DNA of 46,810 nucleotides from an uncultured archaeon. Its GTDB lineage: Archaea > Thermoplasmatota > Penumbrarchaeia > JASLWR01. Both the position numbers and the translations under genes were made by a program. The notes under the pieces are model-generated. The model was given only the letters and a program-made list of their open reading frames with translations. It was not told the origin of the DNA and did not search any database. Positions 1-46,810 of this stretch are shown here, piece by piece. The stretch lies in NCBI GenBank assembly GCA_964342815.1, contig CAYFHS010000034.1:1-46810 (forward strand), written 5' to 3'. The first letter of the stretch is position 1. The number at the start of each line of letters is the position of its first letter.

Positions 1-1
1 T

Positions 2-2584
2 AATTAAATGGTTTACATTTTCGATATTTAATAGAATTGATTGTAAAGGATTTTTTATTTGATGAGCAACCCCCGCAGCTAGTTCTCCAATTGATTCTAA
101 TTTTGATTTATGAAAAGTTTTTAGTAATAATTTTTCACGTTCCTCTTTTAAAGCTAGTTGTTCTCTATAATCTCTAATAATTCCCATTGTCGCATAAGCA
201 TTACCTTTAAAGTCTCGTAAGATCATTCCAGATAAAATGATTGGTATTTTATTGCCATCTACATCTTTTAGATTAGTATAGTAATTTCTAATGTATCCCT
301 TCTCTTGTTTCATTTTTTTTAATATATCATTAGCTTCATTTCTTCCTCTCCAGTAAAATTGCTCTATTGTTGAATTTAATATGTCCTTTTTAGATATCCC
401 AAATAATCGCTGGGCTTCCTTATTAATATAAGATATTATTCCATGTTTTTCGGTTTTATAACCCACAATAATGATTGCATCAGGATTGTTATCTAATACT
501 TTTTCATTTAGTCCATGTATTTCAGCATTTTTCAGGGCAATGGATAAATGATTTGAGAGATTTGACAATAAATATAAATCCTTGTCGTTAAATGCATTTT
601 CTTTATAACTACCTAGTATTATATGTCCTTTCAGATTCTCTGGATCATCGATATCAAATATCGGTGAACCAATGATTGAAATCAATTTTTTCTCTTCATC
701 AGTAGATGTTTTTTGGGATAGCCTTGTACGTTTATCATCTTGAATGTTATGACTTATAAAATGATTTTTATTGGTATTGATCCAACCGGTTATACTTTGT
801 TCTGGTATTAAGTGTTCTTCTAATACCTTTTCTGTCTTAATTATATCTGAAAAAAGAGTGTATGTACTCGACCGATCTTTTTTCCAATCAAAAAGGATTA
901 TGTATTTTGTTTCAAATTTTATAATTTCCTTTAGATCAGAAAAAATAGTTTCAAACATTTTCTTTGGTTCAACTTGTTTAAGTGCCATTTTTTGAATTTC
1001 TTCTATCTTTCTATATCTAGTCATATCTTTCGCAATTCCTATACGTCCGATATTCTCCCCTTTAATATTTTTTACTAATGATAGGGTTAAAAATACAGGT
1101 AATAATTGTTTTTCATCTTTCATTGCATTGTTAATTATCCCCTTAAATTCAATCGTTCCCTTTCTTTTTTCCTCAAAATTAGATAAACCTTCAATTCTTG
1201 CCTTTCGGGTAGGGTTAAATATATCTGCGCCTATATAATTCCTTTCTTTAATAATTTCTAATAGTTCTGATTTAGATTCATAGCCATGCATAGTTGCCTG
1301 GGCTGGATTGACATATTTAATCTCACCCGTTGTTTGTTCGGTAATCATAATGCCATCTTCACTAGCTTCGAGAGCATGAAAAGCCAATTCCATTTTCTCT
1401 CTTATTTTATTTTTTTCAGCAATATTTTTTGCAATTCCAATCCGGCCTATAAATTGATTATTAAAATCATGAATATGAAAAAGAGTAAGTTCAATTGGAA
1501 TTAATTTATTATTGGCAGTTAAATTTTGTATTTCGCCACCATATGTAAAATTCTCATCCAAGTCTTCTGAAAGTAGTTTTTTCACTCTAGGAATTCCGGG
1601 ATGTGGATTGAATATACCTGATTGTTTTCCGATCAGAAATTTCTTTGAATAACCATGCATTTCAGTTTGTGCTTTATTTGCATATATTATTATCCCATTT
1701 CTATCAGTTATTAGTACACCATCTTCACTATCTTTTAATGCTTTATATAGTAGATATGCTAGATTGTTTTTTCTCCTCAATTTCTTAAGATTTTCAGAGA
1801 TATTCATAGAATTATTTATACTTTTCACCAAGAAATGATAGTGGACTTTACTAATATCTCTTAAAAATCCTTCTCTGCCTATTATATTACCGTTCACATC
1901 TAAAATCACCCACGAATTTACAGCAATATATATTTCCTCTTGAGATAATGTGATTGCTCTAATAGGATAATTAACAACAAAACCATCCTTATGTAACTTT
2001 TTTATGTATTTCTCATGGTCTAATGGAGATTTATGTGAAATTTTAACAATATCGGAATTTAATATCTCATTAAAATTTTCATAACCAAAAAGGTTTGCAT
2101 AAGCGAGATCACATTTTATTAATCTGTTATTTATATCCGATTGAAAAAAACCACCCGGTAAATTTTTCAGAATTCTACGACTCCTATTTAACTTTTCTTC
2201 TAATTCAATATTTCTAAAATTAATTTCGATTATTTTATATAAATTATTTATAACATTGTTGCGTGGGAGGATACAAATAACCTTATCCATTTCCATCCAA
2301 TTTTCAGACTCGATATTTTCGTCCTCACCCTTAATTACTATTATATTCGGGATTCTATTTACTCTCTCTTTTATAGCGGATAACAATTCATTTTCTTTTA
2401 TTGCAGATGAATCCAACTCAATAATTATTAAATCATAACTCTCTTTGTCTATTTTATTAATTCCCTCTCTTACATTTGTGGCGATATCAACATGATATTT
2501 TGATCCAACCGATTTAAAATATATGTTGATTTCTCCTAGAAGTAAGTCATCTGTCCCTATGATTAATATTTGGCCGACCTTCAT
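2..2584 (-). CDS. Hybrid sensor histidine kinase (degenerate REC - PAS x3 - GAF - PAS - HisKA); C-terminal part truncated by the window edge
   Basis: Manual translation shows an open frame from ATG 2584 to the window edge (MKVGQILIIGTDD...YDLIIIELD...). It has PAS-type segments (DGVLITDRNGIIIYANKA, DGIMITEQTTGEIKYVNPA, DAIIIVG...YINKEA), a GAF-like segment (SIIGSPIF...GHIILGSYKENAFNDKD) and an H-box ELAAGVAHQIKNPLQSI. It is missing from the ORF track because its stop lies outside the window. Confidence 0.9.
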   Translation of the reverse strand, partial: MKVGQILIIGTDDLLLGEINIYFKSVGSKYHVDIATNVREGINKIDKESYDLIIIELDSSAIKENELLSAIKERVNRIPNIIVIKGEDENIESENWMEMDKVICILPRNNVINNLYKIIEINFRNIELEEKLNRSRRILKNLPGGFFQSDINNRLIKCDLAYANLFGYENFNEILNSDIVKISHKSPLDHEKYIKKLHKDGFVVNYPIRAITLSQEEIYIAVNSWVILDVNGNIIGREGFLRDISKVHYHFLVKSINNSMNISENLKKLRRKNNLAYLLYKALKDSEDGVLITDRNGIIIYANKAQTEMHGYSKKFLIGKQSGIFNPHPGIPRVKKLLSEDLDENFTYGGEIQNLTANNKLIPIELTLFHIHDFNNQFIGRIGIAKNIAEKNKIREKMELAFHALEASEDGIMITEQTTGEIKYVNPAQATMHGYESKSELLEIIKERNYIGADIFNPTRKARIEGLSNFEEKRKGTIEFKGIINNAMKDEKQLLPVFLTLSLVKNIKGENIGRIGIAKDMTRYRKIEEIQKMALKQVEPKKMFETIFSDLKEIIKFETKYIILFDWKKDRSSTYTLFSDIIKTEKVLEEHLIPEQSITGWINTNKNHFISHNIQDDKRTRLSQKTSTDEEKKLISIIGSPIFDIDDPENLKGHIILGSYKENAFNDKDLYLLSNLSNHLSIALKNAEIHGLNEKVLDNNPDAIIIVGYKTEKHGIISYINKEAQRLFGISKKDILNSTIEQFYWRGRNEANDILKKMKQEKGYIRNYYTNLKDVDGNKIPIILSGMILRDFKGNAYATMGIIRDYREQLALKEEREKLLLKTFHKSKLESIGELAAGVAHQIKNPLQSILLNIENVNHLI

Positions 2585-2598
2585 TTTGATATATCCCC

Positions 2599-2742
2599 CT
2601 ATTCCTCGTCATTATTTCTCCTTTTCAAGGCAAGTTGAGTATCTAAATCGCATTTTTTCCTGATTCTTTTATATTCTGAATATCTTATATTCCTACGTAG
2701 TCTAAATTCCGGCAGTCTTGGAATTTGATTTATTATACACAT
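2599..2742 (-). CDS. Possible 47-aa basic small protein directly upstream of the kinase
   Basis: ATG..TAG frame MCIINQIPRLPEFRLRRNIRYSEYKRIRKKCDLDTQLALKRRNNDEE with AGGAG upstream; it ends 14 nt before the kinase ATG. No recognisable homology. Confidence 0.25.
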   Translation of the reverse strand: MCIINQIPRLPEFRLRRNIRYSEYKRIRKKCDLDTQLALKRRNNDEE

Positions 2743-2874
2743 CTTATTTCGATTTCTCCTTTTAAATGTTTTGGCATAAAAAATTTATAAAATCTAATCA
2801 GAGTCTTAAGTTTCATAACTCTAAAAATATAATTAATCCCAAGTAGGATGTTTTCTCCATTCTTGATCTAAGTG

Positions 2875-2893
2875 AATATTTGTGTCAAATATT
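2875..2893. promoter_or_regulatory. Perfect 8-bp inverted repeat, candidate operator
   Basis: AATATTTG-TGT-CAAATATT, upstream of the kinase unit. AT-rich, so it may be chance. Confidence 0.25.
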
Positions 2894-3326
2894 ATGATTG
2901 ACTTCGACACTTGTTATCATGTTTTCTACTGAGTGTCTCCTTCGTTCCATAGCAAATTGCTCAGTATATGACATATACGTAAGCTTCCCTGGAAGTGTCA
3001 TCAATCAACGATATATCTGCTGTGCATCTCGCTTACACACCGACCTTATACGACCAAATAAATATATTGTTAAATAGGCAAACTTTAATAAATGTAGAAG
3101 TTTGACCAGTTGATAATATTAGCCGAATCACATCACGGAGGGGCCGATTTTGCTGAATCCAAAAACGCCAACTCCAAAACCAATATCTCATCTTCTGCCC
3201 AGATACGCTAAATCAATGACTCCTTGCCCTTTACGGTTGGTACCATCGACTTAGAGATTCTTTCAGCCGAAAGCTCGCTACCCTCATTTGAGACTGCCCG
3301 ACGGCATTGGGATTTTATTATTCAAT

Positions 3327-6300
3327 CTATTGGATTGGAGGCAGGGGATCCAATTGTCCCTCTGCGGGTGGGCCTGGGGGCCCCTGAGCTGGTGGGCCCT
3401 GATCGTAGGCAGGATAGGCAGGTGCCGCCGGAGCCTGCTGCCAGTTCTCGTTCCCTGCCGGATAGATCGGAGGAGGGACCTGTCCCGTAGGCGAAAGAAT
3501 CTCATCCAGTTCCTCTTTGCCCTTTCCGTCCTTTCCCTTGCGTTTCATAAGGAGGAGTACGGTGATTATGATACCTGCTACCACGATGACAATGACTATT
3601 ATTATCAATATAAGTCCGAATGAGCCGCCCTCTTCCCCTTCTTTGTCCACAACGTCCAGGTAAAAGGTTATAGCCTTACTGTTGTTATCGGCGTCAGTGA
3701 TCGTCAGAGTGATGGTGTAGGTTCCTGCTTTATAGAAGGTATATTCCTTTACCTTGCCCTGAAGATTCTTTTTCACACCGTTATCATTGAAGGACCACTG
3801 GTAGCTCACTATCCCGATATTATCTTCGGAACTGCTGGCATCCAGCCTCACTTTGGTACCTGCCGTAGCCTCGTAATTCCCTTCGTCTCCAATCTCTCCC
3901 CCATCAAGTTTGGCTTCGAGCTTTGGTTTCGTTTTGTCCCATATCTTTACCGTTACCTCATCAATACCGACCTTTCCCGATGTATCCACCACCGTGAGGA
4001 CGACTGAATATTCACCGGCTATATCGAAATCAAATTCAGGTTTGATACCATCAAGTTTCTCGGTTACTTCATCATATGTAAAGCTCCAGGAGTAGCTTTT
4101 GATACCTATGTTGTCGCGGCTACCTCCGGCATCGAGGGTTACTCTATCTCCCTGGTCGTAATTCATATCCCCCCCTGCGTCCGCTATGGGCGGGTCGTCG
4201 TCTCTGACCGGGAGGGTCTTGGAATCCGTGCTTAATTTATTTCCTGCCTTATCCTCAGCATGGTAGGAATAGAATAGATGGGTGGCGCTTGAAGATATAT
4301 TTATCGTGACCCCCCAGCTATTTCCGGCACCCCTCTCCATGGATGTCTTGTTCACGGTGATGTTGTCGAAGGTGTAGCTGATGTTCACATTTGCCACCAT
4401 ATTGTTATCGCTGAATACCGCTACTATATCAAAATTATCTCCAGTTGTGGGATAACCGTCCGGCTCATCAGAAACCAGCTCGGGAGCGTCATCATCCAAA
4501 ATATCCAGGGGGAACCAATCCGTTTCGAGGCTGTTCCCTTTCTCGTCTGAAATGGTGAACGAGGTATTGATGAGCTTTACATCCGACGGGATATCCATTG
4601 AAGTGTTCCATATTTCACCGTCTCCACGACTCGCAGGAAGAAGGATCGTATCTTTCTGCCCCAATTGGTCGAACTTGTAGGTCATGCGAACCGAAGTAAC
4701 ACCAATATTGTCAGTTACCCTCGCTCCTATATCGAAAGTATTGCCGGTTCCTGGAGGCGTGGGGTGATGCAGACCCAGCAGAATGGGTTTGTCGTTGTCT
4801 GTCACAGTAACATTTGTCATGTCGGATTCAAATAATCCACCGGACGTATCTTCAATAAAGATCACATACCGGAGTGGGACCACGCTTTCGTTATCAAGGG
4901 TAATGTTGCCGATCCAGTCCCCTTCGACAAGATCAAGGGAGGTGTTGTCATCCAGTGAACCGTGGCTCCATTTCGCTGTGACCGAACCAACCTCCACGTT
5001 ATCTATTGCGCTTATTTTGAACTGGAAGAGATCGCCCGTTGTGGCGAACACATAGGAATCATCGTCCTGCATGGCAGGAGGGTCGTTATCCTTTACATCG
5101 AGACTTATCAGACCCGATGAGAAAATGTTCTCAGCAATATCCCTTACGTACACCGTGTAGTTAAGCGGATTGCCCCAGGCCCCCAATCTTATTTTCCCTG
5201 TCCAGTGGTTTCCGGTTTTTGTGAGTGAGAGATTGTTGCCCAGATGTTTATGTTTCCAGTCAACGGCGACAGTTGTCACCTTGTCGTTGTCCGAAGCGCT
5301 TATGTTGAAATGAAAGTCATCCCCCGTAGTGCCAAAAGCGTCGGAGTTGTCTGAGTCTATAACAGGAAAGGTAATATCGCGCATTGCGAATCTCACTTCA
5401 TCTTTCCAACCCACGGTATAGCTGACGAATGCATTATCATTATCATCTATGACCAGAGATGAATATCGACCCACATCTCCCATTCCATCCACGATCTCGG
5501 AATGCCACGCATCATCTTTCAGAAATGCGAATTTGAGGTTTTGGCCCGTACCGTCCCGATGGGTTATCATCGGTGTGTCCGATGAGTCAAGAGCGATGGA
5601 AGTATACATCCCGCAATCCCCTTCGGAATCTACGCGGCCGCGGTTCCACTGCGCGCCGTCGTGATAGGTGTATCTCAGGTAACCGTCAGGGGTGCCGTCA
5701 CGATAGCTTATGTGGGGCCGATCATTGGAATCGACATCGATACCCGAGAAAATACCGACTCCGTGGAAATCGTCAGCGGTCTCGTTATTCCATTTTGCTC
5801 CGTCGTGATGGGCATAACCGAGCACCCAGTATGTTACTGCTCCTACGGTAAACGCCTGCAGGTAGCTTATATGAGGTCGATCGTTGGAATCCAGGACCAT
5901 GGATGGCCATTCTCCCACATCTCCATAGGTGTCTATGGTGGTAATGTCCCAGGTAGCGCCGTTGTATTTTGCGTATTTCAGATTTCCACCTAACTCGTCA
6001 TGGTAAGCAATGTGGGGTTTGTTCGTTGAATCCAGTTTGAGAGAGGTTCCCAGTCCAACCGTTCCGGCAGAATCCACTATGCTGGTGGTCCACGTTACAC
6101 CGTTATAATAGGTATATTTCAGGTCTCCGTTTGGCTTGTCATAGTAGCTTATGTGCGGACGGTCCGAGGAGTCCAGGTCAAGAGACGTCCACTCACCTAC
6201 ACCCAGCTGGGAGTCTGCGATTATTTTCACCCACTTACCACCGTCGAGATATGAATAGACCAGATTGGTGGCTGTGGCATTGAAATAGCTTATGTGTGGG

Positions 6301-6551
6301 TCTCCGTCCGAATCCACGGCGAGGGAGGTGAATGATCCTACGTCATCCTTGGTATCAACCAGCTGTGAGCTCCAATGTTTACCTCGGGATTGGGCAGATT
6401 CACCCTGTGGGGTCCGGTCCCATTCCAGTTGGCCCTTCACCGAGGATCGGGACGATTCGCTTGGAGCGAATATAGCGCTGTTTACAAGCACGAACGAGTT
6501 CAATATCATGGCAGTGGTAACAAGTACGATCCATCTCTTCATATGGTACAC
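3327..6551 (-). CDS. Single-pass surface protein: 7-blade beta-propeller, four Ig-like repeats, two PKD domains, TM helix, Pro-rich tail
   Basis: 1074 aa with a signal peptide and an AAGAGGTG RBS. Seven (T/S)SxxxDSxxxPHISY-type repeats, four TTGDxF...DN-type repeats, PKD motifs (SYSWSF, SYQWSF, YTITLTITD), a hydrophobic helix followed by KRKGK, and a PPPIYP/GPPGPP tail. Confidence 0.85.
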   Translation of the reverse strand: MYHMKRWIVLVTTAMILNSFVLVNSAIFAPSESSRSSVKGQLEWDRTPQGESAQSRGKHWSSQLVDTKDDVGSFTSLAVDSDGDPHISYFNATATNLVYSYLDGGKWVKIIADSQLGVGEWTSLDLDSSDRPHISYYDKPNGDLKYTYYNGVTWTTSIVDSAGTVGLGTSLKLDSTNKPHIAYHDELGGNLKYAKYNGATWDITTIDTYGDVGEWPSMVLDSNDRPHISYLQAFTVGAVTYWVLGYAHHDGAKWNNETADDFHGVGIFSGIDVDSNDRPHISYRDGTPDGYLRYTYHDGAQWNRGRVDSEGDCGMYTSIALDSSDTPMITHRDGTGQNLKFAFLKDDAWHSEIVDGMGDVGRYSSLVIDDNDNAFVSYTVGWKDEVRFAMRDITFPVIDSDNSDAFGTTGDDFHFNISASDNDKVTTVAVDWKHKHLGNNLSLTKTGNHWTGKIRLGAWGNPLNYTVYVRDIAENIFSSGLISLDVKDNDPPAMQDDDSYVFATTGDLFQFKISAIDNVEVGSVTAKWSHGSLDDNTSLDLVEGDWIGNITLDNESVVPLRYVIFIEDTSGGLFESDMTNVTVTDNDKPILLGLHHPTPPGTGNTFDIGARVTDNIGVTSVRMTYKFDQLGQKDTILLPASRGDGEIWNTSMDIPSDVKLINTSFTISDEKGNSLETDWFPLDILDDDAPELVSDEPDGYPTTGDNFDIVAVFSDNNMVANVNISYTFDNITVNKTSMERGAGNSWGVTINISSSATHLFYSYHAEDKAGNKLSTDSKTLPVRDDDPPIADAGGDMNYDQGDRVTLDAGGSRDNIGIKSYSWSFTYDEVTEKLDGIKPEFDFDIAGEYSVVLTVVDTSGKVGIDEVTVKIWDKTKPKLEAKLDGGEIGDEGNYEATAGTKVRLDASSSEDNIGIVSYQWSFNDNGVKKNLQGKVKEYTFYKAGTYTITLTITDADNNSKAITFYLDVVDKEGEEGGSFGLILIIIVIVIVVAGIIITVLLLMKRKGKDGKGKEELDEILSPTGQVPPPIYPAGNENWQQAPAAPAYPAYDQGPPAQGPPGPPAEGQLDPLPPIQ

Positions 6552-6925
6552 CTCTTTATAGTTTCATAAATCTCCGGGGGAACTTTTTAAGCACGTAGGA
6601 GCGGCCCCTTTCGCGATATAAATTTAGCTCTCTGTTGTAAACCGTAATAATACGAAATAATTAATGTTTTTTTATCAATTTAAAATCACTGCAGGTCAAA
6701 GTATTGATCATTTTCCAATATTACTCACATTCTAGAATTAAATAGGGCCTACGGCCCCTAAGGCGAACGTCGGCCCAATATAATAATATAAAAGGAGATT
6801 ATAAAATGAGAGTCAGGTTCTCCAAGGTTGGCAATATGTGGACCATAAACTAAGATGGTTTTTTTATTTGGACCATGGTGCCATTGCTATGGTCAGGTCC
6901 ACTCACGCGTCGCAGCTCAAATAAA

Positions 6926-9900
6926 TTAAACTTCAAGAAGACTCTCGGCGCCACAGGTGGGGCAAGCTATCATTAACGGTCTCGTTGTATCCTCTATGGT
7001 CAGAAGAGACTGACAGCTGTAGCACTGTACTGTAACGGGCTCAGCCGCTGCCGGTGGAGCCTGGAGTTGAGCCGCTGCCGGCACCTGTAAGTGTGCCGCC
7101 TTTGCCTGGAGATCGGCCACCTGTGCTTCCAGGGCTGCATATTGTGCGATCACGGCCTGTTTCTCCTGCTCGTCCTGGATCCCGGCAAGTTTCTCTCGGA
7201 CAGCTGCCGCTTCCGCCGTTATTGCCTCGTACTGCTGAGCGATCACCTGGAGTTCGGCAGCAGCATCAGGGCTCTCTTCCACTGCTGTTTCCGCAGCCGC
7301 TTCCGTGGACACAGCTTCTTCTGGGGTTTCTGTAAGCTCTTCCGTTCGTACTGTCTCTTCTGGGGCTTCAGTGGCTTGTTCGGTCTGCTCCGAAGGGGTG
7401 GATTCCGGCTCATTCACCGTTTCCGCGGTCTCCTCGGGAACCTCAATATCCGGTGCCTCCGCAGCCTCAGTTTCAATCTTTTCGCCCGGGCTCTCCTCCG
7501 CTGCGATTTTTTCTTCCGAATCAGCCGTTTCCTGATCTTCTGCGCCAAGTACACTTGTATCTCCCGGGGGCAGTGCCAGCAGCTCCCCTTCTTTTCCGGC
7601 AGCCTCGGGAAGTGCTTTCGCCTTTCTTTTCCTTACTTTTCGCCTTACCCGCCGGGCCACCGTTTTCTTGACTGATTTACCGGCTTCATCACCGCCCTCT
7701 TCGTGAGGAGGAAGGGCAAGAATTTTTTCTGTTACACCAGATTCAAGGCCCGGGGATTCGGGTTCGCTTCCAACAGCAGATCCTTCCGGAGCCAATGATT
7801 CCGTTGTTACCCGGACATCGGTGGTACCGACCGTTGGAGGCACCGGCGATTCTCCCTCCATGGTCCCGCCCTCCGAGGCTTCCTCTCCATCAACTATGAT
7901 ATGCCTTGGAACCGCCATTTCCTCTTCCTTGTCCTTTCGTTTCTTCTTTCTGAAAATTATCAATCCCAGTGCGATTATACATATGATGATCAGAGCTATG
8001 ACGCCGAAAATAAGAGATGCGCCCCTCTCTTCCAGGAATGTCGGCGGGACCTCCTTTTCCGGTTCCCGAACCTTTACGGTCCACGTATAGCTGTCATGAA
8101 CGTCACCGTCATCATTTTCCAGGTGTACCGTGATGTTGAAAGTACCTGTCTTGGTTATGGTCTTCCTGTATCTATCGCTGTGCTGGGACCGGTCCATCAA
8201 ACCGTTCAGATACCAGTTTATATCGTAATCATCGTCCAGAGGATTGGTTACATTGATACTGAGAATTAATTTTTCATCCTTGTAAATGCTTAGGTCGGGG
8301 GGATACATTCCCGGTATCTCGAGAGATGGGAAAATGTTCTTTTTAGCCATGACGGGACCGTAGAATTCCACCTTGTTGTTAAAGTTACCCAGCAGGTCGT
8401 AGATCACAATTGCCACGTAGTATCCCGTATCATCTTTCAATGTTTTCCCCTGATACTTGTCAACCTCGGCATATGTCTCCCCACGCTCCAGCAATTGAGA
8501 CCCGTCCACGCGCTCAGGATAGACCACGAAAGGAGTGTGCAATTGTTTTATCTCTCCTACCCTGCGATCGAAAACGAAGATCTCGTAATACGCAAAATCC
8601 GCCTCTTCGCTCTGGTTCCACTCTACGCTTAGAACACCTCCGGCATCGTCAGGCCTATCGTACACTGAAAGACCTTTAACTTTTTCCGGTGCCACGTTCT
8701 CCCAGCATCTCACAGGTCCAAATGGCATCACTTTTGTTTCATCCTGGTTCCCGGATAGGTCGATGGCTGAAACGGCTATGTAATAGTCACGGCCGTTCTC
8801 GATGGATTCCCCCTTCATTGTCGTGATCTCGGTTGTGATCACGGAGCCGTTCCACCCTGTAGCATCGATTACCATTTCCGGTGTTCTGCCCAGAATGTCC
8901 CCAAAAGTTGTTCTTCTCACGTAGATCTCATAAGCCACCACGTCATCTTCGAGGCTTTTCTCGATCTCTGCTGTTATTGAATTCCCGCCGTCATGTGGGG
9001 TGTCGTAGGCTTCTATGATATAGATTGGATCGGGAGCCATGTTCTCCCTGCAAACCACCGGACCAAAACTTGTCACAGAATAATTCTCATTCCCCAGCCG
9101 GTCAACAGCCGTAACGGCTATCCAGTATTTCTCGTATAGGTCCACCAGGGGTTTGGAGCCGTAATGGTATAATTCGGCCGTCTGGACCGTGATGTTGTCG
9201 ACTGTTGTCTGCACTTCCATCTCGTCCACTCTCTCAAAAGAGCTGTTTGAGATGTAAATGTTGTAGTGGTCGAAATCGGAATCCGATGAACTCCACCATT
9301 TAACGGTAATTGAGCCTCCCTCGTCATCAGGTGTGTCCGAAGCGTTTCTCACCGATACGGGTATCGGGGGTATGTTCTCCAAACTCTCAGTCGGTGATGA
9401 TGAGACCACTTCCTTGTTGTAATTTCCGGAGACGTCCACTGCCACAACTGCAATGTAATAGTCCGTCTCGTCAATTAATTTGTTGGAGTTCATCGTCTTG
9501 ACCATGGTGAAATTCTCGGTGAGACCGTCCATCTCTACCGGAAGTGCATCTACGTTTCTAATCTTCTCGGTGTTCACATAAATCCTGTAGTGGTCGAAAT
9601 CGGGTGCGGTACACGCGTCCCAGGATACCTGGATGCTGCTTCCCTCGTCATTGGGAGTATCGATGGCCATGATGTTTGAGACCTTTTCAGGAGGCAGGTT
9701 ATCTACTGGAATTATCGGGCCAATGATATTGTTGGGTGTGACAGTAAGATTTTCAATACCGGGAATTGATTCGTCTTCGCTGGTGACTCCAAAGAAATAA
9801 CCCTGATCGTTGGTGAGATTGGAGAAGGTCATGTTGGTGGCTGTCACATTGGTGGCAATGGGCTCGAGCACATCCAGCGAAACGATCTGCTCGTCGCTAA

Positions 9901-11497
9901 TGTATAGGTTGTAATGACTGAAATCCGGGCTGGTATTGGGATCCCATTCTATTTTCACATTGAAACCCTCATCATCAGGCACATCGTACCCGGTGAGACC
10001 GCTGGCGCCCACGGGGGGATTATCAATGCATTTTCCGGAGCCGTTCTTTACCTCCGGGTTCACGTTACCCCAAATGTCCGTCACCGTGACGGCAAAGTAG
10101 TATTTTTTGTCATCCACCAACGGTGTTCCCGCGATCTCGTTAATAAGATGCGTCGTATTACCCGCATCGGTGATATTGGAGATTATCGGGCTCATGCCGG
10201 ATACATTGGTGATGGGGGATGTGTCCGCGTAAAGATCGTATCGCTCAAAATCCCACTGGATACTTTTGGACCATCGGACAAATAGATGTCCTCCACCATC
10301 GAACTGCCTGTCCCAGGTAACGACGTTCTCGATCTTTGGAAGAGGTGTAGTATCCTCAACGTAGCTTTCAAGTCCGAACAGTATGATGTCATCTATATAG
10401 TAACCACTCGCGACGCCTGCGCCGTCTGAAGTGAATCGGAACCTGAATCTAATGGTTCGCCATTGGCTGCCCCAGAATCCGTTCACGGGGACTCCGAGCC
10501 CCTTTGGTTCGTCAGGATCTTCACGCCCGTTTCGGTTCAGATCGCTGTACCATCTCATGAACGACCATGTGTTGAATCCGCCAATCTCCCCGGGATTGGT
10601 GAATATATTTCTGACATTGCCGAAATTATCGTAGGTTAAATCATCTATGTAGAATTTGTCCTCGGTATCCGCCCTGGTGCCCACCATCTTGAACGCGTAG
10701 GTAGGTTGATAGGTCAGATCGGAGTAGGAAGAATACATGCGGGAAAGATCGAATTCGGGCGAGATCAACTCCACATCAATGTTGTTCTGGTATTGCCCGT
10801 TGTCCCCACCCATGTACCACGCCCAGTCCTGTGTATGATCCCCCGTGGGATTCAGTGGATTGTCCACACGGTGCCATGTATCGGGTCCACCCATTCTTGC
10901 CATGGTGGTCCAGAGCCCTTCTCCCTGCTCGCAGTCGTCCGCCCATTTATTCGCCCAGCCGTTCATGGATTTTCGATCATTGCTTCTATCGCTGTCACCG
11001 GTTACGTTAACGCTCGCAGTTATATTGTAAAGATAGGAAAAAAGGAATCGAAACGGAAAAACCACGTTTGCGGCACCGCCGCCTGCGATATTGGGAATTG
11101 TCAGGGTTGTATTGTAGACTTCTATGACCTGTGGCCTAGGAGTTACGTTTGCGGTCCATATCTCGAAATAAACGTCAACGTTGTTTATTGCGTTGCGCAT
11201 GTTATTGTTGACCGTCACCGTGAATCTTGTAGTCTTGCCCACGATACCGATACTGTAGTTGCCCACTCGGCCGGCCTCGGCAAGCTCCCAACCGCCGACA
11301 CCGCCTTCGTAAGCGATGTTTGCCACCGATACCTCGGTAACGGCCCTGGTACCGATAAACTCCTCTTCGGAGACCGGTCTTGTGTTTATCTCGGCAGTAT
11401 CGTGTCGGTTCAATGTTTCCATTGGGATACCGCTCACGATTATTACGAGCAATGAGACGAAGATACAAATTCCAAAACTACTAATAACTCGATTCAT
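6926..11497 (-). CDS. Single-pass surface protein: N-terminal beta-sandwich domains, six FN3-like repeats, TM, acidic tail, coiled coil, C-terminal Zn ribbon
   Basis: 1523 aa with an N-terminal hydrophobic signal. Six repeats of the DxPxDxGxxxxVxW...DFxxYxIY type, a TM followed by RKKKRK, an E/A-rich tail, and terminal CYSC...CPTC. Confidence 0.85.
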   Translation of the reverse strand: MNRVISSFGICIFVSLLVIIVSGIPMETLNRHDTAEINTRPVSEEEFIGTRAVTEVSVANIAYEGGVGGWELAEAGRVGNYSIGIVGKTTRFTVTVNNNMRNAINNVDVYFEIWTANVTPRPQVIEVYNTTLTIPNIAGGGAANVVFPFRFLFSYLYNITASVNVTGDSDRSNDRKSMNGWANKWADDCEQGEGLWTTMARMGGPDTWHRVDNPLNPTGDHTQDWAWYMGGDNGQYQNNIDVELISPEFDLSRMYSSYSDLTYQPTYAFKMVGTRADTEDKFYIDDLTYDNFGNVRNIFTNPGEIGGFNTWSFMRWYSDLNRNGREDPDEPKGLGVPVNGFWGSQWRTIRFRFRFTSDGAGVASGYYIDDIILFGLESYVEDTTPLPKIENVVTWDRQFDGGGHLFVRWSKSIQWDFERYDLYADTSPITNVSGMSPIISNITDAGNTTHLINEIAGTPLVDDKKYYFAVTVTDIWGNVNPEVKNGSGKCIDNPPVGASGLTGYDVPDDEGFNVKIEWDPNTSPDFSHYNLYISDEQIVSLDVLEPIATNVTATNMTFSNLTNDQGYFFGVTSEDESIPGIENLTVTPNNIIGPIIPVDNLPPEKVSNIMAIDTPNDEGSSIQVSWDACTAPDFDHYRIYVNTEKIRNVDALPVEMDGLTENFTMVKTMNSNKLIDETDYYIAVVAVDVSGNYNKEVVSSSPTESLENIPPIPVSVRNASDTPDDEGGSITVKWWSSSDSDFDHYNIYISNSSFERVDEMEVQTTVDNITVQTAELYHYGSKPLVDLYEKYWIAVTAVDRLGNENYSVTSFGPVVCRENMAPDPIYIIEAYDTPHDGGNSITAEIEKSLEDDVVAYEIYVRRTTFGDILGRTPEMVIDATGWNGSVITTEITTMKGESIENGRDYYIAVSAIDLSGNQDETKVMPFGPVRCWENVAPEKVKGLSVYDRPDDAGGVLSVEWNQSEEADFAYYEIFVFDRRVGEIKQLHTPFVVYPERVDGSQLLERGETYAEVDKYQGKTLKDDTGYYVAIVIYDLLGNFNNKVEFYGPVMAKKNIFPSLEIPGMYPPDLSIYKDEKLILSINVTNPLDDDYDINWYLNGLMDRSQHSDRYRKTITKTGTFNITVHLENDDGDVHDSYTWTVKVREPEKEVPPTFLEERGASLIFGVIALIIICIIALGLIIFRKKKRKDKEEEMAVPRHIIVDGEEASEGGTMEGESPVPPTVGTTDVRVTTESLAPEGSAVGSEPESPGLESGVTEKILALPPHEEGGDEAGKSVKKTVARRVRRKVRKRKAKALPEAAGKEGELLALPPGDTSVLGAEDQETADSEEKIAAEESPGEKIETEAAEAPDIEVPEETAETVNEPESTPSEQTEQATEAPEETVRTEELTETPEEAVSTEAAAETAVEESPDAAAELQVIAQQYEAITAEAAAVREKLAGIQDEQEKQAVIAQYAALEAQVADLQAKAAHLQVPAAAQLQAPPAAAEPVTVQCYSCQSLLTIEDTTRPLMIACPTCGAESLLEV

Positions 11498-11653
11498 TTG
11501 AATTCCCCGGATTGTCTAGTACTATTTATCTTATTGTTTTTAATTATATTTCCCTTTTTTTATTGTATTTATTGGGGTTCCCCTTCCTTTCCATCGTTGA
11601 TATAACTGTAAAAAACACAGCTGGAAGCCTACAAGAACCCTTGAGGAATTAAA

Positions 11654-12319
11654 TCATAGGGACCTTTTTAACATTTCGACATTTTTAACAACATTCGCCC
11701 TCTTATTGAAAATCGCACTTCCCGCCACCAATACGTCAGCTCCTGCATCCCGGGCAGCCCTGATGGTAGATACGTTTATACCACCGTCAACCTCTATGAG
11801 CGTGTTTGCACCCTGACGGTCTATCTCTGAGCTTAGTTCTTTTATTTTATCAAGGGATCCGGGAATGAAGCTCTGACCCCCGAAACCGGGGTACACGCTC
11901 ATGACGACAACGAGGTATAGATCCCTCAACGATTCCCTAAGGATGGAAACTGGTGTGCCAGGACTAATGGCAGCTCCCGCTTTTACTCCTCTTTCCCGTA
12001 TTTTCCCTATGATCTCCTCAAGCTCACCGTGACTTTCGCTGTGAACGGTGATTAGTTGGGCGCCAGCGTCTATAAAGTCTTCCAGGTAATCACATGGATT
12101 TTCTATCATGAGGTGTACGTCCCTGAAAAGGGATGATCTTCGCGCAATTGCCGAAACTACCAGAGGGCCAATGGTGATGTTGGGGACGAAATGTCCGTCC
12201 ATTACATCGATATGTAGCCATTTTATTCCGGCATTTTCAGCCTCTGTGATATCCTTTCCAAGATTCCAGAAATCGGCGGACAGGATCGAAGGGGCCAGTA
12301 TAGGTCGTGGGAAATTCAT
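11654..12319 (-). CDS. rpe: Ribulose-phosphate 3-epimerase
   Basis: Motifs SILSADF, HIDVMDGHFVPNITIG, DVHLMI, PGFGGQ, EVDGGIN, VAGSAIF; overlaps the mvk stop by 4 nt (ATGA). Confidence 0.97.
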   Translation of the reverse strand: MNFPRPILAPSILSADFWNLGKDITEAENAGIKWLHIDVMDGHFVPNITIGPLVVSAIARRSSLFRDVHLMIENPCDYLEDFIDAGAQLITVHSESHGELEEIIGKIRERGVKAGAAISPGTPVSILRESLRDLYLVVVMSVYPGFGGQSFIPGSLDKIKELSSEIDRQGANTLIEVDGGINVSTIRAARDAGADVLVAGSAIFNKRANVVKNVEMLKRSL

Positions 12320-13356
12320 CTTTTCACTCCATCATGATCCTTGGTTGTTTTTGTTTCTTCCAGACGTACTCCTTTCTGGTTTAATTTTAACTGAAATGCG
12401 GTTATGTTGAAACGACCCAGGGCCTCGATCACCTTCGTGGGCTCGGGAGAGATGGCGATGAAACTCCCTCCACCTCCACCTCCGGTCAATTTCGCACCGT
12501 AGGAATGGCGGCGCACTGTCCTCAACAACTTTTCGATAAGGGGGTGGCTGACACCCAGTATGGCCAGCAGCCGGTGGTTTTCATTCATCATTTCACCAAT
12601 ACGCTCAGGATCGTTCTTCTCGATAGCCTCGATGCCCTTTTCCACCACTTCCCCAATCTCATCGATTATCTCCATCCCAAAGGAATTTTTCTCCACGAAT
12701 CTTCGGACCTTGCTTACCTGGCGATCCGTTCTCGCTCGGATTCCCGTATTCCCCAGAACCAGGGTCAGGTCCGGGACATCCATATGATGAATATTCCATT
12801 TCTTATCTTTTCTCGAGGTTTCCCAGAGAAAATTCTCTTTTCTGGTTCGTCGAAGGATCACACCACCCCCGTGGGTGGCAACAGAAGTATCTATTGGTGA
12901 AGCCCCACCTTGGGATTCGTATTCGATGGAAAATGCTCTTTGCGCTATGAGGGCTTCCAGTTTTATACGAGTTTCGTGTTCGATTCCGCGCCCAAGGACC
13001 TTTCCAAGTACTTTCACCGATTTGCCTGTAGCCTCCCTTTTCAAAATGCTCAGAAGAAAAGATGTGCAGACCGATAATGCTGCTGAAGATCCCATTCCCG
13101 TTGATGACTGAATCCCTGATTCCAATTTAAATTCCAGTGGAGTATCATCCCAGAATTCCTTAAGAGCAGTATGAATATATGAATGATGTGCTTTAGTGAG
13201 CGGATAACCGTTCACCGAGTTTTTATCCCCCCTCCTGACACTCATTTTCATCCTGGAATTAACCGCCACAGCCACTGCAGGTTCTCCGTATACCACTGCG
13301 TGTTCACCGAATAGAATGACCTTCCCCGGTGCGGAAACCCAGTTCATAGCCATCAC
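12316..13356 (-). CDS. mvk: Mevalonate kinase (GHMP family)
   Basis: APGKVILFGEHAVVYG, GMGSSAA, SPIDT, GAKLTGGGGGG. Confidence 0.92.
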   Translation of the reverse strand: MMAMNWVSAPGKVILFGEHAVVYGEPAVAVAVNSRMKMSVRRGDKNSVNGYPLTKAHHSYIHTALKEFWDDTPLEFKLESGIQSSTGMGSSAALSVCTSFLLSILKREATGKSVKVLGKVLGRGIEHETRIKLEALIAQRAFSIEYESQGGASPIDTSVATHGGGVILRRTRKENFLWETSRKDKKWNIHHMDVPDLTLVLGNTGIRARTDRQVSKVRRFVEKNSFGMEIIDEIGEVVEKGIEAIEKNDPERIGEMMNENHRLLAILGVSHPLIEKLLRTVRRHSYGAKLTGGGGGGSFIAISPEPTKVIEALGRFNITAFQLKLNQKGVRLEETKTTKDHDGVKR

Positions 13357-13433
13357 ATCATGTTAAAATAAATAATTCTTTTCCAGAAATACTTGAATTA
13401 CGACAATGGACACCAAGAGATGGGTTATGAGAA

Positions 13434-16400
13434 TTAATCCTCTGTCCAGTTCCAATCATCGTCATTTTCTTCAGCATGTTTCATATCGGTTTTTCCGGTC
13501 TTTGCAACAACGCTGTTTTCAACTCTAAATTCGTAATGATGATCCCCTATGCTATTATTTTCATCATTTTTCTCCGTCATGTCAAAATCGGTCGTATCGC
13601 TCTCATCTTCATGCTCATCAGTTTCTCCCAACTCTTCCGTATCCATCCTCCTCTGATATTCTTCATAGTCCTCGTCCTCATAATCTTCCACCTCATTCGA
13701 TTCCATCTCCGGATCATCATCTTCATCGTAATCGGTCTGAAAATCCACTTCGTCAGTTTCTTCTCCCGTATCATCTTCTTCGAAGTAATCGGCATCTTGA
13801 TAATCTTCCACTTCATCCGATTCCATCACCAGATCATCTTCTTCATTATAATCGTCCTCAAAATCCACCTCGTCAGTTTCTTCGCCATCATCATCGTAAT
13901 CGCCGTCATGGTAGTCACCAGGGTAATGATCTACCTCATCCATCTCTACGTATTCTTCAACATCATAATACTCATCTTCCTCATAATCGGAGTGTTCAAC
14001 GATATCCCCGGCGCCCCCGATTCCCATATTACCATCATACTCCACTACATTATCGAGACCGTAATAATCAATGTCATCATCATAGGTCGGTACCTCGCTA
14101 TCGTTTATGGTAAAATCGATCCTGTCGCCGGATAAGATCCTCTTTTTAATCTTCTTCTCCGCTTCTCTATACGACTTTTTCACCTCTTTCTCCCTTATCT
14201 TATCCTCGAGGTTCTTCTGTTCATTGATCAATTTCCGGAATCTCGATTTCTTGCTTTGAAATCTAGTCCGAATAAATATTATTAATGCAAAGAGCAACAC
14301 CACGAGAACGCAAACGGACCACAGCCAATAGTCGATGATGAAATCCCAGCTAGCGGCTATCATACCTTCGTTCTCCCCACTCCCGTTATTCTTCTCCGGT
14401 CCGCGCTCCCCCTTTATGACCACAACGTTCAGGTATTGGATATCCGATGCATTGTCATCATCAGTGACCCTAAAAGTTATCTTGAAATCACCGGGTTCGT
14501 CGAATATCTTGCTTATCATCTTTCCCGAAATTATCGTTCCATTGGGAAATATCCACTCGTAACGAAGTTCCGTGATCGGATCGTCATCCGGATCCGTCGT
14601 TCCGACAGATTTGAAAGTAACCTTTTCCCCCTCTTGCACACTTGAGGGATTCCGCACCGCCACTGCCTTGGGTGGAAGGTTCAAAACCTGTATCTGGATT
14701 GTAGCAGGGAGTGAATCCAGGTCCCGGGAATCCGTAACCACGAGGGATACCGTATAATTCATATCATCCTGAAACTTGTGCGGTGTCGCGTTGCTATCCG
14801 ACGATTCAAAAATCTCCCCGTCACCAAAATCCCACGTGTATTTCACGATCTCGGTCCCGTCAGGAGAATAGGAGCCAACAGGAGAAAATGTGATGAGTGA
14901 TTCAACTGAAATGAACTCGGTAGTAAAAAAGGGAGGTGCTATATGAGAGATTGGTCTCTTTGGGGGTGGAGGAGGTTCCATTACTTCGAGCGTCAGATTA
15001 GATGAATTGTAGCTTACTCTGTCATACCCGTCCCGAACCTTGCAGAATGGAAAGAACATTCCTGTCTGATTATAGGTATGCACCACTTCCGATTCGTCTA
15101 CCCATCCGGTATTATTACCGTCACCAAAATAATATTGATACTGAATCTCCGGAGTGCCTGTTGTGGAGCCCGATGCGTTGAAAATAACACTCTCACCCAG
15201 TAGGACTTTATTCAAGCTCATGGAGAGTTGGGCCGATGGTTTTTCAGGTTCGGGGATTACTTGGACAAATTCCTCATGATAATTATTTGTCTCATTTGAT
15301 TCGTATATCTTGTTCATTGGATCGATTAGAAGACTCAGCATTTGGCCTCCCTGAAATGCTTTCCACTCAAATATCATCTCTATACTTTCATCGTACTCAA
15401 GTACCGGAATGGACCTTTGCTCTTTTACGTTGAGGTCTATGTAAAAATATACCGTTGAATTGTATGCGGGCATCAGATCGAGATTCTTTACCAATACGGT
15501 GGTGGTCATATCCATCCCGTGGTATGGGTCTTCACAACTCTGTTGAAAACTCGTAAGGGCCAGGTCTGAAAAACCGATTTTTAAAATTAGGAATTCACCG
15601 TGTAATATATTTACTTCCTCTTGGAGGTAACCCCATTGTTCTGATTCGTGGTAAATTCGATAAATATTGTAATATGTCGTTCCGCTTTCTTCCTTTGTAA
15701 TATTTATTAACCGCATTTTCACAATACCGTTAGCATCACTTTTCAGGATATATGAAGGGCCTTCACCAATCTCTTCAACGTCTATGGAAACACCCGGTAA
15801 GGATTTGGATGAATAATCCTCGAGAAGCAATTCCATTTCCAATAAAATGTTCAGGGTGGAATCGGTTCCAATGATGGTTTTAGATAAATCTATGGTAATA
15901 TTCAAAGCGTTTACGAGAGCGTGCTGGGTTCTGAAATTCCATCCCTCCGTTACAATGATTGCATCATGAAAGTTAACGTCACTATAATAGATATCCACGG
16001 CATGGGTGCAGTCGCGAACAGCCAGCTTTTCGATATCGACAATTCCACCGCTGCCGTCAATGCTGATCGGGGTTATACAGTTGGAAAAGGTGCAGTAGCT
16101 TAGAAAAATCTCGATATCGGGCTCTTTTATAGTGAGATCGAACCCTTTTTGGCAGTTGTCGAAGGTGGACCCCGTTGCGTTAATGGGGGAATTAAAACCT
16201 GAAATGGGGGAGTACCAATTGTTGAAGGTTAGTTCTTTGAGAATTGCCTCGCTATATCTGAAGTCGTTAACCTGAGCTCCCAAGTTGTTCTCGATGTAAA
16301 ATGTCTCTTCGTTCATGGAGACTGTACAATCGAAGATATCATACCCCTGGCGTGATTCATAATAAATATTTCCTGAGGTGTTGAGGTTAACATTGGCAAA

Positions 16401-17489
16401 TTCCAGGAAAGTGTTGTTGTAAAAAATATTATCGTCCATTATAATACTGGCCCGAGCTCTATCACGATCTACCTCTCGGTTCTCCCCTCTTCTCCCGTCC
16501 GAATCTCCGATAGTTTTGTCAGTACTGTTTGCGAATATACAGTCGCTGACCCTCAAGCCTATTTGAAATTGTATTAAATCCCTTTCGTTCCCCAGGAAGC
16601 TTGTGTTGTGTATTGTAAGGATTTCCGACATCTTGAACAAACCATCGCTGAAAATCGCGTTCTTGTTCCTGTAGAAGGTCGAATTCTTGATCTCACCGGA
16701 AGATGTAGACCTTGTATTCAACCCGTTAATGTTAGAAACTGCGCTGTTTGAAATGAAAAAAACAGAATCGACGAACCTGACGATACCAGTGGAGCTTCCG
16801 TTTATATGCCCTTCCCAGAGCTCGAAAAGCGATCGGTCAATTGTGAAGGTTTCCTCCAGATTTGTAATATAGCTGTTGTTCATGGTCATTTTCCCTAGAG
16901 TAACGCTGTTTCCAGTGACTTGGTTGATTATGGAATTTTCCATTGTGATATTTGAATCAAAACCATATAAACGGATCGGTATATCCGAATCCACAGTAAC
17001 GTTCCTGAAGGTGAGGGAGGAACCGTCTATCACGGTTATGTACGGATCTGTCCCTGCAAAGTTGAAGTAAATTGTGACGTTTTCCATGAGCACATCGGTA
17101 CCATCCGATATGGTAAGGCTCCCATTAATTGTCAGTTTCTTAAGACTGATGTGAATCGAACCGCCCGAATCAAGAATATATGTGGAGGAATGGTTTTCAT
17201 ATTCAAGCGACCCGCCGCAGAGCTGACCGGGTTCTCGCGATAGATTATCCAACCTCTCTTCTATCAATTCCCGGTGGGCTCCAGCCTCAGATACTTTACC
17301 TGGAACATCCGGTATATCGAGTGGATTGTATCGGTTGCCGTTAGGTGGAAAAGTCATCTCCTCTTTGTGCTCATTGAATTCTTTGAAGATGCCTGAGTCC
17401 GCCTCATTATTACGATAGTAGAGAACCATATTCGTAGTGATTAGGGACATTATTAGTAGAATAGCTGTTAATTGTCTTTTCACTGCCAT
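13434..17489 (-). CDS. Single-pass surface protein: parallel beta-helix region, CARDB-like domain, three PKD domains, TM, very acidic tail
   Basis: 1351 aa. N/T/S-rich beta-helix-like repeats, DLALTSF...IDPMNKIYESNETNN (CARDB-like), PKD cores YYFGDG, TWDFGDG and YEWIFP, a TM followed by RTRFQSKKSR, and a D/E/Y-rich C-terminus. Confidence 0.85.
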   Translation of the reverse strand: MAVKRQLTAILLIMSLITTNMVLYYRNNEADSGIFKEFNEHKEEMTFPPNGNRYNPLDIPDVPGKVSEAGAHRELIEERLDNLSREPGQLCGGSLEYENHSSTYILDSGGSIHISLKKLTINGSLTISDGTDVLMENVTIYFNFAGTDPYITVIDGSSLTFRNVTVDSDIPIRLYGFDSNITMENSIINQVTGNSVTLGKMTMNNSYITNLEETFTIDRSLFELWEGHINGSSTGIVRFVDSVFFISNSAVSNINGLNTRSTSSGEIKNSTFYRNKNAIFSDGLFKMSEILTIHNTSFLGNERDLIQFQIGLRVSDCIFANSTDKTIGDSDGRRGENREVDRDRARASIIMDDNIFYNNTFLEFANVNLNTSGNIYYESRQGYDIFDCTVSMNEETFYIENNLGAQVNDFRYSEAILKELTFNNWYSPISGFNSPINATGSTFDNCQKGFDLTIKEPDIEIFLSYCTFSNCITPISIDGSGGIVDIEKLAVRDCTHAVDIYYSDVNFHDAIIVTEGWNFRTQHALVNALNITIDLSKTIIGTDSTLNILLEMELLLEDYSSKSLPGVSIDVEEIGEGPSYILKSDANGIVKMRLINITKEESGTTYYNIYRIYHESEQWGYLQEEVNILHGEFLILKIGFSDLALTSFQQSCEDPYHGMDMTTTVLVKNLDLMPAYNSTVYFYIDLNVKEQRSIPVLEYDESIEMIFEWKAFQGGQMLSLLIDPMNKIYESNETNNYHEEFVQVIPEPEKPSAQLSMSLNKVLLGESVIFNASGSTTGTPEIQYQYYFGDGNNTGWVDESEVVHTYNQTGMFFPFCKVRDGYDRVSYNSSNLTLEVMEPPPPPKRPISHIAPPFFTTEFISVESLITFSPVGSYSPDGTEIVKYTWDFGDGEIFESSDSNATPHKFQDDMNYTVSLVVTDSRDLDSLPATIQIQVLNLPPKAVAVRNPSSVQEGEKVTFKSVGTTDPDDDPITELRYEWIFPNGTIISGKMISKIFDEPGDFKITFRVTDDDNASDIQYLNVVVIKGERGPEKNNGSGENEGMIAASWDFIIDYWLWSVCVLVVLLFALIIFIRTRFQSKKSRFRKLINEQKNLEDKIREKEVKKSYREAEKKIKKRILSGDRIDFTINDSEVPTYDDDIDYYGLDNVVEYDGNMGIGGAGDIVEHSDYEEDEYYDVEEYVEMDEVDHYPGDYHDGDYDDDGEETDEVDFEDDYNEEDDLVMESDEVEDYQDADYFEEDDTGEETDEVDFQTDYDEDDDPEMESNEVEDYEDEDYEEYQRRMDTEELGETDEHEDESDTTDFDMTEKNDENNSIGDHHYEFRVENSVVAKTGKTDMKHAEENDDDWNWTED
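13681..13895. repeat. Imperfect tandem duplication with a 120-bp period (40 aa) in the acidic tail
   Basis: taatcttccac...tcgtcagtttcttc occurs from 13681 and from 13801, encoding GEETDEVDF(E/Q)xDYxExDDxxMESxEVEDY twice. Confidence 0.85.
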
Positions 17490-17799
17490 TATATTATTTA
17501 ACTGGAAAACATTATTTATTTTTATCTTTTATATTTACTAGTACGAGCAATAATGAAAAAAGGCAGATATGAACCTTTCAAAACGCTTTAAAGAAGTTCC
17601 ACTTTAAGAAAAACACCCACCATATTAATGGAAGATTTTCTTTTTTTTTACATTCAACTATACAATTTCTCCTCTCTGAGATAAATGGATCAAGAGTTTG
17701 GTAAAAAAATTTTAAAAAAGATTAATTAATGAACGAGAGATATACCTGATTGTGCAATTTAAATAGACGGGTGTAATCATCCGACTTATTTTCACGGAG

Positions 17800-19950
17800 A
17801 TGTTGACCATGGAGAAAGTTTACGAGCGAAGGATTTCAGCAAGATTCGATTTCGAGGAAAGTCCAATAATTAGTGGATATACGAATAGGACGTTGTACGT
17901 TAACCTCTCAGAACGTACCATAAGCGAGAAGATGGTTTCTCAAGGTATGAAGGATGTCTTTACTGGAGGTAAGGGTTTCGACCTTTGGCTCATGTGGAAT
18001 TCCCTTCCCTTCGACCGTACGATAAAGTGGGATGATCCCGAGAATGTTCTCGCCATCGCTTCGGGTCCTCTGGGAGGTACCACCCTATACCCTGGCAGCG
18101 GAAAGAGCATAGTGACCTGTATCTCACCTTTAACTGGTTCTATCATCGACTCCAACGTCGGCGGTTATTTTGGTCCTTATCTGAAATTCTCCGGTTTCGA
18201 TGCAATGGAAGTCCAGGGAAAGGCGGAGGAGGATATGGTAATATTCATAGACGGTCTGGAACGAACCGTAAGAATAGAACATATCGAAGGATTGCCGGAG
18301 GACAGTTATCTGTTGTCCACAGTTCTTTCTGAACTTTATGGGGATGACAAACCTCGGTCGATATCCATTGTATCCGCCGGTCCTGGAGCCGAAAACACGC
18401 TTCTTGGCTGTCTAAATTTTAGTTGGTTTGATCAAGGTAGGAAGATAGTAAGGTATAAACAGGCTGGAAGGGGCGGTATCGGAACGGTCCTTCGAAACAA
18501 GAAAATCGCCGCTATTGTCGTAAGAAGCCCATCCCCGTCGGCGAAAATCAATGCTCCGGCGAATTTCGACTTACTCAAAGAAGTTGGGCGAGCCCACAGC
18601 AAGGAGATCACCAAGCTTGATCCTCTGCAAAACGAGATGGCAAAGATTGGGACGACACATCTTGTTACCATTATGAACGATTATGATCTTTTACCAGTGA
18701 ATAATTTTCAGTACGGATCACATCCCGACGCCCCGTTGATGGGGGCCGAGGCCTATCGGAAAAAATTCCACGAAGGTTATGATGGATGCTGGGTGGGTTG
18801 CACGGTTGCCTGCGCTCACGGTGTAAAGGATTTTGTATGCAGCACTGGTCCGTATAAAGGACAGAAAGTATTCGTGGATGGTCCCGAATACGAGACTGTG
18901 GCGGGGTGCGGCAGCAACTGCGGTATTTTTGATCCCGATCATGTCATCGAGATGAACTTCTACTGTGATGCCTACGGTTTGGACACTATCTCAGTGGGTA
19001 CGGCCACCGCCTTTGCCATGGAATGTTTCGAGAGAGGTCTCATAGACCTGGAGGTCACCGGTGGAATTGATTTGAGATTTGGAAACAAAAAAGCGGCTCT
19101 CGAGATACTTCACCAGATGGCAAGAGGTGAGGGTTTTGGGGCAGTGGTTGGCCAGGGTATAAGGAATATGAAAAAGATATTTGGGGAACCGAATGGGGCT
19201 GATGTAAGCTTGTTACAAGATATTGGAATGGAAGCGAAGGGATTAGAATATTCCGAATATATGACGAAAGAATCTCTTGCTCAGCAGGGAGGATACGGCC
19301 TTGCGCTTAAAGGGCCCCAACACGATGAGGCGTGGCTTATTTTCCTTGACATGGTCCACAATTACATGCCGAGCTTCGAGGAAAAGGCTGAAGCCCTCCA
19401 CTGGTTCCCCATGTGGCGTACTTGGTTCGGACTCAACGGCCTATGTAAACTTCCCTGGAATGACATCGTACCTGTTGACAACAAGGAAACGACGGAGCCC
19501 GCCAAGGTGATGAAACATGTACAATGGTATGCTGACTACTTTGGGGCGGTAACAGGTAATAAGGTAGAACCTTCCGACCTTATCGCCATGAGCGAACGGG
19601 TTTACAACTTTCAGAGAATATTGAATCTTAGGTTGGGTTACGGCCGGAGAGAGCACGATGACATTCCATATCGCTCGGCCGGTCCGGTTACTGAAGAGGA
19701 ATATCTATCCCGCCAAGATAGATATGATGGTCAGTTGAGGGAAGAGCTGGGAATCGAGCCAAATGGAAAATCCACCGGCGAAAAGATCGCCATTCTCAGG
19801 AGATACCGGGAAGGAAGGTACGATAAGTTGAAGGATTCGGTTTACAGACGGAGGGGTTGGACCGATGACGGTGTACCTACGCTTAAAAAAGTGAAGGAGT
19901 TGGGTATCGATTTTAAAAGCGTGGTAAAGGTTATTGGGCCCTATCAATGA
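17800..19950 (+). CDS. aor: Tungsten-type aldehyde:ferredoxin oxidoreductase family protein
   Basis: GPLGGTT...SGKSIVTCISPLTG, AGRGGIGTVL, GCWVGCTVAC, EYETVAGCG, CDAYGLDTIS, GLCKLPW; the start may be ATG 17809. Confidence 0.92.
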   Translation: MLTMEKVYERRISARFDFEESPIISGYTNRTLYVNLSERTISEKMVSQGMKDVFTGGKGFDLWLMWNSLPFDRTIKWDDPENVLAIASGPLGGTTLYPGSGKSIVTCISPLTGSIIDSNVGGYFGPYLKFSGFDAMEVQGKAEEDMVIFIDGLERTVRIEHIEGLPEDSYLLSTVLSELYGDDKPRSISIVSAGPGAENTLLGCLNFSWFDQGRKIVRYKQAGRGGIGTVLRNKKIAAIVVRSPSPSAKINAPANFDLLKEVGRAHSKEITKLDPLQNEMAKIGTTHLVTIMNDYDLLPVNNFQYGSHPDAPLMGAEAYRKKFHEGYDGCWVGCTVACAHGVKDFVCSTGPYKGQKVFVDGPEYETVAGCGSNCGIFDPDHVIEMNFYCDAYGLDTISVGTATAFAMECFERGLIDLEVTGGIDLRFGNKKAALEILHQMARGEGFGAVVGQGIRNMKKIFGEPNGADVSLLQDIGMEAKGLEYSEYMTKESLAQQGGYGLALKGPQHDEAWLIFLDMVHNYMPSFEEKAEALHWFPMWRTWFGLNGLCKLPWNDIVPVDNKETTEPAKVMKHVQWYADYFGAVTGNKVEPSDLIAMSERVYNFQRILNLRLGYGRREHDDIPYRSAGPVTEEEYLSRQDRYDGQLREELGIEPNGKSTGEKIAILRRYREGRYDKLKDSVYRRRGWTDDGVPTLKKVKELGIDFKSVVKVIGPYQ

Positions 19951-20142
19951 TAAACGGTGCCAGCTCGGAGACGAAAGAGTATAATTACGAGACACATTAT
20001 TGGAATTAATACCGCAAACATTATAAGCGGATTTCGGTTTATGTTAAAAAAATACCCATATAGATAACTTTCCAGCATATCAGACAAGTAATTGATGATA
20101 AGGGTTCACCTATCTTGGGTACCATAGTCCAGTGGTGCGAAG

Positions 20143-22242
20143 ATGAGTTTGAAAACACTCAATAAACTAGTAAAGAATTCAAGCAGCTCCAATCCCAAAA
20201 AGAAGGTTCAGGCTCTTGAAGGTTTGGAGGAGCTCTGCAGAGAAAACCCCCAGTACCTTAAGAACATTATGAACCGAATGGTACCGCTTCTGGAGGATAA
20301 TAACGAGAGAGTGAAATTGATCGCTTCGGTTCTGCTTTACCGCCAGTCGGCGGATGATGCAAAGAGCATGACAAAACAATTTCGTCAGTTTCTCAAGATT
20401 CTGGAGTCGGCATTCGATAGTAGGAACCAATCATCCGTCCGGAACTGGAAACCTTATACGAATATCATTCTTACACTGGGAAATATCATTGCCGAATATC
20501 CCAAGTTGGGGGACAAGATCGCTCCTGTCATCACCAGTGTGCTGAGATATCCGCTTTACCGACCTCAGAATCCTACCAAAGATCATGCATTTCTATATGT
20601 GGCTTCCATCAAGGCGTTGGGAAACATTGGGCGTAAACAGCCAGTATATGTGGAGGAATCAATTCCATACATATACAAGAGCCTTGTTGATTCCTACAGG
20701 TTCGATTTCTGGAACAAGTCTACCTCCGACAGAGATAGCAATATGCGTCTTCATGCTGCAAATGCCTTGAAAAAGGTGGGGCGGATCGATCCTTCCCTTG
20801 TAATTCCAAAGATAATCCCTGTATTGAGCGAGAGCGATAAGAACGTGGTCAATGTCGGAAAGGATATCCTTCTCTCTTTTTCCAAGGAAACGAAAGGCAT
20901 CATTCCGGCGCTGGTAAAATCTCTGAATACCGAGAAACAGGAAGACCGGAAACGCGTCACAGAGTTCATAGTGGAACTGGGCCACAAAGACCCGGACCAG
21001 GTTATGCCAATATTAACAAGAGCGCTTTCAGACAGCAGGAGATTTGTACGTATTCAAGCCTTCTCCGCAGTTGGCTCCCTCCTGCCGAAACACCCAAAAT
21101 ATATACCGTCCATCATCCCCGTCCTAATAAAGAACCTGATAAAGGAATCGGACAACGAGATAAAACAATCCATCTCGGACACACTTACCATCATGAGCTT
21201 TTTGAACATCAATATCTTCCAGAAGATCATGCCCTATATCATAAAGTCGCTGAATGATGATTATTATCACGTCCGATGGCGTATGTGCCAGATTATCAAG
21301 AACGTGGGAATATTCAAGCCGCAGTTCGTGGTGGATTCCATACCACACCTGATAACAGGATTGAACGATCCGTATACCCACGTCCAGGCCAAGGCCAAGG
21401 AAGCGCTGGACGCATTGAAAGTGGATAAACTAGAATATCTTCAGGCGATCAAGTGCATAGCAAGCGGCACGAAGGCACTGGAAAAGGCGAAAAAGGGGAG
21501 CATTAGCTGTATGGAAGGACAGAACGCCTTAATGAGCGCCATCAAGGCTGCCAAAGAATACCGTTTCAGAGAATCCATCAGTCTATCCACAACCGCCTTG
21601 GACTTCATGGAAGCGGCGGGAGTACCCTTGTCGAGATATGACGCTGGTTCAAGATATGTAGCCGGACCTTACCTTGGACAGCGAGGTCATCCTATGGGGG
21701 GTTTCGGCCCGGATGGTCTTCCCATACCACCTCCGCCGGACGAAGCAATTCCACTTGGACCGACGGCCGGTCAATCACCTTTTGGTGGAGCCATACTGGA
21801 AGCGAAACAGGTGGAACTGGCAGAATCCAAGGGAGGAGCCAGTATCGACGAGATATTCCTGATGACCACATACGGGATATTGCTGGATCATTATGTGGCT
21901 TCGAAGAAGAGCAAGGTGGACGAGGAGATTCTTGCCGGTATGCTTGTGGCTGTAAAAAGCTTTATTACCGATTCCTTTGACCTGCCGGATGCTGTTGGAG
22001 GCGGGAAAATGGCATTGAACAATATCGATTTCGGCGATTTCTCCGTGGTTATTTCCACGGGACGATATTTGACCATGGTTGCCATCACAACATCCGGGAA
22101 CAGGGATGCTATCTACAAGCACATCACGAGCGGAATCGAAAAGATAGAAACCAAGTTCAATACCAAGTTGAAAACCTGGGACGGAGATATTGACGACCTG
22201 GGTGACCTGCCTGATTATATGAAAGAAGTGATACTGGATTAA
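20143..22242 (+). CDS. HEAT-repeat protein with a helical module, Pro-rich linker and C-terminal longin-like domain (paralog 1)
   Basis: HEAT-type units (VR..A..ALG, IIPVL..DxxxxVR) over about 430 aa. C-terminal 133 aa has a beta-beta-alpha-beta-beta-beta-alpha pattern (IDEIFLMTTYGILL / DEEILAGMLVAVKSF / IDFGDFSVVISTG...TMVAI). The CDS is certain; the fold call is inference. Confidence 0.8.
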   Translation: MSLKTLNKLVKNSSSSNPKKKVQALEGLEELCRENPQYLKNIMNRMVPLLEDNNERVKLIASVLLYRQSADDAKSMTKQFRQFLKILESAFDSRNQSSVRNWKPYTNIILTLGNIIAEYPKLGDKIAPVITSVLRYPLYRPQNPTKDHAFLYVASIKALGNIGRKQPVYVEESIPYIYKSLVDSYRFDFWNKSTSDRDSNMRLHAANALKKVGRIDPSLVIPKIIPVLSESDKNVVNVGKDILLSFSKETKGIIPALVKSLNTEKQEDRKRVTEFIVELGHKDPDQVMPILTRALSDSRRFVRIQAFSAVGSLLPKHPKYIPSIIPVLIKNLIKESDNEIKQSISDTLTIMSFLNINIFQKIMPYIIKSLNDDYYHVRWRMCQIIKNVGIFKPQFVVDSIPHLITGLNDPYTHVQAKAKEALDALKVDKLEYLQAIKCIASGTKALEKAKKGSISCMEGQNALMSAIKAAKEYRFRESISLSTTALDFMEAAGVPLSRYDAGSRYVAGPYLGQRGHPMGGFGPDGLPIPPPPDEAIPLGPTAGQSPFGGAILEAKQVELAESKGGASIDEIFLMTTYGILLDHYVASKKSKVDEEILAGMLVAVKSFITDSFDLPDAVGGGKMALNNIDFGDFSVVISTGRYLTMVAITTSGNRDAIYKHITSGIEKIETKFNTKLKTWDGDIDDLGDLPDYMKEVILD

Positions 22243-22284
22243 AGCGATAACCCGATCGTGAAGCAACATCGGGAGGCCTTATAC

Positions 22285-22629
22285 ATGATGGAGAAGAAAT
22301 CTATATTCACGCCCTTGCTGGAAAAATCTCTGGGAGACGTACTTGATGCCGAAGCTCTGTTGCTGGATGTTTTCAGGGACATGGTCAAGGATGAAGTTAA
22401 AAAATACGTGGTGCGACGGCTGGATGAGGAACCCGAGCTTCGGGCCGAGATCAAGAAGGCCATTTCCATGTACTTCGAGGCAAAGATGAAGGAGATGTAC
22501 GCAGGTGTTCTCCTGGCCAAATCCAGCGCAAAATTGGGTTACGAACTTATTCCGGAGAATCTGAAGAAGGACATGTGGGCGGAAATCGAATCCGAGATGA
22601 CGAAGGTTATCGAGAGAACTTTTAAATAA
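22285..22629 (+). CDS. Small all-helical hypothetical protein between the HEAT paralogs
   Basis: The ORF track starts at GTG 22258, but GGAGG at 22272-22276 favours ATG 22285. Amphipathic helical composition; it resembles a conserved Thermoplasmatota hypothetical family (from memory, unverified). Confidence 0.8.
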   Translation: MMEKKSIFTPLLEKSLGDVLDAEALLLDVFRDMVKDEVKKYVVRRLDEEPELRAEIKKAISMYFEAKMKEMYAGVLLAKSSAKLGYELIPENLKKDMWAEIESEMTKVIERTFK

Positions 22630-22752
22630 GCATGTGTTTCTCTCTTGTATATACACGCTTCAAGGTAAACCTATATCGGTACTTTTCCACATTTTATATG
22701 CAGCTTATCGATTCTGTGAAACAATAAATATAATATCGAATCGATAGGGACA

Positions 22753-24879
22753 ATGTACAACAAATCAATGGTGCAGCTAATGGACTCGAAAAAATTGCAC
22801 AAGCTCGTAAAGACCGCCCGGGGTACGGACCCGGATAAGGTTATCCAGGCACTGGTGGACATTCATAAGGTCTACCAGGAGAGCCCGGAGTCTGCAGGAG
22901 AGCTGCCCGCCTTCATGGTCAAGTATCTGAGAAATGACAGCGAAAGGGTACGGGAGGCCGCTTCCCTTATCATTCTCAACGAGTCCGAAACGAATCCACG
23001 GCTCCTCCTAAGGCAATTCCGAGCATTACTCCAAACTCTGAAATGGGATTTTAACCAGATGAAATCCGGAGAACTGGACCGATTCACTCCGGTGACCAAT
23101 ATTGTCATGGCAATGGGTAATCTGGTTGACCACTATCCTGAGCTGGGAGGACGTCTGGTTTCTTGCATCGCGAGAGTGTTGACGTACCCGCTTTTCAGAC
23201 CGCAGAATCTCAATACCGAGAGAAATCTTCTATACATGTCTGCAATCAACGTCATTGGAAAGATAGGGAACAGTAATCCGATCTACGTGGATAGCTCCGT
23301 CCCGCATATCTACAAATGTCTGGTGGATTCGTTCCGATTCGATTTCTGGAAGAAAGACGCCTCGGAGAGGAAGAACAACATGCGTATGCACGCGTCCAAT
23401 GCCTTGATGATGATCGGTAGTGCGGACCCTATCCGTGTTGTGCCGTGGATCATACCTGCGCTGAATGAAGAGAACTGGGAACTTGTGGAGGAGGTAAGGA
23501 GACTGTTGCTGGGATTTTCGGAAAACCTGAGAACATTTCTGCCCGCCCTTATGTGTTCTCTGGGGACCGGAAAACAGGCGGAGCGGGAGAAGGTGACCGA
23601 GTTCATCATAGAACAGGGGCAGGCAAATCCCCGCTATGTTATCCCGCTTTTGGGGCTGGCACTTTCGGATAAAAGGGCGAACGTGAGATGTCATTCCGCC
23701 TACGCGCTGGGATCTCTTCTCCCGGGGCATGCAGAGTTCATACCATCCATCACTCCCTTGCTTGTTAACGGTCTGGTAAAGGAGACCGACAACGAGGCCA
23801 AGAGACCCATGGCGGACACCCTTACCGTCATCAGCTTCATGAACCTCGGCGTGTTCAAGAACCTCATACCGCAGATAATTCACTGCATGAAAGATGATTA
23901 CCATCTGGTTAGATGGAGAATGGCGCAGATAATAAAGAACATCGGTATTTTCAAACGCCGTTACGTGGTGGATGCCATACCGAACCTGATTACCGGCTTG
24001 GACGATTTTTATATCCCCGTACAGCAGAAGTCCGAGGAAGCCTTGAATGCCCTTAGAGTGGATAAATTCGATTACCTCCGTGCAATCCGGAATATTGCCA
24101 GCGGCACCAAGGCGCTGGAGCATGCCCGTGAGGAAGGAAAAGTGACCACTGAAGCCCAGAATGCTCTTGTGGAATCCATCAAGGCCGCAAGGGACTATGG
24201 ATTCCGCCGGTCTGTTGAACTCTCCTCGGTAGCGCTGGATCTGATGGAAGCCGCAGGTGTCCAGGTATCCAGATACGTGTCTTCACTATACCCCGGAACA
24301 TCGGCGCCGTCTTCAGATATACCGGCCAAACCCATAGGTTACAGGGAAATAGGATCACTACCAATTCCACCGCCTCCTGACGATGCTTTTTCACTTCCGC
24401 TGACCCCGGGCGGGGCGGATGCACCTCCCTTTATACCACCGGCAAAGGAAGTTGAGCTGGCCGGAGCGGCAAGTCTCGGTATAGACGAGGTTTTCCTCAT
24501 GACCACTTATGGGATACTTATCGATCATTACGCGGTATCGAAGAAGAGCAAGGTGGACGAAGAGGTCCTTGCAAGCATGCTGGTTGCCGTTAAGAGCTTT
24601 ATCACCGATTCATTCGACCTACCGGATACCATGGCCGGAGGAAAAATGAATCTCAACAATATCGATTTTGGTGACTTCTCTGTGATAATATCCACCGGGA
24701 AGTTACTGACAATCGTAGCCATTACTACCTCCGGCAACAAGGATTCCATATATGATCATCTTATGCACGGCATCGAAAAGTTAGAGATACGATACCAGGT
24801 AATGCTGAAAACCTGGAACGGTGACATGGAAGCCCTAGGCGACCTTCCGGAGTACATGAAAGAGTTGGTATTGAAGTAA
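22753..24879 (+). CDS. HEAT-repeat protein with a helical module, Pro-rich linker and C-terminal longin-like domain (paralog 2)
   Basis: 708 aa, colinear with 20143..22242 throughout (for example YKxLVDSxRFDFWxK, MRxHAxNAL, FLMTTYGIL). Confidence 0.8.
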   Translation: MYNKSMVQLMDSKKLHKLVKTARGTDPDKVIQALVDIHKVYQESPESAGELPAFMVKYLRNDSERVREAASLIILNESETNPRLLLRQFRALLQTLKWDFNQMKSGELDRFTPVTNIVMAMGNLVDHYPELGGRLVSCIARVLTYPLFRPQNLNTERNLLYMSAINVIGKIGNSNPIYVDSSVPHIYKCLVDSFRFDFWKKDASERKNNMRMHASNALMMIGSADPIRVVPWIIPALNEENWELVEEVRRLLLGFSENLRTFLPALMCSLGTGKQAEREKVTEFIIEQGQANPRYVIPLLGLALSDKRANVRCHSAYALGSLLPGHAEFIPSITPLLVNGLVKETDNEAKRPMADTLTVISFMNLGVFKNLIPQIIHCMKDDYHLVRWRMAQIIKNIGIFKRRYVVDAIPNLITGLDDFYIPVQQKSEEALNALRVDKFDYLRAIRNIASGTKALEHAREEGKVTTEAQNALVESIKAARDYGFRRSVELSSVALDLMEAAGVQVSRYVSSLYPGTSAPSSDIPAKPIGYREIGSLPIPPPPDDAFSLPLTPGGADAPPFIPPAKEVELAGAASLGIDEVFLMTTYGILIDHYAVSKKSKVDEEVLASMLVAVKSFITDSFDLPDTMAGGKMNLNNIDFGDFSVIISTGKLLTIVAITTSGNKDSIYDHLMHGIEKLEIRYQVMLKTWNGDMEALGDLPEYMKELVLK

Positions 24880-24938
24880 ATTTATTTTTTATCGGGCCCA
24901 TTCTGAAATGATCAATATTAGTATTGATTCCGGATTTA

Positions 24939-25994
24939 TCACATTTCAGCCATATTTTTCAATTCATAAAACATAACGTCTGCACTCCGCCACCGATCTC
25001 CTTTTTGCTTTTTAAGTGCCTTCATTACTATCTGATCCAATTTGTGTGGAATGTCCGGATTGATGGTGCTCGGTGCCTCAGGTGCATATGTAAGTATATT
25101 GTTCATCACACCAACCATTTCCTCATCGTGAAAAGGATTTATATTTGTAAGCATCTCGTAAAAAACGATCCCGGTCTGAAAAATATCGGTTTGCCAGTCC
25201 GGTTTGCCGAATTTTCGTTTATCCAATTGTTCCGGTGCGGAATACGCAATGGTCCCCTTCGTTCCAACGGTTTGAGTTACCGACGTGGAAGACATGAACT
25301 TACCAATACCCCAGTCAGTAAGCTTGGCTTTTCCATCTATTGAAAACAGGATATTCTCAGGCTTAATATCACGATGAACGATACCCATCCTGTGGGCGTA
25401 AGAAAGGCCATCGAGTATCTGGATAATGATTTCTAGGGCTTCACCCGTTGAAAGGCAATGTTTCTCTATGATTTGTTTGAGGTTGCCTCCTTCCATCAGT
25501 TCCATGGCAATGAACGGGATCGGTTCCAATCCATTCTCATATAACATAACGATATTTTCGTGATCGAGTTTTATCCACATATCAGCTTCAGATTGGAACT
25601 TCTCAAAAATCGAAGCATCGAGGGTTCCGTCGAGAAATTTTGGTAGTTTTATTGCGACGGTTTTACCATCGTTGTCTTCGGCTCTATAGACCGTAGCAAA
25701 ACCGCCTGAGCCAAGTTTGTGTGTAATAACATATTTTGGTATGGATTCATTGATAGTTGACTTTAGTTCCGTCGTTTGAATTAAAGTGAGTTTTTTTATA
25801 TATGATCTGGAAGGCTCAATGTGGAGTTTTTGGTCTGAAGAATAATTCTCTCTGTCAATGCGTTGAGAAGGAATAGGGATTGTGCGAGGAGGTCTTGGAA
25901 TTGGAGACTCTGAAAACGGTACATCCCCCATTATTGCACCACCGATTTCTCTTGCTTTTTTCAAGAACTCAAATGCGCGTTCGTAATCCGCCAT
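24939..25994 (-). CDS. Hanks-type Ser/Thr protein kinase
   Basis: LGSGGFATVY, VAIK, HENIV, HRDIKPEN, DWG (DFG equivalent), GTIAYSAPEQ, DIFQTG; no TM in this ORF. Confidence 0.95.
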   Translation of the reverse strand: MADYERAFEFLKKAREIGGAIMGDVPFSESPIPRPPRTIPIPSQRIDRENYSSDQKLHIEPSRSYIKKLTLIQTTELKSTINESIPKYVITHKLGSGGFATVYRAEDNDGKTVAIKLPKFLDGTLDASIFEKFQSEADMWIKLDHENIVMLYENGLEPIPFIAMELMEGGNLKQIIEKHCLSTGEALEIIIQILDGLSYAHRMGIVHRDIKPENILFSIDGKAKLTDWGIGKFMSSTSVTQTVGTKGTIAYSAPEQLDKRKFGKPDWQTDIFQTGIVFYEMLTNINPFHDEEMVGVMNNILTYAPEAPSTINPDIPHKLDQIVMKALKKQKGDRWRSADVMFYELKNMAEM

Positions 25995-26001
25995 GTTATC
26001 C

Positions 26002-26493
26002 CTACTTTAAAGCACCTTTTGCTTCATATACCAGATGTTCCATTTCTCTTGTGTCGATTCCCTTATTTTTTAACCGTATTATCAAATCCTGAACATCTAC
26101 GACTTCGCTGATAAACCGTTCTTGTTTGTTAATCTTCTCATTGAGGTTATCGATAAATTTTGCCTTTTCGATATTGGATTTCCTCGTAAGATTAGAATAG
26201 ATTATTATCAAAATTAGATCTACAAATAGGAAACAACCACCGATTAAAATGCATATGCCCGCATCTTCTAAACCATATACATACCCGTCTCCAGATGCCC
26301 AATATTCACTTACAGATATATCCAAGTATACGTACCCTGAATCCACCAAACTTACACCACCTGCAAATATTAGGGATAATGCAACCAAAAAGAAAATCAG
26401 TATTAATACGAATAAGACCTTTCGTCCTTTTCGGAATTTATTCGGAAACGATTGTGGGATTATTAAATCCCCCGGGTGTGGCTGATATTGCAT
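26002..26493 (-). CDS. Two-TM membrane protein with a C-terminal coiled/helical region; possibly the detached N-terminus of the kinase
   Basis: 163 aa with two hydrophobic segments; its stop is 7 nt before the kinase ATG. Confidence 0.75.
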   Translation of the reverse strand: MQYQPHPGDLIIPQSFPNKFRKGRKVLFVLILIFFLVALSLIFAGGVSLVDSGYVYLDISVSEYWASGDGYVYGLEDAGICILIGGCFLFVDLILIIIYSNLTRKSNIEKAKFIDNLNEKINKQERFISEVVDVQDLIIRLKNKGIDTREMEHLVYEAKGALK

Positions 26494-26601
26494 AGTATAT
26501 GCCTCCTACGGAAAAACCTTTTTCAGTAATGTAATTGAATATTTTACTTAAATAAATCCCCTAAAATATTCATTACGAAAATAATTTTTTTAAAAGAATA
26601 A

Positions 26602-27102
26602 TCACGCTCTCATATGAACCGATTTCAGCCTGAATTCAGCCTCGATCTTTGGCACGATCTCATCCCAGATGCACTCAGTGAGGTACCAGTCTGTCAGTTC
26701 TTCCTCCTCGGATTCGGTAACGCCGTATATCTCCGGTCGGTTCAACAGTTCCATGTAGGGCAGAATGAATAATTCGAGTAGTATCCCCAATTTCACCGGC
26801 CAGAGATAAATTTCGATCCCCACCCGTTGTGACTCGAAATCCATTTCACGAAACGAGGGCATATCGATGGGGTACCCGCTCAGGATCATCTGGATGCGTC
26901 CCGGGGGTCTTTTCTGCTTTAGAAGTTCCATTATCTTTTTATTGACTGCGACGATGAGAGTGCCCTTTTCTTCGTTCTTGACATCGAATTTCGTTATGGG
27001 GAAGCCAAGATCTTTTACGAAATCCCTCAGTTTTGGCCCCACCTCGTCGATCTTCTTCCCCTCTATCAGATATCTGCCGTATGGGTATGCGCGTCGTCTC
27101 AT
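26602..27102 (-). CDS. Hypothetical protein
   Basis: 166-aa ATG ORF with backbone-like codon usage in otherwise unassigned space; no motif recognised. Confidence 0.7.
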   Translation of the reverse strand: MRRRAYPYGRYLIEGKKIDEVGPKLRDFVKDLGFPITKFDVKNEEKGTLIVAVNKKIMELLKQKRPPGRIQMILSGYPIDMPSFREMDFESQRVGIEIYLWPVKLGILLELFILPYMELLNRPEIYGVTESEEEELTDWYLTECIWDEIVPKIEAEFRLKSVHMRA

Positions 27103-27284
27103 GGATGTTGTATCGTACTGTTCTTATATAAGTTTTTATACGTTTGATGATTTGGGGTGTATACGTTTTCATCCCTCAAATACTTGATCCATAGGGGCTG
27201 ATTCCGCTGATTTTTATCAAAAAAAGGATAATCAACCTTTGGTATGTAGTGCGCCGTACTATTGAATAACCCAGAGGAAAATCT

Positions 27285-27683
27285 ATGGAGCGGGACTGGT
27301 TCTTTTCTACGATTTGTGTTGACATCGACGGTGTACTTGTTGATACCCGTAATTGCACAATTGGATGCGATTATTCCGGTTATCCCCGGGAGTACAAACA
27401 ACTGGACAGAGAAAGCTGCCCTCTGAAGAAAGGGGCTGTGGAAGCCCTAAAGCAGCTGAAGGATCGGGGCTACAAAGTCGTTCTCTACACTGCTAGAACC
27501 TCCCTGGAGCGTGAGGCCACCGAGAAATGGCTTTCCTCGCACGGGCTAGTTTACGATGAACTGGAAATGAACAAACCAATAGGTTTCATCTATATCGACG
27601 ACCTTGGATATAGATTCAAGAACTGGGATAACACGCTGAATGATATTTTTTCAGACCCCCGTCTTCGCTGTGAAAGGGATTAG
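27285..27683 (+). CDS. Capless HAD-superfamily phosphatase-like protein
   Basis: Motif I CVDIDGV, motif II VVLYTAR, motifs III/IV NKP...YIDD. Confidence 0.85.
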   Translation: MERDWFFSTICVDIDGVLVDTRNCTIGCDYSGYPREYKQLDRESCPLKKGAVEALKQLKDRGYKVVLYTARTSLEREATEKWLSSHGLVYDELEMNKPIGFIYIDDLGYRFKNWDNTLNDIFSDPRLRCERD

Positions 27684-27779
27684 CCAGAATGTTTTTAATG
27701 GTACGGAATAAATTTGAAAACGAATAAAAAACCCTATAATCGAGATGTTCGTTTTAGTCCGGAAAATTCTGAAAAGTTA

Positions 27780-27815
27780 TTTATAGTATAGTAGACTTTA
27801 CACTACTATAAAGTC
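27780..27815. promoter_or_regulatory. Nested inverted repeats upstream of the ABC operon
   Basis: TATAGTAG(27787-94)/CTACTATA(27803-10), TTTATAGT(27780-87)/ACTATAAA(27805-12) and GACTTTA(27794-800)/TAAAGTC(27809-15). Confidence 0.4.
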
Positions 27816-27904
27816 CACATTACCGGGGGCGGGGTGAAAAAGGCGGGCAAATCCGAAAATCGATAGACATATACCCAAGAAAGCATTGAACAGAGGCGAA
27901 CATC

Positions 27905-28606
27905 ATGGCCATAATCAGTTGTAAAAATTTACATAAAACATATGATACCGGAAAAGTGAAAGTACATGCCCTTCGAGGTCTCGATCTATCTATCGGAAAG
28001 GGTGAGATGGTGGCCGTAATGGGCCCCTCCGGATGCGGTAAGACCACTCTTCTGAACTGTCTGTCCGGTCTTGACAGCGTCACCGAGGGAGAGGTCTACG
28101 TCGAGAACATGAAAATAAATGATCTTTCTGACAACAAGAAAACTGAGCACAGGGCAATGAGAATGGGCTTTGTATTTCAATTCTATAATTTACTACCGGT
28201 ACTCTCTGCTCTCGAAAATGTTGAACTGCCGCTTCTGGTGTCCGGTATTAGGCCGAAAGTGGCCAAGGAAAAGGCTCTTGCGGCCCTGGACCTCGTGGGT
28301 CTCAAGGATTGGGCTCCTCATGTACCGGCGGAACTTTCCGGTGGCGAAAGGCAGAGAGTTACCATTGCAAGGGCCCTTGTGAACGATCCGGCTATCGTAT
28401 GGGCTGACGAACCCACCGGCGATCTGGACAAGAAAACATCCAATGGTATAATGGACCTGATGTGCCGTCTGAACAAAGAGAACAAACAAACCTTCGTCAT
28501 TGTGACCCACGATCCGGAAGTTGCTGCCCGGGCCGGAAGGCAGATACGAATGGAAGATGGTAAGATCGTTAAGGATTACAGCAATGGCGGCAGTGGCACG
28601 GATTAG
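27905..28606 (+). CDS. ABC transporter ATP-binding protein (LolD/MacB-like)
   Basis: Walker [10 protein letters not shown], signature LSGGERQRV, Walker [12 protein letters not shown]-loop VTHD. Confidence 0.97.
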
Positions 28607-28615
28607 GGTGGGGTT

Positions 28616-31600
28616 ATGAGTATAATTAAAAAATTCGATCTTGTCACGCCGCTTGTTGTAATTCTTTTGTTGGTTGCCTTTTCAGTGGCAATGTCCGTGA
28701 AACCGGGTTTGCTATTTTATTGGATTATTATTTTTATCTCCATTGGAGCAATCACGATTTCTGTTCTAAAAAATATTGTTCTTTTCAAGGTGGGAACCAG
28801 GAATATATCCCGGCGGAAAGGCTACTCCGTCATAGTGATACTGGGATTGATGATCGGTACCATAATCATCGCCAGTTCACTCATCGTCGGGGACACCATG
28901 GAAAAAATGATTGTGGACCTCAATTACAAAGTGTTCGGTGAAGTGGATGAAGTGATAAACGGGCGGGAGGCGGATGGATCCATGACCTATATCACTGAGG
29001 AAGATTTTATCAATCTCAGCAGGGAGATTCTCGAGATCCCGAACGTGGAAGGGGTTACCGGAGAGGTGGAAGAAACGGTGTCGGTCAAGAACGAGAATAC
29101 CAGTCAGAATGAGCCTAATTACCGCTTGATAGGTTACAATGTCAGCTCGAAAGCTTTCGGCGCCTTTATCAAGAATGGAAAAAAGATGCCCTTTGATATC
29201 AGGGATGATGGAGTCTATGTGGACAAGGATTCCGCAAAGGCTCTTGAGGCGAAGGCTGGACATCGATTGTCTATCATTACCCCCACTGGTATGCACTTTT
29301 TAAACATTAGCGCCATCGTCGATACCACGGGAAGGACCGGCTGGGTAATGGGTCAGGGCATCTATCTCCCTCTAGAGAGAGCGCAATTTTATCTGAATGT
29401 AACTGGGATAAACATCGTCAAGGTTACGAACACAGGCGGCGTGGTTGGCGGTGAAGAACACTGCGAAGGGATCGTCAAGGAACTGGAGAAAGTACTGGCG
29501 GGGGAGGAATATGGAAACCTCGAAGTGACCCGGAGCAAAGCAAAGGAGGTCTCCGCGGGACGAGAAGGGATGTCCCAATTTTCAGATATGTTCTTGGTCT
29601 TCGGCTCATTTTCTATCATTGCCGGTGTCATCCTTATAATAAATATTTTCGTTATGCTTGCCGAGGAAAGAAAAGGCGAAATGGGGATATCGAGAGCCGT
29701 TGGTATGAAACGACTTCATCTTGGCAGAAGCTTTCTGTACGAGGGCAGCGTATACGCCGTTATCTCCGCTGTGATCGGGGCCGCAATGGGGATACTAGTC
29801 GCTTATCTGGTCATCTTTTTTACCGAATCCATATTCTCGAATTTCGGTGAGAACATCAGTTTCAGTATTCTCGATAATTTCAATTTCACGTCACTGAGTA
29901 TCATACAGGCATTCACATTCGGGATGCTCATAACACTCATTACCGTTTCATTCGCCTCGAAAAGGGTGTCCAAGCTCAATATCGTAAGGGCGATCCGGAA
30001 TATTCCCGAACCGAAGATTCCCAAGAAGAGCACCCGAATGCTAATATTCGGAATATCAATTCTTGTTGTCGGGATTGGGTTGATCTTGCTTGGCTTCTTC
30101 GCTCTGAGTTCCTACGAGCTTGCCTCCATTTATGTTGGCATCTCCTTTATTATCATCGGTATAGGCTTCATTATACGGAGGTTTTTGGGTGAACGGTGGG
30201 GAATCTCCCTCTCCTCTGGAGTTCTCCTGATATTCTGGGCCATCCCCGGCTCCTGGTTACATTTAATAGACCTTGTGGATGACCCCGGTGGTATGGAATT
30301 TTTCGTACTATCCGGTATATTCCTCGTATCTTCGGGAGTTATTCTGTTCGTATACAATTCCAGCCAGATACTTGGTGTAATTGTAAAACTCTGGAGCCTG
30401 ACGAACAGACCCACCGCATCTCTGAAGACAGCCACATCTTACCCGATGAAGAACCGCTTCCGCACCGGTATGACCATCTACATGTTCGCCCTCATCATTT
30501 TTACCATTACTGTGATGTACATGATCGTAGGGATCATGAGCTACAACATTGAGAGAACAACACAGGAACAGATGGGAGGGCTTGATATTGTGGGTATCGC
30601 CAATCCCAACAATCCTATCGATAATATTGAAATGAGAATCGAAGAGAATCCATCCCTTTCTTTTGATGAATTCAACGCAGTCTATTCCATTACATCCGGC
30701 TATACATTGCTGAACACTTCCAAGCGAGATCCTGTTGCCGATGAATACATTATTGTTCCATCGGCCATGTACGGATTTGGAAAAAATTTCTCCGCGGAAA
30801 ACCGGTGGACCTTTAATTTGCATTCATCGAAGTACAGGACGGAGCGAGAAGTTTGGGAAGCGGTCTATACGGATTCGAACCTAGTGATTTTGGATGGCAG
30901 TTTTGTGGCAACAGACGATTTCGGTCCGCCAAATCCGGCCAGTCAGGTTGGCGCGAAGATAGGTAAGAATATAACCATGATCGGGGTGAACGGAGAGCCG
31001 ATAAACAAGACAGTAGTTGGAATTCTGGACCAGTTCATTTTTCCGGGTATATTCATGTCGGAAAGGACAATGGAAGAGGACTTCAACCTGACTTTCAAGG
31101 GCATTTTTCTCTTCGATCTCAAGGACGCTGACAAGGGCGAAGAACTTGCAAAGGTTATAGAGCGGGAGTTCAGCATTAATACCATAGCGTTGAAGACCGC
31201 AGTGGAGCAGTTCACGAATATCATGGAGCAGTTCTTCAATCTTTTCACGGCCTTCATGAGCCTGGGTCTCATAGTGGGTATCGCCGGACTTGGAATAATC
31301 ACCCTGAGAGCGGTACACGAACGGCGCCAGGAGATCGGTGTCATGAGATCCATCGGGTTCAAGAGGAGACAAATTACTATGTCCTTCATCCAGGAATCGG
31401 CTTTCATCTCACTTGCAGGGATAATTATTGGTGTTACCCTAGGTGTGATCATCGGCTATGCTATCTGGTATGACGGATTCAAGGTCCTCGATTACGAATT
31501 TTATATCCCCTGGTCGAAAATACTAGTGGTGGCGTTGATAGCATTCGTTTCAACCGCTGTGTTCACCATTCCGCCCAGTTACTCCGCCTCCAAGGTAGAA

Positions 31601-31627
31601 CCTGCAGATGCCCTTAGATATGAGTGA
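28616..31627 (+). CDS. ABC transporter permease, duplicated FtsX/MacB type
   Basis: Two FtsX-type motifs (AEERKGEMGISRAVG, VHERRQEIGVMRSIG), large extracytoplasmic loops, and terminal ASKVEPADALRYE. Confidence 0.93.
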   Translation: MSIIKKFDLVTPLVVILLLVAFSVAMSVKPGLLFYWIIIFISIGAITISVLKNIVLFKVGTRNISRRKGYSVIVILGLMIGTIIIASSLIVGDTMEKMIVDLNYKVFGEVDEVINGREADGSMTYITEEDFINLSREILEIPNVEGVTGEVEETVSVKNENTSQNEPNYRLIGYNVSSKAFGAFIKNGKKMPFDIRDDGVYVDKDSAKALEAKAGHRLSIITPTGMHFLNISAIVDTTGRTGWVMGQGIYLPLERAQFYLNVTGINIVKVTNTGGVVGGEEHCEGIVKELEKVLAGEEYGNLEVTRSKAKEVSAGREGMSQFSDMFLVFGSFSIIAGVILIINIFVMLAEERKGEMGISRAVGMKRLHLGRSFLYEGSVYAVISAVIGAAMGILVAYLVIFFTESIFSNFGENISFSILDNFNFTSLSIIQAFTFGMLITLITVSFASKRVSKLNIVRAIRNIPEPKIPKKSTRMLIFGISILVVGIGLILLGFFALSSYELASIYVGISFIIIGIGFIIRRFLGERWGISLSSGVLLIFWAIPGSWLHLIDLVDDPGGMEFFVLSGIFLVSSGVILFVYNSSQILGVIVKLWSLTNRPTASLKTATSYPMKNRFRTGMTIYMFALIIFTITVMYMIVGIMSYNIERTTQEQMGGLDIVGIANPNNPIDNIEMRIEENPSLSFDEFNAVYSITSGYTLLNTSKRDPVADEYIIVPSAMYGFGKNFSAENRWTFNLHSSKYRTEREVWEAVYTDSNLVILDGSFVATDDFGPPNPASQVGAKIGKNITMIGVNGEPINKTVVGILDQFIFPGIFMSERTMEEDFNLTFKGIFLFDLKDADKGEELAKVIEREFSINTIALKTAVEQFTNIMEQFFNLFTAFMSLGLIVGIAGLGIITLRAVHERRQEIGVMRSIGFKRRQITMSFIQESAFISLAGIIIGVTLGVIIGYAIWYDGFKVLDYEFYIPWSKILVVALIAFVSTAVFTIPPSYSASKVEPADALRYE

Positions 31628-31708
31628 GTACCATAATAAACGGAAATAAGGGGAAAAGATTAAAATTCTACCCCCTTAATTACCTTTTATCAACCTGAGG
31701 TGCGCATT

Positions 31709-31999
31709 ATGTTAGAGCTATATGATTCAAAATTCATCATCACCACGGATGACGGTAAGCTCATCAACTGTTATTCGCAGTATGAGGATGCCCGGACGGA
31801 CGCACATGACATTGTAATGAACCAGAATATCGATGATATTTTCATCTTTGAGCAGGTGGAAATGTTCCAGTTTAGCGAGCAATTTTTGCAGAAGAACTAC
31901 CAGCTGAAGGAGAAACTGAACAAGGCGGAACTCTCAAAGCCCGAGGAAAAGGCGGAAGAAACGGTGGAGGAAGAGAAGGTTCTACCCGTTGAAGATTGA
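31709..31999 (+). CDS. Small acidic hypothetical protein
   Basis: GAGGTG RBS about 7 nt before ATG 31709 (the track start is GTG 31700); E/K-rich C-terminus. Confidence 0.65.
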   Translation: MLELYDSKFIITTDDGKLINCYSQYEDARTDAHDIVMNQNIDDIFIFEQVEMFQFSEQFLQKNYQLKEKLNKAELSKPEEKAEETVEEEKVLPVED

Positions 32000-32223
32000 T
32001 TATTAAATTAATAATTACTTTTATTTCGCACTTTTTCCTTTCAAACCAAATTCAGTATTATTAATATTCATTATCTACGATCTGTTACATCAAGTGGCTA
32101 TAAATTAGCATCATTTGGTAGAGATTATCTTGGAGAAACAATGGGTTGATAACACCTCTGCAACGAATATTCCAATCCGTTTCAAAGCAAACTTTACTAT
32201 ACCCGTTCTACATTCCACCAACT

Positions 32224-32601
32224 ATGGTAGTTATAAGCGTTTCTCTATCCGGAAAAGAGCTAAAAGAATTCGATTCAATCGTGGATAAACTTGGTTATTC
32301 CAGCCGATCCGATGCGGTGAGGGAGGCTTTCGGGTGTTTTATAGAACATAACCGGTGGGTTACTCAGGACTCCGATTCCCCCCACTTGCTGGTTTCTCTC
32401 ATATACGGGGACATAAAAGCACATCGCATCCTGGACATAATTCACGATTTCTCCGAGACCATTCACAGTTCCTCACATACTCACGTGGACCACAAATGCG
32501 TTGACCAGTTGGTTCTAAAAGGTGAAAATTCGGAGCTGAAGCGGTTCGTAAACGCCATTGCTGCCGTGAAGGACGTGAGGACCAAGCAGGTACTGCTCTG
32601 A
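32224..32601 (+). CDS. nikR: NikR-like ribbon-helix-helix metalloregulator
   Basis: RHH segment MVVISVSL...SSRSDAVREA, then an ACT-like domain with the NikR H..HxH..C ligand pattern (IIHDF...SHTHVDHKC). The probable start is ATG 32224 rather than 32146. Confidence 0.85.
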   Translation: MVVISVSLSGKELKEFDSIVDKLGYSSRSDAVREAFGCFIEHNRWVTQDSDSPHLLVSLIYGDIKAHRILDIIHDFSETIHSSSHTHVDHKCVDQLVLKGENSELKRFVNAIAAVKDVRTKQVLL

Positions 32602-34373
32602 TCAACTGAAGAACGAGAACAGGAAAAGCAATCCGAATCCGGCCAGGAATGCAATTATTGCATAATTCCGGCCAATTTTTTCCTTCATTGATTCCGGAAC
32701 AAGGTCTAATACCCCTATCTCCAGGAAAATACCCGTGCTGAATGCCAACGCTATTCCTATATATAATTCATCAAGTCCGATGAAGGCGAGGAGTGTAAGA
32801 ATAACTCCCAACGGGGTCATGGCCAAAAGTATCAGTATGCCTCGTTTTATCGTTTTTGAAGAATATCCTCCCATTTTCATCAGGGATGTTATAGACAGTG
32901 TGCAAGGTGCCTTGTGAAGAATTATTGCCAATAGCACGATCCAGCTTATGACCCCGGTTTCGGGATTCAAAAAGAGCATTGTAAGAACAATTCCCTCAAT
33001 GAAGTTGTGGAACGCCACACCTGCAAAGGCCGCTTGACTGGTGGTGTGCAGGTGGTGAGTGCATGCTATGTTCGATTCCGGTGTCACCTCGTCCTCGTAG
33101 CATATCTCGTGATCTTGGGAATGATGATCGTGCAAGTGCAGGGCAATACCGTCCTTATCAGCAGAGTGCGGCGGGTGTCCCTTTGGGTGTTTCTTTTTGA
33201 ATTTCTTGTCTATGAATTTTATCACGTAATGCTCGATAATATAAACCGCGGCAAAACCTGCGAAGGTGGCAATAAGTACGAACCAGCCTGACATCTCAAT
33301 GGATTCCGGGCCGGTGTGGAACACCGCGACAGAGATAAATATACCGGCGGAAAAAGCCAGCAGATAGCGCATCTTACGTTCATCCCAATAGGAATGAAGC
33401 GGTGTGATACCGCCAATGTACCCCGTTGCAACAACTCCAACCAGAACAAAACCGAGAATGATCAAGCTACCCCCGCTCAACGAGGTATTGCTTTCTCTCG
33501 CTCTTACGCGATATGTCATCTCATTGGAATAGATATTACCGGCTTCGTCTTCCACATTGATAGTTATTATCTTTTCGCCGTTCGCTGCGCCTTCTATCAT
33601 CCAATCGTATATGATCATATTGTCTTGAACCGTTTCTTCGGTAGCTGGCTGATCGATGTAATCTGCAATTCCATCTACAGTGGCAGTACCGCCCACGACG
33701 CAATCTGTTCCCCAATGGTGGCTGACGGCGGTTCGTATGTGTAAGAGGTCCCCGTGTAAATGCACTTCGGTTTCAATAGGTATCGAAGCGGAGGACAGGG
33801 ACATCTCCGAAAGACGGGAAGCATCTCCAAGAATAAGGTCTACGTTTCTGCTCATCCCTGCGGAAAATGTTATGTCAATCGATATCGTAACCCCGGTTTC
33901 AAGTGTTGTCGTGGGGATGTCCAGGGAGATGGTGAAGAAGCCTCCTTCATTGTTAAGGTTCCGGGAACTGGAACTTCCCGAACCCAATTCCTCACCGCCT
34001 GCGGATACCGCAGCATCAAAGGACAGGTCCCGTCCCGTTCCACTGGCATACAATTTGATTGAGATCGGTCCACCGATGGTAAGAGAGGTTAGAACACCAG
34101 GGGATTCCCAGGTACCCAGAGAAGCGGCCCCCCCCCGCTTATCAGTCTGAAATCCGGACATTGGACGCTTCCTTGGGATGTCGAGTCAAGCGAAGGGGAT
34201 AATGAGTGGTCCGTGGTAAAAAATAATGGTGTATTGTATGATATGTCAGCAGAAGGTTCTTGTTCATTCTGGGCTCCGGCGCGTGAGGATGAAGTCATCA
34301 AACCGGCAGATAGAATTATAACGGCAAAGAAAATCAGACTGGACCAAATCTCAATTTTTCTTATTCTGTCCAC
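32602..34373 (-). pseudogene. ZIP-family metal transporter with a large N-terminal ectodomain, frameshifted at a G9 tract (pseudogene, phase-off allele or sequencing error)
   Basis: The signal-peptide ORF 34373..34089 (GTG, 3 nt after the ATPase stop) and the 32602..34161 ORF join in frame if the G run has 10 or 7 G. ZIP motifs FSAGIF, HNFIEG, HKAPC and AFSTGIFLEIGVLDLVPE, plus a His-rich loop. Confidence 0.8.
34128..34136 (-). repeat. G9 homopolymer inside an AAGCGG...CCGCTT inverted repeat
   Basis: The plus strand reads gaagcggcccccccccgctt, with nine C at 34128-34136. Confidence 0.9.
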
Positions 34374-34376
34374 CCC

Positions 34377-36956
34377 TTATTGTTCACATTCACAGGAAGT
34401 TGATTGAGAGTTTTGCTTCTCTTTTTTATCGGATTTGCATGCGTCGGAACACGTATCTGGTTCATTTCCCGTCATGCGGAGATTCCCGCTTTTTCCCTCA
34501 TCATTCGAAGCCGTAATACAAGAGCCGAGATCAGTATCTTGATTTTCTGATCCGCTGCAGCAATTGTCAATGCTTTGCCCTTTGTGTTCTTGCTTCCGTT
34601 TCCTTCCTTTCAAACGCATGCTGTTCGCGATCACTATTAGCGCGCTGGCCTCGTGTCCGATCACACCCACCGCCAGCCCTATCCATCCAACGAAGGCCGA
34701 CAGGATCAGTCCGAATACGATCAATAAGGCGAAGCCAGTATTTTGTTTTATGATACTTAGTGTTTTCTTACTTAATTTTATCCCGTAAATGATTTTTGAA
34801 AGATCGTCTGACAGCAGAGTAATATCGGAGGTTTCCACTGCAAGATCACTCCCTGCACCTCCCATGGCAATACCAATATCCGCTGTGGCTAAGGCAGGGG
34901 CATCGTTAATACCGTCACCCACCATGGCCACTTTACCCATCTTCCTTAGAAGTTTAATCTTTTTGACCTTGTCTTCGGGCAGAAGGTTTCCGTATTCCTT
35001 TGTAACACCGAGTTTCTTTCCCAAAACCCTGACGGTGGCTGAATTATCCCCGGAGAGCATATAGGTGTTAATACCCAAGTTCTTCAATTCAGCAATGACC
35101 TTTTTTGCCTCGGGACGAACAATATCCGAGGTTCCGATCATCCCGCGAATGATGTTATTCTCCGCAACGAAGAACACTGTTAGGGCCTTTTTCTCCAGAG
35201 ATATCGCTTTATCTCCGATCTTTTTATCTATCGGGATGGAATATTCCTTCAATAAAGCTCGATTCCCAACAATAATCTGTTTTTTTGGAAATTTTGCATA
35301 TACCCCTTTTCCCTTATGCACCTTGAAAAGATCAGGCTCATGGAGTTGGATTCCCTTTGCGAGGGCTGTTTTCATTATTGCTTTTGATATCGGGTGCTCT
35401 GACTTCTGCTCGGCGAGAGCGGCCAGGGTCAACACCTGTATTTCCGTTGTTTTACCAAATTCGATTGTTTTCGATATCCCGTGCCTGCCTAATGTTAATG
35501 TGCCTGTCTTATCAAACACCACATGGTCAACCTTACCCATCTGCTCAAGGGCGATTCCGCCCTTTATAAGAATTCCCCTCTTTGCAGCATTACCGAGTCC
35601 GGATACCACTGCCACAGGTGTTGAGATAACCAGAGCACAGGGGCAAGCCACAACAAGAAGGGTCAAGGAACTCTTGACATTGCGTGAAATTATGAAGGTA
35701 AGGATCGAAAGAGCTAGAACGGTCGGTATGAATAACTTTGCGAATTTCTCTATGAACTGCTGTGCCGGGGCCTTCTCCTCCTGGGCGTCTTGAACAAGGC
35801 GAATTATACGGGAGATGGTTGTGTCGTCACCTGTCTTTAGGATACATAATTCAAGATACCCGTCCTCGCTGAGGGTTCCACCGAATACCTGCTCGCCGGG
35901 TTCTTTACATACAGGTACGCTTTCACCGGTTATGGGTGCCTGGTTCACGGTGGCGAATCCCTTGACCACCTTTCCATCACCAGGTATTTTTTCCCCTGCC
36001 TTTACCACGGCAATATCGCCTAGCTTAAGTTCGGACAATTCGATCTCGATTATCTTTCCATTTCTCCTTACCGTCGCTGTCTTGGGTGCGCCTTTCAAGA
36101 GTTCGGACAAAGCCTTTCTCGTCCTTTCCATGCTAAGGTCCTGAAGGAGTTCTCCGAATGCCGTGAGAAAAACGACTGCAGTGGCCTCCCAGTAGGTTCC
36201 AATAAGGATCGCGCCTATAGCAGCCATTATCACAAGGAAGTCAATGGTGAGAACCCGCCCCTTCAGCGAATATACGGCTTTCTTGGCAATGTTGGCCCCA
36301 GGAACGATAAGGGAAACGAGAAATAAAAGGTTTGACCGAGTGATATCAAGGGTAAACCAGTGCCACTGGATATTATAATAATCCTGATCGAAGCCCAGCC
36401 AGCGAATCAGCCAGGCAAGTCCGAAAACTACTCCAGAGAACGCAAGCATTTCCACGGTCCTTTTCTGTTTCCGCAAGCTGCTTTTGACATCTGCTTCGGT
36501 CTTCAGGATCTGATAGCCCATCTTTTTGATGTAATCCTCTATCCTGGAACGTTTGATCCCCTCCGGAACGTAATTGACCGTTACGATATTGGCGCCGAAG
36601 GCCACAGAGGCATCAATTATTCCGAGCTTTGACTCTAAGTAACGCTCAAGTTCCTTACCACAGTCCCGGCAGTGTATCTGGTCGAGAGAGAACCTTACGA
36701 GCTCCCCCACCATCTCATAACCGAGGTTGCTGACGACTTTCTTGAGTTTCAACAGGGTTATCTTGCTGGAATCGAATTTGATCCTGCCCCTTTCAGATGA
36801 GAAATTTAGTTTAACGCTTTGTATCCCCTCCAGGTTGGTGATGGCGGTCTGCACTTTATTCACGCAGTCGGCACAGTCCATTCCTTTCAGGGTGATTTCA
36901 ACTTCCCTAAATTTCCCGTTGTTTTTTGAGATTATATCACTTGAAGGGATATTAAT
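34377..36956 (-). CDS. Heavy-metal P1B-type ATPase with two N-terminal HMA domains and a Cys-rich C-terminal tail
   Basis: GMDCADC and IHCRDC, TGES, ACPC, DKTGT, SEHP, GDGINDAP and GHEAS. The frame is open 25 codons upstream of the track ATG (36881), and those codons encode the first HMA strand; the true start is uncertain. Confidence 0.93.
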   Translation of the reverse strand: MNIPSSDIISKNNGKFREVEITLKGMDCADCVNKVQTAITNLEGIQSVKLNFSSERGRIKFDSSKITLLKLKKVVSNLGYEMVGELVRFSLDQIHCRDCGKELERYLESKLGIIDASVAFGANIVTVNYVPEGIKRSRIEDYIKKMGYQILKTEADVKSSLRKQKRTVEMLAFSGVVFGLAWLIRWLGFDQDYYNIQWHWFTLDITRSNLLFLVSLIVPGANIAKKAVYSLKGRVLTIDFLVIMAAIGAILIGTYWEATAVVFLTAFGELLQDLSMERTRKALSELLKGAPKTATVRRNGKIIEIELSELKLGDIAVVKAGEKIPGDGKVVKGFATVNQAPITGESVPVCKEPGEQVFGGTLSEDGYLELCILKTGDDTTISRIIRLVQDAQEEKAPAQQFIEKFAKLFIPTVLALSILTFIISRNVKSSLTLLVVACPCALVISTPVAVVSGLGNAAKRGILIKGGIALEQMGKVDHVVFDKTGTLTLGRHGISKTIEFGKTTEIQVLTLAALAEQKSEHPISKAIMKTALAKGIQLHEPDLFKVHKGKGVYAKFPKKQIIVGNRALLKEYSIPIDKKIGDKAISLEKKALTVFFVAENNIIRGMIGTSDIVRPEAKKVIAELKNLGINTYMLSGDNSATVRVLGKKLGVTKEYGNLLPEDKVKKIKLLRKMGKVAMVGDGINDAPALATADIGIAMGGAGSDLAVETSDITLLSDDLSKIIYGIKLSKKTLSIIKQNTGFALLIVFGLILSAFVGWIGLAVGVIGHEASALIVIANSMRLKGRKRKQEHKGQSIDNCCSGSENQDTDLGSCITASNDEGKSGNLRMTGNEPDTCSDACKSDKKEKQNSQSTSCECEQ

Positions 36957-36994
36957 TCATGGCGTAATAAATCGAATGCTAACAAATGGTTGAA

Positions 36995-37019
36995 AAGTTA
37001 ATAAGCCAGCAATTAACTT
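36995..37019. promoter_or_regulatory. 8-bp inverted repeat upstream of the ATPase-ZIP unit, candidate metalloregulator operator
   Basis: AAGTTAAT-(9 nt)-ATTAACTT. Confidence 0.35.
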
Positions 37020-37034
37020 ATTTCATTATTTGGA

Positions 37035-37598
37035 TTATAATTTACACTTCCTTCCCAGTACATAAATAGAGTCATCTTTTTCCAATTCATCATATGATTT
37101 GATCTCAAGTACCTCATAGATATCCTTGAACAAATCCAATAACTGATTTTCCAAATAATACGTAAACCGCAAACCGTGCATTTCTTCTGTCCTATTCCCT
37201 TTCCAAAACGAGTGGAAAACCAATCCTTCAGGATTCAGTACATACCATTGTCTTTTTAGGGACTTTATTAATTCCGGTTTTGTAAGGTGAATTAAAACTT
37301 TATTTGAATAGATACAATCAAATTTTCGCTCAGTCTCAATCGAAATTGCATCAAGTAATAGTAAATCAGTATTCTTCTTCCGATATAATTCCAAAAATAT
37401 TTTCGAATTATCCGACCCCGTCACTATATAATCCGAACTTAATATATCAAGGTCCTTTCCCGGGCCCATCCCCAATTCCAATATTGTAGATCCGTAATTT
37501 AAAATTCTTTTTAAAATTTCAATTAATTCTTTCCCGTCATAACCTTCGGCCATTTTGATATATTTCAACACATTTTTTTGCTGTTGGAAATATTGCAT
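37035..37598 (-). CDS. Class I SAM-dependent methyltransferase
   Basis: ILELGMGPG, VTGSDNS, FDCIYSNKVLIHL, LNPEG; more AT-rich than its neighbours. Confidence 0.9.
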   Translation of the reverse strand: MQYFQQQKNVLKYIKMAEGYDGKELIEILKRILNYGSTILELGMGPGKDLDILSSDYIVTGSDNSKIFLELYRKKNTDLLLLDAISIETERKFDCIYSNKVLIHLTKPELIKSLKRQWYVLNPEGLVFHSFWKGNRTEEMHGLRFTYYLENQLLDLFKDIYEVLEIKSYDELEKDDSIYVLGRKCKL

Positions 37599-37681
37599 TA
37601 GGTTACCTCTATTTATGGATAGAACTTAACAATTCATATTTTCAGATTTTCACAAAGTAGGTATGGTCTATACCATTTTTT

Positions 37682-40600
37682 TTAAAGTCGTTTGATCCCT
37701 ATTGTGAACTTTTCCCCGGCGATCTCCCATTCTTTCGTAAAATCCTCTTCCTCCGAGAGTCCGAAATTGAAGGATTTGCTCCTGGTATTGTATTTGATGT
37801 TCTCTACTTCCTGCGCCAAAGTGTTCTCTCCGGTGATAACGTCGAATTTTATCAGTACCCTGGTGGAAATATAATCCTCCACTGCCAGATCCATTTCCTT
37901 TCTCATTTCCTGTATCCGTCTTATGAGCTCTCTTGCAAATCCCATGGCCTGAAGCTCCGGGGTCATCACGGTATCGATATAGATCACGCCATCCATATAA
38001 TCAGCCGAAATGACCTCTTCGGGCAGGGCTTGACCGAACTGGACCATTGCCTTTGTAACATCCACCGCTGCATCATGAAGAATCACTTTCAGCTCACCTT
38101 TCTCGAGCTTATTCAATGCTTCCGTGGGATCCATTTCCTTGATAAGATTGGCTACCTTTACCGCTTCCCCTTTGAAGACGGGCCCCAGTCCTGCCATTAC
38201 CGGCTCGATAGTAAGGCGGACGCCTTCCCATGTCTTGCCGGGTTCCACAAGCTCGATGCTTATGGCATTTATCTGCTCTTTCAAAAGATCGCCGTAAACC
38301 TCGAGAGCTTCTCTGGAAATGGGAGTGGACGATACCACTACGATCTTTTTTAAGGGCCATCTGACATTGACCTGCGCCTGCTGTCTTGCATTGAGCACCG
38401 CTTCCACCATGGACCTGATCACATCCATACTCTCCTCCAGTTCGGCGGACCGCCTCTGGTCGTTGACTGTAACGCAATTCTCCATGGCCACCGTGATATT
38501 TTTTCCCGACAAATTCTGGTAAATCTTTTCTGCTATGTGAGGGGTGAAAGGTGAAAGAAGGATGGATGTCTCAAAAAGAGAGTCATAAAGTACGCGGAAT
38601 GCCGCCAGTTTGTCCCTGCTTTCCCCTTCTACCCACGTACGGTCCCTAACCAGCCGAACGTACCACCTCGACAGGTCCTCCAATATGAAGTGTTCGATGG
38701 CCCTCAGCGACTTGTGTACATTGAACCTCTCAAGTTCAAGCTTGGCAGTGCTCTTTGCCTTCTCGAGCCTTGAATAAAGCCATCGGTCCTCTGCTCTGAA
38801 ATCATCTTTCAATTCAGTGTAGCTCCATTTCTCAGGATCGAAAGCGTCGAGAGCCATGTAAGTTGTGGAGAATCGATATATGTTCCAGAGAATGTTGAGT
38901 GTGCGGTTGCCGTTCTTTACACCGTCCCACGAGAAGGGTAGATCCTCCCAGGGCGAGTTGGCGATAAGGAGATAAAAACGTAGTGAATCCACCCCGTACT
39001 TCTCGATGATCTCATGGGGACTTGTTGCGTTACCATCCGATTTGGACATCTTGCGGTATTCCTTGTCCAGAGCGAATCCGTGCATAAGGACCTTATCATA
39101 TGGAATTTTATCGAAGGCTATAACGCTGGCGCCAAGCTGTGAATAGAACCAGCCTCTAGTCTGGTCATGCGCCTCTGTGATCCACCTGCAGGGCCACCAT
39201 TTCTCGAATTCTTCTTTCTCCTGAGGATACTTCAGCTCCGCCCATGAACATACCGCGGAATCGAACCAGACGTCCAGAACGTCGGGTACGCGTGTCATCT
39301 CACCGCCGCATTTACCGCACTCAAGAGTAACTTTATCTATCCACGGTCTGTGCAGGTCCATATCCTTCGTATAATTCTTCCCTTTCTCAAGTTCATCAGT
39401 AAAACCAACAACCTGTTTTTCACCGCAGCCGCAGACCCAGATGGGCATGGGAATACCCCAGTAACGCTGACGGGAAATGCACCAGTCCCTGGTGTTCTCC
39501 ACCCATTTGTACTGTCTAGTACGGCCCGCCCAGTCCGGGTACCATTCTGCCTTTAAAATCTGTTCCAGCATTTTTTCCTTCATTTCGGTAACTTTCAAAA
39601 ACCATTGAGTAGTAGTTCTGTAGGTGATGGGGGTCTTACACCTCCAGCAGTGGCCGTACCTGTGTGTGATATCCCCGGACTGCAGAAGAGTACCTTTTGC
39701 CGCCAACAGCTCCATTATCTCAGCATCGCAATCCTTTGTGAACCTGCCCGCCCATTTCCCCCCGTCCTCGGTAAATACGCCCCTCTCGTCGATGGGGCAG
39801 AACGGGGGAAGCTGATATTCGACGCCGGTTTCGAAATCATCCGGCCCGTGGCCCGGCGCCGTGTGAACGATCCCGGTCTTTTCCAGAGTGACGTATTCTG
39901 CGAGAACCGTTTTGTGAAGCCAGTACAATTCTTTCTGTTCGGGAGCGCTGTGCCAGGGTACTTCGTCGAGCAAGGGCTGCTCGTATTCCAGGCCTTCGAG
40001 ATCGATGCCTTCGAACTTTTCGATTATCTTCATTTCCTGGTATCTTCCTTCCCTTGCCACCTCTTCTGCCAGCTCTTCGGCTACATATAGATATTCTTTT
40101 TCCCCGTTCTTGATGACTTCCATGAGAACGTAGGTGAAATCGGGATGTACTGCTACGCATAGATCGGCGGGGAGGGTCCACGGAGTGGTGGTCCATATAA
40201 CTATGTAATGATTTTCTCTATTTTTTACCTTAAACTTCACGTAAATGGAAGCGTCAGTCTCATCCCAGTACTCAACCTCGGCCTCAGCGAGAGCCGTTTC
40301 GCAACGGGGACACCACGTAAGCACTCTTTGAGCCTGAGTTATAAGCTCACGCTCATGTGCTCTTTTTATGGTCCACCAAGCGGATTTGATATAGTAATTC
40401 TCAAGGGTTCGGTAAGGATTGTCCCAGTCCAGCCATACGCCGAGTTGCTTGAACTGCTTCGTCATTGTTTTTTCGTTGGTGAGGGCGAACTCCCTGCAGG
40501 TTTTAACGAAATTACCGATACCGTGTTTCTCGATATCCTGCTTGTTGGAGAAATTCAGAGCTTTTTCCACCTTGACCTCAATGGGCAGGCCGTGCATGTC

Positions 40601-40855
40601 GTAGCCGGCCTGGTCGCGTATGTTAAAGCCCTGCATGCGCCAATACCGCAGATAAAGATCCTTCAATATCTTGTTCCACGCGGTACCGAGATGGATGGCT
40701 CCGCTGGTATATGGGGGGCCGTCGATGAAGTAGAAGTTAGGCCCGTCTTGATTCTTTTCTTTCGTCAATTCGTACGCTTTTTTGTCGGTCCAGTACTGCT
40801 GGATCTCGGGCTCGAATAAATTGGGGTCGTATTTGGTATTTACCTGTTCTATCAT
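37682..40855 (-). CDS. ileS: Isoleucine--tRNA ligase (archaeal type)
   Basis: DGPPYTSGAIHLGTAWNKILKD, GYDMHGLPIE, WTTTPWTLP, HTAPGHGPDD, DWCISRQRYWG, KMSKS. Confidence 0.98.
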   Translation of the reverse strand: MIEQVNTKYDPNLFEPEIQQYWTDKKAYELTKEKNQDGPNFYFIDGPPYTSGAIHLGTAWNKILKDLYLRYWRMQGFNIRDQAGYDMHGLPIEVKVEKALNFSNKQDIEKHGIGNFVKTCREFALTNEKTMTKQFKQLGVWLDWDNPYRTLENYYIKSAWWTIKRAHERELITQAQRVLTWCPRCETALAEAEVEYWDETDASIYVKFKVKNRENHYIVIWTTTPWTLPADLCVAVHPDFTYVLMEVIKNGEKEYLYVAEELAEEVAREGRYQEMKIIEKFEGIDLEGLEYEQPLLDEVPWHSAPEQKELYWLHKTVLAEYVTLEKTGIVHTAPGHGPDDFETGVEYQLPPFCPIDERGVFTEDGGKWAGRFTKDCDAEIMELLAAKGTLLQSGDITHRYGHCWRCKTPITYRTTTQWFLKVTEMKEKMLEQILKAEWYPDWAGRTRQYKWVENTRDWCISRQRYWGIPMPIWVCGCGEKQVVGFTDELEKGKNYTKDMDLHRPWIDKVTLECGKCGGEMTRVPDVLDVWFDSAVCSWAELKYPQEKEEFEKWWPCRWITEAHDQTRGWFYSQLGASVIAFDKIPYDKVLMHGFALDKEYRKMSKSDGNATSPHEIIEKYGVDSLRFYLLIANSPWEDLPFSWDGVKNGNRTLNILWNIYRFSTTYMALDAFDPEKWSYTELKDDFRAEDRWLYSRLEKAKSTAKLELERFNVHKSLRAIEHFILEDLSRWYVRLVRDRTWVEGESRDKLAAFRVLYDSLFETSILLSPFTPHIAEKIYQNLSGKNITVAMENCVTVNDQRRSAELEESMDVIRSMVEAVLNARQQAQVNVRWPLKKIVVVSSTPISREALEVYGDLLKEQINAISIELVEPGKTWEGVRLTIEPVMAGLGPVFKGEAVKVANLIKEMDPTEALNKLEKGELKVILHDAAVDVTKAMVQFGQALPEEVISADYMDGVIYIDTVMTPELQAMGFARELIRRIQEMRKEMDLAVEDYISTRVLIKFDVITGENTLAQEVENIKYNTRSKSFNFGLSEEEDFTKEWEIAGEKFTIGIKRL

Positions 40856-40993
40856 TTGAAACCCTCTGGATGAAGTTCATGAGGTTTTTTAAATCGTAAC
40901 TAGGAATGTTATTTCCATTTTTCGCAGATAAAATGAGTTACGAATAAAACCGTTGGTGTTGTGATCTCATGAAAGTATGCTGAGAGGGTAAGC

Positions 40994-41095
40994 ATCAATC
41001 GTAAGAACTTCTATACATATAAGAAGGAACTTAGCCAGGGTAAAGTACCAAGGCTCAGTAAGCCAACACTCAGAAAGCTCAGAGCTTTGTTTTGA
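40994..41095 (+). repeat. Direct repeat copy 1: 3' end of a coding sequence resembling the C-terminal HTH tail of casposases
   Basis: 40994-41076 matches 46174-46256 at 78/83 nt; it reads INRKNFYTYKKELSQGKVPRLSKPTLRKLRALF-stop. Confidence 0.85.
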
Positions 41096-41111
41096 ACTAG
41101 ATTACTTATTT

Positions 41112-41627
41112 TCAATCTAAAATGTCATACATGTTAATTAATCCGTTTTTCAGTTTCAGAGATTTTTTGTATGCATCCTCTAACTCATTATATACAGTTT
41201 TTGTTATAACCTTAATTTTATATATTTGTCGTGAAATGGCAAATGTCAATAAACTTGACAATATTATCGCAATAAAAAAACTGACTTTTAACATGGGTAT
41301 CTTTTTAGTAAGCTCAGAATGTTCAAGTCGGAATTTCACCCATGCTTCTTGGTTCCCTTGTTTGTGAAAAGTATCGATCATCATTTCTAAGTCTTCGATA
41401 TCTCCATAGTATGCATTTATTCTAATACGTATTAATACTGTAATCGAGACTCCTATTATCACAACAACTATTAAAAGAACTATGAAAAGTATAAATTCTG
41501 TACTCGATAACTTTTTTATGCTATTTTTGGCTTCATCATAATCAACTTTCGCCAAATAATTTACATCGAAGGTCTTTCTCAGATCCTTCTCAAAAAGTGC
41601 CATTCGATTATTTTTCACAAATCTCAC
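41112..41627 (-). CDS. Two-TM hypothetical membrane protein
   Basis: 171 aa (GTG start; ATG alternative eight codons in) with two hydrophobic helices; AT-rich. Confidence 0.7.
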   Translation of the reverse strand: MRFVKNNRMALFEKDLRKTFDVNYLAKVDYDEAKNSIKKLSSTEFILFIVLLIVVVIIGVSITVLIRIRINAYYGDIEDLEMMIDTFHKQGNQEAWVKFRLEHSELTKKIPMLKVSFFIAIILSSLLTFAISRQIYKIKVITKTVYNELEDAYKKSLKLKNGLINMYDILD

Positions 41628-41787
41628 CGGATACGTTTGTTATTTTTCAGGTTGTTGTTGTATCATATATGTTCTTACTACCTATCAGGTGAGAGGTAAA
41701 TAAATCTTTGCAATCCAACATCCTTCTAGTGGACTTAGAGGTCCCGTTATGGGTTGTGTGAATTCCTTGAACAAGGGAGGGTTAAGG

Positions 41788-42169
41788 GTCTGTTACTTCC
41801 AAAAAGAGTTCAAGAAGCTTGGTCGATGTAACCATTATCAAAGCCTTGGAGGAAAATGTTTTCAAGAAGAATGATTTCCTCAGAACGGATAATTATGAGA
41901 TCAGGATAAGACCTGATGGAACAAGAAAACTTATTGATGCACTTGATAGAACCTTCTCTCAAAGAATAAATTTCAAAGGTATGAATAACCAATGGTATAG
42001 GATTCTTCAGTATAACGCTAGAGATTTTTCCCAATTTCTTCGAGGAAAAAGAAAGAAGATCGAGTCGACACACCAATGCTTCTACTATCACATTGTCCTC
42101 TTCATAAAAAAAGGATTTGTACGCAGTGAAGTCGTGAAAGACAAACATCACTTCTATGTGAATGAATAG
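41788..42169 (+). pseudogene. cas1: Cas1-solo/casposase C-terminal fragment, apparently fused to an unrelated 3' piece
   Basis: LVDVTIIKALEENVFKKNDFLRTDNYEIRIRPDGTRKLIDAL...WYRILQYNARDFSQFLRGKRKKIE resembles the casposase segment after the DLQEPFR motif. The upstream VCYFQKEFKKL is one base out of frame. There is no N-terminal domain. Confidence 0.7.
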
Positions 42170-42386
42170 AAAAAACTACAATGATCTTTCAATCGTTCAT
42201 GGAAACTCAGATTATACAATAAAGGGTCTATAATAAATCTTTCAGTCGATCATGTTTTCTTTTTAAAAAAAATACTTTCTGGACGCCTCCATATTCATCT
42301 ATATGAAATCATAAGAAGATATCGAAAAAACTATAAAGCATTCCGTTTCTACATCTAGGTTAGAACATGATTTAAGAGGTGTACAT

Positions 42387-45300
42387 ATGACTTTCAAGAA
42401 AATTGAGGTATTGAGTTACTTGCTCACTATTATCTTAATACTCCTATCGTCACTATCAGCGCTGTATTGTAATCCTGAAGTACAACAGAACCAAGAAAGT
42501 CAATCAACAAGTGCCGTCTATGTAAGTATGTCCATAAACGAGGATTCCTCTACTCCACAAAAAACAGATTATAAGGCAATCGTTAATCGGAAAAGCAATA
42601 CACACAATTTTGCATTAGAAAAAGATTATTATGATTCTCTAGGTAGAATTGAAGATATTGTCTGGGATCCTACCGGGAAGAAGATAGCTTCAGGTTCGAG
42701 TTCTCAAATCAAGATATGGGACATTGAAAATCGTAGATGCACACTCACTATAGATGGACATGAAAGGGGGACCGTTTCAGGAGTCGAATGGACTACTAAT
42801 GGGGAAAAGATAATAAGTGGATCTCTTGATAATTCTTTAAAGATATGGGATAGTGAAACCGGAGAATGTCTCACAACGTTGACAGAAGATCATCGATTAA
42901 TTTTTGACAGAGGTACAATCAACGATATTTCATTATCCCCCGATGGGAAATGGCTGGCATCGGTTGGTGATGAAGCGGAGCCAGCCCCGGGCGGAGGATC
43001 ATTTACGGACGGAGTTATGAATATTTGGGATATTTCCAAAGGTGAAATTGTTCAAACAATAACAAATCAAATGGGTTTTATTTGGAATGTGGATTGGTCC
43101 CCGCTTGGGAACGAATTAGCTATTCAATTGTATGACGAAATCAGGATATGGGATACAACCAATTGGGAACACATTAGAACAATTATAGATTATGACAATG
43201 CCTTCCTTGACATTTCATATTCTCCGGATGGTTCTTACCTTGCGGCATGTACGGGAGCTGATACTGTAAAGATCTGGAATGTAGAGAACGGCGATTTGCT
43301 GAAAACGCTCTTAGGTGATCACTATTATACGGGTTGCGTTGAATGGAGCCCTGATGGAGATGCCATAGGCATTAGTTATGAAGTTGGAGGTTATGGAGAT
43401 GATTATGGTATAGAAATATGGGATACCACCACATGGAATAAGATCGAAATCCTTTCAGGTCATTGGTATAATGTAAATTGTATATCCTGGTCTCCAGATG
43501 GCTCGTTATTGATAACCGGAGAAGATGGTTTTATGAAACTGTGGGATCCGAACAGCTGGGAATGGTTGGACAATGTGACTGAAGATGGTTCTGAAGTTAA
43601 TATCGTCTCCTGGTCTCCTGATGGCCAAGAATTAGCGATTGGATATTTGGATAATCGAATACGACTTTTAAAAACCAGTTCGTGGCAATCGATTTCGATT
43701 GCGTCTGAATATTCTTATGACTGGATATTGGACATATCATGGGCTCCAAACGGGAATCTATTTGCATCCTCTTCCACAGACGGTTCTGTAAGAATATGGG
43801 ATGGAGACACAGGGAATTGTATCAAAACGATTATTTATGATCCCTATATCTTTTCGCGAGAAATTGATTGGTCTTCGGATGGCTCAAATATTGCAATTCT
43901 ATATGATAATGAGGTAAGTATTTTGGAGACAGAAAATTGGGAATCTCACCACACATTAACTGGGCATACGAACAGCATTTCATCTATTGCTTGGTCACCA
44001 AACGGGAATTATATCGCATCATCATCTTATGCAGGTATTTGGCCAGATGTGCAAGGAGAAATTAAAATATGGAATGGCATATCTTATGATTGTGTGGAAA
44101 CATTAGTCATCCCCACAGACGAGATCAATAGTCTGAAATGGTCCCCCGATAGTAACTACCTTGCTTCAGCCTCCGAAGATGGAACTGTTACGATATGGGA
44201 CACTAACACTTGGATGTGTGAAAAAACTCTTACTTCGGATTTGGATTGTGCTCACACAATATCTTGGTCTCAGGATGGGAATATATTATCTTCCGCTGGT
44301 TATTGTGAAGATTCAGGTTATGACCAATACATATTTTTTTGGGATACTTCTAGTTGGGATTGCATCCAAACTCTTAATGCTCACAACCTTCATATTAAAA
44401 CCCTTGATTGGTCTGCTGATAACACGAGACTAGCATCAGGATCTGAAGGTTATTCCGTTTTAATATGGTCCCAGGATTCTGACGGCGATCGCTATGTGGA
44501 CAATGTAGATGCATTCCCAAATGATCCCGCGGCTTCTGACGACGGGGACAACGATGGATATCCAGATATTTGGAATTGGGAAAAGACTTCGGAGAACTCA
44601 ACTTCAGAGCCACCATTATATTTAGATGATTTTCCTACCGACCCCGCAGTATCGTTGGATAGTGATGGCGATGGATATCCCGATTGTTGGAATGAAGGGA
44701 AAAGTCCAATTGATTCTACTACAGGTATTGGAAAGCTTGATGACTTTCCATATAATGATACCCAGTGGAATGATACTGATGGTGATGGTTACGGCGACAA
44801 TCATGGCTATAAATGGATGGAGTATTCATATGATTTAAAAAAATGGATTAATCTCGCTTACAAACCAGATCAATTTCCTTTTGATCCAACTCAATGGAAT
44901 GACACCGATAATGATGGATATGGCGACAATTATAATAATATTTCCTGGGCAAGGTATAGAACGGTGGGAATTTTTATTCCAGATGCTAATAAACCTGATC
45001 GTTTTCCAGAACATTCGGACCAATGGAATGATACAGATGGTGATGGTTGGGGGGATGAAAGATGGGGATATAAATCTGATGATTTCCCATTTGATGGCAC
45101 TCAATGGATGGATAATGATTATGATGGGTTTGGAGATAACCAATCTGGAAATAATCCCGATATGTTTCCCGATGATCGGGCCGCGTCAAAGGACACTGAC
45201 AGAGACGGATTTCCAGATGAATGGAATTCTGGAAAAAATGAAAACGACTCTACTACGGAACCGCCACTATATCTAGATGATTTCCCCCTAGATCCTGCTG

Positions 45301-46025
45301 CGTCCAAGGATACTGACAGAGACGGGTGTCCAGATAAATGGAATCAAAATATGAATAAAAGCGATTCAACAACCGGGTTACAATTAGACATGTTCTCGGA
45401 AGATCCTTCAGCTAGTATTGATACCGATGGAGATGGCTATCCGGACGAATGGAACTTAGGAATGAATGACTCCAATTCCACAACAGGTCTAAGACTTGAC
45501 AAATTTCCTGAGGATAAAACGATTTCAATGGACACCGATGGGGACGGCTATCCAGACAGATATCTCATCTGGGTTTATGAAGAAAATTATAAAGGAGAAT
45601 TAATTCCATTGGATCAATTTCCAAACGACATTGCTGCAAGCATTGATACTGATAAAGATGGCTATCCAGATGAATGGAATCCCGGTGAGAACGAAATGAA
45701 TTCAACAACTGGATTAAAATTAGACCATTTTCCAAATAACCCAAATAAATGGCAAAAAGAAGACACCAATAACAACAAAACAAACGAAAGCTTGATACAA
45801 GGTTTTTTAAATTCAAACCTTTGGATACCAATAATTATAGCAGGTATAGTGATACTACTTATAGTCATAACATGGATCTTCTTGAAACGAAGTCGAACGA
45901 AAAAGCAGTTAGATTTAATCTATAAAACGAAACGGTCAAATGTTTCAATATTGGATGATGAATCTGAAACTACAGATGAAAGTAGTATACCTAAAGAAGA
46001 TCATATCCCACTACCAAAATGGTGA
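42387..46025 (+). CDS. Membrane-anchored protein with 14 WD40 repeats and thrombospondin type-3-like Ca-binding repeats
   Basis: AAGAGGTG RBS, N-terminal hydrophobic signal, 14 countable WSPDG...IWD units, many DxDGDGYPD / DxFPxDP units, and a TM followed by KRSRTKK. Confidence 0.9.
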   Translation: MTFKKIEVLSYLLTIILILLSSLSALYCNPEVQQNQESQSTSAVYVSMSINEDSSTPQKTDYKAIVNRKSNTHNFALEKDYYDSLGRIEDIVWDPTGKKIASGSSSQIKIWDIENRRCTLTIDGHERGTVSGVEWTTNGEKIISGSLDNSLKIWDSETGECLTTLTEDHRLIFDRGTINDISLSPDGKWLASVGDEAEPAPGGGSFTDGVMNIWDISKGEIVQTITNQMGFIWNVDWSPLGNELAIQLYDEIRIWDTTNWEHIRTIIDYDNAFLDISYSPDGSYLAACTGADTVKIWNVENGDLLKTLLGDHYYTGCVEWSPDGDAIGISYEVGGYGDDYGIEIWDTTTWNKIEILSGHWYNVNCISWSPDGSLLITGEDGFMKLWDPNSWEWLDNVTEDGSEVNIVSWSPDGQELAIGYLDNRIRLLKTSSWQSISIASEYSYDWILDISWAPNGNLFASSSTDGSVRIWDGDTGNCIKTIIYDPYIFSREIDWSSDGSNIAILYDNEVSILETENWESHHTLTGHTNSISSIAWSPNGNYIASSSYAGIWPDVQGEIKIWNGISYDCVETLVIPTDEINSLKWSPDSNYLASASEDGTVTIWDTNTWMCEKTLTSDLDCAHTISWSQDGNILSSAGYCEDSGYDQYIFFWDTSSWDCIQTLNAHNLHIKTLDWSADNTRLASGSEGYSVLIWSQDSDGDRYVDNVDAFPNDPAASDDGDNDGYPDIWNWEKTSENSTSEPPLYLDDFPTDPAVSLDSDGDGYPDCWNEGKSPIDSTTGIGKLDDFPYNDTQWNDTDGDGYGDNHGYKWMEYSYDLKKWINLAYKPDQFPFDPTQWNDTDNDGYGDNYNNISWARYRTVGIFIPDANKPDRFPEHSDQWNDTDGDGWGDERWGYKSDDFPFDGTQWMDNDYDGFGDNQSGNNPDMFPDDRAASKDTDRDGFPDEWNSGKNENDSTTEPPLYLDDFPLDPAASKDTDRDGCPDKWNQNMNKSDSTTGLQLDMFSEDPSASIDTDGDGYPDEWNLGMNDSNSTTGLRLDKFPEDKTISMDTDGDGYPDRYLIWVYEENYKGELIPLDQFPNDIAASIDTDKDGYPDEWNPGENEMNSTTGLKLDHFPNNPNKWQKEDTNNNKTNESLIQGFLNSNLWIPIIIAGIVILLIVITWIFLKRSRTKKQLDLIYKTKRSNVSILDDESETTDESSIPKEDHIPLPKW

Positions 46026-46173
46026 TAAATGCTTTCAATTAACTTTGCCAGTCGGTAAGTTATTTGTGTAATCACATATGGTCCTCGATAATCTCCAGCA
46101 TGCATATCCTTCAATTTTCCTCATTGAGAAAGAATTTATTCCGATTCAGGGCGAGAAACACTAGTCGATTTGG

Positions 46174-46275
46174 ATCAACCGTAAGAACTTCTATACCTTC
46201 AAGAAGGAACTTAGCAAGGGTAAAGTACCAAGGCTCAGTAAGCCAACACTCAGAAAACTAAGCACTTTAATGTAA
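46174..46275 (+). repeat. Direct repeat copy 2 of the casposase-like HTH tail
   Basis: Reads INRKNFYTFKKELSKGKVPRLSKPTLRKLSTLM-stop; the stop is at the same offset as in copy 1. Confidence 0.85.
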
Positions 46276-46325
46276 GCATTAACAAACCTATAAGTTTAAA
46301 AATAATAATCCAAATGTCAAAATCC

Positions 46326-46808
46326 CTATTCAATAGAAAAGGTGAGCCAACAACTATATTGATAATCCGTATTTTGAATATAAGTATAATCAACATTGAA
46401 TTCAACTAAAGTATTTATTAGCATGTTTGCCCAATTATCATCAATCTTTGTCTGATATTCTTCCTTGCAATTCTTTTGATTTGGCGATTGCATCTCATTG
46501 TCAATCGTTAAAAAAAGTTCATGATTGATATATACGTTTAACATTAAATCACCGCAATTCCTTTCTTGGAAGTTCATCGTGTTATTCCAGTAAATTCCAA
46601 AACGCATTTGTTTTCCAAGAATTCTTTGTGGATCAATATTATACTGAAATCCATCATATATTGAATTTACAACAGAGTTTAATCCAAATCCTGTTGAACT
46701 ATATGATTTAGTATCAAAGGTTATATCAGTCTCGGAACCTTCTCCGCCCTTAACTTTGTCAACGGCGCTCCAATTTTCCCCAATTTCGGCGCTTGAAAAT
46801 TCCCCACT
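46326..46808 (-). CDS. Hypothetical protein; 5' part lies outside the window
   Basis: The frame of the 93-aa track ORF stays open to the right edge (...SGEFSSAEIGENWSAVDK...ILGKQMRFG...). Confidence 0.7.
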   Translation of the reverse strand, partial: SGEFSSAEIGENWSAVDKVKGGEGSETDITFDTKSYSSTGFGLNSVVNSIYDGFQYNIDPQRILGKQMRFGIYWNNTMNFQERNCGDLMLNVYINHELFLTIDNEMQSPNQKNCKEEYQTKIDDNWANMLINTLVEFNVDYTYIQNTDYQYSCWLTFSIE

Positions 46809-46810
46809 TG

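Follow-up and report, generated by a model that had tools for sequence, protein, structure and literature searches.

The window, a 46,810-nucleotide stretch of DNA from an uncultured marine archaeon, carries two colinear genes, paralog 1 (P0001; 20143-22242, plus strand, 699 aa) and paralog 2 (P0002; 22753-24879, plus strand, 708 aa), each encoding a HEAT-repeat solenoid fused to a C-terminal domain with a predicted longin fold. The organism belongs to the Thermoplasmatota, in keeping with the first-pass annotation, which had placed the locus in a non-Asgard archaeon. The features of the locus are as follows.

17800-19950, plus strand: aldehyde:ferredoxin oxidoreductase gene, from its translation; context only
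20143-21417, plus strand: paralog 1 HEAT-repeat solenoid, residues 1-425, from Pfam HEAT matches
21418-21825, plus strand: paralog 1 conserved helical module followed by a Pro-rich linker (LPIPPPPD), residues 426-561, from alignment
21826-22242, plus strand: paralog 1 predicted longin-fold C-terminal domain, residues 562-699 and stop, from the AF2 model, Foldseek, VIA and the family profile
22285-22629, plus strand: small helical protein, 114 aa from its Met, from conservation in relatives
22753-24462, plus strand: paralog 2 HEAT solenoid, helical module and Pro-rich linker, residues 1-570, from alignment, BLASTP and Pfam
24463-24879, plus strand: paralog 2 predicted longin-fold C-terminal domain, residues 571-708 and stop, from identity to the paralog 1 domain and the profile
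24939-25994, minus strand: Ser/Thr protein kinase, tail-to-tail with paralog 2 (Pkinase, E 7e-47)

Alignment suggests that the true start of paralog 2 may be Met10, at 22780. The aldehyde:ferredoxin oxidoreductase gene is a conserved upstream neighbor of paralog 1 in relatives, with AFOR_N/AFOR_C genes found in the same position in L019, L033 and the P0009 contig. The kinase lies tail-to-tail with paralog 2, as had been claimed, at a distance of 59 bp, but this neighborhood is not conserved: in the P0009 contig a kinase is instead found ~5 kb upstream, and in L019 there is no kinase within 8 kb. The small intervening ORF, which opens at a GTG at 22258 and ends at 22629, more likely starts at the Met at 22285 and is a real conserved gene. 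Its product is 73% identical to the L019 counterpart and is represented in the protein database by 10 clusters, typically of 113-114 aa, and it matched no known family. The gene is kept downstream of paralog 1 orthologs only in close relatives (L019, L033 and L036), its distant homologs adjoin FEN1, and one genome of the same family has paralog 1 and the small gene without paralog 2; the conserved three-gene arrangement that had been anticipated is therefore limited to close relatives. Only 7 of the 201 genomes sampled have the HEAT-longin fusion itself, which makes it a lineage-specific elaboration.

The two paralogs are 51% identical over 704 columns (BLASTP), with HEAT, HEAT_2 and HEAT_EZ exceeding the Pfam cut-offs in both. 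Their last ~140-145 residues are 71% identical, close to the 73% first counted by hand, compared with 47% for residues 1-500, and the C-terminus is thus clearly the better-conserved part. Among nine family members the mean column identity is 83% in the C-terminal domain and 59% over the whole protein. In the same alignment the helical module has invariant or near-invariant columns throughout, and the Pro-rich linker is variable except for its PPP core. The layout originally described, with N-terminal HEAT repeats, a helical module, a Pro-rich linker and a more conserved C-terminal domain in two proteins of ~700 aa, is borne out in each of these respects.

The AF2 model of the C-terminal domain, built with 71 sequences, has a pLDDT of 79.9 and the topology β-β-α-β-β-β-α-α, which agrees with the order of two strands, helix, three strands, helix that had been read from the sequence. 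Because the model matches solved longin domains, namely those of Fuzzy (VIA-align Z 11.9), Mon1 (11.8), a TRAPP core subunit (11.6), VAMP7 (11.5) and the AP σ subunits (10.6-11.0; 10-11 for AP σ and μ-N together), with Z of 10.5-11.9 overall, the designation "longin-like" is supported at the level of predicted structure. These longin matches comprise 113-130 aligned residues and span the whole domain, from model residue 1 or 6 to residue 138, whereas Roadblock matches, among them MglB (Z 9.7-11.0), end at about residue 113. Foldseek returns AP2 σ as the top match (E 1.9e-5) within a group that also includes TRAPP, MglB, ζ-COP, Fuzzy and Mon1/Ccz1 (E 2e-5 to 5e-4), with moderate TM-scores of 0.45-0.6 to the solved structures. 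The top 50 structural matches consist entirely of longin, Roadblock and profilin domains, with PAS and GAF absent. By sequence, P0001 matches no curated longin or Roadblock family and the best match in its family has an E of 1e-3; Pfam Fuz_longin_1 gives weak matches in 16 of the 71 family members.

The domain belongs to an unnamed longin-like family of 2060 cluster representatives at E≤1e-3 (574 at E≤1e-10), whose profile matches the paralog 1 and paralog 2 domains with E-values of 1.2e-45 and 9.3e-45, respectively. Of the 148 top members, 112 have the domain no more than 15 residues from the C-terminus, 103 have a transmembrane helix before it and none has one after it, and 17 bear it in two or three tandem copies. 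In ~70% of members the domain forms the cytoplasmic tail of a single-pass giant surface protein, with ectodomains containing PKD, DUF11, fn3, Big_9, Laminin_G_3, Kelch and FG-GAP domains. Other carriers are TPR or HEAT solenoids, receiver domains and zinc ribbons, and the domain is also found inserted in a STAND ATPase. The host genome encodes 12 copies, including ~8 in giant surface proteins, and has a REC-longin fusion. The idea of a self-contained two-paralog system is not supported by these observations, which show the longin-like domain to be promiscuous and its family very large.

The proposed connection of the longin fold to small GTPases proved to be the productive part of the first reading. 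Among 201 genomes of the phylum, 34 contain the longin-like domain and 36 contain Ras-family GTPases (E≤1e-15), with both present in 33 and neither in 164, although, because the co-occurrence spans related genomes, it may reflect few evolutionary events. A longin-like gene lies beside a Ras-like GTPase gene in eight of eight loci, from eight genomes, that were picked because the domain and GTPase match lists named the same contig. Five architectures are represented at these loci: tandem longin domains, Zn-ribbon-TPR-longin, AAA_16-longin-TPR accompanied by a TPR-Ras gene, and giant receptor tails of two kinds. G146, a complete genome of 3.58 Mb, has five longin and seven Ras matches, one pair of which is convergent and ~170 bp apart; we estimate the chance of any longin/Ras pair within 1 kb in this genome at ~0.02. 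In the small f45-family genomes (99% complete) there is just one GTPase, and just one FG-GAP/PKD receptor bears a longin-like tail. The host, too, encodes only one Ras-like GTPase (P0176, contig C14), whose gene adjoins a V4R-DUF835 gene, a pairing that families f1 and f45 also conserve. None of the host's 12 longin-like genes is on this contig, and a ratio of 12 modules to one GTPase is odd.

P0176 was the only GTPase scored as a partner of the two tails in complex prediction. The predicted complex has an ipSAE of 0.53 (runs 0.51-0.57), compared with 0.30 for the best control; at least 96% of contacts are common to the runs, and the partner has a pLDDT of at least 85. It passes a mark that 58 of 80 solved complexes and 2 of 110 mismatched pairs also reach. 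At ipSAE≤0.60, however, the passes comprise seven of the 80 solved complexes and both mismatches, a range in which a pass is likelier to be false than true without a good prior. The prediction lends weak support to a complex of the tails with P0176, and the pass may stem from likeness to solved longin-GTPase complexes.

On balance, and with modest confidence, we favor the view that P0001 and P0002 are HEAT scaffolds whose tails belong to a longin-fold family that works with Rab/Ras-like small GTPases. Starting from the observed gene structure, the size and architectures of the family, and its co-occurrence and adjacency with GTPases, together with the predicted fold, we infer that the two proteins would be soluble α-solenoid scaffolds and that their longin-like domains would pair into a dimeric platform, by analogy to characterized longin and Roadblock modules in general (TRAPP Bet5/Trs23, Mon1-Ccz1 and MglB). 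Such a platform would dock a small GTPase, in this host P0176, for which it might serve as GEF, GAP or effector, and the HEAT solenoid would bring in other partners.

It is possible, if distinctly less probable, that the domains dock with one another and not with a GTPase, pairing homotypically or heterotypically so that the soluble HEAT-longin proteins are drawn to the cytoplasmic tails of the ~8 giant surface proteins with this domain and act as hub adaptors that join surface receptors to partners in the cytoplasm; the family's association with GTPases would then be incidental for these two paralogs. Dimers are the usual state of longin and Roadblock domains (PMC10933270), and tandem copies, the excess of domains over GTPases in the host, and a conservation pattern expected of a hub with many partners to fit, in which the domain has 83% mean column identity within the HEAT fusions but only 26-40% identity to receptor tails, are all consistent with such docking. 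However, it does not explain why the family and Ras-like GTPases overlap almost perfectly in phyletic range or why their genes are repeatedly adjacent, and heterotypic docking cannot be the basic role of the family given that f45 genomes hold a single domain copy.

In AP and COPI complexes, large subunits with HEAT trunks are combined with longin subunits (σ, ζ and μ-N), and it had been proposed that the locus has a specifically adaptin-like architecture. An ancestor of this kind, with an AP/COPI-homologous HEAT trunk fused to a σ/ζ-type longin domain and paralogs that heterodimerize like AP halves, would account for the joint occurrence of the two folds, for the good structural matches to σ subunits and for the age and retention of both paralog lineages, but we consider it very unlikely. 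Adaptin_N is found in paralog 1 at 32.4 bits, below the curated cut-off of 37, and is absent from paralog 2 in the Pfam search. The solved-structure sequences nearest to the HEAT part are alphaRep designs, GCN1 and Integrator 4 (INTS4), with no adaptin or coatomer at E≤0.01, and alphaRep designs are themselves derived from prokaryotic HEAT-like repeats. The nearest predicted structures to the Atlas model are archaeal and bacterial HEAT proteins, γ-COP being a neighbor at a TM-score of only 0.42/0.34. In sequence matches and in the Atlas model the HEAT part is generic, an outcome that the first reading had named as counting against it, and a specific adaptin likeness is not supported. No appendage or μ-homology domain was found in the paralogs, nor is there evidence of a tetramer, and unlike in AP/COPI the HEAT and longin parts are fused in one chain. 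Moreover, the longin-like domain resembles Fuzzy, Mon1, TRAPP and VAMP7 at least as closely as it does σ subunits, and it is also carried by receptor tails, by TPR proteins and by a receiver domain. Heterodimerization is not obligatory, since in one genome of the same family paralog 1 is the only type present. Some encouragement for a coat-like role comes from HVO_1020, a HEAT-PBS protein linked to the small GTPase OapA by co-purification in haloarchaeal vesicles and proposed to act with it in vesicle formation (PMC10927574). Compared by description, it is likewise a non-Asgard archaeal α-solenoid discussed with a small GTPase, but no longin domain is reported for it and the link is vesicle co-purification, not gene fusion or neighborhood.

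A small-ligand sensor, in which a PAS/GAF-like pocket would sense a metabolite and regulate the attached scaffold or receptor, is the least credible reading, as neither PAS nor GAF is among the 50 best structural matches, conserved residues lining a pocket were not identified and the GTPase adjacency goes unexplained, even though longin, profilin, PAS and GAF are described as sharing a related core (in the part of PMC4917890 that cites De Franceschi 2014) and receiver-domain fusions are typical of signaling modules.

Of known systems, the GTPase-linked reading finds its closest parallels in the longin platforms of eukaryotes and Asgard archaea. The TRAPP core (Bet5/Trs23 with Bet3-family subunits), Mon1-Ccz1 and Fuzzy/Inturned share the predicted fold and topology (Z 11-12), the Thermoplasmatota family is genomically coupled to Rab/Ras-like GTPases and includes tandem multi-longin proteins, and the protein encoded beside the host GTPase contains V4R, which is Bet3-like (PMC2253512). 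The family differs in lacking detectable sequence membership in longin families, in being found in Thermoplasmatota and not in Asgard archaea or eukaryotes, and in occurring mostly at the cytoplasmic C-terminus of single-pass surface proteins or, as in the two paralogs, in fusion with a HEAT solenoid. In the Asgard archaeon MK-D1, GTPase genes are generally outside operons with Roadblock, longin and TRAPPC3 genes (PMC10933270), whereas longin/GTPase adjacency is common here. MglB-MglA of Myxococcus and Thermus is a further parallel, in which a Roadblock dimer from the same fold superfamily regulates a prokaryotic small GTPase, but Roadblock has an N-terminal helix and no C-terminal helices, whereas the order here is that of longins; Pfam Robl_LC7 was not found in the host genome, and P0176 is Ras/Rab-like by its PF00071 score (122 bits). 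Bacterial Group 1 Rup systems combine a Ras-superfamily GTPase with a protein containing an uncharacterized conserved domain, a transmembrane helix and OmpA (Wuichet and Sogaard-Andersen 2014, PMC4316618), and a bacterial OmpA-bearing cluster is a structural neighbor of the C-terminal model (TM-score 0.79, a likeness by structure alone), though Rup is found in other taxa and has no HEAT fusion.

The large and mostly surface-tail family travels with Rab/Ras-like GTPase genes, and for this reason the pair looks GTPase-linked and not true adaptin kin. A third HEAT paralog in the host genome has DUF835, an inactivated-KaiC-type domain, in place of the longin-like domain, and P0017 likewise bears DUF835. 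REC-DUF835 (iKaiC) response regulators are known from Methanomicrobia and Thermoplasmata (PMC5847659); thus DUF835 and the longin-like domain swap on two carriers, the receiver domain and the HEAT scaffold, although DUF835, unlike the longin-like domain, is KaiC-derived. The relation of DUF835 to the GTPase consists of the conserved V4R-DUF835/GTPase gene pair only, and as DUF835 is a partner domain there as well, the three HEAT scaffolds, two with longin-like domains and one with DUF835, probably feed one GTPase circuit.

Two colinear genes on the same strand encode P0001 and P0002 (paralogs 1 and 2), which are 51% identical end to end and lie in a genome of 4.35 Mb (116 contigs, 89% complete). 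We found that both proteins run from HEAT-type repeats through a conserved helical module and a Pro-rich linker to a C-terminal domain without a Pfam match, and that identity between the copies is 71% over the last ~145 residues versus 47% over residues 1-500. All parts of the layout described in the first-pass annotation, two paralogs of ~700 aa with a HEAT part, a helical module, a Pro-rich linker and a better-conserved C-terminal domain, are confirmed, and the Ser/Thr kinase that it placed tail-to-tail with the pair is borne out by a Pkinase gene. The locus comprises:

Upstream of P0001: aldehyde:ferredoxin oxidoreductase (AOR) gene
20143-22242, + strand: P0001, open reading frame of 699 aa
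22285 (most likely Met) to 22629: small open reading frame between the paralogs, 114 aa, a real conserved gene
22753-24879, + strand: P0002, open reading frame of 708 aa
24939-25994, - strand: Pkinase gene (Pfam), tail-to-tail with P0002; with the gene upstream of it, the kinase locus spans 24939-26493

The N-terminal extension of the kinase is 87 aa long and includes a Pro-rich stretch; upstream of the kinase gene lies the gene for a 163-aa membrane protein, which has two hydrophobic segments and a C-terminus that is helical. A 45-aa helical module common to the HEAT proteins and the kinase locus was considered and rejected as a loose pattern resemblance at most: in BLAST comparisons of the helical module, the C-terminus of the membrane protein matched P0002 with a best E of 0.27 and the kinase N-terminus gave E of at least 1. 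In the first part of the window (positions 1-2000) the GC content drops as low as 0.29, versus about 0.45-0.5 elsewhere, and this low-GC stretch sits in an open frame at 2-2584 (- strand) that leaves the window.

The prediction that the C-terminal domain has a longin fold proved right, both in the topology of a predicted model and in its full-length superposition on solved longins. An AlphaFold2 model computed from 71 domains of the wider family (pLDDT 79.9) has the order beta-beta-alpha-beta-beta-beta-alpha(-alpha), with strands at 9-14, 19-24, 66-69, 72-78 and 82-88, helices at 33-50 and 93-110, short C-terminal helices to residue 137 and no N-terminal helix; it supersedes a first model from 9 close sequences (pLDDT 55.6), in which the N-terminus lacked usable strands. 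In the PDB, Foldseek matched the model to AP2 sigma, TRAPP subunits, MglB, zeta-COP, Fuzzy and Mon1/Ccz1 with probability 1.00 (E 1.9e-5 to 5e-4, TM 0.45-0.6). In a structural search independent of Foldseek, 50 of the 50 entries listed are longin, Roadblock or profilin structures, with Z of 11.9 for Fuzzy, 11.8 for Mon1, 11.6 for the TRAPP core, 11.5 for the VAMP7 longin and 10.6-11.0 for AP sigma, clearly above the best Z of 7-8 that this tool typically gives for models lacking a clear match. When the predicted model is superposed on solved longins (Fuzzy, Mon1, TRAPP, VAMP7, AP sigma and Sec22; Z 10.5-11.9, rmsd 2.7-3.6 A), 113-130 residues are aligned and the aligned range, from model residue 1 or 6 to 138, takes in the whole domain; with Roadblock structures the alignment ends near model residue 113.

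A Roadblock/LC7 identity (PF03259) was rejected on this evidence of order: Roadblock domains begin with a helix (alpha-beta-beta-alpha-beta-beta-beta), whereas the model starts with a beta hairpin and has extra C-terminal helices, an order of the longin type, and Robl_LC7 matches weakly in only 3 of the 71 family members. The curated longin families (Pfam Fuz_longin_1, Longin and Clat_adaptor_s) gave no match above cut-off; Fuz_longin_1 matched weakly in 16 of the 71 members (best E 0.00099), no longin Pfam model matched the P0001 domain at E<=1, and NCBIfam has no model for the domain. When PDB sequences were searched with a profile of the domain, no meaningful match came up; the best, at E 0.06, was a designed protein. 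As judged from the predicted model, the C-terminal domain is a longin at the level of fold and not a member of a curated family.

The adaptin likeness proposed for the HEAT trunk was not borne out. P0001 matches the Pfam models HEAT (PF02985, 54.2 bits), HEAT_2 (PF13646, 53.5 bits) and HEAT_EZ (PF13513, 52.9 bits), and P0002 matches HEAT_2 (36.7 bits) and HEAT (29.8 bits), all above cut-off; Adaptin_N (PF01602) scores 32.4 bits in P0001, below its gathering cut-off of 37, and does not match P0002. In phmmer searches of the HEAT proteins against PDB sequences, alphaRep designs, GCN1 and Integrator subunit 4 (INTS4) were closest and no adaptin appeared at E<=0.01, and Pfam found no appendage (ear) domain in these proteins. 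The nearest neighbours of an ESM Atlas model of P0001 are archaeal and bacterial HEAT proteins, with gamma-COP at a TM of 0.42/0.34. These sequence and model comparisons place the HEAT part among generic or PBS-type repeats, an outcome that the first-pass annotation had itself named as refuting its reading, and they lend no support to the adaptin analogy as a case of homology.

The longin-like domain is widespread beyond the pair. A profile built solely from nine HEAT-protein tails retrieved 2060 cluster representatives at E<=1e-3 in an exhaustive HMMER search. A search for similar loci with the alignment of those tails gave only Thermoplasmatota, Thermoplasmata and 'Methanobacteriota'-labelled MAGs. 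In profile searches the HEAT-protein tails match the tails of unrelated surface proteins significantly, which places them in a common family. Within the genome that holds the window, the P0001 tail matches 10 other genes (E 3e-30 to 4e-6) and the family profile matches all twelve genes (E 1e-45 to 2e-28). Seven giant members of 1371-2059 aa and one member of 471 aa share one layout, a signal peptide, an ectodomain, one TM helix and then the longin-like domain, and the ectodomains in which Pfam finds domains are of the Kelch, Laminin_G_3, PKD or beta-helix kind; the remaining members are a receiver-domain fusion of 222 aa, a zinc-ribbon fusion of 260 aa, a 505-aa protein and the two HEAT proteins. 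Three giant surface-type proteins encoded upstream of the pair in the window, on the - strand at 3327-6551, 6926-11497 and 13434-17489 (1074, 1523 and 1351 aa), have PKD, fn3 and CARDB domains, and none of them matches the longin-like domain in searches of the genome.

Among the 148 best cluster representatives, a TM helix is predicted upstream of the domain in 103 (median spacing 49 residues) and downstream in 0; the domain ends 15 residues or fewer from the C-terminus in 112, and two or three tandem copies are present in 17. Partner domains are overwhelmingly extracellular and adhesin-like (DUF11, fn3, Big_9, PKD and CarboxypepD_reg). Because the topology runs from signal peptide through ectodomain, TM helix and basic residues to the domain, the domain is predicted to be cytoplasmic. 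These architectures show the longin-like domain to be a promiscuous module that serves mainly as a receptor tail; neither Pfam nor NCBIfam has a model that covers the family, and our literature search found no description of it. About a third of the members (53/148) have a motif of the form ~[FIL]D-x-S-x-[IL]H[IL]P ... [VIL]LALPPA[RK] 10-15 residues upstream of the domain, with examples in the genome on contigs C29, C24, C33 and C28, and P0001 and P0002 have LPIPPPPD at this place. The LALPPA-type sequence may serve as a short linear motif for docking. In the cytoplasmic tails of several giant surface proteins and in the 505-aa protein, the longin-like domain is followed by one to three copies of a RING-like zinc finger (C-x-I-C-M-G-V-V-K ... 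C-P-x-C; zf-RING_2 E 4e-6 in locus L015; loci L015, L016, L017 and L018 on contigs C25, C44 and C7).

The distribution of the domain follows that of Ras-family GTPases. We sampled 201 genomes evenly across the phylum and scored the domain at E<=1e-5 and the GTPases at E<=1e-15. The domain occurs in 34 genomes, frequently with 5 to 20 copies or more in each, and the GTPases occur in 36. Both are present in 33 genomes and neither in 164; the domain stands alone in 1 (two weak matches) and the GTPase alone in 3 (two of them weak-scoring). The agreement also holds at the level of families: within the window's class, f1 and f4-f9 have both the domain and the GTPases, and the 26 genomes of f2 and f3 have neither. 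Because related genomes are not independent, this co-occurrence is suggestive of a functional link and is not statistical proof of one.

Physical linkage of the genes is more telling. At eight loci, chosen because the same contig was in the domain and GTPase lists, a longin-like gene adjoins a Ras-like GTPase gene in 8/8, in five architectures, and about seven more same-contig pairs lie within 5 kb. In two of the architectures the domain is duplicated or embedded: the protein directly adjoining the GTPase gene has two tandem longin-like domains in L025 (G036:C134) and L028 (G050:C2), reminiscent of multi-longin GEFs, and in L029 (G010:C60) and L030 (G032:C122) the domain lies inside an AAA_16 (STAND) ATPase region followed by TPR, in a protein of 890-900 aa whose gene is divergent from that of a TPR-Ras fusion of ~335 aa. 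The further architectures are a Zn-ribbon-TPR-longin protein and giant receptor tails of two kinds. In family f45 the genomes (1.6-2.0 Mb, 99% complete) contain exactly one GTPase and one member of the longin-like family; that member is an integrin-like receptor of the FG-GAP/PKD kind, in which about ten residues separate the TM helix from the domain. Single Rab-like genes have been described in Thermoplasmatales (PMC4915359), MglA has Roadblock partners and bacterial Rup1 GTPases are adjoined by an unknown TM/OmpA-linked domain (PMC4316618), and Asgard archaea possess longin domains, with which their GTPases are generally not in operons (PMC10933270).

The genome's single strong Ras-like GTPase is P0176 on contig C14, a protein of 181 aa that scores 122 bits to PF00071 and has the motifs GSPSVGKT, WDVLGQ, NKAD and SAK; no Pfam Robl_LC7 (Roadblock) gene was detected in this 89% complete genome. 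P0176 is preceded by a V4R-DUF835 gene (371 aa), the two genes together spanning about 62225-64005 of contig C14 (L022:242-2022), and this pair is kept in three other genomes of the same family and in the distant f45, while in f28 a V4R-only gene adjoins the GTPase. V4R is a proposed prokaryotic relative of the TRAPP Bet3 family (PMC2253512), and DUF835, considered to be a KaiC-type domain that has been inactivated, is a known output domain on receiver proteins (PMC5847659); a search of DUF835 against PDB sequences found nothing.

DUF835 also occurs on the HEAT scaffold. The scaffold family has three members in the genome, namely P0001, P0002 and an 813-aa paralog on contig C5 (about 26279-28720, - strand; L037:3279-5720), which is 37% identical to P0001 over residues 10-484 and in which a C-terminal DUF835 replaces the longin-like domain; P0017, from another metagenome, is a HEAT-DUF835 protein of the same kind. 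The HEAT scaffold and the receiver domain are each found with DUF835 or with the longin-like domain. Because their carriers swap these two domains, and a conserved gene pair couples DUF835 to the GTPase, an indirect but convergent argument would place the HEAT scaffolds in the GTPase circuit.

Across the sample the HEAT scaffold family is found in 7/201 genomes, all in the window's class. A quick maximum-likelihood tree sets apart 9 sequences of the P0001 type, 4 of the P0002 type and a third type, with the HEAT-DUF835 proteins as a sister group (SH-aLRT 91-100), and from the separation of the P0001 and P0002 types we infer that their duplication predates several genera. The order AOR, paralog 1, small gene is also found in four other assemblies; paralog 2 comes next only in the window and in one metagenome contig, a 4 kb contig of a same-genus MAG has a Zn-ribbon-longin gene in its place, and the kinase neighbourhood is not conserved in relatives. 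The three-gene unit is thus a local feature, and an obligate P0001-P0002 heterodimer is unlikely. The heterodimer is down-weighted also by G170, a 93% complete genome that has the P0001 type alone and lacks paralog 2.

As a dedicated third subunit the small gene has likewise lost weight, since it accompanies paralog-1 orthologs in close relatives only and follows FEN1 elsewhere. Its distant homologs (48-53% identity) lie between FEN1 and a convergent gene (L047, CP070629.1 1856001-1868342; L048) for a highly charged protein of 503-529 aa with repeated CxxC zinc-ribbon motifs; this neighbour has no HEAT or longin similarity, and no HEAT or longin gene was found near the homologs at these two loci.

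In a complex prediction with the P0001 and P0002 tails, P0176 as the scored partner and a separate alignment for each, ipSAE was 0.53 (runs 0.51, 0.53 and 0.57) versus 0.00, 0.00 and 0.30 for the controls, with agreement between runs in at least 96% of contacts and partner pLDDT of at least 85. The ipSAE mark is reached by 58/80 solved complexes and 2/110 mismatched pairs, but at 0.60 or under only 7 of those 80 solved complexes reach it, together with both mismatches. Because longin-GTPase complexes have already been solved, the pass may reflect likeness to them. The prediction lends weak support to binding of P0176 by the tails, as a small increment on a prior raised by the neighbourhood data. 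For the family as a whole, genomic adjacency and co-occurrence back a link to small GTPases, and the domain may form a dimer that binds one.

A better-supported reading of the pair than the adaptin one is that of a HEAT scaffold with a tail from a large unnamed longin-fold family whose members are mostly receptor tails. Gene content and neighbourhood favour the view that in Thermoplasmatota this family acts together with Rab/Ras-like GTPases. The soluble HEAT fusions, the longin-like/DUF835 exchange on them and the one-GTPase context are the new elements. We regard as rather doubtful the wider proposal that several non-Asgard Thermoplasmatota lineages have a complete receptor-to-GTPase signalling or trafficking toolkit made from the folds of the eukaryotic TRAPP, adaptor and Rab systems. 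This toolkit would combine Rab-like GTPases with V4R (Bet3-like) partners and alpha-solenoid scaffolds, and giant surface receptors, integrin-like ones among them, would bear a longin-fold platform domain on their tails. In such a toolkit the HEAT-longin pair would be a solenoid-plus-longin GTPase regulator or effector, and it would have arisen independently of the adaptor and TRAPP building blocks or would share ancestry with them.

Longin domains, Rab-like GTPases and solenoid scaffolds count as signature parts of the membrane-trafficking machinery of eukaryotes and Asgard archaea. The longin-fold family described here, which no curated database names, is large, tightly co-distributed with Ras/Rab-like GTPase genes and often adjacent to them in a different archaeal phylum. 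The HEAT fusion adds a soluble scaffold version of the longin-like module, and the DUF835/longin-like exchange ties a second unknown domain to the same circuit. Asgard GTPases lie mostly outside operons with candidate regulators and their partners are hard to assign (PMC10933270); the Thermoplasmatota neighbourhoods name candidate partners, so that the longin-GTPase relationship would be directly testable in vitro. If the mechanism holds, receptor-coupled small-GTPase signalling would be older or more widespread than assumed.
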